DNA of 124,000 nt from Octopus vulgaris. Lineage: Eukaryota. The stretch lies in NCBI GenBank assembly GCA_951406725.2, contig OX597815.1:35484001-35608000 (forward strand). The letters run 5' to 3'. Made by a program: the position numbers and the translations under genes. Below the pieces are notes generated by a model. That model ran no database searches, had not been told where the DNA came from, and saw nothing but the letters and a program-made list of their open reading frames with translations. Below, in pieces: positions 1 through 124,000 of the stretch; positions within the stretch are counted from its first letter, which is position 1, and the number at the start of each line of letters is the position of its first letter.

Positions 1-478
1 CACAAACACACACACATACACACACACTCACGTACAATCATATATACATATATGCATACATATATATATATATGTAAATAGATATATAAACATACGCACA
101 CGTACATATATGTATATATACGTTTATGTACATGATATATACACACGCAATTACCATATACTTGTATGTATAATATATACATACATGCATGCATGCATGC
201 ATACATACATATATACATACATACATACATACATGCAAGCATACATACATACAAACATGCATACATACATACATAGATACATACATGCAAGCATACATGC
301 ATACATACATACATAATACATACATACAAGCATACATACATACATACACACATGCACACACACATACATACATACATACATACACACACACATACATACA
401 TACACACACATACATACATACATGCATACATACATACATACATACATACATACATACATACATACATACATACATACA

Positions 479-507
<29 letters not shown>
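1..507. repeat. compound (CA)n/(TACA)n microsatellite
   Basis: Direct reading; source of the spurious MYVC/HTYI ORFs. Confidence 0.95.
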
Positions 508-511
<4 letters not shown>

Positions 512-667
512 TTATGAGCTGTTTAAAGTGTGTTGTAAAATTAGATATTTTGATAATGTTAATAATGTTGAAAATAATAACATCAGCAACAACAATGGCA
601 ATAACAACTACAACAACAACATCATAAACAACAACAATAATAAGTATTATTATTATTATTATTATTA

Positions 668-714
<47 letters not shown>

Positions 715-1747
715 ATGATAAAGGGAAAATGTCTCTAACACTTTTTTCCTTTGATGAATCATCTTTCAATTACGGGTATGAATGGTGTGAGGTAGATGAG
801 CGATTGGGATTTGTTCAAGTTTTGAGTTCAGTACGTCACTTTTCATTGAGACTGATTTTTGCCTTTCATCCTTCTCAAGTTGATAAATTACTGCGTCAAA
901 TTACTTGACTATAGATCTCTCAGACAACAAACAAAGCAGTGTAGCAAGCCAATATACTGTGCCCATGCATTTACTCTTTTTTTCTGAACCTTGTAATGAA
1001 CTAATGGAAATCCAAACCTTAACGTTTGATATCTAAGTAAAGGAACTACTATAGACAATTTTGACAGCACCATGATTTGTTAATCGAAGAGAAGAAAGAA
1101 AAAAAAATACAGATTATGTGAAGCAGTTTTCTAAATGTAAAATTTACGCTGCACTGAACATAACTGCCTGCAAACGTAAAAATCACACATAAAGGTTGAA
1201 CTACAACTGCTTGGAGGTAACCTTAATAATGAATCAACAAACTTATTTCATAGATTTGTTAGTATATGTTATGTTCTACCTAGAAGCATAGCTTATATGT
1301 TTGTTTTGTTTTGTTTTTTCATCCTCTATACTAATTTAAATTCAAAGCAATTCGATGAATTAATTTAAACCTAATGAATGGAAATGTGATCATCCAACGC
1401 TACCTCCCTCGCGGTCTTGGCAGTTAAGTAATAAGCAGAGCAACACACATTTGTCTGTCTGCTTTATCTGCTTTTCTTCTAATCATGCAGCATCTGAAAC
1501 CCCACAGTGATTTTTTTTTTCTCCAGACTATAAAATAGAAGACACTTACAATAAATATCTCATTAAATGAAGAGTAATTCTCTGTCAGGATTGCCCAAAC
1601 TATCCAATGAAGCGATTTTCCTGGGACGACAATATCATTGAAAGAGGTCTCTGACCTCTTTATAGCCAATTCATGTTTTCTTTTTCTTCTTGTTTTCTTT
1701 TTTTTTTGTTATTATTACTTTATTTATTTTTTTCACTTCATTTACAG

Positions 1748-1864
1748 TGGACTCAAGCCAATGAAAGAGCAGCTATGCGTTCGTTCGACTTACTAGACAA
1801 AGCAGCCGAATTTTCTTCAAAACACATCTTACCACCATTAAGAAGGTATTATGATGAGTTTTAA
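1748..1864 (+). CDS. possible orphan coding exon of an unidentified gene (WTQANERAAMRSFDLLDKAAEFSSKHILPPLRRYYDEF*)
   Basis: Long polypyrimidine tract (1676-1745) and CAG acceptor at 1745-1747; only frame 0 is open. Either a terminal exon or uses donor AG|GTATTA after 1845. No homologue recognised. Confidence 0.35.
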   Translation, partial: WTQANERAAMRSFDLLDKAAEFSSKHILPPLRRYYDEF

Positions 1865-2447
1865 CATAAACGCTGCTTCACTTTTAAGGGAAGCAGTGAA
1901 TCGAACGATCACCCAACACGTTTTTGCTATTATTAATAACCGAGATTGATTTTTGCTTTCTGCCTTTTGGAGTCGATAAGATAAGTACTATTCAAACATT
2001 GGGGTCGATATAATCACAACCCCCAAATTTCAAGCCTTGTGCTTATAACAGAAAGAATCATTAAAATATTGGTTTCAAATTTTAGCATAAGGCCAGCAAT
2101 TTCGGGGGGTGGGGATAGATCGATTACATCAATCCTAGTGTTCAACTGGTACTTCTTTTATCGACCTCTGCAGGATTTGAACTCAGAACGTAAAGACGGA
2201 CGAAATGCTGCCTGACATGCCAAAGATTTTGCCAGATCACCCCTTAAGAATTATTGAAATATTGGTTTCAAATTTTGGCACATGGGCCAGCAAATTCGAG
2301 AGAAGGGGTAAGTCGGTTACATCAACATCAATCTTATAAATATTAACCAAAATGAAGATTGACGTGTTTATTTTTGGACCTGTTGAAGATACACAAGATA
2401 TTGAAATATCGTTCCCTTCATGACAATAGCACTCTTCTTTTTTTTGC

Positions 2448-2489
<42 letters not shown>

Positions 2490-2500
2490 CATCATCATCA

Positions 2501-2540
<40 letters not shown>

Positions 2541-2551
2541 CATCATCATCA

Positions 2552-2593
<42 letters not shown>

Positions 2594-2594
2594 T
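2448..2594. repeat. (ATT)n/(ATC)n microsatellite
   Basis: Direct reading. Confidence 0.95.
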
Positions 2595-3067
2595 ATGTTT
2601 GACTTTTGCTTTATGTCTGTACAAGTTGGCTCCAAGTCTCACCCAGAGACCTCAAGAGACAACAGGTTGGAAGTTCTGTGCCATATATTTGGGGGTTTTT
2701 TTGTTGTTTTTTTTGGTGTTGTACTAGTGAATGTCTAATACATAAAAATAAAAAATAAAATAAAAAATTAAAATTAAAAATAAAATTAAAAATTAAAAAA
2801 TTTTTTTTTTTAAAGTTTGTTCTAAACCTTGGGATTACATAGAGAGTATTTTGCGTAGGATATGAGCAGTTCCTATGAGCACTATCTTTTGAATTTCTGC
2901 CATTTTGGGGTTTCCTGGTATCAGAGTTAGATAGCAATCAGTCCCTTTCGCTATCATTCCCAGGGCACCTATGACAACAGGTATTGTTTTAGTCTTCAGC
3001 TTCCACATTTTGCTGATTTCTATTTCAAGATCTTTATATTTGCTCAGTTTTTGGTAGGTCTTGACAG
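2595..3067 (-). mobile_element. 3' fragment of R4/Dong-like non-LTR retrotransposon (RLE clade)
   Basis: Minus strand encodes [31 protein letters not shown]...EIQKIVLIGTAHILRKILSM*, the typical RLE-LINE C-terminus; both ends abut (TAA)n arrays. Confidence 0.75.
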
Positions 3068-3068
3068 A

Positions 3069-3132
<64 letters not shown>

Positions 3133-3690
3133 GAGTGAGAGAGCAGTTCATGCCATCAAAGTGACACTGGGGTAAAATATACGAAGCCCAGTATACCCAT
3201 CATGACTACCCGTCTGATAAGGGTACACCAGGCACATGCATCACAACCATATGTGCGCGACATGGTGATCTCATATCAAGATAAACAGCACATGACCTAG
3301 CAGGTGGGGCCCAGTTAGAATTTTCTTCTGGTCGAGTAACCCACCACGCTCAAAAGGTCCCTGAATAAGGGTTGTTTAAGGATGTTGAATGAAACACCCA
3401 TGTTTCCATAGGTGAGTTATTCAAACCCCGAAGAATCCCTCTCAACACATGGCTATGATGCTCCCCTACTACTTCTGCTCGTGATCAGAGTTGCACATAT
3501 CGTCAGCCACTAAGGGACATGCTCAACTGGTTACGGTCAAACAACTGACAAGCAAATCTGTGATATTGAGCAGAATATTTGCTGTAGCCCATCTTTTATA
3601 CCAAGACAAAACAATGTACATGATAACACTTCCAATCAGTTAAGATCAGAAGCCACGAGAGCCACTGCCTGGTACTGCATCAGAGCATTT
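3133..3690. mobile_element. about 560-bp non-coding interspersed element embedded in (TAA)n
   Basis: Highly similar copy at 112669-113210 and partial copy at 25678-25900; flanked on both sides by (ATT)n. Confidence 0.8.
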
Positions 3691-3705
3691 ATACTGCATT
3701 ATTAC

Positions 3706-3772
<67 letters not shown>

Positions 3773-3773
<1 letters not shown>

Positions 3774-4170
3774 GGTGGCGAGCTGGCAGAAACGTTAGCA
3801 CGCCGGGCGAAATGCTAAGCGGTATTTCGTCTGCCGTTACGTTCTGAGTTCAAATTCCGCCGAGGTCGTCTTTGCCTTTCATCCTTTCGGGGGTCGATAA
3901 ATTAAGTACCAGTTACGCACTGAGGTCTATATATTCGACTTAATCCGTTTGTCTGTCTTTGTTTGTCCTCTCTGCGTTTAGCCCCTTGTGGGTAGTAAAG
4001 AAATAGGTATTTCGCCCCCGTCGCTACATTCTGAATTCAAATTCCGCCGAAGTCGACTTTGCCTTTCATCCTTTCAGGTTCTATAAATTAAGTACCAGTG
4101 GAACACTGGGGTCGATTTAATTGACACATCCCCTCCCCCAAAATTGCTATCCTTGTGGCAAAATTTGAAA
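3773..4170 (+). mobile_element. tRNA-derived SINE family A, one full copy plus a tandem partial copy
   Basis: Head ggtggcgagctggcagaaacgttagc, B-box-like gagttcaaattcc, central ctttcatcctttcggggtcgataaattaagtacc (resembles the MetaSINE central domain as recalled), tail aaagaaatag; many copies in the window. Confidence 0.85.
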
Positions 4171-4377
4171 CCATCATTATTATTATTATTATTATTATTA
4201 TTACATAATATTTTGTCTATAAACTCAGTCTTGTGGACAATAGAGGGTTTCCGCAGGTTCACTACATTTACGGTAGCTAGACTGACAAAGAACTGATTCT
4301 GCAACTTGGGCAGAACAGATATCACAAGGGATTTCTTTTAAAAGTACCAATTTCTCACTTTTGTTTCCATTGTTTAC

Positions 4378-4561
4378 AGTATGTATGTATGTATGTATGT
4401 ATGTATGTATGTATGTATGTATGTATGTATGTATGTATGTATGTATGTATGTATGTATGTATGTATGTATGTATGTATGTATGTATGTATGTACGTATGT
4501 ATGTATGTATGTATGTATGTATGTATGTATGTATGCAGGTATGTACATATGTATGAATGTA

Positions 4562-4647
<86 letters not shown>

Positions 4648-4650
4648 TAT
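4378..4650. repeat. (GTAT)n then (TA)n microsatellite
   Basis: Direct reading. Confidence 0.95.
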
Positions 4651-5318
4651 ATAGAGAGATATACATATTATATAATATATATTACAAAACCTTAATTTTG
4701 AATTAAATAAGAATGTAAATATATTCTTTCTATGCTGTTAATGTTCGGAAAAAAGAGAGATGTTTGGACTGTTTCATTGTTTGTTTTCTTCTCTTTACAC
4801 CAGAAGTGCACAGGTTCTTTTCCACTAACCAACAGTACATATCAACTGATATATAAAACAATCATAAACTAAGCCAACTCGTAAGAGGGTAGCAGGTGGT
4901 TTCTCATTAATTAAATGATATCTATCTATTTTCGTGTGTAACACAGAAGGATTGAAAAGAAGTTAAAGATTGTAAAGTCCCGTTGTGTATTAAATAAAAA
5001 TGCAAACTCGTTTTTCTATACTATTGATTGTAGAAAAAGAAGGAGAGAGTCTCTAGACCATTTCTCTAGACCATTTCACGTTTGTGAAGCTCGTCAGAGA
5101 AGTGATACTCAGCTTTTTGCCTTAATCAAAAGCATATCTTGATATAAAGCTGCTATAAATTAGACCGGCACATTAGTAACATCATCCATCGTGGGACTCC
5201 CTCTCACTTTTTTCTGTACATCAATAGCATAGGTAAATGTGCTTACATTCTTATTTAACTCACAGTGAGGATTTATAATATCTAAATTTATTTCAGTTCT
5301 TCTGTGCATAAAGTAAGC

Positions 5319-5368
<50 letters not shown>

Positions 5369-5490
5369 CGCGATCACCGTGACCGACCAGGCTATCAGAT
5401 GTTGCTACACATCGCTGGTCACAATGCGCTTCGCATTGTTTTAACCTTCAAATTACGCCACTCCGCTGGCTAAGCAAGCAGGCCAATATA

Positions 5491-5526
<36 letters not shown>

Positions 5527-5950
5527 TGTATGTATGTATGTATGTATATATATACATATATATATATGTGTGTATGTGTGTGTGTGTGTGTATATATATA
5601 TATACACACGTACGTATGCATAAATATTATAGAAGTATATACACATACATATATATACATACATAAACATACATATACACACATATATGTATATGTATGT
5701 CTACATAAATATACACAGTAACACCTACATATTACATACACACACAGACATACATGCATGCATATATATACATAGATATATACATGCATACATACATACT
5801 TACATACATACATATACACACATACATGCACACGGACAGATATATAAGAGTGTGGTAAAAGACATCTAGCAAAGGAATCGCAGTGAGATCGAACTCCAAC
5901 CAGTGGGCTGTGTGACAAACTCCTTGACTCTACAACCATGCCAAGGTACA

Positions 5951-6382
5951 AGGTGGCGAGCCGGCAGAAACGTTAGCACGCCGGGCGAAATGTTTAGAAG
6001 GTGGCGAGCCGGCAGAAACGTTAGCACGCCGGGCGAAATGTTTAGAAGGTGGCGAGCCGGCAGAAACGTTAGCACGTCGGGCGAAATGTTTAGAAGGTGG
6101 CGAGCCTGCAGAAACGTTAGCACGCCGGGCGAAATGTTTCGAAGGTGGCGAGCCGGCAGAAACGTTAGCACGCCGGGCGAAATGTTTAGAAGGTGGCGAG
6201 CCGGCAGAAACGTTAGCACGCCGGGCGAAATGTTTAGAAGGTGGCGAGCCGGCAGAAACGTTAGCGCGCCGGGCGAAATGTTTCGAAGGTGGCGAGCCGG
6301 CAGAAACGTTAGCACGCCGGGCGAAATGTTTAGAACGTGGCGAGCCGGCAGAAACGTTAGCACACCGGGCGAAATGTTTAGC
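5951..6382 (+). repeat. tandem array of 9 x 48-bp SINE-A head units
   Basis: Unit aggtggcgagccggcagaaacgttagcacgccgggcgaaatgtttaga; period 48 verified; continues into the SINE body. Confidence 0.95.
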
Positions 6383-6750
6383 GGTATTTCGTCTGCGTTA
6401 CGTTGAGTTCAAATTCCGCCGAGGTCGACTTTGCCTTTCATCCTTTCGAGGTCGATAAATTAAGTACTAGTTACGCACTGGGGTCGATGTAATCGACTTA
6501 ATACCTATGTCTGTCCTTGTTTGTCCCCTCTGTGTTTAGCCCCTTGTGGGTAATAAAGAAATGGGTATTTCGTCTGTCTTTACGTTGAGTTCAAATTCCG
6601 CCGAGGTCGACTTTACCTTTCATCCTTTCGGGATCGATTAAATAAGTACCAGTTACGCACTGGGGCCGATGTAATCGACTTAATACCTATGTCTGTCCTT
6701 GTTTGTCCCCTCTATGTTTAGCCCCTTGTGGGTAATAAAGAAATAGGTAT
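6383..6750 (+). mobile_element. SINE family A body, duplicated in tandem
   Basis: Body and tail at about 6383-6560, second body at about 6565-6745. Confidence 0.85.
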
Positions 6751-7438
6751 ATGTATAATTGAGTGTAATTCGTTTTATCGTCTCGCTAAACAATGGAAAG
6801 TAAAGGAACTTGACAGGATTTGAACTCAGAAACTAAATGGATGTAACTAAGTACTACCGGTCCACCGACTTTACGTCACCACTGCCTTTCTATTGATTTT
6901 ACCGCACTCGTAATAATGGTGATGATAATGAGTGTCCTTAACATAAACACAAGACCTCACATTTTGAGCGATGCGATTTAGTTGTTTATATCTATCCCAG
7001 TAAATGGCTAGTACTTCATCTATTCAACTCCGGAAACATAAACAGAAAAGCTGACCTCAGCATGATTTGAACGGAGAATGTGAGGAGCCTATAAAAATAC
7101 TGCAAGTCACTTTATCCGGCTCTGTAACGATTTAGCCAAAAGAACAAAGGCAACGATAACATTATATTAATATTGCCACACACATATACAAGAATTATGA
7201 AGCAAATCTGAATCATTTCTCGCTTTTATGTTTTTACCGCCCCCTTTATTTTTTTCACGCTTGCCCCATAACCCACTGCAATAATTCATGTGGGGGGTGT
7301 TTTTTATGCTTTTCCAGAGGTTTTCGATGAATTCTTTGCAAACAGATTATTATTTTTTCCTTCCTTTCTTTCGTGTAATTAGTCAATAGACATGTGGGTT
7401 GTTGTCTGGAATCGGTCGTGCTGCAAAGAAAATCGATT

Positions 7439-7461
7439 TGAGTCAGAGAAATGACGTCATT
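7439..7461. promoter_or_regulatory. adjacent AP-1 site and perfect CRE palindrome
   Basis: TGAGTCA at 7439-7445; 12-bp palindrome AATGACGTCATT at 7450-7461, in non-repeat sequence. Confidence 0.3.
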
Positions 7462-7675
7462 GCAAGAACGCTCGATCAATGAAAAGTCTGCTGGCTATGG
7501 CAGTACATATAGACTAGACAACACTGAGAATTTTTTTTTTCCGTATTAAATACTAGTCCTGTTTATATATATTCATATTATGGTTTGTATGTTTTAGTAC
7601 ATGCTTGTGTGTGTGTGTGTGTGAATGTGTATGTATATATAGAAAACATATAAATATATACATATATACGTGTGT

Positions 7676-7717
<42 letters not shown>

Positions 7718-7824
7718 TGCTTGTATGTACTATGTACGTATGTATGTAGACAGACAGACAGACAAACAGACGGATGGATAGATGGATGGATGGATGGATG
7801 GATGGATGGATGGATGGATGGATG

Positions 7825-7891
<67 letters not shown>

Positions 7892-7921
7892 CGATAGATG
7901 GATGGATGGATAGATGGATGG

Positions 7922-7952
<31 letters not shown>

Positions 7953-8045
7953 GATAGATAAATAAATATTCATTATACATGGTGTGAGCGTGGGTGTACA
8001 TGTGTATGTATGTGTGTGTGAGTATTTGTGTTTGCGTGTGTGTGT

Positions 8046-8105
<60 letters not shown>

Positions 8106-8351
8106 GATATTAGATGCTAGATACTTCTGCCTGCAGGTATGGCTATTTAGAAGTTCGCGTTGTACCTTGGTCAAGTGTCGTCTATAGCATCAGGTTGATT
8201 AATACCGTTCGAGTAGGATTTGATAAATGGAAACAGTACAAGAGTTTGGCATATATGTTCATGTATACATACTTAAAATCATTATAAACTTAAACTCATT
8301 CATGGTGCCCCAGCATGGCCACAGCTCATAAGCTGAAACTGGAATCAATCA

Positions 8352-8414
<63 letters not shown>

Positions 8415-8662
8415 GTATCTATGCATGTAGTGTGTGTGTATATATTTATGCATGCAAATATATATGTGTATGTATGTATATATATTTATATTTATATATA
8501 TATATATATATATGCTTAATACATATATGATTACATATACATGTGCATACACAAATTTGCAACACTTCTTATATGCATATGTATACTGGGTATGTATAAA
8601 AGCAGGCCATTACATGCTTGCACACACTTATATATATGAGTGTGTGTGTGTGTGTGTGTGTA

Positions 8663-8732
<70 letters not shown>

Positions 8733-8749
8733 TGTGTGTGTGAACTAGC

Positions 8750-10660
8750 TAACACTCTCGCAAACGCATTTATTGAGGGAAACGTCAATGTACTTAACAC
8801 CTCCGGGTATCAAAATGGTACCGATCGGGTGACGGGTAGTGACACAAAGCACACTCTCTTTACGTGGTAAACAATCCACACCAATACACGTACACATATC
8901 TCGCCAAAACTCTTCTCTTGGCATGACTTGCTCCTCTCCACACCTAGCTACTACCACTACTACTACTACAGCCAATAGACAAAAAATTCTTTAACAACTT
9001 TCTTTTCGGATCACCTACCAATTTTCATCACAAAACACTCGTACACGAATGAACAGAGCAAAACAAAAATGTACAGTACAATGAGTTCCACCAAGAAATG
9101 AAATCCAAGAAATGGAATCTACAAAATAATTCTTGATGCATTTAAAATGAGGCAACATCAATAATTACACACCAGAAATAGGTCTCATTAAAACCAGAAA
9201 GAACCCCAAACACGACACAACAAAACTACACTATACCAAAAGTCAGCCTCGAATTAAACAAGGAAATAAAATATAATAATTATTGGCTAAACTGGCAATA
9301 TAATAAATCATAGCAAAATAGAAAACTGGCTAACACTTGTATCCAATATATACCTATTTCTTTACTACCCACAAGGGGCTAAACACAGAGGGGACAAACA
9401 AGGACAGACAAACGGATTAAGTCGATTACATCGACCCCAGTGCGTAACTGGTACTTAATTTATCGACCCCGAAAGGCAAAGTCGGCCTCGGCGGTTTTCT
9501 TTTTTGGGAAGAGAAAAAAAAAGGAAAAAAGAAAGAAAAAGGTGCGATAGGTTTTCGATCAAAAGGGATCGTAAAAGGGAAAGAAGAAAAACACAAAAAA
9601 ACGATCAATAGGGATCGTGTATCACAGTGTCATGATATAAAATGTAAAGGGGGAAGCAGATAAGATTTATCCGGGAGAAGAAAAGCCTACGGAAAAGACC
9701 ACGGTAACCTCCGTCAATAATGTTACATGTTACCACATTTGTTTGCAAGTAGGTAACCTGCTGTTTTAAATTTACTCAAGGTGGCTTCGTCATTCATACG
9801 TGCCAGATAGATATAGATATAGATATATGCCGCATCCACCTTGGTTATAAATTTCATCTGATACCTCATGAACCAGTAAGGAAATTTTAAAACTCCCAAA
9901 TACTCAGGGCCAGACGAAATCACAAACATACACCTAAAACTTCTCGACCTAGCATTTTTTACATTTACAGAATCAAGAAGCTGGACAAAACTGAGACTTC
10001 TAAACGTAACAAAATCCCTCTTGAAGTTACTTTTGGAGATCCATCATCTTGTACACACCCTCAAAACCTCTAGATAAATTCATTCCTAACATCTGTAACT
10101 ACTTCGTGTTATGATTTAATTCAGCGTCAAATCACAACTAGAATCGATCACCACACTATTTACATATGTGACGGAAAATATACGATGGATTCGCTAACAC
10201 TTCTTACACGTGTCATTCTATCATCAACTCAGCAGTAAAGCTTTCGACTCTGTTTCCCGCTCTCCGCTCATACAAACAAAAATACTCAGCACCACCTTAG
10301 GAAATAACATACAACTCTATCAAGCAATTTCTTAGGCTGCCAAACCTATTCAGTGTACCAAACTTCAGAACCTGTAAATAGTGTATCAAGGGGATCTGTC
10401 CGTTCACTCACAATTTTCACTTTATGCTTACACCACCGCAAAACATACGTACAGCCTCTCGTAGACAAATGATATCACACATTTTCCCACCATTTTTCAA
10501 ACACTGCTCTACAACCACTCCGAGTCTATTTAGATCACTCAGAAACTTGATTCCTCGACAGATTCAAATTAGGGCATAAATTAAATCAAATACAACCAAC
10601 TACCTCACTCGACAGTGTACATATACCGAGCGCGCGCAAGACACACACAGAAGACAAAAA
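8750..10660 (+). mobile_element. highly decayed APE-type LINE
   Basis: Residual peptides FIEGNVN (endonuclease GDFN-like, about 8770) and KTPKYSGPDEITNIHLKLL (RT start, about 9890-9946). Confidence 0.45.
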
Positions 10661-11063
10661 TATTAGGAATTACATACAAGTCCTCCACAACATTTGCAAC
10701 GCATAGAAGACATAATAAAAAACGCAAGACTATGCACAAGCAGTAAAGGTGTCATTTCATAACAGAAAGACGCAACAACAATGGTGTACAAGCAACATAT
10801 TAAATCACGGACTGTGTCAGGCCTGCCTGGGCCCCAATTTTCTTTACAACAAAGCACAACAAACTCAAAGAGGACAAACAGTGTACTACACGTCACAAAA
10901 CAGTGCACCAAACCTCCTGGCCACTTACACAACAAAAACAAAATGCTAAAAATAATAGACCTCCTCGACTGGTACAGTTTGCTGTAGCTCAACCAGCCAA
11001 TCACTACCACTACATTAAATGCCTTCCAAACATAAAGATACATATATAAAAAAATCTTTCTAA

Positions 11064-11215
11064 AAGCATAATGAACACATACAAGCATAATGAACACATA
11101 TAAGCATAATGAACATATACAAGCATAATGAACATATACAAGCATAATGAACATATACAAGCATAATGAACATATACAAGCATAATGAACATATACAAGC
11201 ATAATGAACACATAC
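11064..11215. repeat. 19-bp minisatellite, 8 copies (aagcataatgaacatatac)
   Basis: Counted directly. Confidence 0.95.
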
Positions 11216-12299
11216 ACACAGAAACAGGCAACATCAGCAGCTTCACTGACCTTGCTACGTTGTAATATACAATGCACACTACTAGCTATAAGTACAGAGT
11301 AGCAATAACTACCTCGTTCACCTCCACTGAGGCTACCACAATAATTTTGTGTGAAAAGGAATAGACTAAACATTGAAGAGAATGCAATATGTTCACACTG
11401 ACACGCTGCACTTCATGCTATTCTTCAATGCATGTAGACGAGCGTAGTGTGATCCTTATAAGAAGACATGGTATCACTAAGAAAATTGATTTGTGAGTCG
11501 CACTTCGACCGACAACCTGTATTCCATAAAACTGCTTGAGTAGGACTGACCTAAGGGAACACATCAACATCAGCTGCCAGCAGGGGCTCACTCTTATTCA
11601 ACAATACCAGAATGTTTCCTCTAACAAAAAACAAACTTTGCATCCATCGACTCAACCAGATTGAAGGTATTTTCCAATATTTATTTAGAAAGGTAGATTG
11701 AAAGAATCGGTAAAGCGCAAGAAAATGACATGCATGCTCTCACATCAAACTAATTCACAACACAAGATTTTCACAAACTCTTTTTCTGTATTTAAAAAAA
11801 AAATGTGTCAACTTATGTTACAGGCTTAAGTCTACAAGACAAAAACATGTCTTTAGTTGTCCCTTGCCTGCAAAGATCACACATTTTCCTGAGCATGTAA
11901 ATAAACTTTGACTTATTAATTCTTAATCTTTTTTAAAATTATCTCTCTTTTTCTTTAGAAGTCACTAAAATTGTCACTAGGCCTTTGTTTTCTTTCTCCA
12001 GCTAAAAAGGAAATTTCAGTCAACTAAGAATGTCTTGCATCCAGTGCTTAATGTATGACTCTTTAATTTATTTATACAAATTCACACCATTGACTCATTT
12101 GAATTATTTCCCTTATCTCATTCTATTGTTGTTTTTTTTATTGTCTTATTGCTTTTACACTTTCCTGTGCTCTGCTTTGCATGAAGCCTTCAAACATGGT
12201 AAAATATCAATAATTTAATCTTCATTAAAGAACTGTTGTGTATAGTGTAATTTTGTTTCATGTTAAATTTTTTAGTTACCGCTTATATAATTACTATAA

Positions 12300-13450
12300 T
12301 TTAGTTACCCTTTCAATGCCGCGTCTCTGGTACCTAAGACGACAATTAATATAATGTCAAACGCTACCTAGCCTATGGTATGCCTGCACTTAATTATATC
12401 AGTTGTAGCATTTGATGGGTGATCATAGATGAAAGACTGCTTTATTTCAGAGAAATTATTTGGCACAGTCCCAAATTCAACGTTTTCCGCCCATTTGCTC
12501 ATAAATGACCGTCTCTGGTCGATGAAAGCATATAATCCTTACCTTTTGAGCTTGATTAAGGCAACCCACCTCACATCACCTTGCTGCACGCCGTGCTCTC
12601 CTCGAAACCTTTCGTAGTTCAGGTTTCAATTTCATTACTGTATGCTGACCACCTTTAGCTAAGCAGATAACTTACACTATTGTTTTAAGTGTGTTTATCC
12701 ACATCTTTCAAACCCCTTAAATAAAACCCTCAACTCTTAACTTCGAGTGATGAACCCTATATACAGCACGTGGAGGGAATCTCTCTCTATCAGAAAACTG
12801 GAAGGTGTTTATCTATCCCTGCAACACCTACGAGACAACCATCGGTTGAATTAACTGATACATTTGTACATCGTATGACCTACAAACCGATCCCTTGTCT
12901 AGAGAATCTCTACCAACCTTACAACATCCTTCTACTCGCCATCTATTTCTTATCCCTTGGATCGGTAGCCTATTTCTTATCTCTTGGATCAGATCGCACC
13001 GCTTCAGCATATGTTGACGGAGTTCATTCTGTTTCATTTTCAATCAACTCTTGTGTTCGATAGACTTCGGTGCTGTCCCTGACTCTCTTTCTTCGATGCA
13101 TTAATGACCTACTTTCCACCAAATCCGACAACACCGTTTATGCAAATGTCAGGATCCTTCATTCTTAACCATGCATTATTTACATGCAACCTAAATATCA
13201 CACGCCAGATCTGTATTGATTCCATAAACGGAGCAATCTCCTACGGAGTCATGCGTACTTTATCTCTTAACTTCCAAACAAGCTCAAGCACTACTTATAT
13301 TAAGAAAACACCTCATCCCTTCGACTCGACCCTTCACATTTGCTCCAAATGCTGGGTTTCACTATTACCGAGGATTTCTCTTGACGAAAGCACAACTTTA
13401 GCATAGCTAGGACCGCATCCCAGAAAATATAACCAGAATACATTTCAGTC
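12300..13450 (-). mobile_element. possible decayed LINE reverse transcriptase
   Basis: HGVQQGDV (GVxQGD RT motif) on the minus strand at 12572-12595; otherwise degenerate. Confidence 0.3.
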
Positions 13451-14212
13451 ACCAACAGCTGCCGACACTACAAGGCACAATTGAGACCTACATTGAGTTC
13501 TGCGTTTACATCTGGGGTGGTGCTACTGGCACGCACACTGACTTTCTGGATTGTTATTGGAGAAGAGCCATTCGGCTGATTGACATTCCATCACCAACGG
13601 GCACACTCCAGTTTCTGGTTAACAGAAATGATGTTTCCACTCCCTCCCCCTCTCTCTCCCTTACTCTTTCTCTTCTTTTCCTCTCTCTCTCTCTCTCTCT
13701 CACTCTCCCTATTTCTTTCTCTTTCTCTCTCCCTTATACTCTTTCTCTTCTTTTTTCCTCTCTCTCCCTTTTTTCACTCGCTATTATAATGGGGTTTGCT
13801 CCTCGAATTTGGCATGTCTAGTAACACTCCTACTCAGACACACTCGACCAACTCTTCTCTCCACTTCCCGTCACCCTTGATTCATCCAACCACTTTTTCC
13901 CCTACCTAATCACTAACCCAATCCCTCGTCCTTCATACATTATCCCTAGGAACTTCCTCCCCATTCATATCTTTTCTACTGGTGTTGACCTGCAAGTGTT
14001 TAAACGGAACATTAACGACATCAAACTCATCAGTCTCAGGGACCTGCAAGGGGTCACAGGCCCTTTTCTTTGCTCCAGACTCAGCATGCAGAACAATGCC
14101 CCACTTTGATATATTGTTCATGCTTTATCATTCGCTCCTTTTGTCTTGTTTGTACTAATAATGCGTGTGTAAGAAAGAGAGAGAGAGAGCGTGTGTGTGT
14201 GTGTGCGCGCGC

Positions 14213-14277
<65 letters not shown>

Positions 14278-14689
14278 ACCCACCACTCGTCAGTCGTTGT
14301 TGGCTTGTTGACGTTCCCGTTGTACAGTGCGGTTCGGCAAAGAAACTGATAGAATAAGTACCAGGCTTTAAAAAAAATAAATGCTGGGGTTGATCTGCTC
14401 GACGAAAACCCTTCAGGGCAGAGCCCCACCCTCTCCTATATGGCTGCAGTCCAATAATGAAAGCAAGTAAAATTAGTTTCTTCTAATTAGGTTGATTAAT
14501 CTACAATTCGACGAGGTGGAAAATATGGCGATTTGAAGTTCATGACATTTCTAAGGATATTATTGGAGTAGATGAAATGAAATTGCTTGCAACCAAACAG
14601 TGGTCTTGACTCGGGACTAAGAAGCCTCTGCGTAGTCGCTCAACCTGCTAGAAATAGCAACCAAGTTTCTGGCATTCCGTCGGTTAATA

Positions 14690-14990
14690 CGACGAGGGTT
14701 CCAGTTGATCCGATCAATGGAACAGCTTGCTCAAGAAATTAACGTGCAGCTGAATGAGTACTCCACAGACATGCGTACCCTTAACGTAGTTCTCAGGGAA
14801 ATTCAGCGTGACAAAGAATGTGATAAGTCTGGCCCTTTGAAATACAGGTGCTAGTCATTTTTGGCAGATGAGCGACTGAAGCAACATGAAATAAAGTGCT
14901 TTGTTCAAGGACACAACAAGTCCTGGGAATTGAACTCACGATCGTAAGGTCGTGAGCCGAATACCCTAACCACTAAGCCACGCGCCTTCA
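14690..14990 (-). mobile_element. tRNA-derived SINE family B
   Basis: Reverse complement of ggcgcgtggcttagtggttaggg...cacgctgaat...aactacgttaagggta; similar to 28639 and 96201. Confidence 0.75.
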
Positions 14991-15789
14991 CTCCGAATTT
15001 CTAATGCCTTAGAAAAATAGGCTTATTTGATAATTTGGTGTTGAAAAATGAATCGAGAATGGAAGGCATTTCATATAGATCGTCTCGATATTGGTTAAAC
15101 AGCTGGAAGTAAATATCGAACTCGAAATTTTTGGTTTGCTTTTGACAACATAGGAAGGTTCTGAATTTTAAGAGTAAGATTATCCATTGTTGTGATGTTC
15201 ATGCATCAACAAAAGAGTTTAGTAACAAGGTAGATAATCCTCAGCATATAACTGATACCTTTGAATCTCTAATGGCATATGTGGTGAATAAATATAATTC
15301 ATCATTCAGGATGATACGAACTCGGTACCTCATGTGGCCTGCTCTAAAACACCGAAGTTAAACGTCTCTAAAAATTTACTCCGATATCTACCATTCTCAC
15401 CAAACTCCCAATCTACAGAAAACACTTCTCAGAAAACATTCATACATTCATATGGATATACAAGAAATATGGGAAAGCATTGTATGTTAATATGTCAAAG
15501 ATTTAAAGGAAGATTGTGAATGTTATGTCGAGGAAACTTACTCAATATATTGGACTACTTCCAAATAAGATGAAGAATTTATTTCTATTTTCATTTGTTT
15601 ATTATTATCTTTTTTTTTTTTTTTAGATTTTTCACAGTTTCTCAGCATTATATTTTATTTGATTTGATGTTGCACTATAAATGAACTTGCAGTTATTTTA
15701 GTTAGGGACTTTTTTTTATCTTTTATTGGAAATATTCAACGCTTCTGAATATATCAATATATGTGTTAGTTTCTGTAAACATATAAATA

Positions 15790-18790
<3,001 letters not shown>

Positions 18791-19154
18791 GAATGAACCT
18801 GTGCTATGCATGTATATTCAATAAATCACGAATTTATCTGGTATGGTTCTAAATATACCAATATTCGTATTTATTGTCTATATTTATGCTAGTAGCCGCT
18901 CAAAGTTATTTTTTTAAACTCATTTTCTTTTGATATTACAGACACACACACTCGTATAATTCTTATATATAGGCATGTATGTATATATAAGAATTTGATA
19001 AACTCTCGAGAGAACGGGAAATAATACTTTTTGGGAATAGTATTTCTCGAAGTGCACACGTAAAGCTATAAACAACAGAATGTAAATATTGGGTCGAAGA
19101 TCCCTTTGGGAGAGAAAAATTCGAAGGCATTTTCGACCAGAATACCAGTACGCT

Positions 19155-19385
19155 TGGTGGTTAGGGTGTCAGCATCATGATCGTAAGATTGTGGTTTCGA
19201 TTCCTGGACCGGGCGACGCGTTGTGTTCTTGAGCAAAACACTTCATTTCACGTTGCTCCAGTCCACTCAGCTGGCAAAAATGAGTAACGCTGCGATGGAC
19301 TGGCGTCCTGTCCAGCTGGGGAACACATCCGCCATTGAAACCGGGAAACCAGGCCCATGTGCCTGGCTAGGCTTGAAAAGGGCGC
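19155..19385 (+). mobile_element. tRNA-derived SINE (CORE-like, gggaaacc tail subfamily)
   Basis: tggtggttaggg A-box-like, gtttcgattcc B-box-like, gtgttcttgagcaaaacactt core; relatives at 57810-58020 (-) and 115258-115545 (+). Confidence 0.7.
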
Positions 19386-19564
19386 ATTTATTTTATTATA
19401 TATATATATATATGAAGAATCTACTAGAGTAGATGCAAGCGCTAATATATGATTTATAAAAACATGTGACGTATTAATAAAAATCTGTAAATGTACAACC
19501 ATCCAGATTTCCGAGTACCTAATTTTTTCTAATATATAATACCTGTACATCACCTCCAAACCTA

Positions 19565-19678
<114 letters not shown>

Positions 19679-19779
19679 TCAGTAATAATATAGGGTGAAA
19701 TTAATTAATTTGGAATAGTCATCAATTACACCAAGTAGATTTCGGCATGTAAAAGCCTCATTCGAGGAAAGTTTAAGTA

Positions 19780-20188
19780 ATACTAAGTAATTAAGGGTTT
19801 AGCAACGAGTTGCCTCACCACACACCGAATTTAGCTCGCTCTGATACTGAGTTGAGATGATGCCTTCTAGTATCTCGAAATTTAATATACAATTATTCAT
19901 AATTGTAGCGTCCTACGCTGATGAGAAAAGAAGTTGGGTAAGACATAATTATCTAATTCTTATGCTTTCCTAAAACTTAATTTCGAAACGTACGTCCGTA
20001 GGTGACTTAAAATTGTATGATAGATTGCCGTCATTTCATTCTCTCTTACCTGTCTGTGTTTGCCTTTCAAGTGCTGTGTTTTTACTGAGATCTCCCTTTT
20101 AGTAGAAAGAATAGCTATAACTCTTTGACTGCTATTTCTAAATTCGGTGTGTGGTGAGGCAACTCGTTGCTAAACCCTTAATTACTTA

Positions 20189-20192
<4 letters not shown>
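19780..20192. mobile_element. Penelope-like pseudo-LTR fragment with 55-bp inverted repeats
   Basis: Arms 19780-19834 and 20138-20192 are perfect reverse complements; encloses a hammerhead motif; lies between (TA)n tracts. Confidence 0.7.
19912..20002 (+). ncRNA. minimal type I hammerhead ribozyme
   Basis: Stem I cctacg/cgtagg; core CUGAUGA at 19918-19924; stem II closed by gaaa/tttc; GAAA at 19985-19988; palindromic helix III CGUACG; GUC cleavage triplet at 19994-19996. Confidence 0.8.
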
Positions 20193-20255
<63 letters not shown>

Positions 20256-20399
20256 CATATATATATACATACATACATACATACATATATACATACATAC
20301 ATACATACATATATACGCACGCACACACACGCACGCGCACACACACACACACACACACAATCGTCACTAAATGACTGAGGGTGCAAGTCAGCACCAGCA

Positions 20400-23480
<3,081 letters not shown>

Positions 23481-23595
23481 TGTTCTATAGAATGGCAAAA
23501 ATGTGGTCTACCCCATCTTTACCTATTGGTTTGGTTTAGTAAACCTATAACTGCGGTCACATTGATACCCGTACCATTTTACTGACAATTTGGCT

Positions 23596-23726
<131 letters not shown>

Positions 23727-24126
23727 TGTTTGTATGTGGGTATGCAACGATGAATTGATGTCAATGCGTTACAGCTGTTTCAAAAGAATTTTTTAATTGA
23801 TTAATGAATACATTGTATCATTATAAAAAAAAACTGTTTTCTTCAGATGAAAACATGAACTATACAATTAAGGACGTTTAAAAAATTTTTTAAACTCCAC
23901 GGCTTGTGCATATTTTGTGATTCCACAACGCTGGTCGCAGAATGAGTTTATAACCTGAATATCTTTCTGCTTTTACTTCGGTACCAATCTTTGTATTCGT
24001 CTATAGTTGCTGGGTATGCATTTTAATTTTGACTCAACCCGATGCCTTACCATTTAAATGCCTTATTCACCTGAATTTTAATATAGATAGATAGCTAGAA
24101 AGATATATATATATATATATATATAT

Positions 24127-24199
<73 letters not shown>

Positions 24200-25677
24200 C
24201 AGATAGACGGACAGACAGACAGACAGACACATACATACATACATACATACATACATACATACATACATACATACATACATACATACATGTGCGTGTGTAT
24301 TATGTATGTATATGTATCGAAAATTCATTCCACAGCATGATTATGTTTTTAAACATATTAATACTGCATGAAACTTTGAGTTCTAAGAGTACTTTTCGGT
24401 GTTTCTTTAAGTCACCTTTACACACGTATTTTACATTGTATGTGACAGCAACGACTGGACTATTTCAAAAACTATCATGATAATGGTATATTAAACACAT
24501 ACAATAGACGCATGCTGGTAATCCATATTAGATGAGTCACAAATCGTGACTTAACCTACCGGTAAAGTCACAACTAAACGATGTCTCGAGCTTTTTTACT
24601 GTATCTTGAGTAAGGGAGCCGTCTTGATTTTGTTCAGAGATTCAGCTGTAAATACAGTGAGAACTAACTCCGCTTTATCACCCCTGCTTCTATTGCATCG
24701 TTTCTCAGTTTTATACAAAAACTTTATTGCGATCAAATAATCCAGGTGACGCTGAGAATGAAGAACATAAAAACAGCTGGTTAGTCTTGCTGAGTTTCGT
24801 GATTAAAATCTGCCTACAGTTCCGAAACTGCAGTATGAATTGACTACAGTTATTGCTTCTTCACCGTTTCCTGTCCATATCACGCATGCTGACATCGTGT
24901 TAAACAATACAAGCTGTAAACAATTGCCACAATTATAAACTACCACTGCCATGGTTAACCGTGCTACACTTGATGGCTACATGACAAAATGTTAATATCT
25001 TTCAACAACGACAACGCAAGAACTTTATATTTTAAGGAGACATGAAATGGAGAATGATTTCCTTGATGGCAAAAGTGACACAAAAGAAATGATGTGAAGA
25101 AAAAAGAAATTAACAAGAACAGTTTCTATCATAAGCGCAAGGAAGCCATTAAGTCAAACCCAGTATTTGACTGATGGAATTCATTTTGTCGACAAAGGAG
25201 GGGGAAATGGCAGATCCTATCAGGCGAAATTTGAACTGAGAATGTAAAAACGTTTAAGAAAATATCGAAAAGCAATCTGTCAGCCTCCCTACCGTTTCTA
25301 CCAAATATGAAATTTTAAAAATGACATCAATTATGAGAAAAGTAATTTAAGTATCTTTACAAATGATTTCTAACAAAGGCATAAAAGTCACAAAATTGGT
25401 GTGAGTGGGGGATGTAGTCGATCAAATGGCGGTTTCAAATTTGAGGTACATGGTTTCAAATTTGGTTGGAGGTTATGATGGTTTAAATCGATTCCAGAAC
25501 TTGACTGTGGCTTTATTTTATCGAACTTTGCAGGATAAAAGTCAAAATTAATGAAAATAATAATAGTAATAAATAATGTATATATAAATATATTTAAGTA
25601 CAAAACCAGTGAATTTTAATGGGATGTATAAGTTGATTTTAGGCTTTGTGCTTATAATAAAAGGTATTATTATTATT

Positions 25678-26960
25678 GAGTGAGGGGCATTGTATACCAT
25701 CAAAGTGATACTGGGGTAAAATATCTGAATCCCAGTATAGCCATCATGACTACCCGTCTAATCGGGGTACACCAGGCACACGAATCACAACTATATGACC
25801 TTGCAGGTGAGACCCAGTTAGAATTTTCTTCGGGTCGAATAGCCCATCCCGCTTAAAAGGTCCCTGCATAAGGGTTGTTTAACTATGTTTAACGATATAC
25901 CCACTACTACAGGTGCTGTTGTTGCTGCAGGCATTCTAGCTTCTATTATTCTGTCAGTCTGAATGTTAAGATCCCACATCTTATAGTTCTTACTTTCTAG
26001 CGCTTTACTAGAATCACTTTCATACCACTTATCAGTATGATCACATCCTAGCTTTCTAAATAACTCCCAGTGGACGATTCTCCCTAGGTTTCATGTCCTT
26101 TTTGTAGTTCTTCTGTACCAGCATACTACATTCACTAGCTATACGAGTGACACCTTCCTCCTTTAAGTTACATAACCTACACTGGAAATCTACCTAATTA
26201 TTAATCTCCCTCGGTTTTTATCTAGTTAGTCCTCAATACCTGATCTTGTGCTGCTACTAACAAACTTTCTGTTTCTCTTTTCAACCTTCCTTTCTGCAAC
26301 CACAATCATTACTATTTTCTGCAAATATCTTTGCAAATCTACAATGCAAAGCCTTCTCTAACCAGTCAGATGATCTTGCTTCCTTTTTCCGGTTTCTAAC
26401 TGCATTTGACTTTTTGGTTTCCCTATCTCCTACTTTTACACTAGCAGCTCTTGATAAGATTTCCTCACTCTTACCTGCATAGGAGGCTATATCTACTGAT
26501 ATTTAACTTCTTCCACCTTCTTTTCTAGATAAATGTAACCTTGCTACTCCTACTCTAGGGTGAACTCCTTCATTCATACTGAATTCTTTCCTAGTTTTTC
26601 TGCCTATATCTGCTAATTTAAGTTTTGCCCAATTTACAAAACCTGCTGACTAAGTAACGATACTGCCCAAATATTTACAGCCTTCACTAGATTCGGACCA
26701 TTTAACTTCGACTTCATTAATTTCGTCATCCTTCTAATTTACTCCTCAACTATCTCTTTCATTTCTATAGTTAGTACTCTGTCAGATTCTAAAACTCCGA
26801 GATACTTCTAACTTTCACCTTCTTTAAACGATTTTAATGTCTGGTCATCTGGTAACTGAAGGCCTTCACTGCTGACTACCTGTTCTTTTTTATGACTAAT
26901 ATCACGTTCTTATCTATGCCAAATTCCAGGGCTACCTTGTCGTGACTGTGCTTTTACTCT
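25678..26960 (-). mobile_element. R4/Dong-like LINE ORF fragment fused to part of the (TAA)n-associated non-coding element
   Basis: Minus-strand peptides GRLKRETESLLVAAQDQVLRT, RIVHWE and WDLNIQTDRIIEAR; the 25678-25900 part matches 3133-3400. Confidence 0.7.
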
Positions 26961-27686
26961 TTCTGCACAAAACTGCCACAAGCGCTAACGATGTGAGACC
27001 TTCTTCCTACACATTCTGAAGAGGTTCGTTTCACTTATGTGGTATCCCTTTTCACTGACTTGGTATTCAATGCCTGGCCCTGGGCAGCGATGTTCAAGCT
27101 TTCAGTGCTCTTTTTAAGGTCACCTTTGCTGAGCCACATTGTTGTTAGTTTAAGTTGTTAGTTTAGCGATGAAAGATAAAACTGACCATGTAGTTCCATT
27201 CGGAGTAGTGCTTCTTCTCTCTCGTTGGCTATTCGTGAACGGAATTCATTTGCACTCTCAACTTCATTGTTGGTAAAACCTTCTGCATTAACAGCAGGTT
27301 CTGAGTTCAAATTCTGCCGAGGCTGATGTTGCCAGACATCTTTTCGGGGTCGATAAAAATAAGTAGCAGTTGAACACTGGGATCGATGCAGTCGACTTAC
27401 CCCCTCTCCTTCAAGAATTGCTGGACCTATGTACCAAAATTTGAAACCACTATTATTATTAGTCGCTGCTGACCGAAGCATGTGTTAATTACAAGTTGCT
27501 CTCTCGGAAACAAAGGGTTTTAACTAATAAAGAGTTTTGTTTTGATTTCTTCTGTCTTTTTTTTTCTACCAAAACTAATCGCATAGAGATAACTTCCTAA
27601 AAATTGGAATCTCCACCTACTAGAGTTGGGAAAAGAAAAACTAAGATTTGTGCTTCAATTTTTGAACCAAGTTTTTCTATAATATT

Positions 27687-27803
<117 letters not shown>

Positions 27804-28638
27804 GGCTACGAATGTTCTGAGTGACGCCCCCAAAAAGAAAACTGATAATTAACAAAATAACACATTTCATTAAACAGAATACAGACAGGAAAAGATTAGT
27901 ATGTTGATCGCACAGCAAAATATTAATGGTGATCATGATCAAAAACAAAACACTATTTTAACATCCAGTTTGAATATCTCTGCTGAAAATGCCGACAAAA
28001 ACAACAACAGCTCTGTCACATACACACTGTCTTTGTCAAACGAAAGCATTTCGACGTTATCGCCTAGTAACAGCATCTTCGCTAGTATTTTAAATAATAC
28101 AGAATTCCTGGACATGAAACTTTTTTTTGTAGAAAAAAGTCAATTTGGAAAAGACACGTTTCTCAAAACAGCATCTCACTCGTCGAGTAAGCAAAGAAAA
28201 ATGTAGTCTACTTCTATTTCTTAAAAGATGGAGAATATTTTCAAATACTCTCAAAAGTACAGTTGGTTTAATCAACAGTTCTCTGTCCCTAATTTGTGAC
28301 ATTGTCCCTAAATTAGAAATAATTATATACTAGTGGGAGCCTGGGAAATTCCACAGAATGAAACAGATTAAGAGAAGATACTTAAGAGAGAAAGGATGAT
28401 TTGCATTTTCATTTTTATTTGGCTAAGTTATTTCACTTCTAGTCATAATAATGATATATTAGAGGATTTTAAGATTCCTCTCTTCTAGGCACTTTAACAT
28501 TTCTCTCTTTCTCTTCACCTCTCACTTCCACTAACTCTCTCTCACTCTCTATCTCTCTCTTAATGTAACTGCCTCCCTTGCCCATCTCCCTTTATCTGCC
28601 TTTTTTTAACCTCACCACCAGAACATTACTCTCTGATA

Positions 28639-28962
28639 GTGAAGGCGCGTGGCTTAGTGGTTAGGGCATTCGGCTCATGATCGTAAGGTTGTGAGTTCGA
28701 TTCCCGGCGACGCGTTGTGTCCTTGAGCAAGACACTTCATTTCACGCTGCTCTAATCTACTCAGCTAGCAAAAATGAGTTGTACCTGTAATTCAAGGGGC
28801 CAGCCTTGTCACACTCTGTGTCACGCTGAATCGCCTTGCGAACTACGTTAAGGGTACACGTGTCTGTAGAATGCTCAGCCATTTGCACGTTAATTTCACG
28901 AGCAAGCTGTTCCGTTGATCGTATCAGCTGGGACTCTCGTCGTCGTAACCGACGGAGTGCTC
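28639..28962 (+). mobile_element. tRNA-derived SINE family B
   Basis: ggcgcgtggcttagtggttaggg head, gagttcgattccc B box, tail gtcgtaaccgacggagtgc. Confidence 0.85.
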
Positions 28963-29479
28963 CTTTCCTCTCTGATAAGTATTGTATCCCCAACATATCT
29001 CTTTTCCTTTGCCTTTCCTTAAAGTATGACAGCAGAGCAATGATAAAACCAAACAATACTAAATGCGGCGGAGACATGTCTATATCGTAAGACGCATGCT
29101 TCCCAACCACAGGGTTCCCAGTTTAGTCCCACTACATTGGACCTTGAGCAAGTTTCTTCTATAACCCCGGGCAGACCAAAGCCTTGAGCAGATTTGTCGA
29201 CAGAAACTGAAAGTCTGTCATATGTGTGTGGAGTGGGGTGTTATATAGATATAGATGTATATGATGATGGACTCTCCTGACGTGTTCGACGTATGAGGCT
29301 CCGACAACGTACTCTTTCTTTGCCATTCATAATGCCTATATCGAATGTGACATTTAAGTCACGTCAACGATTTGCAAAAAAGGCCACAGATGTTACAAGT
29401 ATGAGGATTACAGGTCAGTGCAGATGATATATTTGCAGCCGCTTTTTTCCTTTGCCTTGCACCCCGAAGCCTGTTAATG

Positions 29480-32200
29480 CTGGTTGCAACAAAGTTTTTA
29501 ATACAATTTTAATTTTGACACAACGATCTCCATTTTGTTCGTCCCGAGGCTGTTCACTCAAAGGTGTTGTGAGCTATCTTCATCTCTAAGACGTTACTCT
29601 TCAGCTTGTCCTTATATCTGATCCATGGTCGACCAATATTCCTGTGCTCACTCTCAGGCAGGCTGTACATGAGGACTTTGGATATTCTTTCGTTACTCAT
29701 TCTAACGATATGGCCAACCCAGCGCAATTGGAAGCTCTCAATTCCACCAATCTTACACTTGCTAAACAAGTCGGCATTAGAAACTTTGTCTTTAGGGAAT
29801 AACCGCAGATTGTCCTCAAACAGTCTTTGTAGAAGATGTCCAGTTGGTTAATGTGTCATCTAAAGGGTATCCACGATTCTGAGCCATACAAGAGAGTAGT
29901 AAGGATGGCTACTTTATAGACCTGTACTTTGGTGTCAAGAAGTTTCATGCTCCTTTCATTCCCTAGGCGATGACAGAGTTTGCCAAGTGCGCTGGGTGCC
30001 TTTGCAAGACGGTTGGCGATTTCATCATCAATGGAAGCACTCAAATTCACTTTACTACCAAGATATGTAAACGGCTTCACATAATTTAGGCTTTTTTCCA
30101 TCAACCTGTATAGGAGTGTCAGGGAAATTGTGAACCGGTGGCTTCAACTTGACACCTCGAATTTGTTTAGGAATAGGGCAAGGCTGGTGTCTTCCGTCTT
30201 CTTTATGCTGATGGTCAGACCAAAGGCTAATGTGTCATTTTCTGTTAAGGAGTAACTTAGCGATTCGATAAACACGAAATGACAAAATAAGTGCCTATTT
30301 GAAATAAGAATAAGGGGTGATATTCTTTTCTACTCTAGGCACAAGGCTCGAAATTTTGGAAGAGTAGCTAGTCGATTAGATCGCCCCCAGTATGCAGCTA
30401 GTACTTAATTTATCGACCCTGAAAGGATGAGAAGCAAAGTCGACCTCGGCAGAAAACCGGTCTAGAAATTCCTGGGCTTCCTCTAAGGATGTCGCTACTA
30501 GTGCAGCAGCATCTGCAAAATGTAGATAACGAATGATACTGATGTGTAGCAGTGGTCTGGCTTTGAAACGCTGATGATTGAATAGTCCACTACTTGTTCG
30601 AAGCTGGAATTTGATACTACTTTGTACGTAGTCAAAAGTATACCTCAGCGTCACCGAAAAACAAAGAGTGCAAACAAAACAGAGGCCATAACACAATCTT
30701 GCTTTGTGCCGTTTTATAACGTCGAAGGAAGCCGAAGATTCCCCACCAGACACGACAGCAGCCTTCATTCCTTCATGAAAAGAGACGATAACATTCAACA
30801 TCTTGTCAGGTATACCAAGCTTTTCCAGAACTTTCCATAGTGCTTGCCAGTTAACAGTGTTGAAGGCCTTAGTAAGGTCAATGAATGCCATGAACAACTC
30901 TTGTACCTTCTCCATGACTTGTCGGAGGTAAAAGATCATGTCGATAGTGCCACGACCAGAGCGAAATCCGCACTGTGATTCTGGGTAGACATCATTTACA
31001 ACGTGTTTGATGATCCTGTTGAGAATGAGCCGAGCAAGAATCTTACCAGCAAAAGACAGAAGCGATATTCCACGGTGGTTATCACAGACACTTCTGTTTC
31101 CTTTGTTCTTTTAAAGATGTTGAATCGAAGCATCCTTGAAGTCCTGTGGTACACGGCCTACCATCCAAATCTTTATGAAGAGATCATGCAAATTCTCAAA
31201 AGCGTCTTTCCACCATGTTTGTAGATTTCAGAAGGAATAACATCCCTGCAAGGTGCTTTACCAGAAGAGATCTGTTTAATAAAGTTTACCACTTCCAGAA
31301 AGGTTGGCTCCAGAGACAGTTCCGGTATTTCAGTTTCCAGGAAGGTTGTCTCCAGAGACAGTTCCGGTTTTTTAGTGTGCTGTGGGACAGATATTATGAC
31401 GTCATCATTAGTGACTGAGGTGGAGTTCAACACGGCTTCCAAGTGATCTTTCCATCGTTTCAAGATGTGAGATTTGTCGGTCAGCAGTGTCTCTCTATTC
31501 GATGAAAAATTAGGAGTAACACTGTGCTCTTGAGGATCATTCACTTTCTTGAGGCCATCATAAAAGGCTTTAGAATCCTTTCTGTCTGCAGCTTCTTGGA
31601 GGTCAGTAGCCTTGAAAGACCACCAAGCCTCCTTCATCTGTCTAAGAGCATGTTACACCTGGCCTCTGCATTTCTTGCAGGTATTCTCTTTTCTGGATGA
31701 GCTCTTATCATTTATCCATGTTTTGTAAAAGTTGTGCATTTTATCTATCAACTGTTGGACATCTGTGTTGTTATTGTTGAACCAATATTGATGTTTACGA
31801 ACAGGAATTTCAAGAATCTCTACAGATGCAGTGTGCGTTGCATCACGCAAAACTTTCCAAGATGATTCTATGTCATCATTGATATCAACAATGTTGAGTG
31901 CAGTGTCCAACTTGATAGAGAGTTCAGCCTACTTTTCAACAGTTTCCAAAGGCAGAACATTAATGTGCTTAGGCACTGATGACTTTTGTAGTCTTGTGTG
32001 TTTCTGATGGAACGTAACCTTACTACGGAGAAGAGAATGGTCAGTGATATAGCAGGCGTTATGAAAAGAACGTGTAATGTTAAAGTTCCTAATATCTCGT
32101 TTCTTAGTGATAACATAGTCTATGAGATGCCAATCCTTAGATCTAGGATGCATCCAGGTCATCTTGCAATCATTTTGCTGTTGAAAAAAAGGTATTTGTG
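29480..32200 (-). mobile_element. decayed RTE (BovB-like) LINE, endonuclease-RT remnants, interrupted by a SINE fragment at about 30330-30460
   Basis: ORF-track peptides MTWMHPRSKDWHLIDYVIT, AFIDLTKAFNTVNWQALWKVL, HFADAAAL and FTYLGSKV. Confidence 0.85.
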
Positions 32201-32541
32201 GTGCTTAGACTGAATTCTCTGCAGATGGAGAGCACACGCAGACCGCTGGAGTGATGATAACACGAATATGGTGCACATATGTGCCACGATACCAAGAACA
32301 ACACACCTCGGGCTTTTCTTCAGAGGTTTTCATCTCCTAGACGAGCCACTATAAACAAACTGAAGAGCCTAGTCTACCCTATGGGTCAGAGTTTGCTGAC
32401 AATATACAGCTTGTTAAGGAGACCCTCAGCAACAAAAGACCTGGTTTTATATCTGCGTATCCCTCTCCTAGATGGGATGCCTTCACCACTGTTAAGGAGG
32501 GCCATCTTCCCCCTAATATATAGAATTGAATACATCAGAAA

Positions 32542-32582
<41 letters not shown>

Positions 32583-32636
32583 GGCGGTGCCCCAGCATGG
32601 CCACAGCTCATTAGCTGAAACTGGAAAAATCAAAAT

Positions 32637-32735
<99 letters not shown>

Positions 32736-33758
32736 TGTGTTGTTTTTGTATGTATGTATACACACATACGTATGTGTGTGTGTTAGCGTTTGTGTTTGTG
32801 TACCACTATCACTGGAACGACAGATGTTCGTTTGTTTATGCTTAGTAACCTAGCGGTTCGGTCAAAGGGACCGATAGACTAAAACCCTTCAAGTGTTTCC
32901 CCAGCATGGCTACATTCCAGTAACTGAAACAAGTGAAAGAAGAAAAGGATGAAAGAATATATATTCCATCTTCCGTCTTTCATTTGCCGTGTGTGTGTGT
33001 GTGGTGGGGTGCGTGTGTCCATATATAAACGTATATTTACATATACGTGTCTGGATTGTCAATCAGTGGGCGCGAGACCCTACAGCCAGATCCGAGAACT
33101 ATAAATGGCCTGTTATCTCTCTATTCTCCATTTTTTCAATTTAAGGTGCTGCAAACAATTATGGTTTCTGATCACAGTGAGACTAAAACTTTAGCACCCA
33201 CTTATTGACAAACCAGACATGCCTTATCTTCTTGTCAAAAACTCCATTACTCGATTTGGATATATTTATGTAAACTAATTTTTATCTTCTTATCATTGTA
33301 AAACATTTTATTACTTAATCTCAATGTTTTTATGTAAACTATTTATTGACTCATCACAGAGGATATGCAAAGCCTCAAACTTATATATATATATATCATG
33401 TGATCGACCAGATTATCGGATTTTCACAATGCTAGCTTTCGAATGATACTAGCTTTCGAATGACTAGGCGAACAGGACAACATTCCCCACTGATCGGAAG
33501 ACTAATCCGCCACGGGGTTGCCCACTTACTGTTGAGTGGACCGGAGCAACGTGAAGTGAAGTGTTTTGTTCAAGAGCACAACACGATCACTAGATCGTAA
33601 GTGCAACATCTTGACCACTGGGCCACGCACCTGCACACACACAACACACACACACACATGGTTGCACCGATAACCAGCTGACGGAGAATCTGCCTGCGGT
33701 TAAACTAGTAGTAACATGGAATAGCCATTTTGATGTAGCGACTGACTTTATATATATA

Positions 33759-34152
33759 TACTAGCAGTATCTCTCGGCGTTGCTCGGGTTTGTTTCAACC
33801 CTTTAGAATTGGAATTTTTGAAAAGTAAAAATTTTGCATTATGTAGCTTGTTATTCTCTTTAAGTGAACATTTTTCTGGTTGAAATACACCGAAAAATGG
33901 CGACACATCAGAAAAAAATCGTTAAAAAATAGGGATTTTCATAGAAAAAAAGCACCTTTTTGATGTAAATAATTTTTGGTGTTAACATGGTCCAATTTGA
34001 AATTTTTCTTCTACGGAAGGAAGAGCAAGCCTTCTTCTATCATACTTGCAATTTTGGTCAACCTGTGCCGCAGGGTCTCGGAGGAGATAGTGTTAGTTGG
34101 AGGCTACCAAACCTGCCATACACAGACAACTTCAGCTTTATATAGAGAGAGA
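33759..34152 (+). mobile_element. non-autonomous Helentron/DINE-1-like (HINE) element
   Basis: Starts tactag followed by a cccggcgttgctcggg-type hairpin and ends ctttatatatag; second copy at 111301-111677, fragment at 76320-76410. Confidence 0.65.
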
Positions 34153-34917
34153 TATATTCGAACGAATGAGTACCCAGTTCTTGTAGAGGATATATGGTTT
34201 TTTTGTTTTTTTAAAACTGACACTGAGAGTTTGTTTTGCGACTTGAGTTTCACACTTCTGCTATCATCAGGCAAAAGGGCTTAATAAAAATGAATAAAAT
34301 CAGATTTAGAGCAATAAGCTATGATATATATAATTATAGTTAGAATGAATTTACACTGGGAAATATAAACAGGTATTTTATATTCAAATAAATACATACC
34401 TACATAATATATACATATATTCATATACTTACATACAACACACATACACACACATGCGCGAGTGTGTGTGTGGGTGTGTGGGTGTGTGTGGGTGTGTTTT
34501 ATATATTTTTTTCTCCGTATGCGAATGCAATGCATGTTTCTAGCAGTTACAAGTATTAAAAGATATTGTCGTTAGCTTAAGACAGCTGTAAATGGATACT
34601 GATAATGTACGAGGTTGGTTCTGTTGAAACGGAGAAGTTAAGTCGGACAATAATAGAAGCAGACGAAATGTCGAGAAATTAGTTAAAATGCTTCCTGCCA
34701 GCAAAATACCATGCTTTACAGAAACGGCCGCAATTCCTGAAATTAACATTTGAGAAAGCAAGTCACGAATATCACTTCTAAAAACTCTTCCCTGTCCTGG
34801 TAAAAAAAAAAAGAATCAATTAACCAAACTAGGGACACTCCTGGTTACTAGCTTGTAGAGTACGTATATATATATATATATATATATATGGGGGAGGTGT
34901 GATTTGTGTCTGGGGGG

Positions 34918-35228
34918 TGAAGGCGCATGGCTCAGTGGTTAGAGCGTCGAGCTTACGATCGTGAGGTTGTGACGTTCGATTCCCGGACCGGGCTGTGTTG
35001 TGTTCTTGAGCAAGACACTTTATTTCACGTTGCTCCAGTTAACTCAGCTGTAGAAATGAGTTGCGACATCACTGGTGCCAAGCTGTATCGGCCTTTGCCT
35101 TTCCCCTTGGATAACATCAGTGGTGTGGAAGGCTGGTATGCATGGGCGACAGCTAGCCTTCCACAAACAATCTTGCTCGGACTTGTGCCTCGGAGGGTAA
35201 CTTTCTAGATGCAATCCCATGGTCATTC
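34918..35228 (+). mobile_element. tRNA-derived SINE
   Basis: ggcgcatggctcagtggttagagc A box, gttcgattccc B box, CORE-like gtgttcttgagcaagacactt. Confidence 0.8.
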
Positions 35229-35246
35229 ATGACCGAAGGGGGTCTC

Positions 35247-35308
<62 letters not shown>

Positions 35309-37129
35309 TGGGCCGACTCTTGATACACAGCCTATATAAGCTTATAAACCAGATCCAAAAATGTCGCCATCGCCGACTACCTACATTACTGGTGGTGTGT
35401 AAAGTTTATTTTCTCTGAATGATAGCATTAAGGATTTTCTGTATGAAACTTAGAAGTCGGAATTTGAAATTCTATTTAGATTCACGATCGAAATAACATC
35501 ATTTACTTCTCTGTAACCGACAAGTTGACTAATCTACGAATTTATTTTACAATCAACGTCCTCGCTATAATATGAGGTATGTCAATCTAATATTGGTTTC
35601 AAATTTTGGCACAAGACCAGCAATTTCAAATTTTGGCACAAGACCAGCAAATCGACCCAAGTGTTCAACTGGTTCTTATTTAATCAACCCGGAAGAGATA
35701 AAAGACGAAGTCGACCTCGGCGGAATTCGAACTCAGAACGTAAAAACGGACGAAATACCGCTAAGCATTTTGCCCGGTGTTTTAACGATTCTACCAGCTC
35801 TTCGCTTTATGTCAATCTAATATAGGCGTAGTGAAATAAAAACTAAGATCGAGCTCTCCAGAGAAAAACCAAACTAGAAATAGAAAACATGATTTTGAAA
35901 TGGACTCAACTATTTACAATAATTTAGCTGCTATCAAACTTCTATCAGTTCCAACGCTGAATTACTGGTCTGAAAAGAAAACAACTCGAGTGACGACATT
36001 TAAATAACGTTATGTTTACAATCTTAGAATTATGAAGCGTCACGACGCAAACATACACCGTATAGAAATATAAACCAGGTGAACAGAGTAAATATATGTT
36101 TGCCAATACGATGACATTTGTATAAAAGAAAATATTTCGTTGAAAACTGAAAATTCACTTCTGTAAAAATAGTATAAATAAAATCGACAGTGATCAACAA
36201 AAACAAAGCAATATGCTATATAACTCAGAAACAATTTTTTTAAAAGATAGATAAAAAGCACTTATGTGATAAAAACATTTTCAATAAACAATTCAAAAAG
36301 AAATGTGTGACAAAAATATTCTTTACATCTCCACATATTGACAACGGGTTTGTCAAAAACAACAAACTGCTACAAAGATATTGAGAAGGAACGTAGTAAA
36401 GTCGAACATACTAAGAGCAATGACGGAAATAAAATATGAAAAACAAAATCTAAAGGAATAATTATAAATATATTGATATTAACTGAATTACGCTTGAATG
36501 AAATTGTATAGTCGTTATAAACACAACTGAATTGCCATTTGTTATGTTATCTGGTTTTGGAATCACAGCTGTTCTCGAGACGCCAGCTGAATGTCAGCAT
36601 AACCAGACATGTCACTGTAACCTCATCTTTTTAAGATTTCCGACTCGGTAACAAAACGATTGGTTGATAGTGATGGAAAGAGAATATATTGATATTTTGT
36701 CCTGAGTCAGAAAAGTGGTCGGCTCACCGACATAAGCGTGTCAAATGCTTCACTTTTGTTAACCTAATACTACTCTGGGGTAAGAGCTAAATAAGTGCTA
36801 TACCTAGTAGAATTTAATTAATTAGTTAATTAATTTTTGTTTAATTTAATGTCTCAGAAGCTTGTGAAATTATCGGTTCTTCACTGGTTTGTTGTTAGCG
36901 AGTGGACAACAGATGAATTTCAAAATGCCATCAGCTAATACAATATCCACCAGGCTTTTTAACATCCATCTAGATTCTACAAGTATTTGTTTAATCGATC
37001 ACTTACTTTCTAAAGGGATTAAAGGTTGAGATGACCTCTGCCAGTGATATCAAATAAGGATAAGGTTATTAGTTAATCATTCATTGAAATTTCGATCTTG
37101 AAACTGTAAAATACCAATTTCGTCGTTAG

Positions 37130-38000
37130 TTTGATTGCTGTTATCACCCCCAACTAATTTGTTCGTTGTTATCGGCCCCACCAGCATACTCATTCGTATT
37201 ATTCGCATCAATTTATTTATTGCAGGCACTCCCACCTATTTGTTTATTGATAGCAGGTCAAAGTATTCGTTGCTATGGCTTCCACCACTGTTCGTTGCTC
37301 TCACCCCTACCAGTTTGTTCGTTGCTATAGCTCCCAACAATTTCTTCGTTGCTCTCACCCCCACCAATATTTTCGTTGCTATATCTCCCCACCAAATTGT
37401 TCGTTATTATGGCTCCCAAGAATTTGTTCGATGCTCTCACCCTCATCAATTTGTTCGTTGCTATGCTCCACCCCCACTCACCCGCCACAATTTGTCTATT
37501 GTTTTGTTATTCTCACCCCCACATCAATTTCCTCGTTGCTGTGACTCCCAACAATTTCTTCGTGGCTCTCACACTCCCATCAAATTTGTTCGTAACTAGG
37601 ATTTTCACCAGCTTGTTGGTTGCTAACCCCAGAACAAATTTGTTCATTGCTAGCAACCTCACCAATTTGTACGTTGCTGACTCCCACCAATTTTTTCATT
37701 GCTAACTCCCTCACAATTTGTTCGCTGCTCTGACTACCAACAATTTGTTCGCTGTTCTGACTACCAACAATTTGTTCGCTACCCTTACCCCCATCAATTT
37801 GTTTGTTGCTATCTTCCCTACAAGATTGTCCCTTGATAGTGCTCTCGTTATTTTGTTCGGCGCTATCACCCATCAATTTTTTCATTACAGCTTCTAACAA
37901 ATATATTCGTTACTAGCATTTTCACCTGTTTGCTCGTTTCTAGTGCTCACACGAAAGTTATTCGTTCATAGCATTCCCATAAGTTTGTTCATTAATAACA
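37130..38000. repeat. degenerate about 30-bp minisatellite (ctctcacccccaccaatttgttcgttgcta-like)
   Basis: More than 20 imperfect units by eye; explains ORFs 37135-37900. Confidence 0.85.
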
Positions 38001-40605
38001 CTCCCATAAATTTCTTCTAACTATATCATTTTCTTTCTTGTTCTTTTACCAAGCAAGATGGTTTAGCGAAATCTAATTCGTATTTCGTTTTGCAGCAATG
38101 TACAACCAACCATTCATTATATATGGGCTTAATATTTTCCTGCGAGAAAATATTCCCTTGACTACTTCGGTTAGCTACTGTAAATAATTAGTAGTTATCG
38201 ATGTAAAACTGAGCTGCTACATTTGCAAATGGTTGAATCTAACGATGAAGTTTTTACTGGTTTTATTACAGTGCTGTCAAGGCGGTGAGCTGGCAAAATA
38301 GTTAGCACACTGGATAAAAGGATTTACTGTATTTTCTCCGCCTTTGCAGTCTGAGTTCTAATTCCACCGAGGTTGGCCTCGTTTTTCATCTTTTGGGGGT
38401 CGGTGAAATAAGTATCAGTTAAGCACTGAAGTTGATGAAATCGACTAGCGCCCCCACACACACACACACACACCTAAAGTTTCATGCTTTGTACTTATAG
38501 TAGAAAAGACTATTATAACGGAGTCAAGAAAGCGAATTTGCAGAATCGTTAGCAAGCCGGACAAAATGCTCAGTGGCATTTCTTACGACCTTATGTTTCG
38601 AGTTCAAATTCTGCTGAGGAAGACTTTATCTTTCATCCTTTCGGAATCAATAAAATAAGTACAAGGTCAATATAATCCACTAGTCTCCTCACCCAAAATT
38701 TCAGGTTTTGTGTCTCGAGTAGAATTATTATAGTGGTGTAAGCCACGGAGCCTCCACAGAATACAGGTCTTCTTTTTTTTTCTTTTTTCTTTTTTTCGAT
38801 TTCTCTGACTTACCCTCTTGTTTTTCGAAAGGTATTTGAAACTGGCTCGTTTTTATAACTTATTTCCTTGCTCGCCTTCATCTTCATCTCCTTTTCCTCT
38901 TGATCAGCCCCATCTTATTTCTTTCATCCCTCTTTCTTGCTTTCCTTTTCTTGTGAAAAATGACGTTCGAATGTAAAGTGGGCTCTCTTAATACATGTGG
39001 GTGAAAGGTACCCCGATTCGTTTTATTTTGGGAGAGTAATAACCGATCGTGTATCGTAAGAGATCTATTCAATCAATACCCAATTATTCTGTTGTCCCAC
39101 TTACATCTGCAGCTTCTATAACACTGTATATAACAAGTTAACATCTGAATCAAAAGCTCAGCGATGCAGGCCAGGAATAATGTATTGCAGTTCAATTGTT
39201 CCAATCTTTCCCCAGTTTTAAAAAATGATTTCGGCAAATGTTATTCTAACCCCTACGAGCCAAATCATATTGAGGTCTACATATAAATCAAACCATTAAA
39301 TATCAAGGACTTGGTCAGTTCGTAAAAAGGGAAAACATTCTCAACTTCCTCTGTAGTCTTACAATACTTCCCTTACACTGACGTTAGATACAGGAAACAA
39401 TCAAGGTAAACTTCTAGATCTTTCCCCACACCGAAGAAATACCCTAGTTTCCAAAAAAAACTCAAACACGTGTGGTTCCCCTCATGGCCGCAGCTACTAC
39501 ATGGGAAACAATAATTTCATCAAGATATTTAGCGTGATTAGAACCTTGAATTTTAAATTGAGGAATTTAACCAAGGAGTAGGGGCCGAAACTGGACGTGG
39601 TTCATCCTGATGATGTCTTGAGCTAATTGGATCCTATAAAGGAGCAGACCACGAAACACGGTTGAAATTCCTCAGGAAAAGATACGGAGAATTCACATAT
39701 TAATTGCTTCATTTATTTACAATTATTATTACGAAGTTCAACATTTTTGTCAATGTTATAGACAATGTACACATCCAGAGCTAACAAAGGGCGTACCATT
39801 GTATCCTTCCAAACAGTTACTGCTTCACAGAGTATCGAGAATGACGTACAGTATTTCTTAATCTACAGCTTTTTGTTTAGCATTCATCTGTAATGTCAAA
39901 TAATTACTTCAACTCCGTATGAATAATTACTGTTGCAAATTAATTAAATTCATCTAAATATTTTAGTGTCTAACTTTTCGATAATAATGGTTCCATACAT
40001 TTTTAAAACAAGTTCTTGCGGTTAATTAGCTATCAATTGAAGGCGGCGAATTGGCAGAATCGTTCTGACAAAATGCATTTCGCTACATTTCTTCAGGCTC
40101 TTTGTTCTAAGCTCAAATTCAGTCGTAGTCAACTTTGCCTTTCATCCTTTCCGGATCGATAAACTTCGTTCAAAATTAATGGTCTTATGCCAAAATTAGA
40201 AAGAACAGTCTGTCACTGTTATGAGTCAAAAGAATTGGTAAAACAATTGAACAAGCTGTTCATTCCTACCAAAAAGACCTTCGTGGGACTTAATTCTACA
40301 GTGAGGTCAAACGTATAAGGATATATAATTTATCCGTAACCTACGTTGTATTGCTTTTTAATTAAACTTGAACTATTATGTAAATGAGATTAAGTCACAT
40401 GCTTGTTTACTTTTTAATGTGTAGTCTTCTGTGACATTCGGCATTTTGTGAAAGAGAGACATTCAAATCCTGGTGGTTTCTTAAATAACAATGAAGCTAA
40501 TCGCTTCGATCCTCATTCCAAACAACCGAAAATCCCTCCTGTGTCTTAAATTTACAGCAAGACTCACTACATATGACTTATTATGACTGCTATTTCATAG
40601 GAAAG

Positions 40606-40655
40606 AAGGGAGGCAATTTCCATCAAAATCTATTTTTTTTAGAGTTGCTTCCCTT
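40606..40655. promoter_or_regulatory. inverted pair of AGTTRYYTCCCTT-like motifs upstream of the WARS2 ATG
   Basis: aagggaggcaatt at 40606-40618 and agttgcttccctt at 40643-40655; similar pair at MRPL49. Confidence 0.4.
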
Positions 40656-40671
40656 TATAAAGTAAACAATC

Positions 40672-40815
40672 ATGGCGTCGTCCTTTAAACATGTTGGTTT
40701 GAAGGCACGTTACGCGCAAGGTGCGTGTCATTTCTCTATGTCCAAATTATTGTCACCTTCATCACATCATCGACAACGTTCTTTAATACCTACTACTGCT
40801 GTACATACAATGACA
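40672..40815 (+). CDS. WARS2: WARS2 exon 1 (mitochondrial targeting peptide)
   Basis: [10 protein letters not shown]...HTMT then GTAAGT donor, phase 0, joins exon 2. Confidence 0.8.
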
Positions 40816-43800
40816 GTAAGTATAAATTCGACTGTAAATTCCATTCAAAGTTCAAAAGTATGATATTCCGTGAATGTCACCTTACAGATTTGTATTTATG
40901 TTTGGTGTTTCTCTTAATATTTACTGATAGCTTATTGTGAGGGGACTTTTGAAGTTTAGAGGGTAGAGATGTGAATGACATTTTCCTGCATCCGTTTTTA
41001 TCTTTAAATAATTACACTTATTGCCATATATTTGCATGTATTTCTTTATCTGCTTGAGAAGTGCAGTGCTCGTAGCCTTTTCACATCCTCCTAACATGTA
41101 TAATATAAAATTATATACGTCTTCCTTTTGTGTTATTGAGGGTCACTAAATGGCTCGTATCCTGTGACTAGCGCTAGACAATGTCCTCAACAACGACACA
41201 GTTTACGCGGGTCAAATCCATCAGCTGAGGGAAAGCACTGTGTTGTCCGACTTGTTCGAAATGGGTGGGTCGAATTTCCCTCAAATCACCAACTACCGTT
41301 TTAAACAAGAAAGATCCATTAAATCATGTATTCCTACATATCTCTCCAAAATAAAATGTGATGGCCACAACTAATCAGCAACAACAACCTCACTAACTAC
41401 ATACTGAAGTGCATATCACCCATTAAACGGTGGAGACGTGTTCATTAACATGTAAAGCGGAGTAAATTAGAAATGAATGAACTCCACCACTTCGAGATGC
41501 CCGATGTATACTAGATAGAGTTATGCCTGTCATTCGTATTTCGTTCTTCTCTTTCTCTTCTATTATCATTCCATTCATATCTAAGATGCATTATAGGAAT
41601 AATTCAACCCCAACAGTGGACTGGTACTTTTACTTTAGTCACTTCAAAAGTTAAATTTGGCAAGATTTTAATTCAGAATGAAAGAACTTTGCCAAAATAT
41701 GACCAGGCATTTTAGCCATAACTCTAAACTTTCATCCAATCCACTGCCTTAATCATCATCGTTTAACGTCCGTTCTCCATGCTAGCATGGGTTGGACGGT
41801 TCGACCGGGATCCAAGGTAGTTTGGATGAACTGGGGCTTCTGTGAAGTTGGTGCAGGAAACAGCCATAAACTCACACATCTCTCCTCATTCATCCATAGT
41901 ACATGACCATACCAGCGCAGACGTCTCTCTTGCACGCCACGTCTGATGCTTCTTATGTCCAGCATTTCTCTCAGGGTGCTTTCACTCTGTCGTGTGTGCA
42001 CACTGACATTACACATCTAGCGGATCATGCTAGCTTCATTTCTTTCAAGCCTACGCATGTCCTCTGCAGTCACAGCCCATGTTTCACTACCGTGAAGCGT
42101 GGCAGATCACATACATGCATCGTACAATCTACCTTTCATTCTGAGCGAGAGGCCCTTTGTCACCAGTAGGGGTAGAAGCTTTCTAAACTTTGCCCAGGCT
42201 ATTCGTATTCTAGTGGTGACACTCTCTGAACATCCACCTTCACTACTAACTTGGTCACCCAGGTAGCGGAAACTATCAACTACTTCTAGTTTCTCTCCCT
42301 GGAGTGTGATGGAATCTGTTTTCTGAGTATCTGTGATGTCTATTGCACCTGTGCATCTGCCGCACATGAAAGCTATCTTCTCAGTTAATTTTCCTTTGAT
42401 GTTGCTGCACCTCTTATGCGTCCATAGCTTATACTGGGTACATCTTATGGAGTTTCTACCTACACCTTTTCTACAGATTGAACAGGGCCAGTTACTTGAG
42501 GGGGTGTGTGATGAGTTCGCTTTCTTACTTACTATAACTTTGGTCTTTGCTACATTGACTCTTGTAGTTGTCGAACCAGGAATATGGCATCAGTGGTGCT
42601 TCTACCTAGCACAAAACCAAACTGCATCTCATCTTAGCAGACTCTCTCCCTAATGAGATGGGCTATGACCCTCTCTGTGACCTTCATCACCTGATCTAAC
42701 AGTTTAATACCCCTGTAGTTATTTCTATCTAGAGCATCACCATTACCCTTGTAGCAGTTGACTATGGTGCTGCTATGCCAGTCATTGGGTATGACTCCAT
42801 TATGAACTACCTGGTTTACAATGTGGGTGACTAGGCCATAGTCCACACCACCAGATGTTTTAAGCATCTCAGCAGTGATTCCTGATGGGCTGGGGGCTTT
42901 TTCTGGCTTCATACCCTTAACTGTTTTATCTATAAGGGAGCTGTCTATTCAGATAGCTAGTCCCTCTACTGGGTCAACATTTAGCAGGCTAAATTTTGCG
43001 ATCAGCGAAGATCATAAATTGATCTTTTTTCCAAAAATGAGCAATTTCAGTACAACAAAAATGGTAGTAGCTAATCATAAAAATCTAAGGTCATTTTCAG
43101 AATCAGCACCATCAAATAAGCTACAAAAACATGTTCTGTTTCTTGGCACCAAAAATTGTGTTGACCAGTGTTATTAGTGATGGAAGCAGTATCAGTACTA
43201 AAAGGCAGTCTTTATATTCAACTTCATATGGATCTCTTGTTAGAATACCAAATACTGAGGTATTCATCTTGAGAGGTCCTCTCTAACATTTTATCTTTCT
43301 GAGAATAAGCAGCTATATAGGCCCTAGAGGTCTGATTTATTCCCTCTTGTAAAAATTAATTTTTGTGCTTCGTTGAAAAGAAGTCCTAATTATGTCTTAA
43401 TTATGTCATTACACAGGAATCAAACCCAGATCACTCGTCACAACGGTTATTTTCAGGCATCCAGCCAACATCAGATGTTCCACATTTAGGCAATTATATT
43501 GGTGCTATCAAGAACTGGGTCAGTCTACAGGGCAAACACTCTTCAGTAATCCTCAGTTTAGTTGACCTTCATACAATTACACTGCCTCACAAACCTCAAC
43601 AGCTCAGGTAGGTGTGAAAGCATTAAGAAACATTTTCATTGAAATAACTGCTTTGAAACATGTACCAAATTATCTGTTCATTTGTCTTAATTCCATTAGA
43701 ATTTGATATGAAGTGTGCTGTAGTTTTAACTAAGATTTGGGTTTTAAATATCATGGATATTTAAATATTTAACCCTTTCGTTACCAAACCGGCTCTGGCT

Positions 43801-46800
43801 CTGAGTACAAATATCTTGTTTTCATAAGTTTTGAATTAAAATCTTCCACCAAACCTTAGTCACAATTTATGTTCCTAACACTAGCTGAATGTTAACTAAG
43901 TTATTTTGATAAACTCTTTGTTATATTTAAAGTAATTGAAAGAAACACAGAGCATCTCAAAATAAATACAGTAACAAAAGGGTTAATGAAGCTGACTGGC
44001 TACTACAACAACCCTAGTCTCTGCATATCACTACCCTCACACATTTCTCAGCAACAATAATAACTTCATTCCATCTCCAATTTCTCCATATGTCCTCATA
44101 AAATGGCCCTAACCCCAAAATATCAAAGAAATACAAGTTAAGATGTAACTGTGCTGTCTTCATTTTTGTATTTCATTTCTTACAGTTTCAGTCTTAACAA
44201 GTTTTTATCTAACTTAATATTACACAATGCTTCGCCCAAACTTCTCAATTCTAATATAACCTAAGATTTAGTTGATAAATACGGATTGTTCAAAGATGAT
44301 GTTCCATTGAGTTATACTTAACTGATGCTAAATTTCACTATCCCCAAACAAATACAATATTTCAGATAACTTTACCTACCTTTATGAAGCTTCTTCCTTA
44401 ATTAATGAATCATTACTTCAATGTCTTAGATAAGTTTTTTTTTTTATACATATATATTTACAGCCACACTACATCTTAATCTGTTTGATCTGTAATTATC
44501 ATAATTGTTTCATTCTCAGATATATTACACTGTATTGGATTGAATTCGAATTAGGAACCTTTATTCCTAAACTAAGGCTCTTGTCTACTACTACTATATC
44601 ACTGACTCTTGAACAATTAGTGTAGATGTAAATATGAAAATATGTTTCATCTTTAAAAAGGAAAAATTATTATTGTTAAGTTTATGTACCAATATTATTG
44701 GCATTTCATTACTGTCCATACTTTATACAGTAAACTCTACGGTATTACATACTGTCATATATTAGGTATAATTTTAATGATGATGTTGATGATAATGGTA
44801 GCAGTGAAGGTGGCGAGCTGGCAGAAATGGTAGCACGCCGGGTGAAATGCATAGCCGTATTTCGTCTGCTGTTATGTTCTGAGTTCAAATTCCGCCGAGG
44901 TCAACTTTGCCTTTCATCCTTTCGGAGTCGATTAAATAAGTACCAATTATGCACTGGGGTCGATTACATCGACTTAATCTGTTTGTCTGTCCTTGATTGT
45001 CCCCTCTGTGTTTAGCCTCTTGTGGGTAGTAAAGAAATAGATAATGGTAGCAGTGGTATGTGTGATAGTGTTGCAGTTGGTGCAGATACCACTAATAGAA
45101 CTGGTGTTACATTTATTGTTTCATAAGGTCAGGTGCTTTGCCCTATTGACATGGTTTTAAGTGGAAAAGTTAAGTCCTTTAGTGAAGCACACCAGATATT
45201 AAAGATGACAAGCAAAGAATATTATGTACCAGTTCCTACCAGCTATGTGCACTAAAGCATATAGAATTAAGGATTTGGGCCACAGACAATAAAACACCTG
45301 TATTAATATTAATATTGTGTGCAAGTTCACTATCTTAATATAGAATTCTAGTATTAACCAAAAGTTTTACACTACTTTTTCATGAGAGAAACATCATGAA
45401 ATTTGTGACTTTTAGGAAATAGTTAAATAGAATTTGCAATATTCAAGGCTATCTCAAGGGCATTAAGCATTATAATTCTAAATCAAAGTCAATACATAGA
45501 TTTAGCTATATATTCTTTACCTATGATCTTAAATAAATGTTGATTTAAAGTGATAGTATGTTGCCAACTTAATGTGGCAGTCCCACAGGGGAAGAATGCT
45601 ACTGCTATTTAGCCCAAGGAAACACCGTTTCTAGTTGGCCATGACACATTTTCTGTGTCCTTTGAAAACATAAGGACACAGAATATGTGTTGTGGCCAAT
45701 TGGAAACGGTGTTTCCTAGAGATAAATAACAGCAGCATTCTTCCCCATCATGGGACTGCCACATCAAGTTGGCAACATACCATCACTTTAAATCAACATT
45801 TATTTAAGATTATAATCTATTTAAGCATTATAATTCTAAATCAAAGTCAATACATATATTTAGTTATATATTCTTTACCTATGATCTTAAATAAATTTTG
45901 ATTTAAAGTGATGGTATGCTGCCAACTTGATGTGGCAGTCCCATGATGGGGAAGAATGCTGCTGTTATTCATCCCTAGGAAACACCGTTTCCAATTGACA
46001 ACAACACATATTCTGTGTCCTTATGTTTTCAAAGGACACAGAAAATGTGTCATGGCCAACTAGAAACGGTGTTTCCTTGGGCTAAATAGCAGTAGCATTC
46101 TTCCCCTGTGGAACTGCCACATTAAGTTGGCAACATACCATCACTTTATCATGCTACTACTGTATAAATCTCCCTGAGAGATTTAGAAATGTAATATTTC
46201 TAAATGTTGATTTCTTTCAATATTTCAAAAGGTCTCTGATCAAAATAACTTTCATTATTATCATTTTAATCTAATAATATTAAAAATTCTATTTTTATTG
46301 TAAGCTTTAAATATTTAATATTGATACAAATGAAAGTTCCTCAATAAAACAATTAACATCTAAAATAAGCTTCTAAATATTTAAAATTTTAATTTTTACA
46401 ATAATTTCTTTAAGGAATAACATTCTAGACATGACTGCTTGCCTTCTCGCCTGTGGTTTAGACCCTACAAAAGTCATTCTTTTCCAGCAATCTCAGGTGA
46501 GTTGTTATATTTATTTAGAAGACTTCCTTAGTCACTGAAGTTTTAGTATTTAAAATTAAGTATCAGTACAATAAGTGAAGCCATAGAAACTCACAAACGT
46601 GTTCAGAGAACACTATAGAAAATTCTTAAATTATTTAGGTTTTGCAGAAACCTTTGCTTAACTCAGCTGAAGGATTTTTTTCCTTTATTTTTAAGTTTGT
46701 ACATTAATCCTAACATAGGTAGGATGGTTCTTATAAATTTGGACATTTGCTTGAACGTGGTTAACCATCTGAACGTGGCCGTTGCCAGTGCCGCCCCGAC

Positions 46801-49800
46801 TAGCCTCCGTGCCGGTGGCACGTAAAATGCATCATCCGATTGTGGCCGTTGCCAGCTTCGTCAGGCACATAAAAAGCATCATCCGATCGTGGCCGTTTGC
46901 CAGCCTCGTCTGGCACCTGTGCAGGTGGCACGTAAAAAGCACCCACTACACTCACGGAGTGGTTGGCATTAGGAAGGGCATCCAGCCGTAGAAACACTGC
47001 CAGATCAGACTGGGCCTGGCACAGCCTTCTGGCTTCCCAGACCCCAGTTGAACCGTCCAACCCATGCTAGCATGGAAAACGGATGTTAAACGATGACGAA
47101 TGATTACTCTTACAGTTCAGTGCTTTTTCTGTTGTCAACCTGAACTATTGAAATAAACTAGTTGATGTTCCTTAGTTAAATAGACCCAATGTCTATAGCA
47201 AGATTTAAGCTTATGGCCAGCATCATTATCAACATCTACTTTTCCATGCTTGTATGGGTCAGACGAAATTTGTTGAAGCAGATTTTCAATGGCCAGACAT
47301 GTTTTCCATTGGCAACTGGAAATGAGAATCACTTGTATAATGGTTATATATATATTACAGGCTTCTTTCACTTTCCATCAAATCTGTTCATAAGGCTTTT
47401 GTCAGCCCAAGGTGCCAGACAGTGAGACTAAACCCAAGACTGCATGGTTGGGAGCAAGTTTCTTAACCACACAGCCACACCTGCATCTTAAGCAGTTGTC
47501 ATTACAGCACCAAACTTGTTTATAAGTTCATGTATTCTATCTGCACATAAAACAATGGGAACATCAACAACTGGATCTGAAATGATGACATTACAGATGA
47601 AAGTGTCGTACTTTTTACAGGGGAAGTTTACACACTTAAACAATTACAACTGCAAGTTTTCCCCTCTTAATTGCCACTCTTCTTTTAACTGCTACCAAAA
47701 AGATTATAGTTAGCATCCTAAGTTAGCATAATTCTATGCTAATGAACCAAGAATTCATCTATATCAAGTTGTCACCAAGTGTGACAAATCAGAAGTTTGT
47801 TCAAACTCCAGACTTCAGCCACTCACTGCAGTATAGTATAGGTATTTATTTAAACAATAAATTTGAAGTTTTATCAGGGTCAAACATTGAGCTATGATGT
47901 CATAAATCTAAAACTTTTACACTGACACAATGTGTCTCAATTCAGAAGTTTGTGGGTCAGTAATGAGAATTCTAGATTTATGACATCATAGCTCAATATC
48001 TGACTCCTTTAAAAGTTAAAATTTATTGGCTAAATAAACACCTGTGTTATACTACAGTAAGTGACTGGAGCAAATCAATGATGGAAAAGCTAGCAGTCTA
48101 GTATAAGCAGAATTTAGTGAAACAATTACCATTCTATGTAAAATTCTTTCTGCTGGAGAAATTTGTCTTACAATAAGCAGTTCTTTCATGCCCATGCTAT
48201 ATAGACTGTTAAATTAGGTTCATTATTCTTGATGTTCTCATCGTCATTCAATTTGCATCCTTACATCCTAGTTTTAACACTGGTATGAGTTTAATAGCTC
48301 TCCAATATATCACACTTGATCATGTTCCTTCTGAGATGAAATCTAAATTCTCTTGAGGATTTTTTTCAGACTGTTGATTTCATCATCTTTAGAGCTGAAA
48401 AATATATTACTGTTACAGTTGGAGATAAAAACCAACAAATACGTATTTAAGATATAAAGATTAGAAAATATCTTTCGTCTCTGAAGAAGAGATCAATAAT
48501 CTCCTCATCATCATCATTATCATTCTGAAAAATTATAATCTTATTAACAACTCGACTCAGACGTTTAAACAAATGTCTGAGATGAGTCATTAAGACTATT
48601 AGTATTTTACATACCACCAACTCTTTTTTGAATGAATGTTAATGTGAAATTTCTTGAATTTAAGATTCCACAACATACCGAACTTGCTTGGATTCTTTCT
48701 TGTAACTGTTCTCTGCCACGGTTGAAGCATTTACCACAGTGGAAGGTAAGATTTCTTATATTTCCAAGGTTTTAAGTACAAAAAATAGAAGAAAAATTAG
48801 CATTTTTTATCGATAACTGAGGAAGGGATCTTTGGATTCAAATGTATCAGATTTCTTTGCAATAACGTCTGTTAATTCCTCTTCAGATCTTCCTTCAAGA
48901 GGTTAAATGTAAGTTGATGAAGAAGAGATTAAAACTAAAAGGTATCAACTCTCTCAGTGCGCCCATAGAGGTTCAATGGTTATTTGTTTTTGGAGCTGAG
49001 TGAAATTCCTGCTTTTGGACCGGCTTTCATCATCATTTAATGTCCATTTTCCATGCTGGCATGAGTTGAATATTTTGATAAGAGCTGGTAAGCCAAAGGA
49101 ATGCACCAAGCTCTACTGTTTGCTTTGGCATGGTTTCCATGGTTGGATGCTCTTCCTAATGCCAACCACTTTACCAAGTGCATTGGATGACACCAGCACT
49201 GGCAAGATCACCAAGTAACTTGACAAAGAGCCCTTTCAACAGTGAGGGAGGTAGCCTTGTGCTTGGTCGTGAGAAGCTAAACCATGAAAGGGTCAGAAAC
49301 AACATCTTGCTGTAGAGGAGACACATGGTTACCTTGTTTTTTTTTTTCTTTCTTTCTTTCTTCTCATTGATGAAGGACAGTGTCCATTACATTTGCATCA
49401 TTAACCAGACCAGTGAATTTGGTGTGGTTGATGTTCAGCTGGTTAGTTCTTTTGATTGAAGGCAATAATACAGAAGTTACAAAAAAGACTCAGACAAGGA
49501 AGCATTGCATGAGATATTTAATACAGGAACAATGATAAAAGTTAGAAAGACTGGTACATCAGGTGGGCTCGGCTAAAGTTGGTACACACTTTTTTTGGTC
49601 AGAGGAGCAAGAAACCTTTCTATTAATTATAAAAGACTCATCAATAAAATACAGTACAAGTCAAGTACTGGGGTCAATGTTAACAACTACTATCCCTTCC
49701 CCTCAAAACTGCCAGCTTTGTGTCTAAACCAGAAACAGTAAGAGACCCAAAAGGATATACAAGGATACAAAATATCGCTGAATTTATAGTTGTAACATGT

Positions 49801-52800
49801 TGATGGGGAAGGTTTACTAATTTGATAAATGACCTTTTATTAGTATGTGGTTTAGATCATTGGTGTGTGGCAGCTTTGGGATACCAGAGATGAGAACAGT
49901 TCTCTAATATAGAGTATATGTATGCTTTCAAGAAGTTCAGCAACTGTTTAAACCTGAAGGGATTTGAGTCTCTGAGACAAAAGTCTTATATTTGGATGCA
50001 GTGTTGGCTATGTTAGAAATATGTAGATGTTATTGAAAATTATAAAATTCTATATTTTGCTTATAAAATCAAAAAGCAACACAGTACCCATGATTTTCAA
50101 TAACATTTTTTTCACACTTAGAATTGACAAAGATTGGAATAAATTATTTGCATCAATTATTGACTATCAGGACATTGCATCCTTCAAAAATTCCATGTTT
50201 CCTGAAATTCATCAACACTACTCTTGATGTACCTATGTAACCTTTCCTCTTTATGGCTCTTTTACTGTTAATTTGTCTTGATGATGATGTACTATAAAAC
50301 CACTTCTGACTATCATTGCTATCTTTCTTTACTTATCACTGCTTTTTGTATCATCTTTTACTCTTTTCTAATGAATTGTAGTGTACTTGAGCACTGCATA
50401 CAATAAGCTCATTATTATTATTTTCAGATCTTGTGATTATGTGAAAACTATAGAGATTTTTAGCTGAGTTTATTAACAGTGAAAATATGAATGTTAATGA
50501 TACGTATAGTGACTAGCTTTGTGCTGTTAAATGTTATTAGGTTGTAATGGCTCCTTTGCATATTTTTAGGGGTCTGTCATAAAGTTGTGCAATTGTAGTG
50601 TATTGTATGTAGAATACATATGGATAATGCCTGAGTGTTTGGTTAGCAGTAACATCAGAGAGTTCAATATCGTAAACATGGAAGTGTGTGGTAGGATTAA
50701 TTGAACCCTTAGTTACACCAGAGTTGTGAGAATGTTGGTCAGAGGGAAAAGGCCCTTTTGATATTCTTTGATGGAGCACTGAGAGCAAAATGCTAATCCT
50801 TGAGAAGACTAGTGTTACTACTTCTTCACTTCAGAATTGACAAATGTCGTTTGTATTACAAACCTTGTTTGAGCATTTGCACCACTTTAATCAAATATTT
50901 GGGTCACTCCCAAAGTACCAGTTCTGATCACCAACCTTTATCACAAGAAAATATTACCCACAAAATGTTAGATCCTCTTTATTTTCTTGTAAACTTAACT
51001 CAATTGGATTGTCTTTTTTTCCATGGCACTGCTGAAATGAACAAATGGATATTGAACCACTGACTCCATTCCCTGATACAGCGAAAAAATAGATCAAAAT
51101 ACAAGACCTGTGAATTCCTGAAGTTTCTAAATGATATTCGATTTTCTTTATAAACTGTTGTTATATATTTGTATATTGGTGTTTCAGCTGAAATCTAAAA
51201 ATGAGGAGACAGTTTCTGTTGGATTGTTCAGTTACCCTCTGTTACAAGCTGCAGATATTCTTCTTTATAAGTAAGTGAAAGTATTTCTCTTGTTATTGAT
51301 TAAGTTTAATATCATTTTATATTGGTTCCTCCAGATTAGTTTTGCTTAAACATTGGTATCCTGCACATAAATTCCATGTTAAACGTTCTACCTAAACCTT
51401 TCTTCTTGTGTCACAAAAATCTCTCCTATTCCTGTTTTCCAAAGAGTGTTAATCTACAACTACTCAAATTAGACTCTAATTATACAAATTATCCAAACTC
51501 TAGTTCATAAAGGATCTACTTTTTCTTTCACTAAACACCTCCTTATATACACAAAATGTGTAGAGTATTAGTCAGGTTCTTTGTGTTTTGTTGTTTGTTT
51601 TTTTTTATAATTTAAGGGTAGGTCCTCCTAGGCTGATAAGATTTATGTGACTGATGGCCAGTCTGAACAGCTGCCAGGAAAATATGGGTAGAAGAGAAGT
51701 AATAGTCAATTCTGAATGCTTTTAACAGACAGAACTCTACTAAAGGCACCCCAAAACAAGATGGTGAAAAGAAAAAAAAAAAATCAATGTCTGCTGTTGG
51801 ATTGGAAATTGTCATTTGAAGTTTTTAGTTAGTTGGTTAATATCTTATACTGTCAATGTGTCTAACCAAACAGCTGGTTCTTTAAATATTTCCCTCTTCA
51901 ATGATATTAAGGCAAGACAGTGAGAGAACTGCAAACTATAGTTTCAATCTAACAACACCACCAACACCTTTCCAGAAACCTTTCCTTCTTTCTTGAAGCA
52001 TGACCTTCGAACTTTAGGTCTCACCGAGGAATTGACTAGAGACCGAGACCTTTGGAAGTATGCTGTGTGTAAGAAGACCCGGCAGGACAAGTAAGGCCAT
52101 AACCCGTGGCCTCAGTCCACTTTATGCATACCTTTCCTTCTTGGGACGCAAAACTCTACTTGTGAAGACCTGTTGAGGCAAGTGAAAAACAAAATCAAAA
52201 TCAAAATCGATCAACATCAATGGAAATCGTAGCTGTGATACCAGTGCCGGTGGCACATAAGAGAACCATCCGAACGTGGCCATTGCCAGCACTGCCCCGA
52301 CTGCCTCCGTGCCAGTGGCACGTAAAAAGCACCATCCAATCGTGGCCATTGCCAGCTTCGCCTGGCCTCCATGCTGGTGGCACATAAAAAGCACCATCCG
52401 ATCGTGGCCGTTTGCCAGCCTCGTCTGGCACGTAAAAAGCACCCACTACACTCATGGAGTGATTGGCATTAGGAAGGGCATCCAGCCGTAGAAACATTGA
52501 CAGATCAGACTGGGCCTGGTGCAGCCTTCTGGCTTCCCAGACCCCAGTTGAACCGTCCAACCCATGCCAGCATAGAAAGCGGACGCTAAACGATGATGAT
52601 GACAACATCACCTCACCATTGAAAAGAACTGTACCATTGCCTAGGCAATGTCATCACTCTGTCACCAAACCAAACTGATGTTCTACATCTTCCTATGTAG
52701 CTACAAAACTCTTTACATTCTCTAAAACAAGGACTATTAATAGAAATCTCTAAATCTTCCACAGTAATGCCTGGGGTAGGCAGAGCTAAACAAATACAAA

Positions 52801-54763
52801 ATAAATCTAATTTACTATGTTTTTCATTGGTGTGCTTCACTAAAGCTGAGTGAAGCTGCTCAAACAATAGTATTATTAAAAATCTTAGCAGCTGAATGTT
52901 TAAATTTTGCTACTTCATGTCTTACCTCCCTAATTTTCAGATCCCAACTGGTTCCTGTTGGAGAAGATCAAGTAAAACACATTGAACTAGCCAGAGATCT
53001 TGTTAAACAATTCAATCGTAAATATGGCAATATTTTTGTGAAACCAAATATTCTTACAGGTAACTTGAAGAATTTATTTATATTTTCTATGTTTTTCATA
53101 CTATTGTATTATAAAATTGTCATATATTTACCAGTTTTCCTCACAAAATGATCAGCTCTTATGTTAATCACTCAGTACTTTATCTCAGTAACAATAGCTT
53201 AACCTTACCTGACTTCATGGATGGATTTGAACCCTGCACCACGAGCTTACAAGATATTCCTCAATTATACATTGTCCTCAATGTTTACAAATAACAAGCT
53301 CTAGCTCTGCATGGTCACTATTTACAGGTAACAAAATAGAATGATTCTATTGAAATTATTACTTCTTTCATCTATTTAACAATAGATTTTACCAGGTCAG
53401 ATACTGAAATTGTTTCAACCTTAATGCTGGTACTATGCTGAGAAATAATACCCACAACTGTCTTATGTTTGACCTACAAGTAAATATGTAATCATACCAA
53501 TATCATAGAAGTGTGAAGACTATCAAGAAGTGGTAACTGGCTGTAAAATAACTTGTTCCAACAATTTTTGCAAAAAGAGCTTTCAACCATGACCATTAAC
53601 ATTTTATTTCTTGCACAGATATGGTCTGCATAGGCTAGCAATACTTTCTTTCATCTCTGTGAGGTCCAATATCTTCAGTTCAGTGCACAAGTTCTACCAC
53701 CAACTCAAGGCACTCTTTCCATTGTCATCCGTTCATTTTTATATGTCCAAACCAAAATATAAATGTCTTTTACATAAATAAAAATAAAAATCGAATGGAA
53801 ATTGTAGTTATGATACACATGCAAGTGGCACGTAAAAAGCACCATCCGAACGTGGCGGATGCCAGCGCCGCCTGACTGGCATTCGTGTTGGTGACATGTA
53901 AAAAGCACCAACTGATCATGGCCATTTGCCAGCCTCCTGTGGCCCCCGTACTTGTGGCACATAAAAAGCACCCCCTACACTCATGGAGTGGTTGGCACTA
54001 AGAAGGGCATCCAGCTGTAGAAACACTGTCAGATCAGACTGGAGTCTGGCGCAGCCTCCTGACTTCCCAGACCCTGGTCAAACCGTCCAACCCATGCTAG
54101 CATGGAAAACGGACGTTAAATGATGATGATGAGTTTCATACCAAGTCACTTCCTTTCACTTACAACCCAACCTTTCTTCTATATATCCCAGCAGTTTATA
54201 GTGAACTCATAACTTCCCCATCACTATAGATCTTCTGTATTTGTCTTTTTATAGCCTGAGAGTATTTTTGATAACTTACTCTTTGCTTTTTTTATTTTTT
54301 TATTTTAGGCGAGTTGCCCAAAGTGCTGAGTTTGCAAAATCCTGAAGATAAAATGAGTAAATCAGACAATAATAAACTAAGCCGGATTGACTTAACAGAC
54401 AGTGCTGATGAAATATTTTTAAAAATAAAAAAAGCTCGAACAGACTCTACTTCAGCAGTCACATATGACCCTGCCAACCGACCAGGAGTCTCTAATTTAA
54501 TTAGTATCCATAGCAACTTGACTGACCTCACACCTGAACAGCTATGTAAAGAATACACACATTTAGACACAGGACAATATAAAAAGGTAGTGGCTGAAGC
54601 TATTACTGAAACAGTAACACCTATCAGTTCACGCATAAAAGAATTAAAAGCTAATAAAGATTATCTTATTCAGGTTTTAGAAACTGGTAAAGAAAAAGCC
54701 ACAAACATTTCAGAAAACACAATGAAGACTGTAAAAGAGGTATTAGGCTTCACTTTACATTAA
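40672..54763 (+). CDS. WARS2: mitochondrial tryptophanyl-tRNA synthetase, 7 exons, 384 aa
   Basis: Exons 40672-40815, 43417-43607, 46415-46496, 48665-48745, 51188-51270, 52941-53059, 54309-54763. All GT-AG, phases consistent (1155 nt). HLGN (HIGH) and KMSKS motifs, [16 protein letters not shown]; basic N-terminal presequence lacking acidic residues. Confidence 0.96.
41757..42990 (-). mobile_element. RTE LINE fragment (RT to 3' end) in WARS2 intron 1
   Basis: [28 protein letters not shown] and [10 protein letters not shown] peptides; (GAT)n-type tail. Confidence 0.9.
43417..43607 (+). CDS. WARS2: WARS2 exon 2
   Basis: [26 protein letters not shown]...VDLHTIT. Confidence 0.97.
43773..43982. 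mobile_element. piggyBac-like MITE
   Basis: TTAA on both sides (43769-43772, 43983-43986); termini ccctttcgttac / gtaacaaaaggg. Confidence 0.7.
44807..45039 (+). mobile_element. full-length SINE family A with target-site duplication
   Basis: TSD gataatggtagcagtg at 44791-44806 and 45040-45055. Confidence 0.9.
45463..46148. repeat. about 358-bp tandem duplication containing an about 280-bp imperfect palindrome, inverted in copy 2
   Basis: Flank repeated at 45463 and 45821; loops ttgaaaacata and tatgttttcaa are reverse complements. Confidence 0.9.
46415..46496 (+). CDS. WARS2: WARS2 exon 3
   Basis: [27 protein letters not shown]. Confidence 0.97.
46741..47100 (+). mobile_element. RTE LINE 3' UTR fragment
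   Basis: ggaagggcatccagc...gttaaacgatga tail family. Confidence 0.85.
48665..48745 (+). CDS. WARS2: WARS2 exon 4
   Basis: [27 protein letters not shown]. Confidence 0.97.
51188..51270 (+). CDS. WARS2: WARS2 exon 5
   Basis: [18 protein letters not shown]. Confidence 0.97.
51995..52610 (+). mobile_element. RTE LINE 3' fragment
   Basis: ORF end, sub-repeated 3' UTR and (GAT)n tail. Confidence 0.85.
52941..53059 (+). CDS. WARS2: WARS2 exon 6
   Basis: [26 protein letters not shown]. Confidence 0.97.
53700..54131 (+). mobile_element. RTE LINE 3' fragment
   Basis: Same tail family. Confidence 0.8.
54309..54763 (+). CDS. WARS2: WARS2 exon 7 (terminal)
   Basis: [16 protein letters not shown]...[12 protein letters not shown]...VLGFTLH*. 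Confidence 0.97.
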
Positions 54764-54832
54764 TTGAAATCATAAAATACCGTAAAATACATTTTTTAAA
54801 AACTTGTTTCAAGTTGTTCAATTTCTTTGTTA

Positions 54833-55560
54833 AGAAGCATCAGATGTGGTGTGCAAGAGAGACGACTGCGCTGATATGGTCATGTGTTGCATATGGATGT
54901 GAAAAAGTGTCACACCCTATCAGTAGAGGGAACCTGTGGAAGAGGTAGACCCAGGAAGACTTGGGATGAGGTAGTGAAGCACAACCTTCAAACATTGGGC
55001 TTCACTGAGGCAATGACAAGCAACCAAGACCTTTGGAGATATGGTGTGCTTGAGAAGACCCAGCAAGTCAAGTGAGACCATAATTGGCCTATGCCAGTGT
55101 AGCATAACTGGCCCTTCAATCATTGAGCAATAAACTGTGCTTGAGAAGACCTGTTGAGTCAAGTAAAATCATTATTGTGGCCAGTGGCAATAAACAGCAC
55201 CATTCGAGTGAGGTCATTGCCAATGCCACCTGACCGGCTCCAGTGCTGATGGCACGTAAAAAGCATTCAAGTGTGGTCATTGCCAGTGCCACCTGACTGA
55301 TTCCCATGCTGGTGGTACGCAAAAAGCACCACTCGAGCGTGATTGAAGCCAGTACTACATGACTGGCCCTCATGCTGGTGGCATGTAAAAAGCACCCTCT
55401 ACACTCTGAGTGGTAGGCATTAGGAAGGGCTTCCAGCTGTAAAAACCTTGCCAGATCAGATTGGAGCCTGGTACAACCTTCTAGCTTGCCAGTCCTTAGT
55501 CAAACCGTCCAACTCATGCCAGTATGGAAAGCAGATGTTAAACAATGATGGTGATGATTT
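54833..55560 (+). mobile_element. RTE LINE 3' fragment starting about 70 nt after the WARS2 stop codon
   Basis: [20 protein letters not shown]-terminal peptide plus 3' UTR. Confidence 0.85.
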
Positions 55561-55989
55561 TCTGAAACTTGTACCTTTAATTATTAATCTAACCACTGGT
55601 AATGATAGTAGCACTAGTATTGCTGATACTATATAAAATGTGTCTACTAACCATAATCTGCATCCCAGAATGGTGTATATGACCTTGGTAATGACACTTA
55701 ACTCTCAATTACCCTGTTCTGAAATAGGTACTCTAGGGAGACAGTTTACAACTGTATGCAGAGTAAGCTACTGTAATTGGTAAGTATTTCATCAACTTGA
55801 AAAGCTAAGTTCAAATACTACCATAAAATGAGAAAAGCATCTGCTGCTTTGGACTGGAATTTCTATCCAAGCAAGGAGATATGTCAACTGCTCAAGCACC
55901 ATTACGCAACATCCATATTGTAAGACACCTTTCAAAGGCAAATGAGCTACAATCTCAAGTAAAAAATAAAAACCTTGAAACAATCAAAA

Positions 55990-56840
55990 GTACGCTAAAA
56001 CAATGAGATTTTTTTCCCTATAGTTTAAATATCAGGTCATCCCATAAATAATGTCTGAATTTTGGTAAGGAAAAAGTGATTTAATTCCATTGGTGAAAAA
56101 CTTCTTTGGTTTTGATGAGAGAAAAGAAAGAGAGGTCAGTTTTAACCTGTTTGGGGCTTTTGAGAGCTAATCCATCTAAATGATCTTGCTTTATCATAAA
56201 ACATAACTCCCTTATGATTTGCCAAAACCAGCCTTTTTTACTTCAAAGCAACATCCAAACACTCTGTTGGCAAAAGGTGTGAGCAATAATAGTTGCATTA
56301 GCTGGTAGCTGCTCAAAGTGGATGACTCCAATGCAATTCCACCAAATAGAAAGAACCATTTTTGCATGGAGGCCCTTTTGGGATTGTGGTTTAGGTTGTT
56401 CTCCACACCTAAGCTACTGTTTGCATCACTTAACATTTTCATAAAAAATCCATTTTTCATTATCAGTCACTAATTTGTCCAAAAATGGTGAGATACATTC
56501 TTGGTTGGCTTCTGTCAAATAATGAACAACCCATTTTCCAAGCTGTTGAAGATGGCAGTGAACAGTTGAATGGCTTGAATTGAGCTTGCTTGCCAATTCT
56601 TCAACTGATACAGCATTATCCATTTCAAGCTGTGATAAAAGCTCATCATCAAATTCAACTGGGGACCCTATTCATGGCCTCTCTCTTAGGTTGAAATCAC
56701 CATTTTTGAACTTTGGAAATCATTTTCTGCAACTTATTTTGTTCAAGCACTCTTCCTATAAACAGAATGGATATTTCAGGTTGCTTCTGCTGCACAGTTT
56801 CCCTTTTTAAACTCATGAATACTCCTTCAATACATCCATC
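55990..56840 (-). mobile_element. decayed mariner transposase remnant
   Basis: EELASKLNSSHSTVHCHLQQLGK (HTH) and LVTDNEKWIFYENVK (TGDEKW-like). Confidence 0.75.
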
Positions 56841-56984
56841 TTTGAGGGGTTAATATTAGTAATTAATTCAATTTCATTATTCTGTAAAAAGAAATTATAA
56901 TAAGTTTAAGGTTTCCAAATTCACATGAGTATATATCATTTGACATTTTAGAATACTGAAAAATTTGATAGAAAGTACATATAT

Positions 56985-57750
56985 TTCTGATGTGTTGCGA
57001 ATGAATGAGGACAGCTATGTGAAAAAGTGTCACACACTAGCAGTTGAGGGAACCTGTGGAAGAAGTAGACCCAGGAAAACCTGAGATGAGGTGAAGCACA
57101 ACCATCGAAAATTGGGCCTTACCAAAGCAATGACAAGTGACTGAGACCTTTGGAGATATGCTGTGCTTGAGAAGGCCCAACAAGCCAAGTGAGCCCATGG
57201 CCTATACCAGTGGGTGTAACCAGCCCTCTTATGAGTACCCCTCATTTATTGGACAATAAAATTTGCTTGCAAAGACCTACTGAGGCAAGTGAAGTCAAAA
57301 TCGCTGACATGGCCAATAACAGTACCGCCTGATTGGCACTTGTGGCAGTGGAACATTAAAAACATATCTAAGCGAGATTGTTGCCGGTGGCATGTAAAAA
57401 GCACCATTCAAGCATGATCGTTGCCAGCATAGTCTTACTGGCATGTGAAATACAACATTCAAGCGTGGTCATTGCCAGTGCCGCCGGACTGGCTCCCATT
57501 CAGGTAGCACATAAAAAACACCTTTTGAACGTGGTCATTGTCAGAACTGCCTGACTGGCCCTCTTGCTGGGGGGCACATAAAAGCACCCACTACACTCTC
57601 GGAGTGGTTGGCATTAGGAAGGGCATCGAGCTGTAGAAACTTTGCCAGATCAGATTGAGCCTGGTGCAGCCTTCTGGCTCACCAGCCCTCAGTCAAACCG
57701 TCCAACCTATGCCAGCATGGAAAGAGGACGTTAAACAACGATGATGATGA
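56985..57750 (+). mobile_element. RTE LINE 3' fragment
   Basis: Same family. Confidence 0.85.
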
Positions 57751-58699
57751 TTATTTATAGGATGACTTCATAATAACCATGAATATCAATTTGGACAATC
57801 AACTCAATTATCACAAGAATGATAGTTGTTCCTTCTCGAGCCACGCCTGGCTCATAGGGCCAGTTTCCTTGGCGTATAGGTTCCCCATCTGGACGGGACG
57901 CCAGTCCATCGCAGGTGAGCTGCAAGATGCAGGCGGAAAGAGTCAGCAGAAGTTCACCATTACCTTCTGCTGGAGCCACGTGGAGCTTAGGTGTTTCACT
58001 CATAAACATACACATCGCCCAGTCTGTGTTTCACTAATTAAATTTACAGGGACAATAAACACATCCTGAAAACCATGGTTCAGTCACATCTGAAAATCAC
58101 ACTCAGCCAAAGTGTTTGGTTTTGTGGAATAGCTGGACATGCAGCTATTCATATGGGTTGGAAATAACAGAAATAGGCAATGTGGTATTATAAGATGTAA
58201 GGTAACTTAAGTGTTCTTAGACTTTATCATAAGGAGATGGCATCCCAACACAAAGTGTCACCCAAGAATAAAAATTGATGCTAATCTTTTAATATTTTAC
58301 TGTGAAATGTTTACCTGGATCAGATAGGAAAGATTATATTACTGATGTATTTTGGGAGGATTTATATTATGTGACAAAAAACTAGTTTTCACTTGATGGT
58401 TGAGTGGTCGGTGTTCAGAAACCATTTGTAAAAATTTACTCAACTTTCATTTATTATCAATCTTTGTAATCTTTATTATGTGATAGCCAAGTCATTGAAG
58501 TATTAGACAATTTTTTGTGGTATTTAGTAATAGCCCTTTATATTCTAAGTTCAAATCCTGCCACTTTACCATTCATCCTTTTGGAGTTGATAAAATAAAA
58601 TATCAGTCAAGTGAGTGCAAGAGTCAATTTCATCAACCCCTAATCCACCAAAATGGTGGTCTTCTGCATATCTAAGAAACAGTTGACAGCCTAGTTCCC

Positions 58700-60356
58700 A
58701 CTGCAGTACCTGTTAAGGAGCTAAAGAAAAAGGTTTATACCTAGTATAGTCAAGAGTTCAATATTGCAAAAACTAAAGTCGTAGTTAGTAACAGAGAGCA
58801 GAAGATGTCATTGTCATCTGGGAAGTGACCTTGCTTAATATGAAGGAAAAGATTTGGTAGAGAGTCAAATCTGTGTACCTACTGCAAATACACATAAAAG
58901 ATGAAATGGGATTTCTTGGTAGTGAGCACACCCATGAAACAAAATATACGAATTACTCAGATGGCTCACTAGATGGAGATGATAGATTTTAATACCTAAT
59001 CAAACTATGAAGCTTACGCAACAAGTGTACTGCTGCTCATAAAACATGGACATTAGATCTGCAAAAACAGGCGTGTATGGTTCAGTGAATAGCACAAATG
59101 AGCTGAGTGAGCAGACTCATATTGAACAGTATTTATTAATATATGCAAGATGATTTTGAACATCTAGAAGTGGTTGATAACTTCCGTTACCTAGGTGACC
59201 AAGTCAGTAGCGGAGGAGGGTGCGCTGAAAGTGTAGCTGCTAGAATAAGAATAGCTTGGGCAAAGTTCAGAGAGCTCTTACCTCTGCTGGTGACAAAGGG
59301 CCTCTTGCTCAGAGTAAAAGGTAGACTGTATGACGCTTGTGTACGAGCAGCCATGCTACACGGCAATGAAACATGGGCTGTGATTGCTGAGGACAAGCGT
59401 AAGCTCGCAAGGAATGAAGCCAGTGGATGTGTAATGTCAGTGTGCATACTTGAGAGAAAAGTTGGACCTAAGAAGCATTAGATGTGGTGTGCAAGAGAAA
59501 CGACTGCGCTGGTATGGTCATGTGGTAAGAATGGATGAGCATAGCTGTGTGAAAAAGTGCCACACCCTAGCGGTTGAGGGAACCTGTGGAAGAGGTAGAC
59601 CCAGGATGAAGTGGTGAAGCATGACCTTCAAACATTAGGCCTCACCAAGGAAATGACTAGCGATTGAGACTTTTGGAAATATGCTGTACTTGAGAAGACC
59701 CGGCAAGCCAAATGAGATCATAACCTGTGGCCTATACCAGGAGTGTAACCAGCCCACTTATGCGTACCTTTTCCTTCTTTGGTCACTAAACTCTGCTTGC
59801 GAAGACCTGTTGAGGCAAGTGAAATCAAAATCAATTCGATGACTGGCATCCGTGCTAGCGGGGTGCAAAGAGCACCATACGAGTGTGATCATTGACAGAG
59901 CGGCTAACCGGCTTCCGTGCCAGTGGCACATAAAAGGGCACCATTCAAGTATGATCGTTACCAGCGTTGCCTTACTGGCACTTGTGCCAGTAGGGTGCCA
60001 AGAGCACCATCTGAGCATGATCATTGCCAGAGCAGCCAACTGGCTTCCATACCCGTGGCACGTAAAAGGGCACCATTCGAGCGTGATCATTACCAACATC
60101 AGTTCACTGGCACGTGTAAAAAGATTCAAGCGAGGTCATTGTTAGTACCGCCTGACTGGCCCCCATGCCGGTAGCACGTAAAAAGCACCCACAACACTCT
60201 CGGAGTGGTTGGTGTTAAGAAGCGCATCCAGGTGTAGAAATTCTGCCAGATCAAGATTGGAGCCTGGTGCAGCCATCTGGTTCGCCAGCCCTCAATCAAA
60301 ATCGTCCAACCCATGCTAGCATGGAAAGCAGACGTTAAACGATGATGATGATGATG
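58700..60356 (+). mobile_element. RTE LINE fragment (post-RT to tail)
   Basis: [38 protein letters not shown]; (GAT)n tail. Confidence 0.9.
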
Positions 60357-61614
60357 AGAAATGTTATGTGAATGGACAATGAGTGTAAAAATTTCTATGT
60401 ACTGTCAATGGTAGTTACTCAGGCAAAAAGTAACCTAGTAAGACAGGATAAATGTGTGAAATTCAGATCTAAGAATAAGGGACGGGGACTAATGATCGTG
60501 ATATGCATCATATATATTGTGTAACAAACTTACCAACCAATGCCAGGATGGAAAAAAAAAAATGAATGAATTACCATCAAAATTACAATAAATTGTTCCT
60601 ATCTTAAGCCTGTACTATGTTGACATCCACTTGGAACAAATTCATTTCACTTCTGTCCCTAATATATATGAGAAAAATGTCACAGTATCAGAACACTATA
60701 TTCTTTCTCTGTAGGTTTAAGCTTTAGTGGTTAACTAAGAAACTAGAGAAGGGATGGCAAATGTCATTGTGTAGACAATTTACATACAATGTGAAGTTAA
60801 TACTCTTAGTTAAGAGAGAAACAGAACACAGAAGTTGTGGATGTTCTAAAGTGGAAGACAGGTATAAAATAATAGAGCAAATAATAAAACAGGTTAAGAA
60901 TACAGAGAAATGGGTATACCGATACAAGTGTACAGCTCTTTGAGTTTGCTTCCTCGTAACTTTAAAAAAAAATGTTTTCTTTGTTTGTTTTTTAAGAATA
61001 GCAAAAGTTATAATCATAATCTGAAACTGTCTTCTTATTTTTTTTATAATCATAATATCCTAGCAATAATATCAAATTAACAATCTGTGAGGGTTAAAAT
61101 TACGAAAATGTATATTGATGACAGGTTGGATACAAATTTTGAATCTATATGAAATTTTAACCTTGGTAAAAAGGGATTTGTTGCGAACTCTTAAAAAATT
61201 TCTAAGCATCCTTTTTATCGTTGGGTAAGATTTTATCGAAAAATCTCAATACTGACTAGTAATAAAAATTTCGGTGTCGAGAGTGTAGATTCTTTGCACC
61301 TGAAAAAGAGTCTTCGAATCAGCATACCGTTTTACTGAAATTGAACGATATCAATTCTACAGGAGAAATAATAACATACACATGATGCATGTAGTTTGAG
61401 TAAAAAAATTTTAATCCAACTACAAGGAATAGTGGAGATGAAATATAAAACTAGATATAATACAGTAATACAATAGTAACTCTGTCAGCATAAGGAATAT
61501 AAGCTCTTATCAACAAAAAGGGCAACAGAATTACTCAGAAACAAACAGTTCACCCGAAGACTAAAATGTCCTTCGATCATTTCTGAAGAACAGCTTATAG
61601 TTAACTTCAGATTT

Positions 61615-62184
61615 TTAGAATCCTTTAGATAAAAGGAACTTACATACGTCATCACAATAATCTCCTCTCACCCTTATAAAACTTGATACTTCATGGACTT
61701 GGGTATATATGTCTTTTGTACTTCTCTCTTGCAAATATGTCCTTAAATCTGACTCGAGTTTCCAGATATTCCCATCGATTTTACAAATTTTGGTGAGGAT
61801 GCGAGACCCGTGGAACTTTACTTCCAGATATAAAGGCAACATATGATTTTTGGTTCGTTTCACGAAATAAGGATGTTTTGAGCCATTCTCATTAGGCGGT
61901 ATCCATCCTGATGGTGTTGGAACCCCTGTTACCGATTCGGCTGGTGGTGGAGGGACAATCTCCTTCGGCAAAAGCCTCTCAACGTATTTAAAATCTTCTT
62001 TACACACTTTATATCCTGGATATTCAGGAGGCGCTTCTGGAAGTTTTTCTGGACACACTAAGTTTAAATTTCCGGCATTGAAAGTTGGTACAGGCGACAA
62101 GAAGGATCTTTGAAAAGATTTAGTCCCATTCGAAAGTAAAAACCTCGGACGAAGACTTGAAAATGTGCGACCTAGAGTCGCCAT
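61615..62184 (-). CDS. MRPL49: mitochondrial ribosomal protein mL49, single coding exon, 189 aa
   Basis: FKYVERLLP...PTPSGWIPP...HPYFVKRTKNHMLPLY...KIDGNIWKLESDL...QVHEV...FLLSKGF*; intact ORF with presequence. Confidence 0.95.
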   Translation of the reverse strand: MATLGRTFSSLRPRFLLSNGTKSFQRSFLSPVPTFNAGNLNLVCPEKLPEAPPEYPGYKVCKEDFKYVERLLPKEIVPPPPAESVTGVPTPSGWIPPNENGSKHPYFVKRTKNHMLPLYLEVKFHGSRILTKICKIDGNIWKLESDLRTYLQERSTKDIYTQVHEVSSFIRVRGDYCDDVCKFLLSKGF

Positions 62185-62235
62185 GTTGGTCGATCTAAAA
62201 ATGAGAATTACCTCCCCTTGGTTAAGGGAGATATC
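62177..62235 (-). promoter_or_regulatory. TISU/YY1-like start context plus an inverted CCCTT-motif pair at MRPL49
   Basis: Minus strand CAACATGGCGAC (TISU consensus SAASATGGCGGC, 1 mismatch); aattacctcccctt at 62206-62219 and aagggagatatc at 62224-62235. Confidence 0.45.
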
Positions 62236-62785
62236 ATTTTAGCACAGATGCATATGTGGTATTGGATTCATATAAGCTTTAAACCTATATCGTATTAACA
62301 AAACATCTATACACACACAGTGACTCTAAACGACACGGCGGAGGAGTAATGTCAAGAAATCTGGAATAAATGTCTCAAATTATATTGGCCAAAAAATATT
62401 TGTAACTTTTTTATATGTAAGAACTTATGTCAACTGATCAAACCGGCTTGATGAGACTATACTGTATTAATGATGTCTTATAGATTGTATCATGTCTTTA
62501 TGTGACCCTTGCCGACAAAAGAGATTAATTTCTAAAAATTATTTCCCTTCCCTTTGTCATTTGCTAACAAATGATGCCGCATTTTTGTAATATTTCTAGT
62601 ACGAAGAAAGAAAATGCTATTAATTTAGAAATTGTTTTGCAAATAGAATTCAGTACATTTCCCCGTAACCTATCTAAATTCATGCCATTGGTCCATTACA
62701 GTTATTTCTCATATTTGTGCTGTTGTTATTTTCTGTTGGTTTCTTACTATACAAATTGCATTGGTCAAACATAAATACCTGCTTT

Positions 62786-63194
62786 GGATCTTTTCGGTTT
62801 GAACGGCAGTTTTTAACATAATTTCTAGGTAACTAAAAAATTTTAAACTTCGTATACTGGTAGAATGTGTTTATAAAACATCTTTTTCTCTTGGCTTTAT
62901 TGAGAAAATTCTATAGTCTGTAAGATATTTGTTGGTTTTTTTCTTCAATTTCTGCAATTTCAACCAACCAATGACGTCTATTGAGGTGAAAACAGTCTGT
63001 GCCGTATGAATATGTCCCTCGTTTAAGAAACAGATTGGATTTATTTACATTTGTGAAGAAAAAAAGATATCCTTCCCCCACCCCTAACCCTAAAACAGAT
63101 TGAAATGCAATAGATCGATACTAGGGTCATAATTATGGGTGACAATTTCATATGACACCGCTAGAAAAAATGGCTGTTCAAACCGAAAAGATCC
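62786..63194. mobile_element. MITE with about 25-bp TIRs (ggatcttttcggtttgaac / gttcaaaccgaaaagatcc)
   Basis: TIRs read directly; partial relatives at about 115965-116150 and 117205-117530. Confidence 0.8.
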
Positions 63195-65633
63195 CGTTTT
63201 TTTCTGTGTCTAACAATTAATGTCAACTGATCGTGCATTCTTGCAGAAACTGTATTATACTAGTGGGGTTTAATAGACTTAAACATATCTACAGTTGCCC
63301 CTTGCCTGCAAACAAAGACTAAATGTTCTCCTAAACATATACATGCTGCGTGTAATTAAAGAATGAGACCGTTACGATAATTAGAGATTTATCTTTTACA
63401 TTTCTTATATAATATGCCTGACCGTGTGGCTAAAGAGTTCCGTTTTGCATTTACGCGACTTTGTGTTCGATCTCACTGCGCGGCTTCAAGTTGACCAAAG
63501 CCTTGTGAGGATAATTGGGTTCAAAGCCTATCCGAAGAACCGTTCTTGTTCTTGATTGGTAGACTTAATCCAGCATCTCTTATAAAACCACTACCTTTAG
63601 CAAAGTGTCTCTACTTTGTTGTAGGCATTCCATTTATCTTCTCCCACTAATAACAAATGCTCTTAAAAGAGACCTAAGTGTTTCTATTCCGCCTCAAGAA
63701 AAGGTAACAGTCTGTCCTAATCGAAACTCAGCAGGACTACAAACAAGACCTATCAAAAGAACGGATGAACCTAGTGTAAGTTCAACGACTATATAGTAAT
63801 AACACGGGTCTTCAGGAATTCCGGGTAGGCGCCCGGAGTACTGGAAGCCCACTGGGTGTGAAGCACATCTCAGTTTTTGTTAAAGCATGTCTCAAGGAGA
63901 AGGTCAATCTGATAAAAGAAAAAACAGATATATGGAGAATGGCATTGAACATTTGGGAATCTTTTACTTGCACTTAAGATCATGGTGATCCAACATTCCT
64001 GAGCCTGTGACCCATATTATAATATCTTGTCCTAGCTTGTCTCTGATGTGACAATTACCGGCAAGGTGACTTTCCGATGCCCGATCGAGTAGGACGGTGC
64101 TGCGGCGAGCATATAACCGAAGGCGCGAACCCGGGTGAATTATTCCCCACAGAAAGATTATGACCATGTAAGAAAATCTTTTTTTAAGAGATGAAAAAGC
64201 TCCAAAAATTCGAGTCACTCGAATAGAGGATAAGCCGAAGGCCCCGGAGCTTTAATTGTAACACCAGTGTGATAACGAATCCATAGTTAAAGGACACGTG
64301 ACATAGCGAGGGTTTCCAGCTCCCAGGTCACGGCAAGTATTGCTGGGGGGTCGCGTAACTATTTTTATCATATTTATTATTATTATTATTATCATTATTA
64401 TTATTATTATTATTATTACTATTATGTTTTATTACGTTTTATTTGGAAATGTTGCGCCTTAGGAAATCGCCCCTGTGACTCCGCCACTGATAAGTAATAT
64501 CCATTTGGAGTAAATATTAATTCCTCTTGTGTGTATAACCAGAAAGTTGTTGAATCACACTGACTCCATGCTGAACTGTGACATGAAGATTAAAGGGAAT
64601 TTGGAATACATTTTTCTCTTGGATGTATTAAGGGAAAAGTTATCCCCTGAGATATTTTAAACCCAATAATTAGCGTATTGTGATGCAGTTTTATTCAGAG
64701 AACTCTCCACCATCATATTTTCCAGAAACTATGCAGTAAATAATAATTTTTATTTCCTTCTATGAATAAAACCCCCTTACAATAGTATATTCTACTGTTT
64801 AAAACGTGGCCTATTTAAAAGATGCCATCAAGATTATACAAGTAGCGTAACTGCAATGTTGGGAAGAAGAGTTATCTCCCTTAAACTATTATTTGTTTTC
64901 TCGTTTTGTCAATTTTATGCTATTTTAAAATAGTTTTTTTTTTAAAATTATTATTATTGCGATGAAGTATTAGTAAAGTGCCGAACTGGTAGAATCGTTA
65001 TTGCGCCGGACAGAATGACTAGAAGCATCTCTTCCGGCTTTTTACATTCTGAGTTTGAATTCCGCCGAGCTCGAGTCGACTTAACTTTTCATCCATTTTT
65101 GTTGAATTTATCGATTTTCTTCGAATTAATCGACTTCCTTCACTTAAAATTCGGCCGTTGTACCAAAATTTGGCCGTATGCCAATATCTGAAACCATTAT
65201 TATAGAATATTTGCTATTTCAAAATTTAAAGCAGTTCGCTTCAACATATATTTTCATCTTTATTCTATTGTTGATAGACAAAATCTCATCAAAGTCAACT
65301 TTGCTTTCTTTTCATCTTCCCACAGATTTAACGAAATAGTACCAATATGTAATAAGATCACACCAGTTAATTATATCACACTTACAAAACATGAACCGCT
65401 GGATTAATGTTTGTAGTGGGTAGTATAGATCATTGAATCTACCTCACTACATTACTTCGAGATTTCATTATTTTGAATAACATTGAACGGTATGAGACTG
65501 CTGTTCGGTTTCAGTCTCCAGTTGTGCCAATTATAATTCATTTGAATCATTAATGCTTTTGAGAAAAGAAGGAATGGATGTATAGAGGTTACAAATTTCC
65601 AAGTTTCCTTCACTAAAAATATTTCTACTTATA

Positions 65634-66451
65634 CGAGGTCTGATCAATAAGTATCCGGACGGTTGCCATAGTAACAAAGCTAAAACATGCAGAGTGAAGC
65701 CGCTTGGCAAAGATTGACCTAGAACTCTGTTGTGCACGCGCTGTAAGTTTTAACGTTCTAGTTCACTTCCGCTCTTACAACAGTGCTTGGAAGGAACGTG
65801 TGTAGAGTGTGATCGTCGCATTGATCGTGACAGAGAAAGTTGTCATGGCGATACCTGCTCAGAGGCCTACTCAAAGTTTCAGAAAGTGTATGGAGAAGAG
65901 TTTGTGAGCCGCTCATATGTGTACAAGATGTTTCCAAGATGGCCGAAAAAATGTCGATATTGACGAACATTCAGTGAGACCCGCAACCAGCAGAACTGAG
66001 AAAAACATCGCAGATGTGCATGCAGCTGTGAGGGGAAATCGTCAAATCAACATAACCTGAGTTATCAGAGGATGTGCAGATTACAGTTCATTTCAGTCCA
66101 TTATCACTGAAGACTTGGGTATGATACGCATATCTGCCAAGTTTGTGCCAAAACTGCTTTCAGCTGACCAAAAGCACACTCGGATATCAGTTGCACATGA
66201 TCTCCTTGATTGTGTCAAGAACGATGAAAACTTTTTAAAAACTTTGCGTAGGCCTCTGAGCAGGTATCACCAAGCTTTTGACAGAATTTGACGCAGATTC
66301 TCTGCTCAACTTTCTCTGTCATGGTCAATGCGGCGATCGAGCAGAGTTCAATCTGCAGAGTTCAAAGTCAATCTGTACCAAGCGGCTTCAACGCGAGTGC
66401 TTTAGCTTCGTTACTATGGCAACAGTCCGGATACTTATTGATCAGACCATG
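65634..66451 (+). mobile_element. internally deleted mariner element with long inverted termini, TA-flanked
   Basis: TA|cgaggtctgatcaataagtatccggac ... gtccggatacttattgatcagaccatg|TA; inverted similarity extends about 200-250 bp; transposase N-terminal remnant (RP..SRTEKNIADVHAAVRGNRQI). Confidence 0.9.
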
Positions 66452-67024
66452 TATACACGAAACAGTGACTTTATAGGGAAGAGGCTCGACTTACCCACTC
66501 TTTGCTTTCGGGTTAGAGTAAGATGCTGAGTGTTGTACGCTACCGCTGAGCGATTCGTTTGTATGTCACGCGTCGTAAATGCTGTAGTAGATATGGGAAG
66601 TGGTGGGGGGTATTATTGTATTTGTGACTGAATGAAATAAAGCACTGAAATATCAGAGTATGTCGGTAACTAACGTTTTCAACCTATGACTTTTGAGACG
66701 TTGGAGGACGGAAGGTACTGGACCGACGGCAAAATTTTGACTTCGCTAGCGTCCAGTCAATCTGAATTATTAGATGATGTTAATGAAGTTAACTGGCTGT
66801 TCCAGTGCAATTTTGCCGTGAGTATTTTGGACTGTCTCAAAACCTTTTAGAATGTAACACCAGTTTTCCCTTGGCGCGATATATAATTGAGGGAATTAGC
66901 TGACCTCTATTCCAATATATATCTACTATACTGTTTCTATCTATTTTCTTTGTTTCCTTTCGTGATATGTTCTTTTCAATGAATATTCATAAATTAAACA
67001 TTTAAGAGAAATTAAATATATATA

Positions 67025-68470
67025 CAGGCATAACTCGGCTTAAGTCGTTTCGATTTAAGTCGTTCTCGATTATAGTCGGTTTTCAAAAATAATATAAGGA
67101 AAAATTAAAATCAAGTAAAGTCATTTTACTCGACTTTACGTCTGTCCGCCACAACTATCGGAATCGTAAAATCACTAGAAAACCGTTAAAAGCACATAAA
67201 ATCATGTTACTGTATAATAAATAAGAATAAAAGCATATAAAATCATATTAAAATACGTACAGTAAAGTTGTGTAGCTTAGTGAACGAAATCATGAAATCA
67301 ACTATGTTGTCTTATTTATCGGTCTTTTGGAGCTCCTATTGCACTTCAGCACCAATATCTGCCGTTAGGCGTCGTTGTCACTCTTGATACCTGCGATTAT
67401 TTTTAATTCAAATTTGTTTACGCCTGTTTATTGGCTACTTTCTCATTCTCATTCATTTGTGACTTTATTTTTTTGCCCCCACGGCTCCTAAAAATTCATA
67501 TTGAAAGTGTTAAGCATTATGCTATAACGCTGGAAGGTAAACTGGCTATGATAAAATGTCATGAAAAAGGTGAAAAAGTGGTAGCAATTGCACAATCTTT
67601 TGGGATGAGTCGGATAACTCTATCGATGATTCTACATAATGAGGACAAGATTTCAGCACATATCAAATCTGAAGCCCAGGGATGAAAAACATTGTCATCA
67701 ATAAGAAAAGGAGCAAAATTTTTGAAGAAATGGAAAGTCTTCTTTCTCTTTGGAGTCTTAGGTTGAATCGTCAGTGTGCTATTATTAGTCATGAAAACAT
67801 TAGTCAAATCATTCTTGACTGTTAGTCAAGAAAAGGTTGTCTTTGTTTGAGGACCTGAAGAGAAAATATCTAGACGATAAAGATGTAGAGTTCAAGGCAA
67901 GTCAATGAGGGTTCATGAGATTTAAGGAGCGAAGTTATCACTCCATTAAGAAGCAAGGTGAAAGTACATCAGCTGACGAACAAGCAGCAGCGGAATATCC
68001 TAATGCATTAAAGAAAATCATCGAAAAAAAAACGGGTTTCTTCCCGAACAGATTTTTAACGGAAACGAAACTAGATTGTATTGGAAAAAAAACTGCCTGA
68101 CCGTTCATTTATTTCCTAGGTGGAGAAAAGTATTCCAGGCAACAAGGTCTCAAAAGAACGTGTGACCATTATGTTGGGAGGTAATTGTGTAGGAGATTTT
68201 AGGTTAAAGCCATTGCTTGTGTATCATGCACACAACCCCCGTTCCCTGATGAACATACCCAAGGCATCTCTCCTTGTTATATCGATGGCTAATTCTAAGG
68301 CATGGGTTACTGTTGTCGCTTTTGAAGCAGAGAAATACTGTAAAGAGAAGGGGATTCCTTTTAAGGTTTTACATATCTTGGATAATGCTCCATATCTTAG
68401 ATAATGCAACCAATGGATTAGGGAATAATTGCTATCTAAGCAACCAATGGATTAGGGAATAATTGCTATC
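67025..68470 (+). mobile_element. Tigger/pogo-like transposon, decayed and 3'-truncated
   Basis: TA|caggcataactcg TIR; HTH-psq peptide ITLEGKLAMIKCHEKGEKVVAIAQSFG; DDE_1 peptides KVSKERVTIML...KPLLVY and VLHILDNAP. Confidence 0.9.
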
Positions 68471-68719
68471 TAAGCTGCAACTGGTCTTTATAAGTCCATA
68501 ACACTTCGTGATATTTGGCCTAATGGGCCAAAACGGTCTAACCTGAAATCTTTTGCCCCAGTGCTGGGGCAAAACGGACCATCACTTTATACACTAAATT
68601 TCACATTTGTCACCCCTATTAACCCGTGAACAGTTAGATTTTGCTATAACGCACATTTTCCACTGAATTCAACCAGAGTATCTTCGTGACTAGGTGGAAA
68701 CTAGTTTGATAGTTAAGCT

Positions 68720-68847
68720 CTGATTGGCTGTATGCAAATGAGTTCATAACTGGGGTCCGGAACTCTCGTGGGGAAAAAATTCGCTGGCCGGGGACAAATA
68801 TTACAGGGCTCAATGCATTGATTTTCACGGGCGCCTATAAGATGGCC
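68720..68847 (+). promoter_or_regulatory. CCAAT + octamer + YY1-like cluster about 1.1-1.2 kb upstream of the PYROXD2 ATG
   Basis: ctgattggct at 68720-68729, atgcaaat at 68732-68739, aagatggcc at 68839-68847; may instead belong to a TE. Confidence 0.3.
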
Positions 68848-69936
68848 TTGTATGAACACCCCATTATCCGATCTTTCTTTTGTAAATATAATATTTTATA
68901 TTTACAGATTGTAAGTTACTCTTTGTTTTTCAGAGCGTGGAGAAGAGAGTTTTATTGTAGCTTATATCGTACCTTTTATCTAGACACAGTGTCAAATAAA
69001 TATTTATTGGCGGTTGTAGTATTCATACTTTCATCAAGGACGTAGTTCTTTAGATAAGGCACAGCATCAGATAAATAAATAAGAAAAGTTGTAGTTTATA
69101 TACATTTAGCAAGGACATGCATAGTATAGGTAAAGTGAGTTTCTATTTAACGAAAGCTAGCTGATGTAGTGATTAAGTCGATTATATCGATCCCAGTGAT
69201 TAACTGGTACTTATTTAATCAACCCCGAAAGGATGAAAGGCAATGTCGACCTCGGCGGAATTTGAACTCAGAGCGTAACGGCAGACGAAATACCGGTAGG
69301 CATTTCGCCCGGCGTGCTAACGTTTCTGCCAGCTCTCCGCCTGTTGCTAAACACAACACCCAACTGCTATAAGGCTGGGTCACTAAGTTGTTATGTCCTG
69401 TATCAGGACCGCTTCTTTGCACGCTGTTAATAAATATTGATTTCAAACAGTGGTACACTGATACAAATTGATTGGGTGAATAGTCAATCATATTAATCTC
69501 AGTATTTTGACTGATACCCTTAAAAGGATGGAATGCAAAATTTATGTTGGTGGAATCATAAATCTGTACGTAAAGAGAACTAAAGAACGTATGTCGTTTT
69601 AACCCCGCCACTTTACTGATTCTACCAAACCGCAGCTGCTTGTTAAATATTAGAAGACAATACTGATACCGGGACAAGTAGGTTACACAGCAGCAGCAGC
69701 AATTGAAATTTGATACACGTTAAACATCACTAGAATACATGTATGTCATTAAATTAAAGCTAAACATAATCTTACAAAAAAAAAAAACTGAACTTCGTTT
69801 CGAATAACTTGCGATTTCTCTAATTATTCAGATAAGAATTAAGCTCTTGACATAAATTTATTACCTGACTGGTCTTTGCTGTTAGCACAACGATAACTAC
69901 CTAATAACTTCTCATCAGCAAAAAAGTGTTGAAGCA

Positions 69937-70087
69937 ATGATGTTTAACCCCAGATTTTTGTCTTTTTCTTGGACCAGAATTAATTACCAAGTTTTTGCTC
70001 AGCACAAACTCTTCAAAAACCCTACAAGATATTACTGTAAACCCAAAGCACTGCAACTTAAATATGATGCTGTTATTATTGGAGCAG
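69937..70087 (+). CDS. PYROXD2: PYROXD2 exon 1 (coding part)
   Basis: [20 protein letters not shown]...[10 protein letters not shown]; weak donor GTTTTC. Confidence 0.85.
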
Positions 70088-73000
70088 GTTTTCTTCGTCT
70101 TTTCTGATTTAAATTTTTTAAATTATTCTGTGTGCTTTGTTTCTTCGATTTTAAATGTCAATATTATTTTAAAGAAGATATTTTGTTAATCGCTTATAGG
70201 TTAAAGCCCTTCACTTGTATTCCATTAGTAAGGGAAATGCATCAATATTACAATATTACAAGGGTTCAGAGGGAAGGGCCTTCGTCGATTCTATTGACTC
70301 CAATACTTCACTGGTACTTTATTTCGTCGACTTTGCCTTTCATCCTTTCGGGGTCGATAAATTAAGTACCAGTTGCGCACTGGGGTCGCTGTAATCGACT
70401 TAATCCGTTTGTCTGTCCTTGTTTGTCCACTCTATGTTTAGCCCCTTGTGGGTAGTACAGAAATAGGTACTTTATTTCATCGATCTCTAAAGGGTGAAAA
70501 GCAAAGTTAATCTCCCCGATGCCAACTCTGCTTTTCATCCTTTGGGGGGGGGGTCGATAAAATAAAGTGCAAGTGCAGTACTGGAGTCAATGGAATCGAT
70601 TAAGGCCTTCCTCTTATTATAATTCTATGGCTGCGAGCTGGCGGAATCGGTAGCACACTGAGCAAAATGCACGTTAGACTTAACCTTTCTGCACGTTCGA
70701 CTTAACCTTTCATCCTTTCGGGGTCGATAAATTAAGTACCAGTGAAACACTGGAGTTAATGTAATCGACTACTTACCTCCCTCAAAAATGTCAGTCCTTG
70801 TACTTTTAATAAAAAGAATTACTATTGCTATTATTAAGGCAGCGAGCAGGCAGAATCGTTAGCGCGCAGGGCAAAAATACCTAGCAGTACAGTAATAGTT
70901 CACTTTACAAGGACCCGCTTTACGAGATCCTGGATTTACGAGTTTTATTTTTCAAGCACAAGCTCTTTTCTTTTTTTTTTTTGAACAAAGTGCAGAAGTT
71001 TCTACTACCATAACAAATGCTTCTGCATATTACTAAGAAATTTATAGAGAGTGTTTTTTTTTTTTACGAGTGTGTAACGTTTAGGTTTTAATTAGTATAG
71101 TTACCAATCGTAACGGGTAAGATTGATTAGGTACACAATAATATGAAATGTCGGAGTCAGCAGTTGTAACGATAATAAGAAGAGTGGTCTCGGTGCGCGC
71201 ACTCGCGTACTCGCGCATCCGCGCTAGCTAGTCGTGGCTAGTCGATCCTACAACGACTACCCAGCAAAGTAAATAAAACAGAAAATAAATAATTTTTTTA
71301 ACACAAAGTAAATAATTTTTTTAACACAAAGTAAATAATTTTTTTTTTCTAAACAACGTAAATAATTTTTGTTAACAAATTAAATAGATATAACACACTA
71401 CCCGTTTTTGGTACCCCCATTATACTCTTAAAACGTCGTTTTATGTTTTAATAACTTTCAACCGAATTTGTATGAACATTTGTTATCGGATCGACAAAAT
71501 TTTCGCAAGGGTTCATACCAGCATCAGTTGTCATGCGATGTTGGCGGGGAGGAACAAGCACAGACACACAAACATATACACACACATGTATATATATATA
71601 TACATATATACGATGGCCTTCTTTCAGTTTCCGTCTACTAAATCCACTCACAAGGCTTTGGTCGGCCCGATGCTATAGTAGAAGACACTTACTGAAGGTG
71701 CCATGCACTGAGACTGAACCCAGAACCATGTGGTTCGTAAGCAAGCTACTTACTACACAGCCACTCCTATGCCTATGGAAAACTAGCAACAACAATAATA
71801 ATAATTTCTTTCTAATTTTGGCACAAGGCCAGTAATTTTGAGTGGTTGGGGTAATTGATTACATTAGCCGTAGTGCTCAACTAGTACTTATTTTATTAAC
71901 CCTGAAAGCAATAAAGGCAAAGTCGACCTTGGTGAGATTTGAACTCAGAACATGAAGATGGGCAAAATGCTGCTAGGTAACAGTTTAGCCTTATGAGTGG
72001 ATTTGGTAGATGGAAACTGAAAGAAGCCCATCGTATATATGTATATATATATATATGTATGTGTGTGTATATGCTTGTGTGTCTGTGTTTGTCCCCCCCC
72101 CCCCCCCCCAACATCACATGACACTGATGTTGGTATGTTTACATCCCTGTAACTTAGTAGTTCGGCAAAAGAGACCGATAGAATAAGTACTAGGCTTACA
72201 AAGAATAAGTCCTGGGGTCGATTTACTAGACTAAAGACGGTGCTCCAGCATGGCCACAGTCACATGACTGAAACAAGTAAAAGAGTAAAGAGTAAGAGTA
72301 TTGAATGCAAGGAAATTTCTGAAGTATGTTTCACAATAGATTATTTTAAACCCCTCTTCATTTTAGTTACTTATTCTGTGATTCATTTGTGTTAATTATT
72401 CTATGACTTTCATTCTCTTTGTTATTCTTTGATTCATCTTCCTCTCTCTTTCTGTGTTTCAGGACACAATGGATTGATCACTGTAAGTTGAAGTTCAATT
72501 TTTTTGCTTTACAATGTTTTAATTCTCTCCTGATTAATTTAGATTAGATCTCTCATTCACCCTGTCTTTTTTCTTCCTCTAGTCTCTCTTCTCCTTTTTC
72601 TCTCAGGGATGTGAGAGTAGGGGCAGAAAAAAGAATGATTTTGATACCAAGAAGATGGAAGAATGCAAAGATGTGGTCAAATGCAATGACACCTTCAATG
72701 CTTAAGCATATGGTCCACCTCAATACAATCTACTCTCTCACCCTCATTTTGAATCCAACAGTCTGATGGGAAAGACTTGATTGTTTCAATAATCTGATTC
72801 AAGTAACTCTACATTGATCTTTATTCAATGGCTCATCCCATTATTTCTGGGAGGTGATAGCAGTTATGGAGATAATGATTTTTTTTTGGGGTGGGGTTGT
72901 TATTTAGTCTTAAGTCAGCCATGATCTAGAAAAGCTTAATTCCAAAACTGTTTCAACTACAGTTAACATACTTCCATTTTAAGATAGTGGGAAGATTTGG

Positions 73001-75190
73001 CTGCTATTTCCAGTAGGGTAAGCAATTATGTAGAGGCCTTCATTCCTCTTTGGCTCACTTGTGATACTTGTGGCAGTGATGGTGAATTTAAGAAGTTAAT
73101 CTTTCAATTTATTAAAGTAAACAATTAAGTCTTCAAATGAACCACATGTTTGAGCAGTCAACATATATTATTAACAACTATTCCTTTCGCAGGCTGCCTA
73201 CCTACAGAAAGCTGGCTTGAAGGTTTGTGTCTTGGAGAAACGTCATGTAATTGGTGGAGCAGCTGTAACAGAGGAAATAATACCAGGTAAGTGTTTCATA
73301 TAATTAAACCTTAAGTAACTCATTGTTTTAATGTCTACCTTTTCCAGACATACATGGGAATTCATTGTGGCAGGTTTTCTACAACTAGTCACCTTGCCTG
73401 TCACCAACACTCAGCTGTTTCCAGGCAATTTTCCATACAGGGTTTACATATGTACATAACTGACAGGCCCCTGATATTAAATAAAATGCTAAGCACTTAT
73501 AGTATGGAAATTAATTGCTACAGCTTTGTATAGCTACTGGATTCGATGAGTATACAAACAGATTGGTTGCTTGTTTCTCTGGGATTGATCAAATTGATGT
73601 GGAAACTTCTAATGAGAACCCAATAATGAAGGCAGGAGAATACATCAGCCGAAACATTATGATGGCAACAAACAAGATGAGGACACCTATCAGTCCATTG
73701 TAAATAATAATGTACATAATTCCTCATCTCAAAAATATAGAATAGTATAATCAGTCCCAGTACTGGACTTTATTTATTGACCCTTGGCAGGGATGGAACT
73801 CAGAGTGCAGAAGACCAAAACAAATACCACTGCTGCTGCAACTATAACAACAACAACTGCAACTACTACTACAACTACTACTACTACTACTACATACCTT
73901 GTTTGTTGTCTCACCGTTGTTCTAAATTCTATTGTACTGGAGTTTATTTTGTGTCATTCCTACTTAATCTAATGAAATCAAGTCGGCAGATGATATAACT
74001 TCCTGCTTACAAAAATAAAAATGTTTCTAATCAAAGCAAGCAATTATTATATAATTCAATGTCCTTTTATGTAACCCCATGTACATTTGATGCCAAACTA
74101 GCCATGTAATTGATGCTACTCCTACTAATCATTCTAGGATTCAAGTTTTCCAGAGCTTCATATCTGCTGAGTTTGTTACGGCCACAGATTTACAAAGATT
74201 TGGAACTGAAGGTATATCATTTATATTCTTTTACTTGTTTCACTCATTGGACTACAGCCATGCTGGTGCACTGAAAGGTTTAGATGATCAAATCAACCCC
74301 AGTTCTTATTCATTTGTAGAAGTCTGGTACTTAAATTATGAGCCTCTTTTTGTTGATCCACTAAGGTTCAGGAATGTAAATAAACCAACACCTGTTGTTA
74401 ACAGTTGTGAAGTAGTGAGACAAACACAGGCACTCACACTCATATACATACATACATGGTTGGCGTTAGGAAGGGCATCAAGCTGTAGAAACTCTGCCAG
74501 ATCAAATTGGAGCCTGTGATGATGATGATGATGGTGGTGGTGAGAAAAATGTCAGAATTTTTTGTAAAAGTCCTTTTATTTCTTCATTATTATTATTATT
74601 AGCGCTTTTGTTCCTCTCAAGAACTTATAAAATACAATTTTGTGAATGTACAAACAGCTTGTTCATTTATATAAAACAGACGTTTTTTTGAGGGGGGATT
74701 GTTTAGAAGAGAACATTGTTTGTTTTTTTGGGGGTGAGGTTCCAAGACAATGGAGATGGATAGATATAAATATAGGTAGGTAGATAGGCTGACGGATATG
74801 AATGGGTAGAAGGAAAGAGAGAGAGAAAAGGTATCCACCTTCCTATTCACCATTCATTCATTTATTTAATTATTTTCCCCTTACCATTATATTGGAATGG
74901 GTTTAATGATGGTGACCACTTAAAAAAAAGAAAGAAAGAAAGGAAAAACAGGTGTGGTTTGGTCATCACTGAAAGTCTTTTTGCTTTCTTTCTATTTCTC
75001 TTCTTTCTTTTTCCTTTTTCCCTTTCTTCTTTTCATTTTTTTCCTTTTTCCTCCATTCTTTTTCTCCTCTTTGAGTTATATTTAGAATATACCCCTTCCA
75101 AACATTCATTTTTGGAGGGAAGTTTTTGATACATGAAAATACATTAGTATAATATTTGCAAATTAACAAATAAAATAAAACGAATATATA

Positions 75191-75221
<31 letters not shown>

Positions 75222-78200
75222 CTACGTAAAGCTAGAACATCCCAATGCTACACATATGTATCTGAACAGGTTTAGAGATGAGCTACATTTAGAATAAAGA
75301 ATTCAAATTCTCCATTTTACCTTCAAACATTCAATTTTAGGGAGGATTCCTTGATGAAGTGTGAGTGTGTGTGTGTGTGCATGTTTCCTTGTGTGTGTGT
75401 ATTTGGGAATATGTCCATGTTTATACTGTGTAACTTTGATCACACCTCTTTCAATTCCATGATTTTGCATTAGAAAACATTAGTATAACACTTACAAACA
75501 TACTGTCTCTGCTTTTCTTTCAAACATTCAACTTTGGAGAGAATTTTTTGATGAAATGTAGTTCCATTGCTTTTCGGTATTGCGGATCATCCCATGCACA
75601 TTTGTAAAAGGGAAAAATTTTGAATTTTCCATCGCCACATATTTCTAGATACTTACTTAATGGAATCTTGCGTAATTCCAGATGCTTACTTAATGGAATC
75701 TTCCTTAATTCTTCTTGTTGGATATGTTGCCTGTAGATTCTTGCACGTTGGCAGAGGGAATTATTTGCTTTGCCAATGTAATTTTCTTTGCAGTTTGGGC
75801 AGGTAATGTAGTATATGAGGTTTTGCGTTTTGCAGTTCATATTTATTTTAAAAAGGAATCTGATAGATGTATGTGTGTGTGTGGGTGGATGTGGCATGGC
75901 TGTGTGGTTAAGAAGCTTACTTCCCAACCATGTGGCCTTGGGTTCAGTCCCGCTGCACAACACTTTGGGTGTCTTTGCTAAAGTGGATTGGGTACATGGA
76001 AATTGAAAGAAATCTATCATGTGTGTGCGTCTGTGGTGGAGGTGCATGTGTATTTGTGTGTGTTTGCTCCCACAGCTGCTTGACAACTAGTGTTGGTTTG
76101 TTTATGTCCCTGTAATTTAGCCGTTCAGTAAAAGGGTCTAATACAATTAATACTGAAGTTAATTAATTCAGCTAAAACCAATCAGGGTGGTGTCCCAGCA
76201 TGGCCACAGTCCAATGACTGAAACAAGTAAAAGCTAAAATGTAACGATAAATAATATATACACACATATATCCATATGCGTGCATACATACATATATTTA
76301 TTCATTTATTTGTATTTATGACTAGCAGTATCACTCAGCGTTGCTTGGGTTTGTTTCGACCCTTTCGAATTGGAATTTTTGAAAAGTAAAAATTTAGCAT
76401 TATGTAGACAATGTATCCAACCATATCACAAAATAACTACATATCTGTATTACTAATATATTTAGCTTCTGCAAAGGCAATAAATTTACAAGAACTGTAA
76501 GAGCATTAGACACATCCATTGTGATATTTCATTACATCCTGTAATGACTTCACTTCAATTCCTTCTGAGAACAACTGTGCCTTTTGTCCTTTTCAGGTCA
76601 ATGGAATAAATTACTGGGGTAAATTTAATCAGCTATGCCTTCTCCAGAATGTATGGCATTGTACTAATGTTAGAAAGCAATATATTTAGGTTGTGCAATG
76701 AAAGTTTTAAATGAACAACTGGAAGTTGTGTGTTAAAATCATAACTAAGATTGTACAGAATTGAAAAAAATGGAAGGTGGGTTGATCACTTTTTAAATGC
76801 AAGCTTCGGAGCTTAAAATAATGAATTCAAACATTTTATTTCAACTACTTGATTATGTACATAGACAAGTTAAATATGAAGCTCATTTAAACAAGTTAAA
76901 TATGAAGTCATGCCCCATGTTTCACTGCCATGTAGCATGGCTGTTCATACACATGCATCATACAGTCTACCTTTTACTCTGAGCGAGAGGCCCTTTGTTA
77001 CCAGCAGAGGTAGGAGCTCTCTGAACTTTGTCCAGGCTATTCTGATTCTAGCAGCTACTCTTTCAGAGCATCCACCTTCTCACTACTGACTTGGTCATCT
77101 AGGTAACAGAAACTATCAAATACTAGTAGTTTTTCTCCCTGGAATGTGACAGAAGCTGTTCTCTGCACATTTTCAGTATTTATTGCTTCTGAGCATTTGC
77201 CACGTACAAAAACTATCTTCCCAATTAGCCTTCCTTTGATATTGCCGCACTTCTTAAATGCAAGCTTCAGAGTTTAAAATAATGAATTTAAGCATTTCCC
77301 TAAGATCAAGCAGGTCCATCTACCTGAAGGGATTTGTGGTTTGTCTGCCTTTCTACTTATTAAGATTTTGGTTTTAGCTAGGTTGACTCTAAGGTCCTTC
77401 GATTCTAATCCTTGCTTCCACACTTGAAACTTCTCCTCTAGTTCTGATAGTGACTCAGCAATTAGAGCAAGGTCATCAGCATAGAGGAGCTCCCAGGGGC
77501 ATCCTGTCTTGAATTCCTCTGTTATTGCCTGGAGGACTATGATGAATAAGAGGGGGCTGAGGACTGATCCTTGGTGGACCCCTACCCCTACCCAGAATTC
77601 TTCACTGTATTTGTTGCCAACTCTCACCTTACTGACAGCATCCCTGTACATGGCTTGCACAGCTCTCACTAACCATTCATCTATCCCTAGTTTTCTCATT
77701 AACCACCAGATAAGGGGATCGGGGGAACCTGTCAAAGGTTTTCTCCATGTCAACAAAAGCCAGGTACAGAGGCTTATCTTTGGCTAGGTATTTCTCCTGC
77801 AGCTGTCTTACCAGAAATGTAGCATCAGTAATGCTTTTCCCTGGCATGAACCCAAACTGCATCTCATCTAGGCTGACTCTTTCCCTAATTAGTTGGGCTA
77901 TGACCCTCTCTGTGACCTTCATTACCTGATCCAACAACTTGATCCCTCTGTAATTATTTGTATCTAATGTGTCACCTTTACCTTTGTAGCAGTTGACTAT
78001 GATGCTGCTACACCAGTCATTGGGTATGACTCCTTCTTGTATCACTTGGTTGACTATATGGGTGACTAGGCTATAGCCAACACCGCCAGATATTTCGAGC
78101 ATCTCTGCAAATGATTCCTAATGGGCTGGGGGCTTTCCCTGTCTTCATACCCTTAATTGCTTTATCTACTAAGGTATTGTCAATTTGGATGGCTGGTGCC

Positions 78201-79606
78201 TCTGTTGGGTTGGCATTCAGCAGACTCTCTTTTTCCCATTCATTCACTTTATTTAGTAACCTTTCATAGTGGTATCTCCAAACCTCTCTCTTTGCAGCCT
78301 CGTTTAATGCAAATGAACCATCATCCATGACATCACAATTCTCTCTCACATAGTCTTGCAACACAAAATAGGTCAAGTCTTTGGTACTCATGGTACAGAA
78401 CATTGGCAAATTTTTTTTTATCTGCTTCCCCTCTGGCTAAATAAACCTGTCTCCTAGCTCCCCTTCAGGCAGTCTGATACAATATATATATATAGATTAT
78501 AATAAGAGATATATACATGCATATGTAGTTTATGTATGTTTAGTTCTGGTATGTTGATGTAGTTTATATATATATTTAGATTTGGTAGGTGTATGTTTTG
78601 ATGTCATATGTCTGCACTGCATACTCACAAATAGAGATGACATAATGATTGTGTAATTTTATCTAGTGCAAATAAATTGCCAATTTTCATTTCATCAGCT
78701 ATACTACAATGCATTATAACATACAATTTGCATACATCAACTGTCAAGCTAAGCTGCTACCATTTAATTGTTGTAACAGCAGCCAAAACCACTGTGACTT
78801 GAAACTAAGAAGGAAGATAGTAAGCACATATTCAAGCACAGATAAATACTAGCCACAGGAGAATGTAAGAAATTAAGAATGGTAGTCTGTATCACTATCA
78901 CATAATGTCAAAAATTTAGGTAGCAACACTTGGTGCTGAGTTGTTATTTTCATATCCTGTTCAATATTTACAAAACGGGTCTCCTGTTCTAAATTTACTT
79001 TACATTTCTTTCAATATTTATAAATAAAGTGTATAGTTATTTAAACATTAAGGTGTTTATTTCCAAGAAACTATTATCTTGTCCATAATCTTCTTTGCAC
79101 TCTGTATTCAAAACCACAGTTTACAAATCCTGTATGAGTATAAATAAAGAGGTTTTTAACTACATTCATAAGTTTTCTGAAGACAGCATCAAATTTTAAT
79201 GTAAACATAACTTTATTCTTTCATTTCTTTTTCCAGAAATATGGGTTAAAGATCTTTCTAAGAAATCCAAGTTCTTACACACCGTTGTTGCAACCAAATA
79301 GTTCAAATCCCAAAGCTAAATCTCTCACACTGGGACGAGATGGCCACCTTAATAAACTGCAAATTGCTCAGTTCTCTCAATCTGATGCTGAGGTAAAGAA
79401 TCATAAATTCATTTATTGTAAACACAAATATGTTTTATAAATCTATGTAACATAATAATGAAGGTTTATTAAATGAAGGTTCATAAAATGCATCTTCATT
79501 CAAATTTTTGCACCTATATTATGAAGATATTTTTCATCTTCAATTCCAGTCAACATTTACAAAACAATATTTCACAAACATTTCTAACAAAGGTATAATA
79601 CTGTGA

Positions 79607-79654
<48 letters not shown>

Positions 79655-81150
79655 TTATATTTATTTACAAATATTTCAGAAATTTGAAAGATATGAAGAG
79701 CAATTACAAAGAATTGTGGATTCTCTGGATCCTTTGTTAGATAATCCTGCTCTACATTTACCAACTTTCAATGAAAGAGGGATTAAGAAATACATAGAAT
79801 TATGGTCATCCTTGAATTCTTTTGGAAAGTCTAGTAAGTTGTCTGTGTTATTCTTTTACTAGTTTCACTCATTAGTCTGTGGCCATGCTGGGGCAAATCC
79901 TCAAATGGGGTAGTTGATTATATCAACACTAGTATTTGGGAGATATATTATTTCATTGGCTTCAGAAGTACAAAAGGTTAAGCTGGTCTCAACTAAATTT
80001 GAAATCAGAATCTAAAGGGACAATATACCACAAATTATTCTGTCTGATATTCTCTCAAATTTGATAATATTTCTGATATTATGTTTCTAAATATTTAATA
80101 TGGGTCTTTTTTTACCCGCCTTTTATCATAAGCCATGGTGTTGGTTTTCTATATCCCTTTAAGTTTATACCACCTCCACAATAATCTACAGTTTCTCTAT
80201 TAAGAAAGAAAGATATATGGCAGTTCAATATCTGCTTCAATGACATGAAAAAATGGTTTAAAATATAAGAATCCTTTTGTTTTATTTGGGTTTTTTTTAT
80301 TTACTGGTAAAAGGTAAGATAGTATCTTCAAGAGTTTTAATGTATTGATGAGATGCAGTTTGGTTTTGTACCTGGAAAGAGTACCACAGATGCAGTAAGA
80401 CAGCTGCAGGAAAGGTACTTGGCCAAAAGTAAGCCTTTGTCAACCTGGAGAAAGCTTTCAACAGAGTTCTCAGCTTTGTTATATGGTGGTCTCTAAAGAA
80501 GTTAGGAGTTGAGGAGTAGCTTGTTAGAGCTGTACAAGCCATGTACATTGGTGCTGTCAGTAAGGTGAGAGTTAGCCATGAATACAGTGATGAATTTAGC
80601 ATACAGGTAGGGAGTCACCAGGGCTCAGTTCTCAGCCCACTCTTATTCATTATAGTCCTTCAGGCCATAACAGAGGAATTCAAAACTGTGCCCATAGGAA
80701 CTGTTATATGCTGATGACCTTGCTCTTATTGCAAAATCTTTAGCAGAATTGGAGAAGAAATTCCAGATATGGAAACAAAACCTGGAATAAAAGGGCCTTA
80801 AAGTTAACCTAGCAAAGACCAAAGTTGTTAGTAAGAAAGAAGATAAAACTCTCTTTCCATCGGGTAAATGGCCCTGCTCAATATGTAGGAAAGAAGTTGG
80901 AAGAAACTATGGACACATAAGAGGTGCAGTGGAATCACAGGTACATTAACAGATAAAGTTGTCTTTACAGTTCTATATTTAAGAGATGAGGAATTATGTA
81001 CATTATTTACAATTGACGGATATTTGTCCTCATCTTGTTTGTCGTTAACACAACGTTTCGGCTGATATACCCTCCAGCCTTCATCAGGTGTCTTGGGGAA
81101 ATTTCGAACCTGAGTTCTCATTCCTAAGGTATTTTTCGAAGTTGTTGTTG

Positions 81151-81219
<69 letters not shown>

Positions 81220-81298
81220 TCACTGCCTGGAATCGAACTTGGAATCTTGTTGTTAGTAGCCGGTGCTCTTAACCACTATGCCATATACTAAGTAGTGA

Positions 81299-81340
<42 letters not shown>

Positions 81341-84300
81341 TAACAACAACAACAACAATGTAAATAATGGTGAAAATACCTTTGTTGTTTATTAGCCACT
81401 TCACTTTTGTAGGAATACTAAATACCCACATACATACACACACACACACATATATATATATAGAGAGAGACAGACAGACAGACAGACAGATATCATAAGA
81501 GTGGGTTTAATAATAATTTCTAACTTAGAAACAAATACTGACATGAATTCAAATACCATTTCAGTTCAGAAATGCAAGGCCCAAAACTCGAAACTACTTA
81601 CAATGAAACATTGTGTTATGTTGATTTCAAATTTTGGCACAAGGCCAGCAATTTCAGAGGAGATAAGTTGATGTAAACCTCCCTTCATTGGACACTAAAT
81701 TCTGCTTGCGAAGACCTGTTGGGGCAAGTGAAATCGAAATTTTAAACTCAGAACATAAAGACAGACAGTATACTACTAAGCATTTAGGCCAGCTGGCTAA
81801 TGATTCTGCCAGCTTGCAAAGAAAAGGGTAAGGGGAAAATAATGGTGGCATATTGAATGTTGTTGGGGTTTTTGATACTCTGACAATATCATCAAACATT
81901 AATTTGCATATCTCCATTCTACAGTCATGGACTGATCCTGTGCAGGTGGCACGTAAAAACTTATACATTTGGCAAGTAGGTTGCTAAAACCCAAGATGAG
82001 CAAACACAAATACATGGTAGACAAAAGCTAAAAGACCGTGACCATGCTCGGAGTGGTTGGCGTTAGGAAGGGCATCCAGCTGTAGAAACTCTGCCAGATC
82101 AGATTGGAGCCTGGTGCAGCCATCTTGTTTGCCAGTCCTCAGTCAAATTGTCCAACCAATGCTAGCATGGAAAGTGGACATTAAACGATGATGATGATAA
82201 TATACAAGGGGCTTCTTTCAGTTTCCATTTCCCAAATCCATTCACAAGGCTTTAGTTGGCTTGGGGCCAAAATAGAATACACTTACTCAAGGTGCCTCAT
82301 AGTGGGACTGAACCCAGAAACTTATGGTTAGGAAGCAATCCTCTTACACACAACCACAAACAAATAATTTTTTTATTTTAACCAATTACACTAAATATTT
82401 TCTCTTTTGAAATGTCAACATTTTGTTCTATTTTTAGTAAAACAACTGAAACATGATAAAACAGCACTTCTCGAGTTAATGACAGCCCCTGCTTCCAAGG
82501 TTAGTTTCACTCAATGTCTTGTTTTCATTTGTCCAACAAATTTTCTGCTTGGAAAATGTTGAGAACCAAGAGGGCTGTCCACACTGATTCTATCATGTTT
82601 GAAAAAATGTGATTGTCTCTTTTTTTTCTGTGTGTGTGTGTGTGTGTGTGTGAAGTACCAATGGTCCTCATAAATATCCACTAGACTGGGGAAATATATA
82701 CAACTGATGTTCAGTTTCAACTTGTGTAGGTTAATGCCCGTAGAAAAACAATGGATTGAGAAAACGTTCTCAGGGGTCTGCAGTTCTTGGGAGGAATAAC
82801 TAGTAAAAGTGTTTATGGGGAAGATTGGGATACACAGAATGGTGAACGAGAGAAGAAGAATTGATGCATTCAGTGGATTAGGCAATGGTGGTACGAAGCT
82901 TGTTAATTAAGAAGGGGAGAAACTATTGAAATAGTGGCAGAGGATATGGATAGAAAAACATGTCTGATTGTAAATTAGTTTTCTGCAGTCGATCAAATGA
83001 CCTTCTTTTATATATGTTCTAGAATGTTGTATTGTGTGGAACAGCCCCATTCTCAATATGTAAACATTGGAGTCTTGTTTGTGCTTTGTAGAAGATTAGC
83101 TACTGATCAGAGCTAAAGTGCATCTTAGCTCTGAAGATGTGTCATAGTCTTTAGGATGTTGATTTAATAATGTTGTATATGTGGTTACCATAGTAAATTA
83201 CCAGAGACAACAATGTGTTACATTTGTTGCAACTTTGAGAGTTTTAGTTGTGTGTTGTTTAAAGTTAGGTGGTGCAATGTTGCAAGAGTGTTTTCTTGAC
83301 ATGTGAGTGAGTGTTTTAAGTCAGCTGTAGGAAATTAGGTTGCGAGTCTCTGCCTGCTAGAAAATATCTAAGCACCCACTACACTCTCAGAGTGGTTGGC
83401 ATTAGGAAGGGCATCCAGCTGTAGAAACTCTGCCAGATTAAGATTGGAGCCTGGTGCAGCCATCTGGTTTGCCAGCCCTCAGTCAAATTGTCCAACCCAT
83501 GCTAGCATGGAAAGCGGATGTTAGACGAAGATGATGATGATGATGATGACTTCTATTTATGGAAATATTGAATATCTTTCATGGTGTGCTTAAATCCTGG
83601 ACAGAAAGTTAAAGGGAAATAGAAAATTATACCATTGGGTAGAGATTTGTAAGAAGTAGGAGGAAATAATTTCACAAAAGGAATTACGTTACCAGTGTTA
83701 AATGAATGTTAGAGAGAGCCTCAGTATAAACTGTGATGATGTAATGTTTCTGATAGACCCATTTGTCAGAAACTTTGGAGGAGCTGATGTCAGACTGTGT
83801 CGATGTTTTTTGGCAAATTTCACCTAAGTTCTGAATGAGAAGAGCCTCCTGGTGTGTGACAGGGAAAGAAGTCTCAGATAGATATGATTCCACAGAAGCC
83901 ATATTGTTAGTCACAGATGAATAATCCTCTCATCAACGATCAACAGTGATCTTTTTTCTTTTTGTCAATTTCCAAATGTGTATTCTGACTTCTTTACCCT
84001 GGGGTACACCTTGACTTAACACTACCCTAGCTATCATTAATACTCAGTCCCAAAGGCGGCAAGCTAGCAGAAATGTTAGCACACCAGACAAAAGGCTTAG
84101 TTGTATTTCACCTGCCATTATGTTCTGAGTTCAAATTCCGCTGAGGTTGACTTTGCCTTTCATCCTTTCAGGGTCATTAAATTAAGTACCAGTTACTCAC
84201 TGGGGTTGATGTAATCGACTTAATCCATTTATCTGTCCTTGTTTGTCTCCTCTATGTTTAGCCCCTTGTGGGTAATAAAGAAATATAATCCCCAGTCCCA

Positions 84301-87300
84301 AACTTATTGTATCAATTCTACTTTATATATTTGTTCTACAATCTCTGTTTACTATATACGACTTAACTTATTTCTATTTAATTACTCCTAGTTTATCTAG
84401 TTCGGGTTTTTATGTGAATTAAAATTACTAGGTCTGCCTTGATCTTCTTGTACCATTCCTTCTTAAACCAGCCTCACAATTATTTGATGACATTGATACT
84501 TTCAGGTTTTGAATAAATGGTTTGAATCAGAACCCCTGAAAGCCAGTTTGGCAACTGATGCTGTGATTGGATCAATGACCAGTCCTCATCATTCAGGTAG
84601 TGGGTAAGTCAATAGCTTCATTTATTCCTATCATCATTAGTTATTTCTATTCAACAAAACCAAAGGTAGCTGAAAAACACCATAACAAGTGAGACAGGTT
84701 TGTTTTAATAGATATGTGCATACATATGTAGCAGTTCTTGCATGCATGAAGTGGATTCGATCCACCACAGCCAAATTTAAATTAACGCTGCCACAGAACT
84801 TTTCCCATGGTGGAACAATGGTTTTTCTCTGACAGCAGTTTTACATTTTCCAGATGCCTTTAGCTAAGCCGAAATAATGTCTTCATCACTTGACTCTTTC
84901 TAACCTCTTCTACTTCACCAAAAGCTAGAATAGAGATAACACGACTACCAACTAAATCTATTGTTTTCAATGAAATATCTATCCTTCTGGATAGTTATAT
85001 AAGCAAGCACACCCCAAAATCAGTTAGTCACAGTCGGTGATGACTCAACAAAGTCTGGCTGACCAGCTAGAACCTTGGTCTGAGGGAGAAATGAAGTTTA
85101 CTGTCAGCAACTGTGAGACAACGTCCCTCATCTTACAATTCTCATTAGCTCTGATTCTGCTCTCTTACAACATCATTCTATCTCTCTCTGTAATTACTAC
85201 TACTAAACAATGAAGAGGATACAAACACAAACTTTACTTTGCATACTTTTGGATTTAGCATAACCTGCCTGTCGAGGCAAGGTATTTGTTACATAACGGT
85301 AAATGAATATTTCCTTTATACTTCATGCATTGTTCATCTTTCACATCCTACAGCAAGCAATTATAACAACAAATTATTACCGTTACACATATATCACAAT
85401 TTATTTTTTAATCAATGTTCAAGCTGTATCCATTCTGCTTTGGTTTCAGAGGAATGTGTATTGGACTGCAATTTGTGTTTCCTTTCTTAAATAATGTGGC
85501 TTAGTTGTGAAGGCACATGGCTTAGTGGTTGGGTTATTTGCTCACAATCGTATGGTCATGTGTTCAATTCCTAATAGTGCATTATGTCCTTGAGCAAGAC
85601 ACTTTATTTCATGCTGTTCCAATCCACTCATCTGGAAAAACTTAGTTTTACCTGTAATCCAAGAGGCCAGCCTTGTCACACTCTGTGTCATGTTGAATCT
85701 CCCTGAGAAATATGTTAAGGGTACATGTGTCTGTGGAGTACTCAGCCATTTGCATGTTAATTTCATTGAGCAGATCAACTGCAATATTCATCATCATAAC
85801 CGATGGAGTGCCAGTTAGTTAAAGTGGTGTAAGGAAAAAGAGGTTTGACAATTACAGCAACATGTTGTGTAGCTACATAAAGATTCCATCACTAGTTGTT
85901 AAATGCCCATTCCTACTTTCCAGAAATGTAGTGGTTGATTAATTAAAGTTCTGTCTTACTGACCTGGAGATGCTCAATTCAAAATAACTCATAGAAATCA
86001 ATAGCCATATCATTTTAAATACTTATTGAAATATCTCTCTGAACTGTGAAGTCAGTCTTTCACTTAAATTCCCTAAAGAAGGTAGAGTAATCTATCTTGC
86101 CTGTTATTACAACAACAGACTTTACACTCTGTTTACTCTCTTTTACTTGTTTCAGTCATTTGACTGCAGCCATGCTGGAGCACCGCCTTTAGTTGAGCAA
86201 ATCGACCTGGGACTTATTCTTTGTAAGCCCAGTACTTATTCTATCGGTCTCTTTTGCCGAACCACTAAGTGACAGGGACGTAAACACACCAGCATCGGTT
86301 GTCAAGCAATGCTAGAGGGACAAACACAGACACACAAATATATACACACACATACATGCTGGCAGAAACCTTAGCACGCCGGGCGAAATGTGTAGCCGTA
86401 TTTCGTCTGCCATTACGTTCTGGGTTCAAATTCCGCCAAGGTCGACTTTGCCTTTCATTCTTTCGGGGTCGATAAATTAAGTATCAGTTACGCACTGGGG
86501 TCGATGTAATTGACTTAATCCGTTTGTCTGTCCTTGTTTGTCCCCACTGTGTTTAGCCCCTTGTGGGTAGTAAAGAAATATATATATACATATATACGAC
86601 AGGCTTCTCTCAGTTTCCATCTACCAAATCCACTCACAAGGCTTTGGTTGGCCCGAGGCTATAGCAGAAGACACTTGCCCAAGATGCCACGCTGTGGGAC
86701 TGAACCCAAAACCATGTGGCTGGTTAGCAAGCTACTTACCACACAGCCACTCCTGTGCCTGTTTACATTTATATGCCATTTGGTAGCCAAGTGGCTTACA
86801 TTTTCAATATTCGCACAACAATCAGAATAATTTTTTTGCCTAGTTACAGAGAAAATTTTGACAACAGATTTAGATACATCAAAACAATTTTTTGTATAAT
86901 TCGCTTTTGTCTGCTGAGGCCTTTTTGGTCAATATGACATTTTTAAATGGTAAAAACAGTCTCCTTCTCCTTACATTACTGCTATTAGAAAATGTGATTG
87001 CACATTGAAATTGATCTCAGTTTTTATGGCTTTAAGCTATTGCATGGTATTTCTTCCTTCATATAAACTACTAGTTTGTTCTAAGGTTGACTTGTGGCTA
87101 AATTCGACATATGCATCGCTAGTAGCCAACAAGACCCTCATCAATTATATATATGTTCTTACTGTTTACAGTGTTGTTGTTGTTGTTGTTAAGCAACAAA
87201 ATGGGTAAGGGTGATTAGGTGATAATCTAGGGCTTTGTGGCGGGAAACCCCAGACCTTGAAGGAAAAAAAAAATTTGGTCGTCTTGTTGTAGTCGAGGGC

Positions 87301-90300
87301 TCTTCGTTGACGCCCGACACCACTGGGAGGTGGCCCTCGAAGTCGCTGGAAATGGAGATTTCCAGGTCCAAATTCTTGGATGGTTGTTTACAGTGTTGAA
87401 CCATCAAGGTTAACAGAGCCATTAAGACTTTTGTCTTTAAAAGGAATATATACCTTCCTCAGAAATATAAATAGATATGATATGAAATGCAAAAGTCTTT
87501 TTGAGTTGATATATAAAATGTATTTATTGTTACAGATATGTATTGCTGCATCATGTGATGGGTCAGCTGGAAGGTGTGAAAGGTGCTTGGGGTTATGTCC
87601 AAGGTGGTATGGGTTCAGTCTCTCAGGCAATTGCTAATTGTGCCACAGACCAAGGTGCAGATATTTTCACAAACAAGGTATTGCTTTTTTATTATTCTTA
87701 ATCTTTGTTTGATTTTTACATTTAGTTCTTTCTCAGATGAATATTGTTACCTTCCAGTGTCAACTGCAGAAACATACCATGAATTTTCTGATCTTCCAAT
87801 AGATATTCCTATCTGTAGAAATATATGACACGATTACTGTGAGTTTAGGGTACTGCATTACTATTCACTAAGTCATAAACTGAAATGCATAAGTCAATTT
87901 GCCCCAGTTTGTATGACTGATAAGTAGTTCAAACCTTTTTGTGACTGTATTTTGAAAATAATTAAGAATTTGGATTGATTTAGTAAATTAACATTTTTAT
88001 TATTATAATTAAACTGGTTTTTGGAACATAGTTTAATAAATATTTCTTAATATAAAATTATGATAAAAAGTTTTAATTTAAATGTAAAGAGTTTAAAAAC
88101 AGAATCAGAGACAATCTCAAGCAGGTTGGCATCAACATGGTTAAATCCTGTTTCAAAGATGACAAGATAGTGATATGAAGGACAGTCAAGGTGACAATTT
88201 TTACTCTGTTAATAAACACTCCACTCTTTATAATATGCAGAATTAGAAGTAAATTATTAAAATATCAAATAATATCCACTAGTCAAATGGTCGTTTTATG
88301 GCTTGTATTGTTGATATAAGATGCTTAATCTCAGATGTGATAAAGGTGAACTAAAGAGTTCAACTTTATCAGTATGAATATCTACTGAATAAATTATCTC
88401 AAAATCTACCCAAATAACACATGTAATTATATTCTTCAATCTTATGACATAATGTGAGATTATACAGTATTATCTTTTCTTATGTTCATGTGTCAAAAGA
88501 TTTGTAAAATGTATATTATCAACACCACCTTTCTTAATTTCATTGCAATCTATTGGAAGTTAATATTTTCTCTGTTGACATCCATCTCAGTTAATTTTGC
88601 TTTTCTCCCAATTCTGGGCTTTCTTGAAGAAAAGCCCTTACATAACTGAGATGCAATCTCAACCCAAAATTTCATATCATCATAGTCCTTTGGTAATGGA
88701 GGTACCTAGTGGCTTTTTACATAAACAATATATGAATTAACAATAGCTAAATTCACAAAAAACCACAAAATGTACCTCCGCCATTTCTTTCCAGGCCATC
88801 CAACTGGGTAGTATGCCCAATACTGGTTGGAGTTGTCAATACTACCCATCAGCTTTGCCACAGTCAGATTGAATGAAACAAGTAAAAGAATATCTGTGCT
88901 ATAGCATGCATACCACCACATCAGCATTCTGAGCATACTTGAAATTGTTTTATTTTGTACTTATAGAAAATTTGAGGTACCCCACTGGGCTGTGTGTTGT
89001 GTTCTTGAGCCAAACACTTCATTTCACATTGCTCCAGTCCACTCGGCTGTAAATAAATAACCCTGTGACAGACTGGCATCCTGTGCAGGTGGAATGTTTT
89101 GATCTTGGTTATTCACAATGGGGTGCTGTAAAGTTCCTGGCTTCAAGGGCATTGGGAAAGGTCTGATTAGAAACCAAACCTTCTCAGTTTTTTTTACAGG
89201 GCTTAGAAAAACTGAAGGACTGCTGCAATAAATGTGCGAATCTGAGAGGGGAATATGTTGAATGAAGTTATAATTAACTGATCCGCCTATATTTTCTTTT
89301 ATCCAAAGCCAGGAACTTTTCAGGAGCCCCCTCATATATACCATAGAAACCAGGTAACTGGCTCTATGATTCCTGAGACTGGAGATACTAATGTCCAAGG
89401 GTTGAGGAGGAGGAATAGTCATAGGATACCTCAGAATAAAATAAGAGTAGAAAAATGGTTTAATTTTTATCCAATAAAAATATGGATTCAGTTACACTTT
89501 TCACAAATAACTTCAGTTTTTCTTTTATCACTTCAAGCTCCCAAACTATTTGCTAATAAAACAAAAGTATAACATTTATCCCTTTCAAGAATAATATATA
89601 ACTAAATTTATTTCATTATACATTTATATGTAACTAATATATAATATATATAATTTATAACTAAATTTATTTCATTATACATTCATTTGATTGGTTATAT
89701 TCACTTGCACTTATTCATTGACAAACCCCAATACTTCGTTTTTGGTTTTATTCATACAATTGCAGTAGCTAAGACAGCAGAGTACTAAATCGACTACTTC
89801 ATTGTAATGCATCTAGTTTTGTATTTCATAGATATCAATAGAGTAATAAACTATTCCATTTCAATTGACTCTAGCTTGACTTTGCACCTAATCAAAAGAA
89901 GTATTTATTCTCAGGTCAACCCACTGTTATCTCCCTTGTATTTTATTCCAGCCTGTCAGCACCATTCTGATAGAGAACAACAGAGCTAGAGGTGTTGTTC
90001 TAGAAGATGGTACTGAAGTAATTGCTCGAGCAGTATTGTCCAATGCCACTCCTAAAGTTACATTTTTGGATCTTCTTCCAAAAGTCAGTATTTTTTTAAT
90101 TAGTAAATTATTTGTATTTATTTGCCATTTCCTTTTCCTTAATGCATTTTCTCTTTTTTCTTGTTTAGAGTTATGGCATAATTAAACCAATTTTCAGAAA
90201 TCTGTCCTGCTTCAGACATAGTTTATTATGTTTGAGAAGGACATAAATGTACTTTAAGCACAGCATAGCAAGGTGTGTTCGGTGATGAGGCAGTAAAATG

Positions 90301-91014
90301 TGTTTTGATGCAAGTTATTACTTAAGTATGTGAGATACAGTGCTATAGCAAGATGTTTGATGTGATATAACAAGATGTTTGATGTGTTACAGCAAGATGT
90401 TTGATGTGATATAACAAGGTGGTTGATGTGATTTAGTAAGATGTGTTTGGGGTGAGGTACAATAAGTTCTAATGAAGGTGCTGTGCACTGGTTCTATACT
90501 AAATATTTGACCAAAATACAACTGTCAAGAATCCAGTCCATCTAGATGTAAATAGGTTTTAAAGAATAGTACAATTCCTTGTTGTAAGCAATAGGAGGAT
90601 TATATAGTTGAAACAGGTCTTCAAGACTGCAGTACACTGGCTAACTCTTCCTTCTCTGAGACTAATTCAGAGCCTGTGAAGTGAGAATCAGTGGAGGTTT
90701 TAGGAAGAAGAAAGATGAGTGAACTGTAAGATCTTCCCCATGACTTTCGGAAACATTTTTTCATGCTAAAAGTTGCTGAAGCATGGAACAAACTGCCGGT
90801 ATCAGTTGTTAGTTGTTGGAGCACTGCATCCTTCAAAACTTCCATGCTTCCTGAGATTTGCCAACACTACACCTGATTTTCTCCCTTCCATACACACGCA
90901 AGAATGTATCTGACTCATACACTGTTCACTTTCCAGACATTTGTACATTACTGCATACGCTTTATATGCACTTTTGACAAGTTGTGGTGCACCTGAGCAC
91001 TGTATACAATAATT

Positions 91015-91070
<56 letters not shown>

Positions 91071-94000
91071 GGGTATGGGGCATATAGTTCAGAAAAGAAG
91101 CCATTGTAATAGCAATAGAAGGAGAGCAGAAACCCTATTTGTGAGTAAGTTGTTGCTGCATGTAGGTGAGTGCATCATTGCCAATCAGTTTAATGATTGG
91201 CAATCTGTTGAATGTGAGCTAGTGTGTGTGTATGTGTACATATGTGTGAGTGCGTATATAGTAACATCCCATTTATGTAAATAGTACTCCACTTCATCTG
91301 GTAACTGTCAAGTAAATAATATATTTAACTCACAAGAGATCAATATAATCCTTTCTACAGTAGGCACAATGCCTGGAATTTGTAGGGAGTAGGATAGTCG
91401 ATCAGATTAACCCCAGTACTTGACTGGTTCTTAATTTATCTACCTCGAACAGACAAAAGGCAAAGTTGGCCTTGGCAGAATTTGAACCCAAAACGTAAAG
91501 CATTTTTCCCAGCATGCTAACAATTCTGCCTGTTTGCTGGTTTCAACAACAGATCAACATAATGTTGACAGAATTATCAACATTGTTTTCCAGTAGAGTT
91601 TAATAGCCATTACAAAGTAATTTCTGAAGAAAATTATAGAACATCATAGAGAATATGAATTAAGCTTCAGAGAACTTACTACACCAAATATAAATGAAAA
91701 GCTAAAAAGAGGCAAAATTATGACACCTTTGTGGTTTGATCTGAATGTTACTAATCAAAATCTTTCCTACTTTCCCAATCTATCTTTTCTAAAACTACAT
91801 TCCTCTTGAATTACTTCTTTGTCTATGTTTTTACTACAAACAAACCGAATATGCACAGTTTTCATAGGTCCTGCAAACATCATTATCACTGGTCATCTTC
91901 CTTCCACTATCTTATTTTTAGATGTTAGAAATCTAAAATTGGTTTACAGTAAAGGTAGATGAAGTAAAATTAGATGAAGTAGATGAAGTAAAATTAGATG
92001 AAGTCAAGTTTCTAATTTGCAATATTTCAGGGAACCTTATCCACTGACCTTACCAAAGAAATAGAAGTGATAGATTATACTTCACCAGTGACAAAGATCA
92101 ATGGTAAGAAAAAAATTGTGCTTTCTTTTATATTTATTTATTTATAATAAAAATTAGCTTTCTGCACATGTGTCTACAGGCAAGATGTTTTGAGGAAGAC
92201 TGGCAGTTTGTATGTGGCTGCTCATTTTGCTAGAAATGATAGCCAAATCTCCTCTAAACTTTTCCATACCATTTTTAAAATGACTGAATATACAGAATAA
92301 TATAATTCTGAATATAACATGTAAGAAAAAAAACCAGGCTTGGGCCAAATATTCAGCACCCTTGGCCCAGCCCTACCAATTACATGACCTTCTTCCAGTC
92401 CAACAAAGTGTAACCTGCTTTTCCCAATCCCACAATAAATCTCCAATTTTTCCCCTGAACATCCTTCTGCTATCTCTTCCTTAGAAAATACAGTCAGAAA
92501 ATTAATTAATTACAAACAAATAATCAAGTAAATTTTTACTTGAAATATTTCATGTTGAATCATGTGGCAGGTCATAACACTACATAGACCTCTCACCCTG
92601 CCTTGCCACTTACCCATGTCCTTTCTTCTTTGTTCCAAGAATGACCTCACTTCCTTTCATTCATGTTTCAAACTGTATTAAGAAATTTTGAGTAGGTTAC
92701 TTGATGTGGGAGGACCCTGATTTTAATGCCTGAGGCAATCAACCAGTTTATCTAATGCATAACACTTGCAACAGTTCCCTATTAATGACAGGAATGTAAC
92801 AGTCTCTCTCAATCTTTTGATTACCCATCATCATCATCATCATTTAATGTCCACTTTCCATGCTAGCATGGGTTGGACAAGTTGACTGAGGTCTGGCGAA
92901 CCAGATGGCTGCACCAGACTCCAATCTGATCTGGCAGAGTTTCTACAGCTGGATGCCCTTCCTAATGCTAACCACTCTGAGAGTGTAGTGGGTGCTTTTA
93001 CGTGCCACTGGCACGAGGGCCAGTCAGGCGGTACTGGCAGCGACCATGCTCAAATGGTGCTTTTTATGTCCCATATTTAACAATGTAAATTATATTGAGG
93101 TTTAGCAGTGTAACAACAAAGCAATCAAATAAAATTAAAGCTTTGAAAAGCTAACTTATTTGAGAGGAGTGGTAGTGGATCTGATGTTTAGAAATAAAGT
93201 CAAATAATTGAATAAATAATTTATTTAAAGTCATAAAAATTGCTAATTGAGATTTTTCTTTTTTCCTTCCAAATACCAACATGTTATTTTAGTCGCTGTG
93301 AAAGAGCTGCCCAACTTTACTGCTGATCCAAACACCAAGAAGAACACACCAATGCCACATCACCAGTGTACCATCCATTTAAACTGCGAACACACTGATT
93401 TAATTCATCAAGCTTATCTCGATGCACAAAATGGGTATCCTTCACGCAAGTAATAGAGAATTTCAACTTTTGAGCCTTTGTTGCTTAGTTCTTACTATCT
93501 TATACTTATTTTAGTCATTGAACTGTGGCTATGCTGGAGCACTGCCTTGAATGATTTAGTCAAACAAATCGACCCCAATACTTATTCTATCAGTTTGTCA
93601 AACTGCTAAGTTATGGGGACATAAACACCCCAACACCTGTTATCAGGAGATGTGGAGGCAAATACAAATGCAAGACACACACACATATATTTACATATAC
93701 AACATATTTCCATTGTTTCCCTCAACTAAATTCACTCACAGACATTGGTCAGCCTGAGGTTAAAGTAGAAGACACTTGTCCAAGGTGCCACACAGTAGGA
93801 CTGAACCTGAAACTACATGGTTGAGGAGCTAGCTTCTTAACCACAAAACCATGTCTGCACCTAGCTGTTGTCATTGCTGTTGTTATTATATATGATATTT
93901 TAAGTTAACAGTTATATACTATTGTTTGTTAATATTATATCAGTATCATCATCATATCTCATTCTTTCTCCTAATCATCATCATACTACAGTCCTCATTA

Positions 94001-97000
94001 GCATCGTTATTTTCCTTACCATGATCACTGCCATCATCATTATCATCATTGTTCTCGTCACTAAAAGTATTAACAACTTGATAGAATTTTTAGATCATCA
94101 GACAAAATGACTTACAGCCCTCTCCTTTTTAAGTTCAAATCTCACAGAGGTCATCTGTCTTTCTTCCTTCAAAAATAGAATTTCCTTCATTAAAATAGAA
94201 TACCAGTAAAGTACTAATATCAATTTAATTAACTGGCTCCTCCACCTCTTCCTCCACTAAATTTGTGACATAGTGTTTATGTTAGTAAATAGCTGGCCCT
94301 GTGCTGTCAAAAATGAAGCTAATTGTAGTGTTTTATATATAAACTAGCAGAGATACCTGACATTACTTAGGATTAAAATGGATTAGTCTTTTATTGTTTT
94401 ACTTGTTTCAATCATGTGACTGTGGTCATGTTGGAACACTGTCTTTAGTCAAACAAATCAACGCCAAGATTTATTTCTAAGCCTAGTACTTATTCAATCA
94501 GTGTCTTTTACAGAACTGCTAAGTTATGGGCATGTAAACACAGCAACATTGGTTGTCAGACGATGGTGTTGCATACAGACACACAAACATACACACACAA
94601 ATATACACATACATACAACAAGCTTTCAATTTCCGTATACAAAATTCACACAAGGCTTTGGTAAACCTGACATGCGTAATCTTGCAAAGAATGAAGCCAG
94701 TATGCTCCGATGGATGTGTAATGTCAGTGTGCATACTCAACAGATTGTAAGTACCTTGAGAGAAAAGTTAGACCTAAGAAGCATCAGATGTGGTGTGCAA
94801 GAGAGACAACTGCACTGGTATGGCCGTGTGACAAGAATGGATGTGGATAGCTGTGGGAAAAGTGCCACACCCTAGCGGTTGAGGGTACCTGTGGAAGAGG
94901 TAGACCCAGGAAGACCTGGGATGAGGTAGTGAAGCATGACCGAACATTGGGCCTCACTGAGGCAATGACTAGTGACCGGGACCTTTGGAAATATGCTGTG
95001 CTTGAGAAGACCCGGAAAGCCAAATGAGACCATAACCTCATGACCTATGCCAGGGGTGTAACCAGACCACTTATGCACACCTTTCCTTCATTGGGCACTA
95101 AAGTCTGCTTGCGAAGACCTGTTGAGGCAATCAAAATCGAAATCAAATTTGATGACTGGCATCCGTGCTAGTGGAGCACTAAGAGCACCATCCAAGTGTG
95201 ATTGTTGCCAGAGTGGCTAACTGGCTTCCATGCTGGTGGCATGTAAAAGCACCATTCAAGCGTGATCGTTACCAGTGACAAAAAAACAGTCCTCTATACT
95301 CTACCAACATGCCAAAGACCGCCATAGAGGCAACTTGGGTCAACTTGACATCCACATCTTATCCAAGCACACACATAGCAGTAGTAATAGAAAAACAAAT
95401 TTTAAGAGAAAATCCTGTATACGATACCAAACTAAAGAGATTTAACAAATAATTAGGTAATCTGCAGTAACAAGATCAAATTCTTCTGACATTTAAAAAT
95501 GACTGCAGTTGATGGCTTATAAAATGCATGAGCTTGTTTTAGCAGCCTTTTCTTGAACCACCCATAAACTAAACCCTGACTGTATGTTTATAAGATAAAG
95601 ACTGATTTTCTCGGACATTTTTAGGTAAAATGTTTGCCTTATAAGCCATCATCACCATCATTTTCTTGTCCACTTTTCCGCACCTGCATGGGTCAGATGG
95701 AATTCTTTGAGGCAGGTTTTCTCTGGCCGGATGCCCTTCCTATAAGGAACCTCCACCTGTTTCCAGGTAAGGTAATATGTGGCAGGACCATGCTTTTATG
95801 GAAGACCAGAAACAAAGGACCTTGTTTGTATGACAGTGACATATGTTTACAACTATCCCATGATGCCAAGACAAGTACACACAGACAGACAGACACACAC
95901 ACACATACATATATATGGTGAATGAGCAAAAACAAAAAAAAACTAACACAAGAGGAGCAAGTTTCAACAAAGGTGTTATTAGTTTGTGTATATACACAAT
96001 GATCTTCAGTCTCCGTCCACCAAATCCATTTACAAGACATTGGTCAGCCAAGGGCTATAGTAGAAGACTTGTTGAGGATGCCATACAGTGGGACTGAACT
96101 CAAAACCATGTGGTTGGGAAGTAAACTTCTTCACACAGCCATCAAATATAATAATTTTACCTGATATTCTACTGATCTCATATATATATATATATATATA
96201 GTGGAGGCGCAATGGCCCAGTGGCTAGGGCAGCGGACTCGCGGTCATAGGACCGCGGTTTCGATTCCCAGACCGGGCGTTGTGAGTGTTTATTGAGCGAA
96301 AACACCTGAAGCTCCACGAGGCTCCGGCAGGGGATGGTGGTGATCCCTGCTGTACTCTTTCACCACAACTTTCTCTCACTCTTACTTCCTGTTTCTGTTG
96401 TACCTGTATTTCAAAGGGCCGGCCTTGTCACTCTCTGTGTCACGCTGAATATCCCCGAGAACTACGTTAAGGGTACACGTGTCTGTGGAGTGCTCAGCCA
96501 CTTACACGTTAATTTCACAAGCAGGCTGTTCCGTTGATTCGGATCAACCAGAACCCTCATCGTCGTAACCGACGGAGTGCTTCCCAGTATATATATATAC
96601 ATACATATATACATATATAATTTTTGATTTTATAAGCCTTTTCTTTTTCGTTTCTTCTTTTTTATTTTTTGAAAGGCCAGTCATTGAAATGGTGATTCCA
96701 TCCAGTGTTGATTCAACTATTTCTCCCCCTGGCTCTCATGTTGTCTTACTCTTTACCCAGTACACACCATACACTCTAAAGAATGGACTCTTTTGGGATG
96801 AAGAAGCCAGAAAGAACTATGCAGACATAGGTAAGCTTATCATTTGATTTATTATCATACGAGATGCCAATATTAAGTTAATCATTCTGCAGGCATGTCT
96901 TTGCAGCTAAAAAAAATTGCTTTACATCCAAATAGCTTTGAGTACAATCCTTCTGTGTAGTACCTTGAACAAGTGTCTTCCACTCCAGCCTCAGATCAAC

Positions 97001-98199
97001 CAAATCTTCATAAGTGAAACTTGGTAGCTTGAAACTGACTGGGAGTCTGTTAGAGAGACCATTTTTGTTATTGGATAGTAGAATTTAATCTATCTCTCAA
97101 GTTTAATACCACAATCTGATACTTGAGTTATTTGTGGAACCCACTCTGTTGCAAGCCTCCAGACAAGTTCTCTGATCTGTGGATCAATTCTTCTTTTCCT
97201 CCAATCAGTCTCAGATATTCTGAGAAGAACCATGGTTGATTCCTTTCTTCTTCTGACCAAGCTATTTTTTTGACAATATACCATGCTTGAGGAGACTCGT
97301 CAAGCCTTGTGAAATCATAATTGTGGCCAATACTGGTGTCACATAACTGGCATCTGTGCCAGTGGCACATATAAGCACCCATACCATTGGCACATAAAAA
97401 GCACCCGTCACACTCTTGGAGTGGTTGGCATTAGGAAGGGCATCTAACCATACACACCATGCCACTTGGTGCATCTTTCCAGTTTACCAGTTCCAGTCAA
97501 ACCGTCTAACCCATGCCAGCATGGAAAACGGGTGTTAAATGATGATGATGATGATGGTGATGGTGATGATGATGATGATGATGATGATGTCAGCAACAAA
97601 ACTCGAGATCCTCTGATATTAAGAGAACACGAGATAAAGCTCCCTTGGACAGGATGTTTGGCTATCACAGGTAATTTACTCCCTATCTTACTAAAGCCTG
97701 TCCTGTACTTATCTCTGGGTGAGGTAGGCTGAGGCAATGCAAAATTAAATGTCTTGCCTTAGTGCACATCAAAAATCCGAGTGTGATCATTGCCAGAGCA
97801 GCTAACTGGCTTCTGTGCTGGTGGCACGTAAAAAGTACCATTTGAGCGTGATCGTTACCAGTGTTGCATTACTGGCACTTGTGAAAAAACATTTGAGTGA
97901 GGTTGTTGCCAGTGCCGCTGGACTGGCTCCTGTGCAGGTGGCACATAAAAAACACCACTTGAGCGTGGCCGTCGCCAGTACCGCCTGACTGGTCCTCGTG
98001 CCAGTGGCACGTAAAAGCACCCACTACACTCTCGGAGTGGTTGGTGTTAGGAAGGGCATCCAGTTGTAGAAACTCTGCCAGATCAGATTGGTGCCTGGTG
98101 CAACCATCTGGTTCGCCAGACCTCAGTTAAATTGTCCAACCCATGCTAGCATGGAAAGCGGACGTTTAACGATGATGATGATGATGATGATGATGATAA

Positions 98200-98233
<34 letters not shown>

Positions 98234-101200
98234 CAGTAGAACCTCACAGTACGAATGTAGCATTGTATGAGTAATTTGCTGTACGAGCCAAGAAACGTGC
98301 CAATTTTTGTCTTGAAGTATGAGCGGAAATCCACAGTACAAGCACACAAATCGTCTCATCTTTAAGGTACATCAGTTAATAAAACCAGTTTACACATTTC
98401 TTTTGCATTCTCTTTTTTATAATTTCACTTTATTTGTAACTACTACACCTTTATTTTTAAATCCATAAAAAATTATTTTTCAATGGTTTTGCGGGGCTGG
98501 AACTGATTAATTATATTTTAGTTAATTTCAATGGGAAATATTGATTTATAAAATAAGTAAATTGTAAGACGAGCTCGGTCATGGAACGAATTAAACTTCT
98601 ACTGCAAGGTTTCACTGTATATATAATATATATCTCTTTTCTTTTACTTATTTCAATCATTAGACTGGCCATGCAGGGGCCATGCCTTGAAGAATTTTTA
98701 GTTGAATGTATTGACCCCCAACTACTTGCTTCTTATAAGCCTGGTACTTGTTCTACTGATCTATTTTGCTGAACTGCCAAGTTATAGGGACATAAGCACA
98801 CCATCACCGGTTGTCAAGCAGTGGGAACAGACACAAAGACACACACACATATACAAAGGGCTTCTTTTGGTTTCTGTCTACCAAATCCACTCACAAGACT
98901 TTGGTCAGCCCAAGGCTGTAGTAGAAGATGCTTACCCAGGGTGATACACAATGGGACTGAACCTGGAACCATGTGGATGGGAAGCAAGCTTCTTACCACT
99001 CAGCCACGCCTGAACCTATATATATATGAGTGTGTGTAAAGTACAATCTAAGGAAGCGAGGGAGAGTGGGCATCAGTAGTAATTGATTAAAAGGATTTCA
99101 AAGGATATCAATAAATACCATTGGCAAGAGGAGTAGAATGAAAAAAATCAACCATTTCCAGCTCTTGCTCATCAATGGAGAATAGAGAAAGATGAAGGTG
99201 TTGTAGGCCTGTTCTGTGTGGAGTAAAGTAGGAGAGGAAACTGAATTTATCGATATTCCACATGCTCTCCTCTAAATACAAGGTTGAATTATTTCACATA
99301 AAACCCTAATAACAAAAAAAAAAGGTTTGGAGGGATTGCTATATATTATGTAATTCATAACAAACTATTGGATAACACTGATGTGGTTGTTTAAGCCAGT
99401 AAAATATATCAATCAGAAGTAATCAATACAGCAGAGAAAGAGCTTCATAAAGAAACAACTGAAAGAAGAAAGCCTCAAGATTTATTGTCAATAGAAACCT
99501 CAACTCAATGGATGGGGAAAATGAATGATTGATATAGTGGGTGGTGGTAGTGGTGGTGGCAGCAGTGGTTGTGGTGGGCGGAAGAGGAGGAGGAGGTTGA
99601 GTGAGTGGTGGTGATCATATTGTTTAGATTAAGTTTAGCCTTGATTTAGGAAATCTTTGATCAAAAGGCATTCCAGCTTTGACCACCACTCTGCCTTGTT
99701 TTCGGAAATAGTGTATCTTGGAGTACATTGTCTGATGTATACTTTCTTTTTCAAGATGGTAAGATGTAGCTGCTATTTCTGGGAGACCAAATGACCCTTT
99801 AAAAGCTACCTTGTATTGGTGAATATGATGGTGGTGTTGGTGATGTTGCTGCTGCTGATGATGATGATGAATGAATGAATGAATATTCACTGTACTCAGT
99901 TACTTCACTCCTTATTCCAAAAGTAATGTTGCACAAGAGAGTAAAAACAATATATGCCTAAGCCAATGAGGAGGCCTCTACAAAGTCACTCAGTCTGCTA
100001 GAAATAGCAGCTAAATTCCTCTTTTATCTGATCCTACTATCTTTAAAAAAATGAAGTGGGGAATGATGCCAGCTAGATAATCTTTTATCATAATTCTCTT
100101 CAACCAGGTTTTATCTAGGTTAACCTGTAGAAGCTATCACATTAATGCAAATTTAAGAGATTAATATTCTGTGTTGATAAAATATCATGCCATATAAAAC
100201 CTTGACTATAATTGTTTCTTATAAAGGCATAGAGTCTAAAACAGATTAAAGAGGAGATATGCTAAATTTTGATGACCTGGCATAGCAGTATCAGCTATAT
100301 TTGATGTAATGTCATTCAGCATTTTTGTAACACTACAGCAGTGAGATACCACTGTTGGGAAACATGCAACTATATATAATATTTTTTGTGTGTTACATCA
100401 ATTGTTTATTTCCAGCACTAAATAATACTAAACAGTGCTAAAAATCACAGACAGGATGGAGGTAGCATTGTTTGGACTCTTCACTATATGCACACACTTT
100501 AGTATATAATATGTGTGTGTATATATATATATATATCATCATCATCATCATTGTCATTTTTAAGTCTGCTTTCCATGCTAGCATGGGTTGGACAGTTTGA
100601 ATGAGGACTGGTAAACCAGAAGGCTGCAGCAGGCTCCAATCTGATCTGGCAAAGTTTCAACAGCTGGATGCCCTTCCTAACACTAACCACTCCGAGAGTG
100701 TAGTGGGTGCTTTTACATGCCACTGGCATGAGGGCCTATCAGGCGGTTCTGGCAACCACCATGCTCAAAAGGTGTTTTTTACGTGCTACCTGCATGGGAG
100801 CCAGTCTGGCAGCACTGGCAATGACCACACTCAAATGTTTGTTTTTCACGTGCCATCAGCACATGTGCCAGTAAGGCAATGCTGGCAACGACCACGGTCG
100901 AATGGTGCTTTTTACATGCCACCAGCACAGGAGCCAATCCATGGCCCTGGCAACGATCACGCTCGGATGCGCCTTTAATGTTCCACTGGCATGAGTGCCA
101001 ATCAAGCAGTACTGTCATCAGCCACGTCAGCGATTTTGATTTGATTTCACTTGCCTCAATTGGTCTTTGCAAGCAGAGTTTATTGTTCAGTGAATGAGGG
101101 GTACTCATAAGTGGGCTGGTTACATATATTATGCCATTAAGCTGGGTGTGTAAGTTGAGAGAGATGAGATGAGGAAAGTGGCAAGCTTTTGCAAGAGTTA

Positions 101201-102172
101201 ACTATGTGAAGTGAAGTAGTTCCACTTTATTACCAATTCCCACTTTCTTGAATTTATGGAAGCCTAACAGCAACCACCATGCTTATCTAAAATATTTAGT
101301 ACCACACAATTTATACTCCGAAATATCAACTTCATATTTTGTTGCATACAAGGCACAGGCATGGCTGTGTGAGTAAGATATTTGCTTGCAGCCAAATCGT
101401 TTCAGGTTCACCCACAATATGCAGCACACTGGACAAGTGTTTTTGATTATACCAAGTGAATTTGAGACAAAAACTGAAAGAAGCCTGTCGTATGTGTATG
101501 TGTGTGATCATCACCATCATCATTTAGCATCTGCTTTTCGTGCTGGCATGGATTAAACAGTTTGACTAAAACTATTATGCTGGAAGCTGCACCGGGTTCC
101601 AATCTAATTTGGCATGGCTTCTACAACTGGATGCCCATCCTAACGATAGAGAGAATAGTGATGGTGATGATGATGGCAGAAATGCTAGTAAGGAAAATTA
101701 TTTTTAACATAAACATGTCACAAATTTAAATAGCGACTAGCCACCTTAATAATAATAATAATCATCATCATCGTTTAACGTCCGCTTTATATATATATAG
101801 CTATGTAGTTCAGAAGTTTACTTCCCAACCATGTGGTTTTGGGTTCAGTCCCAACATGGCACCTTGAGCAGGTGACTTCTACAATAGCACCTGAACAACC
101901 AAAACCTTGTGAGTGGATTTGGTTGATGGAAACTGCAAGAAAAGCTCATTGGATATAAATAAATGTGTGTGTGTGTGTGGAGGGGTGTATGTATACTTGC
102001 ATGTGTGTGTTTGTCACTCCTTGTCTTGACACCAATGGATAGATATAGCAAGTATTGCTGCCATACAAGTAGAGTCTTTAATAAAACATGTCAGGTAATG
102101 GAGAAATAATACCTTGTGGCAACAAAAAGTGCATCAAGGCATAGAAAATCTACCTCAATAAATCCCATCAGA

Positions 102173-102211
<39 letters not shown>

Positions 102212-102759
102212 TCCGGTCGAACCGTCCAACCCGTGCTAGCGCGGAAAACGGACGTTAAACGATGATGATGATGATATATATATGTGGAGGCGCAATGGCC
102301 CAGTGGTTAGGGCAGCGGACTCGCGGTCGTAGGATCACGGTTTCGATTCCCAGACTGGGCGTTGTGTGCGTTTATTGAGTGAAAACACCTAAAAGTTCCA
102401 CGAAGCTCCAGCAGGGGGTGGTGGCAATCCCTGCTGTACTCTTTCACTCTTTCTTCTGTTGACCTGCTCGCTTAGCCAGCAGGCAGGCATGTATGTATGT
102501 GTGCATTTATGTCTTCCCAAAGTCAATGTTCATACAAACAGTGTCATTTGTTTGCAACCTTCCATGGAAATATATCCAGCCATTGAGTTGTTCATTGTTT
102601 GATTGCTTGAAGGACTCAGGGGAAATATCACCTTGCTTGTAAACAGGCAAGGGATGGTGACAGGTAGGGTGTGCAATCATAGAAATTTTGCTTCATATGT
102701 CTGACCCATGTAAGCGTAAAAAAGTGGATACTGAAATGATGATGATGACTAGAAGGAGG

Positions 102760-102816
<57 letters not shown>

Positions 102817-103011
102817 TTTTGTATGTATGTATTTTCCAGTGTTTAATGATATTGAAAACTATGCCCCTGGATTTAAATCAAGCATCATTGGATATGACCT
102901 ACTGGCTCCACCAGACCTTGAAAGTACTTTTGGACTTACAGGAGGGGTGAGTTTTATTTACTATGTTTGTAGAAACTAAATCAAATCTACTAATCTCTAG
103001 CACAACCTTGT

Positions 103012-103053
<42 letters not shown>

Positions 103054-103877
103054 TATTAAGGCAGTGAGCTGGCAGAATTGTTAGCATGCTGGATGAAATG
103101 CTTAGCTATATTTTGTCTGTCGCCATGTTCTGAGTTCAAATTCCACCAAGGTCGACTTTACCTTTCATCCTTTCAGGGTCAATAAATTAAGTACCAGTTG
103201 CTGGGGTTGATGTAATCAGCTATCTCCTCCCCCCCCCCCAAATTTCAGACCTTGTGCCTATAATAGAAAGGAGTATTATATAAAAACTCACAGCTTATTT
103301 TACTGGGTATGATGAGAAGTGTCAGCTGTCCACAGCTAGCAGACTAAGGTGACACTTGTTTACTAGTCATGCTCCAAGAACCCTGCGAAGAATTCTTGCA
103401 GTTCCAAGCAATGCTGATTTTTGTAAGTGTTCTACTTTCACACTTGCATCAGTCTTTTTCAGCCATGTTGGCAGCTGAGTGCTGATACTTCCAAGTGCAC
103501 CAATTACTACTGGTATCACGTCTACTCTCTTCATTGACCACAACCTTCGTATTTCCCACTTTAAATTGTTATAGTTGTTTATTTTTCTTCTTCTTTCACA
103601 TTGATCCTGTCTTCACGGGGGCATGCTATGTTGATAATCATGTTCTTTCTTTTTATTCACCACAACAATGTCTGGTTTCCTATGTCTGGTCAGGTGATCG
103701 CACTGGATCATTACATCCCACAAGATTTTGCAGTTCCCATTTTCAGTGACTCCTTCTGGGGATTGTTCATACCACATCTTTGCTCCTTGTAGGCCATGAT
103801 TTCCACAGAGCTCCCCATGGGTCATTTTTGCTACATTGCCATGGCGTCGTTTGTATTCACATTGTGCCAATTTTGGA

Positions 103878-103912
<35 letters not shown>

Positions 103913-106376
103913 GAATCATAACCTATCTTGGGATATCATCATAAAGGGTGGCAGATGGATTTTAGCTATATCTTTATATTTTTTTTGAGTTCATACCCTG
104001 CTGAAGCTGGCATAACTTTTATCCCATTTTCAAATATGTACCAATAAAATAAACTTGTTCTGCTCTTCAAAATCTACAGCTTTGTTTCAATATAAAAATT
104101 CTTTGATAGAACCTTTATATAAGGTGATGGATTAGCAGTAATGAGCACGTTGGAAAAACAGTATTTGTTCCAGCTCTTTATGTTCTGAGTTCAAATCCTC
104201 CCATGATCAGTTTTGTCTTTCACCCCTCCAGGGTTGATAAAGTTAAATCAATATCAGTCAAGTACTAGAGGTAATAGTTTCAAGTAACCCCTCCCCTCAA
104301 AACTATTGGCCTTGTGTTTAATTTATAAAAAAATTATTTGAACCTTTTGTAAGTGATGGAAGCAGTCAGACATTAATCTAAATACTTTAGAGACATCAAA
104401 CAATATTACTTGCTTATTTAATTCTGGTGCTTTACATTCTGAGATCAAATCTTACAAAGGCTGACTTTATCTTTTGGGGTCAATAAAATAAAATACCTGT
104501 CAAGCAACTAGAGTTGATTTCATTGACTATATGCTCCTTTAGAATTCTGGTCTTGGGCCAATAGTTTGAGTTCATTTCCATTCAGAGTCTACTCTATTTT
104601 CCATCCCTGCAGCCTCAATAAAATACCAAAAAATATGTTATGGTCAAATTTATTAAATAATATTTTTATATTAAAACAATTAGTGAAGGGACAGACAAAA
104701 ACACTGGAATGTTAAAGTATGTGTCAAGTTGTATTTAATTTCATACGTCAACATTTTAATTTCAAATCCCACTGGAATCAATTTTCAGCCTTTTATCTTC
104801 TAAAAGTCACTAAAATAAGTACCAAATACATGATGTAATTGACTTAAATGACATTACCCATCCCTACACATCTTTGGCCCTGTGCTGAAACTAAATATTA
104901 TCTAAGCATTCTTCTGCCTCAATAATGATTTCTAACAGTCAAAATTGCCATATATCATAAGGAAAGAAAGCAAGTTATTGATGAACCCCATTATTTAAGA
105001 GTATTCAACATTACAGGTTACGTCAATACAATTTTGACATATTGTTTTATATGTTAAAATTCCATCATGAAGCCAATTATTAAATGAAATACAATATTTC
105101 AACAGAGCTAATTCATTGTGCTAAGAGAAAAACCACAGTTCAAGGTCACTGGTGAAAGTTTGCATTGGCAAAACTACTTAATAAGATTCATAAAACAAGG
105201 AGGGGATCAGTTTTGATATTTCTCATCTCATCCATGTGTATACTAGTTTTTTGAACCGGTACATGTTAACCCTGTGTTGTAGGAAGTTGTATTAGGAAAG
105301 GCATCCTGCTATAAACCAATGTCCCACAAAAGTTCAATCTTGTTCATCCTGGCACAGGAAAGCAGACATAAAAACAATGACTTTGTCACAAGTACCATCG
105401 ACTATAACAAATATTCTCCTCACAAACTTAATTTATGAATGTTATGTCATAGAGTAGTTTCCACTGTTAAATGAAATAGTATATTCCTTTGAATATGCTA
105501 TGATATGCTGTTTATTTACACTACTGTAGATTTGGCTTCTCTTAACCATTTTACCCAAGTAGTGATATTCGTGAATAATGAACTTCCCCTTTCCCTCATA
105601 CTTTTACTCCTCATCTTCTAGTGTACAGCTGTTCCTTTGGAGTTCATAGTGTTGCAAGTTGCATTGCAACCTCAGTAATGCTGGTGGTATGGAAAAGTAT
105701 CTAATACACACTATAAAGTGGTTGGTATTTGGAAAGGCATCCATCTGTAGAAACCATGCCGAAGCAGACACTGCAATACAATGCAGTCTTTGGCCCCATC
105801 AGATCCCTTCAAACTATTCAACCCATGCCAGTATGGAACATGTACATTAAATTATGATGGTGGTGATGATGATGAACCCTTACACACTAACATGTAATAG
105901 ATATGATCCAATGACCAACAGATATTTACTAATATATGTTTATTTATATGTACTAATTTTCAAATGCTTTTCAGAACATTTTCCATGGTTCTATGAGTCT
106001 TGACCAGCTATATTCTGGTAGGCCAACAACTTCCTTGTGTGGTAACAAATCTCCTGTGTCTGGCCTCTATCTTTGTGGCAGTGGTGCACACCCAGGTATG
106101 TTTATTTTTTGACTGGAAGCTTACCTATATGATACAAAGCATTTGTAGTAATATTCAATCATTCTTTAATGAATTGGCAATTTTAAACTTACAAAGATTA
106201 TGAGAAATTGAGATAAAAATCTTGCCTGTTATTTTGTCTTTTATTCTTCATCTAACTTCTATGATTTTTAGGTATTTATTTAATATTTTATCTTTGATTT
106301 AGGTGGAGGTGTGATGGGTGCAGCTGGGAAACTTGCCGCTGAAAAACTTCTGAAAGATCTGAAGAAACTAAAGTGA
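69937..106376 (+). CDS. PYROXD2: pyridine nucleotide-disulfide oxidoreductase domain-containing protein 2 (phytoene-desaturase-like FAD oxidoreductase), 16 exons, 589 aa
   Basis: Exons 69937-70087, 72463-72482, 73193-73286, 74138-74211, 79237-79392, 79680-79833, 82438-82499, 84506-84603, 87536-87677, 89952-90083, 92031-92103, 93293-93449, 96676-96830, 102840-102946, 105975-106095, 106303-106376. All GT-AG, phases consistent (1770 nt). FAD motif [13 protein letters not shown]...EKRHVIGGA; C-terminal [19 protein letters not shown]. Confidence 0.96.
71490..71775 (-). mobile_element. CORE-type tRNA SINE (octopus OR-like) with internal microsatellite
   Basis: Reverse complement of ggcataggagtggctgtgtagtaag...aagtgtcttctactatagc; many copies (e.g. 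72000-72300, 75890-76240, 93490-93860, 98630-99015, 122870-123200). Confidence 0.8.
72463..72482 (+). CDS. PYROXD2: PYROXD2 exon 2 (20-nt microexon, GHNGLIT)
   Basis: tttcag|gacacaatggattgatcact|gtaagt; completes the GxGxxG motif. Confidence 0.93.
73193..73286 (+). CDS. PYROXD2: PYROXD2 exon 3
   Basis: [31 protein letters not shown]. Confidence 0.97.
74138..74211 (+). CDS. PYROXD2: PYROXD2 exon 4
   Basis: [24 protein letters not shown]. Confidence 0.97.
75520..75860 (-). mobile_element. Penelope-like element GIY-YIG C-terminal fragment
   Basis: [31 protein letters not shown]...[14 protein letters not shown]; internal duplicated peptide [11 protein letters not shown]. Confidence 0.85.
76930..78480 (-). 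mobile_element. RTE LINE RT fragment in PYROXD2 intron 4
   Basis: [23 protein letters not shown] and [13 protein letters not shown] peptides. Confidence 0.92.
79237..79392 (+). CDS. PYROXD2: PYROXD2 exon 5
   Basis: [18 protein letters not shown]...[11 protein letters not shown]. Confidence 0.96.
79680..79833 (+). CDS. PYROXD2: PYROXD2 exon 6
   Basis: [23 protein letters not shown]. Confidence 0.93.
80300..80950 (+). mobile_element. RTE LINE RT fragment
   Basis: [16 protein letters not shown] and [11 protein letters not shown] remnants. Confidence 0.85.
80962..81310 (-). mobile_element. tRNA-headed SINE-like element with an (AAT)n spacer and a hammerhead-bearing Penelope-type tail
   Basis: A box TGGCATAGTGG (81283-81273), B box GTTCGATTCC (81238-81229), microsatellite, then hammerhead; degenerate tail copy at 73612-73747 (+). 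Confidence 0.75.
81047..81092 (-). ncRNA. minimal type I hammerhead ribozyme
   Basis: Minus strand agacac CUGAUGA a ggcug(gaggguauau)cagcc GAAA CG U U guguu; stem I gacac/guguu, stem II 5 bp, helix III reduced to an ACGU palindrome, GUU cleavage triplet. Confidence 0.7.
82438..82499 (+). CDS. PYROXD2: PYROXD2 exon 7
   Basis: [20 protein letters not shown]. Confidence 0.9.
84506..84603 (+). CDS. PYROXD2: PYROXD2 exon 8
   Basis: [33 protein letters not shown]. Confidence 0.97.
86130..86760 (-). mobile_element. CORE-type SINE with a family A SINE (+, about 86356-86582) nested in its internal microsatellite
   Basis: Both halves of the CORE-SINE flank the inserted copy. Confidence 0.8.
87536..87677 (+). 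CDS. PYROXD2: PYROXD2 exon 9
   Basis: [33 protein letters not shown]. Confidence 0.97.
88480..88870 (-). mobile_element. piggyBac transposase C-terminal remnant
   Basis: [14 protein letters not shown]...[23 protein letters not shown] matches the MGGVD..DQ / KWW / NSYILY pattern. Confidence 0.75.
89952..90083 (+). CDS. PYROXD2: PYROXD2 exon 10
   Basis: [32 protein letters not shown]. Confidence 0.97.
92031..92103 (+). CDS. PYROXD2: PYROXD2 exon 11
   Basis: [24 protein letters not shown]. Confidence 0.95.
92830..93065 (-). mobile_element. RTE LINE 3' tail fragment (antisense)
   Basis: Reverse complement of the (GAT)n-tailed family. Confidence 0.85.
93293..93449 (+). CDS. PYROXD2: PYROXD2 exon 12
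   Basis: [13 protein letters not shown]...[12 protein letters not shown]. Confidence 0.97.
94670..95275 (+). mobile_element. RTE LINE 3' fragment
   Basis: [10 protein letters not shown]-terminal region and 3' UTR. Confidence 0.85.
96201..96586 (+). mobile_element. full-length young SINE family B inserted in (TA)n
   Basis: ggaggcgcaatggcccagtgg head, gtttcgattccc B-box-like; near-identical to 118892-119277. Confidence 0.9.
96676..96830 (+). CDS. PYROXD2: PYROXD2 exon 13
   Basis: [32 protein letters not shown]. Confidence 0.97.
97130..98190 (+). mobile_element. cluster of RTE 3' fragments
   Basis: Two (GAT)n tails at about 97520-97570 and 98170-98198. Confidence 0.8.
98234..98617. mobile_element. 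Tigger-like MITE
   Basis: TA|cagtagaacctc ... aaggtttcactg|TA. Confidence 0.7.
100545..101120 (-). mobile_element. RTE LINE 3' UTR fragment (antisense)
   Basis: Reverse complement of the tail family. Confidence 0.85.
102840..102946 (+). CDS. PYROXD2: PYROXD2 exon 14
   Basis: [35 protein letters not shown]. Confidence 0.97.
103390..103880 (-). mobile_element. R4/Dong-like LINE C-terminal fragment; 5' junction abuts (AAT)n
   Basis: [11 protein letters not shown]...[12 protein letters not shown]...KPDIVVV. Confidence 0.8.
105975..106095 (+). CDS. PYROXD2: PYROXD2 exon 15
   Basis: [13 protein letters not shown]...[11 protein letters not shown]. Confidence 0.97.
106303..106376 (+). CDS. PYROXD2: PYROXD2 exon 16 (terminal)
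   Basis: [23 protein letters not shown]. Confidence 0.96.
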
Positions 106377-108499
106377 AAACAATTCTTTTCTCTTCTAGTG
106401 TGAGATGAGGAAAATTTTAGTCTTCTGTTATAATTCCTTTGACACTTAGGATGCACAGAAGGAATATTAACTAACTACAGTATTTAGCTGATATTTTCTT
106501 TCATCAGCTCCAGAATAAAAGCAAAGATTGACCTCCAGCTCACAAAAGGCCATAACTAAACCCTGTTAGGCATTTTGTCTGCTGCTGTAATGATTTTGTC
106601 AACTGAAAAAGCATAACTAAAAAGGATGATAAAATAAACTAATGAAAAACTGAGGGAAAAAAATAACACAAATTTAAGACCTATATGTAATATATTGATT
106701 TCTTTCAACTTGTCTCTAAGATCCTACAGTTTCATGAGTGAAGAAATATAATGCTCAGGCATTCAGGCTTTTCCCAAAGGTGCTTGCAGTTTATGTAAAT
106801 GAATCTTTGTCAGTTTCAGCAATGTATATTTCAGTTGTTTAATCAATTGAACTATCTATTGAAGACAAATGTAAGTAATTAAATGTTCCACAGACACATG
106901 TATTCATAGCATAATTCTCAAACAGAATCATCATGACACAGTATGTGACAATGACGGGCCCTTTGAATCATGAGTAAAATCCATCTGATGGGTTTCTACA
107001 ATTTCTAGCTTTTCAATTCTATTCACAGCAATGGGTCTACCAGGGATTATGGCAAAAGATACCCCACCTTGTTCAAGATGTCAATGGTTGTAAGATTGAA
107101 CCTGAGATCTTACAATTGAAACTGGAATTTCTTAGCTTATATGAAAAATAAATGGCATAAAACAAGAATCAAAACCATATTGTCATATCTGTTTACCAAA
107201 ATATAGATAGATAGAGAGAGGGGGGGAGAGAAAGAGAGAGAAATAACAGGATTTTATGAAGTAGGGGCAGGTTGGATTGATTAAATCTGTTGATCTCAAA
107301 GGAATGAAAGAGAAGGTTGGCACCAATCTATAAATTCTATAATTCAGTCTCCAAATTTTGTTGACTTGCCTTTTCATTTTTGGTTTATTAAAAATTAATG
107401 CAGCATTATGAATATTTATTGCAGACCTACGCAAACTTGTTCTAAATTAATCTAAACATAAATCTTTGATTTGTCATGTTATGTATGAGGTGGATTGTTT
107501 GACGTCAATGTTACACTGTTTTAAGTCATCCTTGTTGGCTGAATGGCTGAATTAAACATAGCATCCGACACAAAACAATAAGATGCCAACAAAGAATTTT
107601 TAATGAGCTTTTCATGATGTATCCAATGACTTAATAAATGGGTAGTTTTACAGGAAAGTCTAAATATGTCAACGTCCTACATTCTACCTTTCAAAAACTC
107701 TTGTCTTGAAAACAAAAACAATAAAAATGTTCCAGATTTTGGTCTCTGTAAGAATGAGATCATGAGTAACAGAAAACTGATATGGGAAGATATAATACAA
107801 ACTGATACTTTTCTGTTTGTATATAAATATAATACCATTCACCATCTGCTACACATGATTATGTATGATCAAAGTATTTCTCCCGCTACTACCACTAATA
107901 GCATTTCAGGGTAGAATATTAACAGAAGGGTGAATACTTGCTTTTGACTTGTTTATCAAATATCTCATGTCTGTACCCATAATTTAAAATGTGTTCTACG
108001 TAAGTAGCAACCATAGTCATGTGTTGAGTTACAAAGAAAAAAGTAAATCAAAGCAGAGAACTTGACATGCTGGTTTATATTCCCAACTGTAAACATTCTA
108101 CTTAACATTGTCAGTGTCCCTCAAAAAGTGAAAATGTGCACTCTAATTTCTCCAACTTTATATCCAAAACATGTTGCCTGTAAACAAAAATTTAGTATAT
108201 TCTATATACCTACATTGATTTGTATATCATAATAATTTATGACAATGATGCTACACTGGTATTTTGTTTTTTTAGTTTGAACCCTCAGGTCTTTTAGCTT
108301 ATACACCTCCTAGATTGATTTTGCTTTTCAACCTCTGACATCTTGAAAACAATTCCAGTTATATAATTTGAGTCAATATTACATTACCTAGTTGAAAATA
108401 CAATGTATCTGTTTCCTATAGATGATGTCATTGAAATATTTACAATAATACTTTTTCAAAAAAGTAAAAAAATTTTTTTTCATAAAATACTGATAAATT

Positions 108500-108770
108500 A
108501 TTAATAGTAAATGGTGGCACATAAAAATCACCATTTGAGCGTGGTCGTTGCCAGTACCGCCTGACTGGCCCTCATGCCGGTGGCATGTAAAAGCACCCAC
108601 TACACTCTCAGAGTGGTTGGCATCAGGAAGGGCATCCAGCTGTAGAAACTCTGCCAGATCAGATTGTAGCCTGGTGCAGCCATCTGGTTTGCCAGTCCTC
108701 AGTCAAATTGTCCAACTCATGCTAGCATGGAAAGCAGACATTAAATGATGATGATGATGATGATGATGTC
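108500..108770 (+). mobile_element. RTE LINE 3' tail fragment
   Basis: Same family, (GAT)n tail. Confidence 0.85.
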
Positions 108771-110454
108771 ACAAAATATGGCTTTATAATTTCAAGTTCA
108801 GTATTTTTGACATTTACGTTTTTCGTAAAGCATTTAAATAAATTTCACTAAAACTCTATAAAGCCAATACTTAACCATGTTTTATACTGCCTTTGTGTAA
108901 TTAATTGAAAATTCAAAAATTGGAAATTAGATGGTCTTTCAACCATTTAATTTTGTGAAATTAGATGGTTGAAAGACAAACCTCAGTGTTCCACAGCTGA
109001 CATTCCTCTACAGATAGTATTTATCTCCACTCAAACGTGAATGTTCTATTAGAAGAAACTTTATTGCGTTAGTTACCACAAGGGAAGCTCTTATATTGTC
109101 TTTGGGTACAAAATGCACTCTTGTTTATATCACTAGTGGGGAATTAGATCCCTGCTACCTCCAACTCTGAGACCACCAAATCACGTGATTTTGACCTTGT
109201 TTGGTCTTGTCAGGCAGCATATGGATAAGGACAGCTGCATAAAGGGCTGAGCTCTAATTGTGGAGGGTACCTGTGGAAGGGGTAGACCCAGGATGATGTG
109301 GGACGAAGTGATGAAGAAGGATCTCTGGATGCTGAGTCTCACTGAGGAAATGACAAGGGGCTGGGAGTTGTGGCAATTAGCTGTACTTGATAAGATGCAT
109401 CAAGCTAAGTAAAAATGCTGTCTTCCACACATACAGGTTTGTCTTTTCAGATGCTAGTGCCATTTAAAAAGCACCCATAAGGATGCTGCATTAACACACG
109501 TGTGTCAGTACTGCATAAACGCACCCAGCAATTGGCATTAGGAAGGGCATCCAGCCATAGAAACTATGCCTCAGTTGGAGTCCAATAGGCTCCCTGCTCA
109601 CCAGCTCCATGTCAAACTGTTCAACCCATGCCAGCATGGAGAGCAGACATTAAATGAGGATGATGATGAAGGCCTGCTCACTCCCTCAATTTATACATTG
109701 TGTCTGGTGAGACTGGTGTTCTCTGAAAATGTTCAAAAACCCCAAATCCCCAGAGCATTACTGCGAGTGATTTCAAGGGAGTGGAATAGGCAAGTGTTCC
109801 AACAAACATCATCTGACATGTCAGTAAGAATACTAACTCAAAAACCTATTTTTTTATCAGCACACCTCTCACAAATGTCTCATAAATTGGAAAGCTAAGT
109901 TATCAAGATTGCAATATTTCAGTGTCATATTTCATTCAGTTACGGGGAGGGGGAATAATGTCTCATCCATTTCTGTCACATGCTTAGAGTTAAGTATTAG
110001 CTACAGACATGCTTTGGCCATATTGGAGCCTCACTAGTGGGGCATAATCAAACTTGATCAGGGGCATTTCCGAAAATATTTGCGAAGATTTTAACCATTT
110101 GCATAATTAAAAAGAAATAATAAATAAAATAAGCTAAGGGAAATAATTCAATTGCTCTGATGGCATGAATTTGGAATGACGTACGCAAGTTTTTGTTTTT
110201 TAAATTGAAATCTCCCTCGTAGTTGGAGAAAGAAAATAAAAACTTATCAGCAATTGTTAGTAACTCTCACTATTTTCGAACGAGCTGTGGTTGATTTCAT
110301 TATGCTCCTACGCTTATTAGAGTTATCCTGTTATCTCGGACTCCATCTAGCCAGTAGTAACAAAACAGATATTTGTGATTTTATTTTTTTGTCATATCAA
110401 GTCATGCGCATTTGTCTGTCAATGATTCAGCATTTATTGTCAGATATATTCTTT

Positions 110455-110850
110455 TCTACTCTAGGCACAAGGCCCGAAATTTGGTGGGAGGAGACCAATC
110501 GCTTAGATCTACACCAGTACGCAACTGGTACTTAATTTATCGACCCCGAAAGGATGAAAGGCAAAGTCGACCTCTACGGGATTTGAACTCAGAACGTAAA
110601 GACAAACGAAATACCTATTTCTTTACTACCCACAAAGGGCTAAACACAGAGGGGACAAACAAGGACAGACAAACGGATTAAGTCGATTACATCGACTCCA
110701 GTGTGTAACTTGTACTTTATTTATTGACCCCGAAAGGATGAAAGGCAGAGTCGACCTCGGCGGAATTTGAACTCAGAACGTAGCGGCAGACGAAATACGG
110801 CCACGCATTTCGCCCGGCGTGCTAACGTTTCTGCCAGCTCACCGCCTTTA
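110455..110850 (-). mobile_element. SINE family A dimer
   Basis: Full copy followed by a tandem partial copy. Confidence 0.85.
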
Positions 110851-111300
110851 TTATCATTGACTTCTTCATTCCATCTCGCCAGTTACACAAAGAGAGAGAG
110901 AGGGGGGATGTCCACCCTTTCCCCATATGCGCCGGTTTCTTTTTTACATTCTTGAACATCGCGCATTTGATCGAAACCTTGTCTGATTCTTATACTCGTC
111001 CAGTTGTGGGACTGTAGATTAATTTATCTATTTAAGTGACAGATGATAAAGCTTAGTTAACCGTTGAAAAATAACCTGTTTACGAGTCAATACTGAGCAC
111101 TTAACTTCAATGACTGCCACTTTGTAAAATGTTCCGGTGTAGGTTGTTTCTTTATGATATTTTAATGTTGAGGAATATTTGGAGAATAAGTGAAATGGGT
111201 ATTGAAGTATTGGTGTGATGTTAATCAACGTGATGTCCTATAATCAAATCAACTCCAACGTTGTTTAGATAACATTTATATTAACAGAAGTGTATCACAA

Positions 111301-111677
111301 TACTAGTAGTATCGCCCGGCGTTGCTCTGGTTTGTTTCAACACTTTTGAATTGGAATTTTTGAAAAGTAAAACTTTAGCATTATGTAGCTTGTTATTCTC
111401 TTTAAGTGAACATTTTTCTGGTTGAAATAAACCGAAAAATGGCGACACAGCAGTCAAAAAATCGTAAAAAATAGGGATTTTCATAGAAAAAACTTCACCT
111501 TTTTTATGTAAATAATTTTTGGTGTTAACATGGTCCGATTTGAATTTTATCTTCTACAGAATGAAGAGCAAGCCTTTTTCTATCATACTCTCAATTTTGG
111601 TCAACTTGCGCCGCAGGGTCTTGAAGGCTACCGAACCTGCCACACACAGACAACTTCAGCTTTATATATATATAGAT
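111301..111677 (+). mobile_element. Helentron/DINE-1-like (HINE) element
   Basis: Matches 33759-34152. Confidence 0.65.
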
Positions 111678-112596
111678 TTACATAATTACATAGTGGCTTG
111701 CCTATAGTGTATTGGTGATGTGCTACAAGCAAGTGTAGTTCGTAGTTGCATTACTAATAGAAAGGATTAGTTTTGCGTGAGAGGTGGGGAAAATACTTTA
111801 TCATTGTCGATGATGCTTTTTATCTGCGGTTGAAAAAACTTGTCAGTGCAACTTGTATGCACCTCTGGCTTGTTTTTCTTTAAGAATTAGCTGGTTATTC
111901 ATTTGTGCAGCGCAAGGTGAGGATATTGTGTTTGTGGTACGTGTTTAGAGAAGTGCATTGAAGGTAAAGTAATTCCTTTTAACACGTGTCTAACAGCAAT
112001 CAAGAATCCTGGAGACTTCTCGAACTTTGTGCTGACTTGGAGCAAATGCAAAAATTAATTCTACCCGAGTAAGTGAAACGAATACGTAAACGTTTAACAG
112101 TCATTGTTTTAAGTTAGTAGATACCACTGTGTATAAGTGGCAACAGCTCAACGAGAGTCCAGTTGTTGTTTAACTCAGTCGACTTAGACCCATTATCAAA
112201 GGCATTTCAACTACAGGAACTCCGACAGAAGTTTCATAAGGAGCATTAAAACTTCTTTTGGGATCAGGGAGAGGGAATCTCCTTTCAAACTTTGAGGAGG
112301 CGGGAGTTTTTTTTAGAGAGAGAAAGAAGTCAATGAACAGGTCGCGGTCTCAAAACGACGAAAATATTTTGACAAATTAAATTTAAATGTTGAAGTGAAT
112401 CTAACGGTTTTTGTGTGTTTCTTAAATGGCTTATAAACACTTTCCACGCTGCAATTATTTTCGTTCCAGCACACGATCTCAGATCAGGTCACTTGCTATG
112501 CAAGTACATCTCCGTAAGTCATTTATTAAATGTCAGTAAATGGAAATATATTAAATGTTTTCAAATTTGGCTTTGTATCTGTTTTAGGAATGTTTC

Positions 112597-112668
<72 letters not shown>

Positions 112669-113207
112669 GCATGCCATCAAAGTGACACTGGGGTAAAATA
112701 TACCAAGCCCAGTATAGCCATCATGACTACCTGTCTGATAAGGGTACACCAGGCACATGCATCATAACCATATGTGCGTGACATGGTGATCTCATATCAA
112801 GATAAACAGCACATGATCTTGCAGGTGAGGCCCAGTTAGAATTTTCTTCTGGTCGAGTAACCCATCCCTCTCAAAAGGTCACTGAATAAGGGTTGTTTAA
112901 GTATGTTGAATGAAACACCCATGCTTCCAGAGGTGAATTATTCAAACCCCAAAGAATCCCTCTCAACACATGGCTATGATGCTCCCCCACTACTTCTGCT
113001 CGTGATCAGAGATGCACATATCGTCAGCTACTAAGGGACATGCTCAACTGGTTACGGTCAAACAACTGACAAGCAAATCTGTGGTATTGAGCAGAACATT
113101 TGCTGTAGCCCATCTTTTATACCAAGACAAAACAATGTACATGATAACACTTCCAATCAGTTAAGATCAGAAGCCACCAGAGACACTGCCTGGTACTGCA
113201 TCAGGGC

Positions 113208-113210
<3 letters not shown>
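112669..113210. mobile_element. (TAA)n-embedded non-coding element, second copy
   Basis: Matches 3133-3690; (ATT)n on both sides. Confidence 0.8.
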
Positions 113211-113253
<43 letters not shown>

Positions 113254-113281
113254 GTTATTGTTATTATTATTATTATTATCT

Positions 113282-113545
113282 AAGGCAGCGATCTGGCAGA
113301 AACGTTAGCACGCCGGGCGAAATGCTTCGCGGTATTTCGTCTGCCGCTACGTTCCGAGTTCAAATTCCGCCGAGGTCGACTTTGCCTTTCATCCTTTCGG
113401 GCTCGATAAATTAAGTACCAGTTACGCACCGAGGACGTTGTAATCGACTTAATCCGTTTGTCTGTCCTTGTTTGTCCTCTTTGTGTTTAGCCCCTTGTGG
113501 ATAGTAAAGAAATAGGTATTTCGTCTGTCATCACGTTCTGAGTGG
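113282..113545 (+). mobile_element. SINE family A
   Basis: Full head, body and tail. Confidence 0.85.
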
Positions 113546-114333
113546 CAATGTATAGGTATGAGTAAAAAAAGAAAAAAGAAAGAAAGTATAACTATACACT
113601 TCAGCAGGCAGGACAAGACACGTTTGTACTCGTTTTGTGGATTAGTTTGATATAACAAGAGGATGTGGAGAAATGGAATGATATAATTATCGATATGAAT
113701 CATTGTTGACGTCATTAGGAAAACTTAGCTTACACATATACACTAAAAAATTCAATAAAAATTACAATTCAGGCAATAAACTATAAATATGTACATTGTC
113801 ACAATCAGGTACACATACATATATACATATACATATACATAATTATATGCTGACGTAAACGTAGACATTACACAAATAAAAATGGTAATATAGCATTACA
113901 TCCTCAATATTTATGACCATCACACATATTCTTCTAAATCTCTGACGACCTTTCATGGTGATCATATATTTTTTTACATTCCAAAACTCGTCATCACAAA
114001 TCCGGGTTTTCTTTACAGACAGAAATTTTCACCTTGAACAGATAGACGTAATGTATAAATGGTTGATGTGATCATCACGCATTCACATTCTTGAGAGGCA
114101 GTCACTCACCACCAGCCACTGAAGGAGCCACGAAGTGGTCATTCGATGTGCTAGAGACAGTAGGTAAATCTCTCAGCTACAAACTATCGCCTTAAAAATA
114201 GGAATAACCACATTTCATAATGTAGTCCCCAACCGAAAAAAAAAGTAATAATAATAAACAAGATGTTATTTCATGGTTGGACTGGGCCTTTAAAAGTGGC
114301 GTTCCAGAACCAAGACATCCAAGGAAAGACCCC

Positions 114334-114407
<74 letters not shown>

Positions 114408-114756
114408 AAAAAAACTCCCGCCCCCTTAAATTTTGAGAGGAGACTCCCTCTCCCTGATCCCAAAAGAAGTTTTATTGCTCCTTATGAAACTTCTGTCGGA
114501 GTTCCTGTAGTTGAAATGCCTAAGTCGACTGAGTTAAACAACAATTGGACTCTCGTTGAGCTGTTTCCACTTATACTCAGTGGTATCTACTAACTTAAAA
114601 AATGCATGCCTCCGAAACGTATTTCCTACACTCATCTCTCTTCGCGCATTCTAACAATGTCATAGCTCCCGGATTCTAAGCGCTTCGAAACTTATAGCAA
114701 TATATTTGGAATGCAGGGGAAAGGGGAAAAGTTAGTTACCCACCCTTTTACTATTA

Positions 114757-115965
114757 TTATCATTGTTACATTTCTCAAATTGATTGTATGTCGATATCTT
114801 TTGATCAGGAGCGAGTCATAACCATTGACCATGGGTCCTGTGAACTTTCTCATTCCAGTTACATTGACACAACTCTTCTCAAAATATTGGCTGTTCCAAG
114901 TAGTGCTGTTTTTCTGAAGTATCGGTGTTGATAGTGAATACAAGTTTGTCGAGCTACTTCTGAAATTAGTTTGTTACGGTTCCAAGTGCCCCTATTACAA
115001 GAGGTATAACCTCCACCTTCTACAGTTCCATAATAATTATTATTCAGTAGTCTTATTTTAATCACGTACTTTCACTGCAATACCGAGCGCAACTCTGTGC
115101 TGTGGTTTGTTGTGATACTCTTATTTTTACAGTATTGAACGTGTTTTACGTAGGATGTGTGCGGTGCCTATTAGTGCTATTTTCTGTATGTTATATATAC
115201 TTGTTAATCCTGATATTTTTATTATGTATTTGTCTGAATATGCTTTTATCAAACCTAATGCACATGGCCTAGTGGTTAGAGCAGCGGTCGAGGGATCGCG
115301 GGTTCGAATCTCAGACCGGGTGATGTGTGTGTTTATGAGCAAAACACCTAAGCTCCACGCGGCTCCGGCAGAAGGTAATGGCGAACTTCTGCTGACTCTT
115401 TCGCCACAACTTTCTCTCACTCTTTCCTCCTGCATCTTGCAGCTGATCTACGACAGACCGGCGTCCCGTCCAGGTGGCGAACCTATTCGCTAAGGAAACC
115501 GGGAAACTGGCCCTTATGAGCCAGGCATGGCTTGAGAAGGAACAAACAATGCCTCGATTATGTGAGGAATTATTTCTGTTTTTAAACTCCACATTCGAGT
115601 TAGCTTTATTTCCAGAGTTTTGTATTTTGAAGAGAAACATTATCATCTGTTGGTATTGATCCATTGATTAGAAAGCACTTGTTTTCTTGTTGATCTCTGA
115701 CAACTATATCCGGCCTATTGGTCTTAATTTCTGGCATATCCCAGAGTATGGTTGCTTTCTCATTTTCTGTGACCTTTTCTTGTGTGTGCCTATAACATCT
115801 TTTTTCTGTTATTACTCCATAGAGTTGGCATAGCTTCCAGTGTATATAGATTATAACTCTGTTGTGTCTGAATATATTCCTTTTTAGTCAGACTGGGCAG
115901 CCAGAGACAATATGATTTATTGTTTCTTGTCCATCTCCACATATTCTACAGTTACTTGTATTTCG
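114757..115965 (-). mobile_element. two adjacent R4/Dong-like 3' fragments; the upstream one is interrupted by a SINE (115258-115545)
   Basis: CRICGDGQETINHIVSGCP, RPDIVV, IQKIALIGTAHILRK and KTALLGTANILRRVVSM* peptides. Confidence 0.8.
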
Positions 115966-116217
115966 GATCTTTTCCTTTTGATGGACGGAATTCAACACAA
116001 TTTCTAGTTAACTAAACAATTTGAAACTTCGTATACTGGTAGAATGTGTCAAAAGAAAACATTATTTTCACTTGGCTTTTTTGAGAAAATTGTAATTTGT
116101 AAGTTTAACGTAGTTTAATTCTTCGAATTTTAACCAATGAATTGCCAGTATTGAACTCCTAATGAATATATAACAAATGCTGTATATTTGTTTAAATAAT
116201 CAAAAATGAAATACGTA

Positions 116218-117696
116218 GTAGGCGGCCTGGTGTGTGTTCGCTTTCGGGTTACGGTCTGTTATAATTTTTTTATCTGAAGTTTATAGTTGGATTGCCATTG
116301 ATTTTGTTGCAGGTTTTCCCTTTTGGGATCACTTTTTAAAAAAAATTATTTAAAACTGTTAGTGTCTTGCGACACATTGTTAGCTTTCACAGGCTTGTTT
116401 CCTGTTGGCTTCCCCCTTTGGTGGGTGAAGCGTTTACATTTTGTGTAGGATGTCCAACACAAAATGGATGACAACACATTTTACGAGCCCTGGGAGAGGA
116501 CTACACAAGTGATTCCGGTGACAGTACGGACGCGGCACGAAGAAGGATGAAACGTTACAACATCAAGCCTGAGGCAGACAAGAAGTTCCAGACATTTCTT
116601 CAGGGGAAGAGAGACAACGTGAGGCTAAATCCCACCAAGAAGGTGATGGAAGGAATTAAGAGAACAACAATTGTTTAAAGGACGCTATGTTTGAAGACCA
116701 GAAAAATAGAGATAGCGTCAATAGAGGACATTGAAAAGCATTAAAGCCTATTATGTATAAATTGGTGTACGTTAAGCGCGGAAGAAAGTTTGGAACGGTG
116801 GAGGCGCAGTTTGTGACTGAGAGCGATGCCATCATGCAAACAAGCAGATTAGCTCTTTTACCGTTATGTCTCAGCAAAAGAAAGACGAAAATAATGATAA
116901 ACGGGTTCGATCCGGAAATCAAACCAATGTGGCACCTGGCGGCGGCCTTCGCCAACATAAAAGAAGTGACTCTATTGGAGTTGGAAGAAAAAGGTACCCA
117001 GAACTGATGTGGAAGGGGCGTAAGAACAACAATCCAGGCCACACCAACAGATATTGATAGCATACCGGAGTTTGTTATCCTTCCCTATGATACAAGAGTG
117101 AAGGTCGCTGCTCAGGGCAGAGTACCAAAGTGCTTCGGATGTGGGCAGAAAGCCAGATGGAAGCAAGTATGAAGCAGGAGGAGGTGATGGTGGAGACAGA
117201 GAAAGACACACCGTCTACTTCAAGGGTTAAGGTTTTAGGGTTAAGGTTGTCATAAATAACAGTGACAAACAAAATATACACCGCCGGAAGTTCTTGTTGA
117301 CAAACAACAGCAGTAATTTTATTCAGCTGAATACACGTCATTGATTGGTTGAAATTACCGAAATACAAGAACTTTGACGTGAAATAACATCGTAAATATA
117401 AGTTTTTCTTAAAAATGCGAAGAGTAAAAGATATTTTATATGACACACATTCTACCAGTGTCCGAAGTTTGAAAGTGTTTAGTTACAAAAATTATTTTTT
117501 AACTCAGTAGGTCAAAAGATAAAGATCCAAAAAATGTTCAATGATGTTGCTTGGATGGTGGGGCACGGGTGACTATCATTTCACCTTTTCATTTATTAAT
117601 CATACATCTGCTCATTCGATTTTTTTTCGGCCCCATATGTAATGTCCTGTATTGTCCCCTCTTTGTTGGTTCCTTGTGGACAATAGAAAGAATGAG
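116218..117696 (+). mobile_element. decayed ORF1-only (HAL1-like) non-LTR element E1, with a MITE inserted at about 117205-117530
   Basis: KRGRKFGTVEAQF..., GRVPKCFGCGQK zinc-knuckle remnant; no ORF2; 3' end resembles the SINE A tail. Confidence 0.6.
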
Positions 117697-117702
117697 TACG
117701 TA

Positions 117703-119955
117703 GCTGGTGGTTTGAGATATTCGTATCGGAGTTAATTTTGTCGTGTTATTTGTTAGACGTAAGTCACTTTGTTGAATATTTGTTGAAGGTCTCCCTTCGG
117801 CGGTGTACCCAAGATTATTGATTGTTACTATTGAAATTGTTGATTATTGTTATTTTTGAATTGTTATTTTTTTCCCCATTGTGGGAAAAATGGAGAAGGT
117901 GCCAACAGGAGGCCACAGCTATGCGGCTTCAACCGGTAGAGGAACAGAGGTTGATGCGCTGGAGTTGCAATAAGTAAAAGTCGAGCCAAAGAAAATGAAA
118001 GAATGTGAGAAATTGCTGGAAAAGGAAGGAAATACACTGAGACTAACGCCGCCTGCAGAACTTACAAGTAATGTAACCAAAAGGATAGTGAATTTATAAA
118101 ACACTGAAGGTAGCAAGCAGAAAGATCGAATTTGTAACAATCGAGGCTATTGAGGAATGGTTGAAGGAAATAAAGAGGCTGACCACGTTCATTAGCAAAG
118201 GAAGAAAGTACGGCACTGCGGAGGTGCGTTTCGCGACGGAGGATGAAGCGATTAAGCACTCCACAGTAGCCATAAGAACAGAGGAATGGGTACTTTTGCT
118301 GTCCTATTGTGGCAAGCGTGTTGCCAGAGTAAGAGTTAGCAAAGTGCCACCAGAGATAAAAGAAACATGGCTTATGGCAGCCATTATGTTTAATATGGAG
118401 GAGGAGGCCAAGATTCTCAAGGCCACAAGAACCAAAAGGGTGAACTATTGGGGATATGGCATAGAAATGGCCATTCAAGCGAATATAGAAGACCTCAATA
118501 GAATTGCGGAAGAAATAGTTCTGCCTGAGGACGTAAGGCTGCGAGTGGTGGTGAAAAAGGTCACATTACGGCGAGGTGCCCCCAGAGAGAACAACAGATG
118601 AAACAGACTGAGAAGCAACAAAGTGCAGACCAAGTGGTACAAGTCGAGGTAAAGGAGACAAGAACGGATGAAGAATTTACGGTAGTAAAAAAAAAAACGA
118701 AAGAGAAGTGATAGAGTAAGCTCTCCGTCAGCGAGGCAGAAAAAGAAGAAAGAAACGGTAGAGAAAGAAGTTATGAAGGAAGTCAGAAGGAAGGAAAATA
118801 AAATGGTGATTGACAAGGAGATCGAAAAGGAACTTGAAAAGGAGATCGAAGAGGAGTTTCAGAAGGAGGAGGATTCAGGAGAACAATTAAAAGGAAGGAA
118901 GGAAGCACTCCGTCGGTTACGACGATGAGGGTTCCGGTTGATCCGAATCAACGGAACAGCCTGCTCGTGAAATTAAAGTGTAAGTGGCTGAAAACTTCAC
119001 AGACACGTGTACCCTTAACGTAGTTCTCGGGGATATACAGCGTGTCACAGAGAGTGACAAGGCCGGCCCTTTGAAATACAGGTACAACAGAAACAGGAAG
119101 TAAGAGAAAGTTGTGGTGAAAGAGTACAGCAGGGATCACCACCATCCCTGCCTGAGCCTCGTGGAGCTTTAGGTGTTTTCGCTCAATAAACACTCACAAC
119201 GCCCGGTCTGGGAATCGAAACCGCGATCCTATGACCGCGAGTCCGCTGCCCTAACCACTGGGCCATTGCGCCTCCACGGAGAACAATTAAACGAGGGTGA
119301 AATGGAGAGATTATTCAGAATGGAAAGAGAAAAGGTACCAGCAGTGGAGCAGGAAAAGGGAAAGCAAGTAAGAAAGCCCCCAAAATATCGATGGAATTTT
119401 GTGACATAGGCGAAAAACAAGGAAACAGAACAGAAAATAATGAAATTTAAGTCTATCATAAGGGTGAAGCTGCCCATTGTTGTGTATTCGGAGAATGTGA
119501 AGGCCATTGTGGTCGACAGGGAGAAATACAACAGGCTAAGAGATGTGTGTGGAGAGGGAATTGATCCGCCAGGAGTAGCGGTGCAGTTCGATGGATTACC
119601 ACCAGTAGTGGAACTGAAAGATCTCGAACCTTTTATGAAATATTAAAAAAGGAAAAAAGTAAGTGAAATTGTTTATTTGAAAAAAAGAAAAGAAGTAAAA
119701 TTGTTTTATTTAAAAAAAAAAAAGAGAGAGAGAGAAACGATGATAATGGGAAAAAATAAAGGAAATTGAACGATTGTAAACAGTGTATTAAACGTTCAAA
119801 TGGTACTGCATGAGGAGTGGGGCCCATGCAGCCATTTCATTTTCATTATATATCTTCATTTTCATTCGCTTTGTTTTTGTCCCCACTGTGATGTTCTGTC
119901 TGTGACCTTGTAGTGCCCCCTCTGTGTTATGGCCGTAGAGTCAAATAAAGAACAG
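117703..119955 (+). mobile_element. ORF1-only (HAL1-like) non-LTR element E2
   Basis: ATG 117890 (SYAA motif); L1/Tx1-ORF1-like KGRKYGTAEVRF...RVRVSKVPPEI...LRVVV; E/K-rich linker; C-terminus ends at 119646; 3' UTR ends in a SINE-A-like tail; no EN/RT. Confidence 0.65.
118892..119277 (-). mobile_element. SINE family B inserted in E2 with a 14-bp TSD
   Basis: TSD ggagaacaattaaa at 118878-118891 and 119278-119291. Confidence 0.92.
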
Positions 119956-120514
119956 TACGTATAAGCGGTCAAGAAAATAAATACATAATTAAAAACCGCC
120001 AGTCACATGGCATGTGTGAATTTCAGGTGTACTCGTCTGCTTTTTTTTTTTATATATATATTGTTGATTACCCCTTCTCCTTTCTGCTGTTGGTTGTGCC
120101 TCCTTCGCAGTTTACAGCTATTTGATCTTTGTTCCTATACCGGTGCTTGCGAAATAAGCAAACTACAAAACTTAATACACACCCACATCATACACAGAGG
120201 ACGAACTGACACATTACAAAGCCGATATGTTTTCCACTCCAACAATGTATCTACTCAACATTCGTCGAAAAAACAAACTACAAGATAAGACTATCTTATT
120301 TACATAGTTGCTTGATTACAGATACTAGGTTTGAGCTATGTTCTCTACAACCCACTCATGCACTGAATTTCCTCAATCTGGTTACAAATGATTTCCGCCA
120401 GAACAGACATTTTATCTATCAATCTTATCGCACCCGTTTCCTGATTATACCGATTGTTAAAGGATGTAAAATGTATTTTAATATACTGTCCAGGTAAAAA
120501 GTGGTGAACTGGCA

Positions 120515-121030
120515 GAATCTTTTCTACTCTAAGCACAAGACCCGGAATTTTGGGGAAGGGGGGCAGTCGATTAGATCGACCCCAGTACGCAACTGGTACT
120601 TAATTTATCGACTCCGAAAGGATGAAAGGCAAAGTCGACCTCCGCGGAATTTGAACTCAGGACATAAAGACAGACGAAATACCTATACAGAGGGGACAAA
120701 CAAGGACAGACAAACGGATTAAGTCGATTATATCGACCCCAGTGCGTAACTGGTACTTATATAATCGACCCCGAAAGGACGAAAGGCAAAGTCGACCTCG
120801 GCGGAATTTGAACTCAGAACGTAGCGGCAGACGAAATACCTATTTCTTTACTACACACAAGGGGCTAAACACAGAGAGGACAAACAAGGACAGACAAACA
120901 GATTAAGACGATTATATCGATCTCAGTGCGTAACTGGTACTTATTTAATCGACCCCGAAAGGATGAAAGGTAAAGTCGACCTCGGCAGAATTTGAACTCA
121001 GAACGTAGCGGCAGACGAAATACCGCTAAG
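120515..121030 (-). mobile_element. SINE family A multimer (3 tandem body units)
   Basis: Repeated gaaaggatgaaaggcaaagtcgacctc units. Confidence 0.85.
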
Positions 121031-121599
121031 CATTTCGTCTGTGTCTACGTGGAGTTCAAATTCCGTCGAATTCCATCCTTTTGGGATCGATGAAATAAGT
121101 ACCAGTTGAGTACTGGGGTCGAGTCAATCGAATTGCTCCCACCCACCCAAACTGCTGGCCTTGTGCCAAAATTTGAAACAAATATACTACCCAGGTAACG
121201 CGGCGAGCTGGCAGAACCGTTACGGCGCTGAGTAGAATGCTTAGCGGCATTTCGTCCGTCTTTATGTTCTGAGTTTAACTGCTGCCGGTGTCGACTTTGC
121301 CTTTCATCCTTTCGGAGTCGATAAAATAAGTACCAATTGAGTACTGGGGTCGATGTAATTGACTTATCCCTGAAATTGACAGCCTCGTGCCAAAATATGA
121401 AATCAATGCACTACCCAGGTGAAGCAGTGCCGGGTTGGCAGAATTAGTAGAGCATGGAAACAAAATGCTTTGTGGCATCTAATTGTGATTCTTTATGCTC
121501 TGAGTTCAAATTACACCGAAGTCAATTTTGATTTCTGTTCCTCCCGATCGATAAAATAAGGGCCAATAAAGTACAAAGATCAAAATACTCAATTATACC

Positions 121600-122340
121600 C
121601 AGCTCAACGCACTCAAAAAGTTTCTGACCTGGTGACAGCAATGCTAGAAATCAACAATAATTTGGAAAGAGTATGGTCAATGGAATCTGCGATTTGGCTT
121701 CAATTCTCAACCTACGCAGTCAATAAAGTCGAGAAAGAAAAGGCTTCAGGTAACTGACATGGACAGATCTCCATAGAAACCACATGTAGTTGATTACGAA
121801 TAAACAGCTCAAGCAGAAGCCAACTAATGCCTGTTGTCGATATGGCTTTTGAAACCGGAAACTAACTGGCAGATCCTTCAATTATTATATCAAACTAACT
121901 CTTTCTGAAAATGGTTACTCAGAGGAGGTCGTTTTAAGAATTTTCTGTATGTTAATCAATTTTGCTCCACTTGTTTTCAGTTGGGGTATGTTAGTCGCAA
122001 AAAGTGCTCTCATTACATCTGATTAGGTTACGTTTTCCATAATATAGGTTGTAGATGTTCCCAGATTAAGTTGGACATATGGAGTTCACTATCAGGTACT
122101 CACTGAAAGAGACTTAGAACATTGTAAATGGTTTATGACAACCCGTTGTCAAAGTGGGACGACTGGATGCAGCTGTTTTGGCGCTGGCCGTCTGGCACAG
122201 GAGTTTTAGCTCCAAATCCATTTTGTACCTGACTAGAGCTTCTCTCCGAACTCCAGGGAAATTTTGCTAAAAATGTAATTGGCTATTCCCAAACGTGTTA
122301 TAAATTGCAAGAATTTCATGTAAACTCTTCTAAATTGTTA
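121600..122340 (+). mobile_element. possible decayed Penelope-like fragment
   Basis: Degenerate coding-like tract; weak motif resemblance only. Confidence 0.3.
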
Positions 122341-123659
122341 ATGTATACCTGACTTTATTTTCACAAATACAAAGTTTTTACATTATTTATCAAATGCATT
122401 AGAGATTACTACTGTATTTGATGGCAAATAAGACGCATTTTTTATTTCAAAAAATGTCTTAAAAAATTGCCTGTATATGGAGTTGGGCCCATAATACATG
122501 CTTAAATGCACTAAATTCTTTCTTTTTAAGACGCGCTACCGAAATTGAGATGCGTTTATGACCGTGCATCATCTATGCCATCAAATATGGTAAATTTTAT
122601 CTAATGCCAATTATGGTTTTCTCTCGCTTTCATTCGCATCACACCCTTTCACTTCGTCACAGGCCATTTTATGTACATAATACGAAAGATCACCGAAACT
122701 TGTATCAAATTACCCTTTTGGATTTAAAACTTTAATCCGCTTGACATTCTTTCGTTAAGAGTATATAAATTAGCCGACGACTTGTTCTCTACTTATATCT
122801 ATGAGAGTTCAAATGGTGTATGTACACAATGTGTCATTCATCTACTGTACTAGATATTATCATTTTATTTCATTTTCTGGTTTTTGAGGCGCAGGCCACT
122901 GCACGGGGTCTTGATTAAGTGTCTTCTGCTATAATCTCGGACCGACCAATGTTTTAAGAGTGAATTTGGTAAACGGAAACTGTGGAATCCCGTCGCAAAT
123001 ATATAGACATATGTATGTATAAGTATGTCTTTGTGATATATTCCAGTGATTGTCCCCACCACCATTGGTTGACAACTGGTGTTGGTGTGTTTGTCCTCGT
123101 AACTTAGTGGTTCGGCAAAAGAAATCGATATAAGTACCAGACTTTGAAAAATATGGTACCGGGGTCAGAGCGGCATCCCCACTGTAGTCCAGTGACGAAA
123201 ACAAGCCAAAAGATTTACAAGGCACAGACAGACGGACATTTCATGCTATATAATCCGTTCATTTTAATTTTGGGATTTTAATAAGAACTAATAGACATGC
123301 ATACATACATGCAGACATATATACATGCATACATACATATTCATACCAACAATAATTGGATCACTAGGTTTTGTTAGTAAATGCTTAAATGAGAATCTGG
123401 ATACACTGGGATTTTCAGAAAGAGAAATCGACCGGCTAATTCGTAGTGCAATCTGTGAGTGGAACAGTAAAAATATGTAAGACTTTTCTCAAGTTCCAAG
123501 GGTGAATTTGTGTTAACTACATCCCAAAGATGCAACCTCGTATCCTTCTTGGAAACCGGCTCCCTCTTCAGTGGAAGATTTATAATACTTAAAAAATAGA
123601 AGAAACACATACAGATATACATAACAAATAATAGAAACGGAAAATGGAGTATACAAGAA

Positions 123660-123960
123660 ACTTTATTGCTCTCGATGATCGTTTCGACCCATTCTGCATC
123701 GATCTCTTGCGGGTGGGATACTGTACAACTTGTCGTGATGCATCCTTCGATGCAGAAGTGCCTCGTCAGGTGAGGTTATAAGGGGTATCTGGTTAAATAA
123801 ATTTTGTTTAACTCGGTTTTAATACAGCATGTTGTTAGTGACCATAGGTTTAAGCCGTTGGGCAGGAATGGCGAGGGACAGATTCCGTTGCTATATTACA
123901 GACAGCTGTCTACATTCTTTTAGTAGTAAATCAAAGACAGGATTTTTTTTATATTACCGA
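123660..123960 (-). mobile_element. Penelope-like 3' end with a degenerate hammerhead
   Basis: LPNGLN C-terminal motif followed by CUGACGA ... GAAA with a 10-bp stem ttctgcatcg/cgatgcagaa. Confidence 0.55.
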
Positions 123961-124000
123961 TAGTTCTCCGATACCAATTCTCTTGCTTCATTGCTGGACA

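Follow-up and report, generated by a model that had tools for sequence, protein, structure and literature searches.

The Sm-alpha and Sj-alpha repeats of schistosomes are reportedly SINE-like and combine a tRNA-type Pol III promoter with a hammerhead in one short repeat. Ferbeyre et al. 1998 is the source for them as cited in PMC7761336. Minimal hammerheads are known from Penelope-like elements (PLEs), where they are recognised by a nucleotide located between 9 and 10.1, a G10.1-C11.1 pair, palindromic positions 15.2-16.2 together with a short helix I (Cervera & de la Pena 2014, PMC4209133). PLE insertions show 5' truncation, an inverted and likewise 5'-truncated partner copy and a 'tail' extension of 30-40 bp on one side (Craig et al. 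2021, PMC8557442). In non-LTR retrozymes, units of 150-350 bp that bear canonical hammerheads are repeated in tandem and give circular RNAs (PMC7229834).

Here we analysed a window of 124,000 nucleotides of Octopus vulgaris DNA (assembly GCA_951406725.2, contig OX597815.1, positions 35,484,001 to 35,608,000), in which a first-pass annotation had singled out a tRNA-headed element with a hammerhead tail. On comparison with related copies that carry an open reading frame (ORF), this element is very probably a 5'-truncated insertion of an octopus endonuclease-positive (EN+) PLE, of which only the last ~325 nt are left, an assignment that rests on sequence alignment. The element belongs to a known group, the PLEs with minimal hammerheads, known since 2014; no description of this octopus PLE family in its host group was found in the literature searched. 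The family resembles EN+ PLEs (PMC4209133, PMC8557442) in its minimal type I hammerhead with their hallmarks in the terminal region, in a reverse transcriptase (RT) with RYVDD followed by what looks like a GIY-YIG-type motif, and in frequent 5' truncation, an inverted 5'-truncated partner, an extension of 30-40 bp at one end and mostly solitary copies. Unlike the EN+ PLEs of the literature searched, the octopus element has an A/B-box module and an (AAT)n tract between the ORF and the hammerhead, and the few octopus copies examined showed no direct pseudo-LTR tandems.

The window copy and its neighbours in PYROXD2

Orthologous PYROXD2 loci were retrieved via proteins from four species, namely O. 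sinensis (L001), O. bimaculoides (L002), O. vulgaris (L003) and Argonauta hians (L004), and ten copies from these loci and the window, representing three insertion events, were aligned (alignment A3), in line with the first-pass view that the sequence belongs to a repeat family. Event A is the window element's own site, event B lies in the intron after coding exon 3 and includes a second window copy at ~73.6 kb, and event C is found in O. bimaculoides only; two further octopus loci (L005 and L006, 41 kb) contained no family copy. O. vulgaris PYROXD2 has its coding exons within 69955..106343 on the plus strand, and the window copy lies antisense, with coding exon 6 (79677-79838) on one side and coding exon 7 (82437-82502) on the other, in the intron 6 to which it had been assigned.

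From ATATGGC to its 3' end, the window copy aligns over ~325 nt with the 3' UTRs of ORF-bearing PLE copies (alignment A3 and alignment A4, the latter setting three ORF-bearing copies beside the window copy), and it is 100% identical to the O. vulgaris locus L003. It enters alignment A4 exactly at ATATGGC, with only an inverted arm 5' of that point, and has no ORF itself, so that its assignment to PLEs rests on the homology of its 325 nt to ORF-bearing copies. The features of the copy and the related copies are collected in Table 1.

Table 1. Positions of the PLE copy, its parts and related or adjoining elements (window coordinates unless a locus is named).
Feature	Position	Strand	Remarks
5'-truncated Penelope-like element (PLE) copy	80962..81286	-	3' UTR only: tRNA-like module, spacer, hammerhead tail, 3' extension
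tRNA-like module	81216..81286	-	A/B-box pattern; conserved in PLE copies
A box TGGCATAGTGG	81283-81273	-	
B box GTTCGATTCC	81238-81229	-	
(AAT)n(AAC)n microsatellite spacer	81141..81215	-	inside PLE 3' UTR
Minimal type I hammerhead motif	81047..81092	-	cleavage site predicted between 81052 and 81051
The family's most conserved block (ACAACAAACAAGATGAGGAC...GTAAATAATG)	81001..81046	-	terminates at 'short' 3' end
35-nt 3' extension (TACATAATTCCTCATCTCTTAAATATAGAACTGTA)	80966..81000	-	on one arm only per insertion
Inverted partner arm, 79 nt	81291..81369	+	last 12 nt of tRNA-like module, (AAT)n(AAC)n, AATGTAAATAATG
Degraded, 3'-truncated non-LTR LINE, RT fragment	80341..80968	+	tblastn, Pfam RVT_1, alignment A2; abuts 3' end of PLE copy, separate from it
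Second family copy (subfamily B)	73560..73750	+	intron after coding exon 3; hammerhead core degenerate
ORF-bearing independent copies	L002 1714-2668; L007 4219-6064; L007 2205-2713	-; +; +	ORF end, ~45 nt, head, spacer, tail contiguous

The (AAT)n(AAC)n spacer separates head and tail in every octopus copy that extends that far, and within the conserved block alignment A3 shows no variation at most columns of ACAACAAACAAGATGAGGAC, with one substitution (ACGAC) in the window copy. A short inverted copy had been noticed at the 5' junction; it is real, but forms only part of the 79-nt inverted partner arm, whose tail is internally deleted in O. vulgaris; its orthologues at L001 23506-23750 (O. sinensis) and L002 23286-23477 (O. 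bimaculoides) are complete. The degenerate second copy of the tail, also reported in the first-pass annotation, was recovered at 73615-73750(+) with 83-92% identity depending on the subfamily used as query, and its orthologues in O. sinensis and O. bimaculoides retain the spacer and part of the head.

The LINE that adjoins the window copy is one of four degraded copies of a single non-LTR LINE family in the window (78436-76948(-), 42996-42110(-), 58760-59343(+) and 80341-80968(+)), which has a PHD-type zinc finger after the RT and whose database relatives carry PF00078 and PF00628. A reading of the hammerhead tail as the antisense of this neighbouring LINE ORF was rejected: the alignment with three intact copies of the LINE stops at ~80968, and no match in the tail was obtained by tblastn when downstream peptides of the LINE served as queries.

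Several other signals were seen in this region. Long open frames extend over the tail on both strands in AT-rich DNA (80831-81214(-) and 73521-73769(-), with 128 and 83 codons); they have no Pfam match and are probably an effect of the A-rich sense strand. When an ORF read across the tail was used as query, the sole match was one O. bimaculoides 'protein', the UniProt entry A0A0L8FV75_OCTBM (P0001, 51 aa, 'uncharacterized protein'), which is an ORF across the family's non-coding 3' UTR, hammerhead included, and most likely a false gene model. The best Rfam match of a 20-kb scan was to mir-1287, at window 84492-84579(+), with 33 bits versus a threshold of 93; it overlaps PYROXD2 coding exon 8 (84503-84610) and is almost certainly false.

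The minimal hammerhead in the tail

Read on the minus strand, the motif has a helix I of GACAC/GUGUU, the core CUGAUGA (81087-81081), GAAA (81059-81056), C-G at 81055-81054 and U-U at 81053-81052, with cleavage predicted after 81052. The extra A that the first-pass annotation had placed after the core is present (81080), and helix II (GGCUGG/UCAGCC), given there as 5 bp, has 6 bp, including one G-U. The core CUGANGA...GAAA, helices I and II and the U-H at the cleavage site are those of a type I hammerhead, and all hallmarks listed in PMC4209133 are present in the window motif (A81080, G81079-C81060, C81055-G81054 and the short helix I).

A strict minimal-hammerhead descriptor has exactly one match in the window, at 81092-81047, and none in 532 Mb of simulated first-order Markov sequence, the core alone (CTGATGA..CGAAAC) having an expectation of 0.09 per window. 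The A/B-box pattern likewise matches three times in the window versus never in 100 shuffles, the other two matches being the SINE heads at 28650 and 34928. Given these chance tests, the A box, B box, spacer and hammerhead motifs had been correctly observed at first pass and are not due to chance.

The consensus of the family (alignment A3) bears this out, as it carries an intact hammerhead, while individual copies have decayed, mostly at CpG sites. In a check against hammerhead covariance models, suggested along with the first-pass annotation, Rfam scans at E<=10 returned no hammerhead-family match in any copy, which we infer to be because the models expect a closed helix III that minimal variants do not have. 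The absence of an Rfam match, together with the LINE RT fragment that adjoins the tail on the opposite strand, is what might be held in favour of a chance hammerhead match in ordinary repeat DNA. Such a match is exceedingly improbable, as the simulated sequence yielded no descriptor match and the motif recurs both in the consensus of the family and in another PLE family (see below), with compensatory changes.

Covariation, a further check suggested at first pass, was not detected in the hammerhead helices of the 10 octopus copies; the alignment was extended by the copies of two further events (D and E, see below) and by the second family (alignment A5, 13 sequences). In the extended alignment, 92% of the helix II cells are paired and compensatory changes occur twice in helix II (U-A to C-G, G-C to A-U); three pairs change on both sides, and the covariation score was reached in 2 of 500 shuffles, from few events. 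The changes lend modest support to the idea that helix II has been kept in active lineages.

To judge by its nucleotides, the motif is a genuine minimal hammerhead of the PLE type, with cleavage as a predicted property. Since there is no helix III, the motif would be able to cut only as a dimer, with two copies joined via the ACGU palindrome, which agrees with what has been published on PLE hammerheads. In the solitary, intronic window copy the hammerhead is most likely inert and does nothing.

Head, spacer and tail as the probable 3' UTR of a PLE

Extra inserted sequence lies between the two arms of event C, and L002:2515-2652(-), in the orientation of the longer arm, translates to REDETNKLSTVCLPYVKGLSEKIQKICGPYDIRAVFKSNTTLRKYL. 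In a full scan of protein representatives this peptide had 206 protein matches. The protein P0294 (545 residues) contains RVT_1 with RYVDD, then a stretch related to REDETNKLSTVCLPYVKGLSEKIQKICGPYDIRAVFKSNTTLRKYL and then IYNIPCSCGKSYTGETGR, and the closest relative is P0251 of O. sinensis, whose locus (L007) holds two further insertions, events D and E. Event D consists of a 45-nt inverted arm and a 1.85-kb PLE, in which RT, endonuclease region, ORF end, ~45 conserved nt, tRNA-like head, (AAT)4(AAC)3 and the hammerhead tail with its extension follow one another. At event E, an inverted arm reaching mid-head faces an arm beginning in the endonuclease region and continuing across the conserved 45 nt, head, spacer and tail.

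RVT_1 is also found in the ORF piece of L007 (...LWLRYVDDTFIL), in which the motif CVYSISCSCGRLYKSQT is visible, as IYNIPCSCGKSYTGETGR is in P0294. An RT followed by a motif of the IYNIPCSCGKSYTGETGR/CVYSISCSCGRLYKSQT type is an order that we take to be that of a PLE ORF with a GIY-YIG endonuclease. Pfam gave no GIY-YIG domain in these ORFs, even at E<=10, a regular expression for GIY-YIG motifs had no match over the first 340 kb, and a search of the PLE ORFs against PDB sequences returned generic RT matches only.

The tRNA-like head lies ~45 nt past the likely end of the ORF in three independent copies, which come from O. bimaculoides and O. sinensis. As ORF end, 45 nt, head, spacer and tail are contiguous in all three (Table 1), head, spacer and tail together very probably represent the 3' UTR of an autonomous PLE, with the order ORF end plus ~45 nt, tRNA-derived module, (AAT)n(AAC)n, hammerhead tail, conserved box and 3' end.

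The tRNA-like module occupies the same place in the PLE copies of events C, D and E. Its head is ~70% identical over 60 nt to the SINE head at 28650. ARAGORN found no tRNA in any copy, the CpG-restored consensus included, and the Rfam tRNA model at E<=10 had no match in any copy either. No description of a tRNA-like module between a PLE ORF and a hammerhead was found in the literature of the searchable library. As for tRNA-derived SINEs of other families, the window holds copies at 28650-28950(+), 34928-34983(+) and 115255-115500(+).

The first-pass annotation had read the head as that of a SINE driven by Pol III, and the locus could accordingly be viewed as a separate non-autonomous SINE with its start at the tRNA-like head, with Pol III transcription from the A and B boxes and with PLE enzymes that mobilise it in trans; copies linked to an ORF would then be its source or chimeras. 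The A and B boxes of the window module fit the consensus at normal spacing and are of the same kind as those heading the genome's true tRNA-derived SINEs (Ohshima & Okada 1994; window 28650, 34928). Every head of this type that we saw is linked to a tail; two arms at the PYROXD2 locus begin 2-5 nt before ATATGGC, which would fit a transcript start there, and 8 of 9 copies have no TTTT between head and 3' end. However, the lack of TTTT is expected in ~1 in 3 cases per copy at the given base composition and is thus weak evidence, and both arms that begin at the head come from one locus, whereas the 5' ends of the other arms are scattered. Among ~13 arms, 5' ends fall in the ORF (3), at the head start (2, both at the PYROXD2 site), mid-head (2) and 45-49 nt from the end (2), with the remaining ones within the head's final 12 nt, where the spacer ends and in the tail; instead of the pile-up at the head of a Pol III-driven SINE, this looks like truncation and not like a fixed transcription start.

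The position of the head provides the decisive test. In a true SINE the head is the 5' end of the element, whereas in the octopus PLE it is internal, 45 nt 3' of the ORF, which argues against a SINE. In all three independent ORF-bearing copies the conserved 45 nt and the PLE ORF lie directly 5' of the head, and the junction sequence is identical, which speaks against a random template switch. We therefore consider a separate SINE quite unlikely and retain the PLE 3' UTR as the preferred reading, in which the tRNA-like module would be a passenger or structural part of the UTR and not the start of a separate Pol III transcript.

The same layout recurs in a second, related PLE family, which was found at L008 2150-2640 and L009 4790-5310, on two contigs from ENA assembly ERZ21867824. 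Its ORF stretch is ~70% identical, and its ORF end is followed by a related 45-nt piece, a tRNA-like stretch with GGTTCAATCC as recognisable counterpart of the module at the same place, and a hammerhead (CUGAAGA-A-GGCCGG...UCGGCC-GAAA-UG-UU) with a compensatory change from U-A to C-G in helix II. There is no (AAT)n tract between head and hammerhead in L008/L009. With the layout shared between the two families, the tRNA-like module would be old in the PLE lineage and not a recent capture.

Integration scars and relation to other hammerhead repeats

A second, inverted arm is present at 5/5 events (A-E), four of which are head-to-head pairs, 5' end against 5' end. Every pair has one 'short' arm, ending ...GTAAATAATG, and one that continues for 35 nt (TACATAATTCCTCATCTCTTAAATATAGAACTGTA); four arms terminate at ...AAATAATG. 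Target duplications in related insertions measure 10-11 bp and read AATTTTGTGC at event C (10 bp), AATCARTCCCA at event B (flanks AATCAATCCCAC / AATCAGTCCCAG) and A(T/A)ATAAGTACC at event D. For the window copy's own insertion (event A) no target duplication was found; a GAAAATACCTT repeat is present at this site. Truncation, inverted arm, 35-nt one-sided extension and target duplications support the view that mobility of the family bears the marks of Penelope-type integration. The initial proposal of an element mobilised by Penelope machinery thus stands as far as the insertion marks go, but not in calling the element non-autonomous, since it is the 3' UTR of an autonomous PLE.

Under such a mechanism, the PLE's own RT and GIY-YIG endonuclease would make the insertion by target-primed reverse transcription from the RNA 3' end at a nick. 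Reverse transcription would often stop early, giving 5' truncation, and resolution of the intermediate would leave the inverted partner arm and the short one-sided extension.

Event C spans L002 1714-2851 of O. bimaculoides, with a 500-N assembly gap inside, and its site is empty in O. sinensis (L001 ~3205-3225) and O. vulgaris (window ~62700-62715), so that the family must have been active after these species split. Adjoining this empty site, ~485 bp (window 62713-63198) are present in O. vulgaris and absent from O. sinensis, probably as another insertion.

The arrangement at event A depends on the species and differs in all three regions compared (window 79999-81372, L001 23085-23765 and L002 23284-23482). 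O. bimaculoides has a single arm, the one on the plus strand, and at its orthologous site the LINE fragment (window 80341..80968) and the 340 bp to its left are missing, while O. sinensis has extra pieces, with the head in opposite orientation and with 190 bp and a 49-nt arm in addition. These differences may come from an unstable palindrome that was rearranged, from another insertion within the (AAT)n tract or from an error of the assembly.

The orientation of the arms also bears on the likeness to retrozymes drawn in the first-pass annotation. A non-LTR retrozyme would be a tandem-repeat element whose hammerheads release small circular RNAs; like the octopus element, metazoan retrozymes have a type I hammerhead and are presumed to depend on PLE enzymes (PMC7229834), and they are thought to derive from PLE terminal repeats (PMC7229834; bioRxiv 10.64898/2026.07.22.740005). 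Retrozymes, however, are tandem and said to be promoterless, whereas the octopus element is dispersed, with inverted arms that put its two hammerheads on opposite strands. None of the five events has direct tandem repeats or a direct partial tandem copy (pseudo-LTR), in a sample that is small and biased to truncated copies. The hammerhead, moreover, is of the minimal PLE type, with neither helix III nor loop-loop contacts, and the family has an ORF. As no tandem copies are seen, the element does not qualify as a retrozyme, an identity to which we assign very little probability, and an EN+ PLE remains the preferred reading.

The octopus element and Sm-alpha / Sj-alpha share a tRNA-type promoter motif and a hammerhead within one short sequence. 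Sm-alpha differs in that its hammerhead is canonical, including helix III and loop contacts, and that it has no ORF, whereas the octopus hammerhead is minimal and lies in the 3' UTR of an ORF-bearing PLE. We think it unlikely, though worth stating, that the PLE lineage keeps a working Pol III promoter in its 3' UTR, emitting short 3'-coterminal transcripts that are copied by its own enzymes; if true, the retroelement would be autonomous and yet contain a SINE of its own, which might show how SINEs that combine a tRNA head and a hammerhead, such as Sm-alpha, can arise.

The window element itself is a dead retroelement fragment in an intron. For annotation it calls for caution, as a tRNA-like head followed by a hammerhead tail resembles a new class of SINE and yet is a PLE 3' UTR. 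The sole unusual point is the conserved tRNA-like module in the 3' UTR, found in two PLE families, and a tRNA-derived module between ORF and hammerhead in both could bear on the origin of SINE-like hammerhead repeats.
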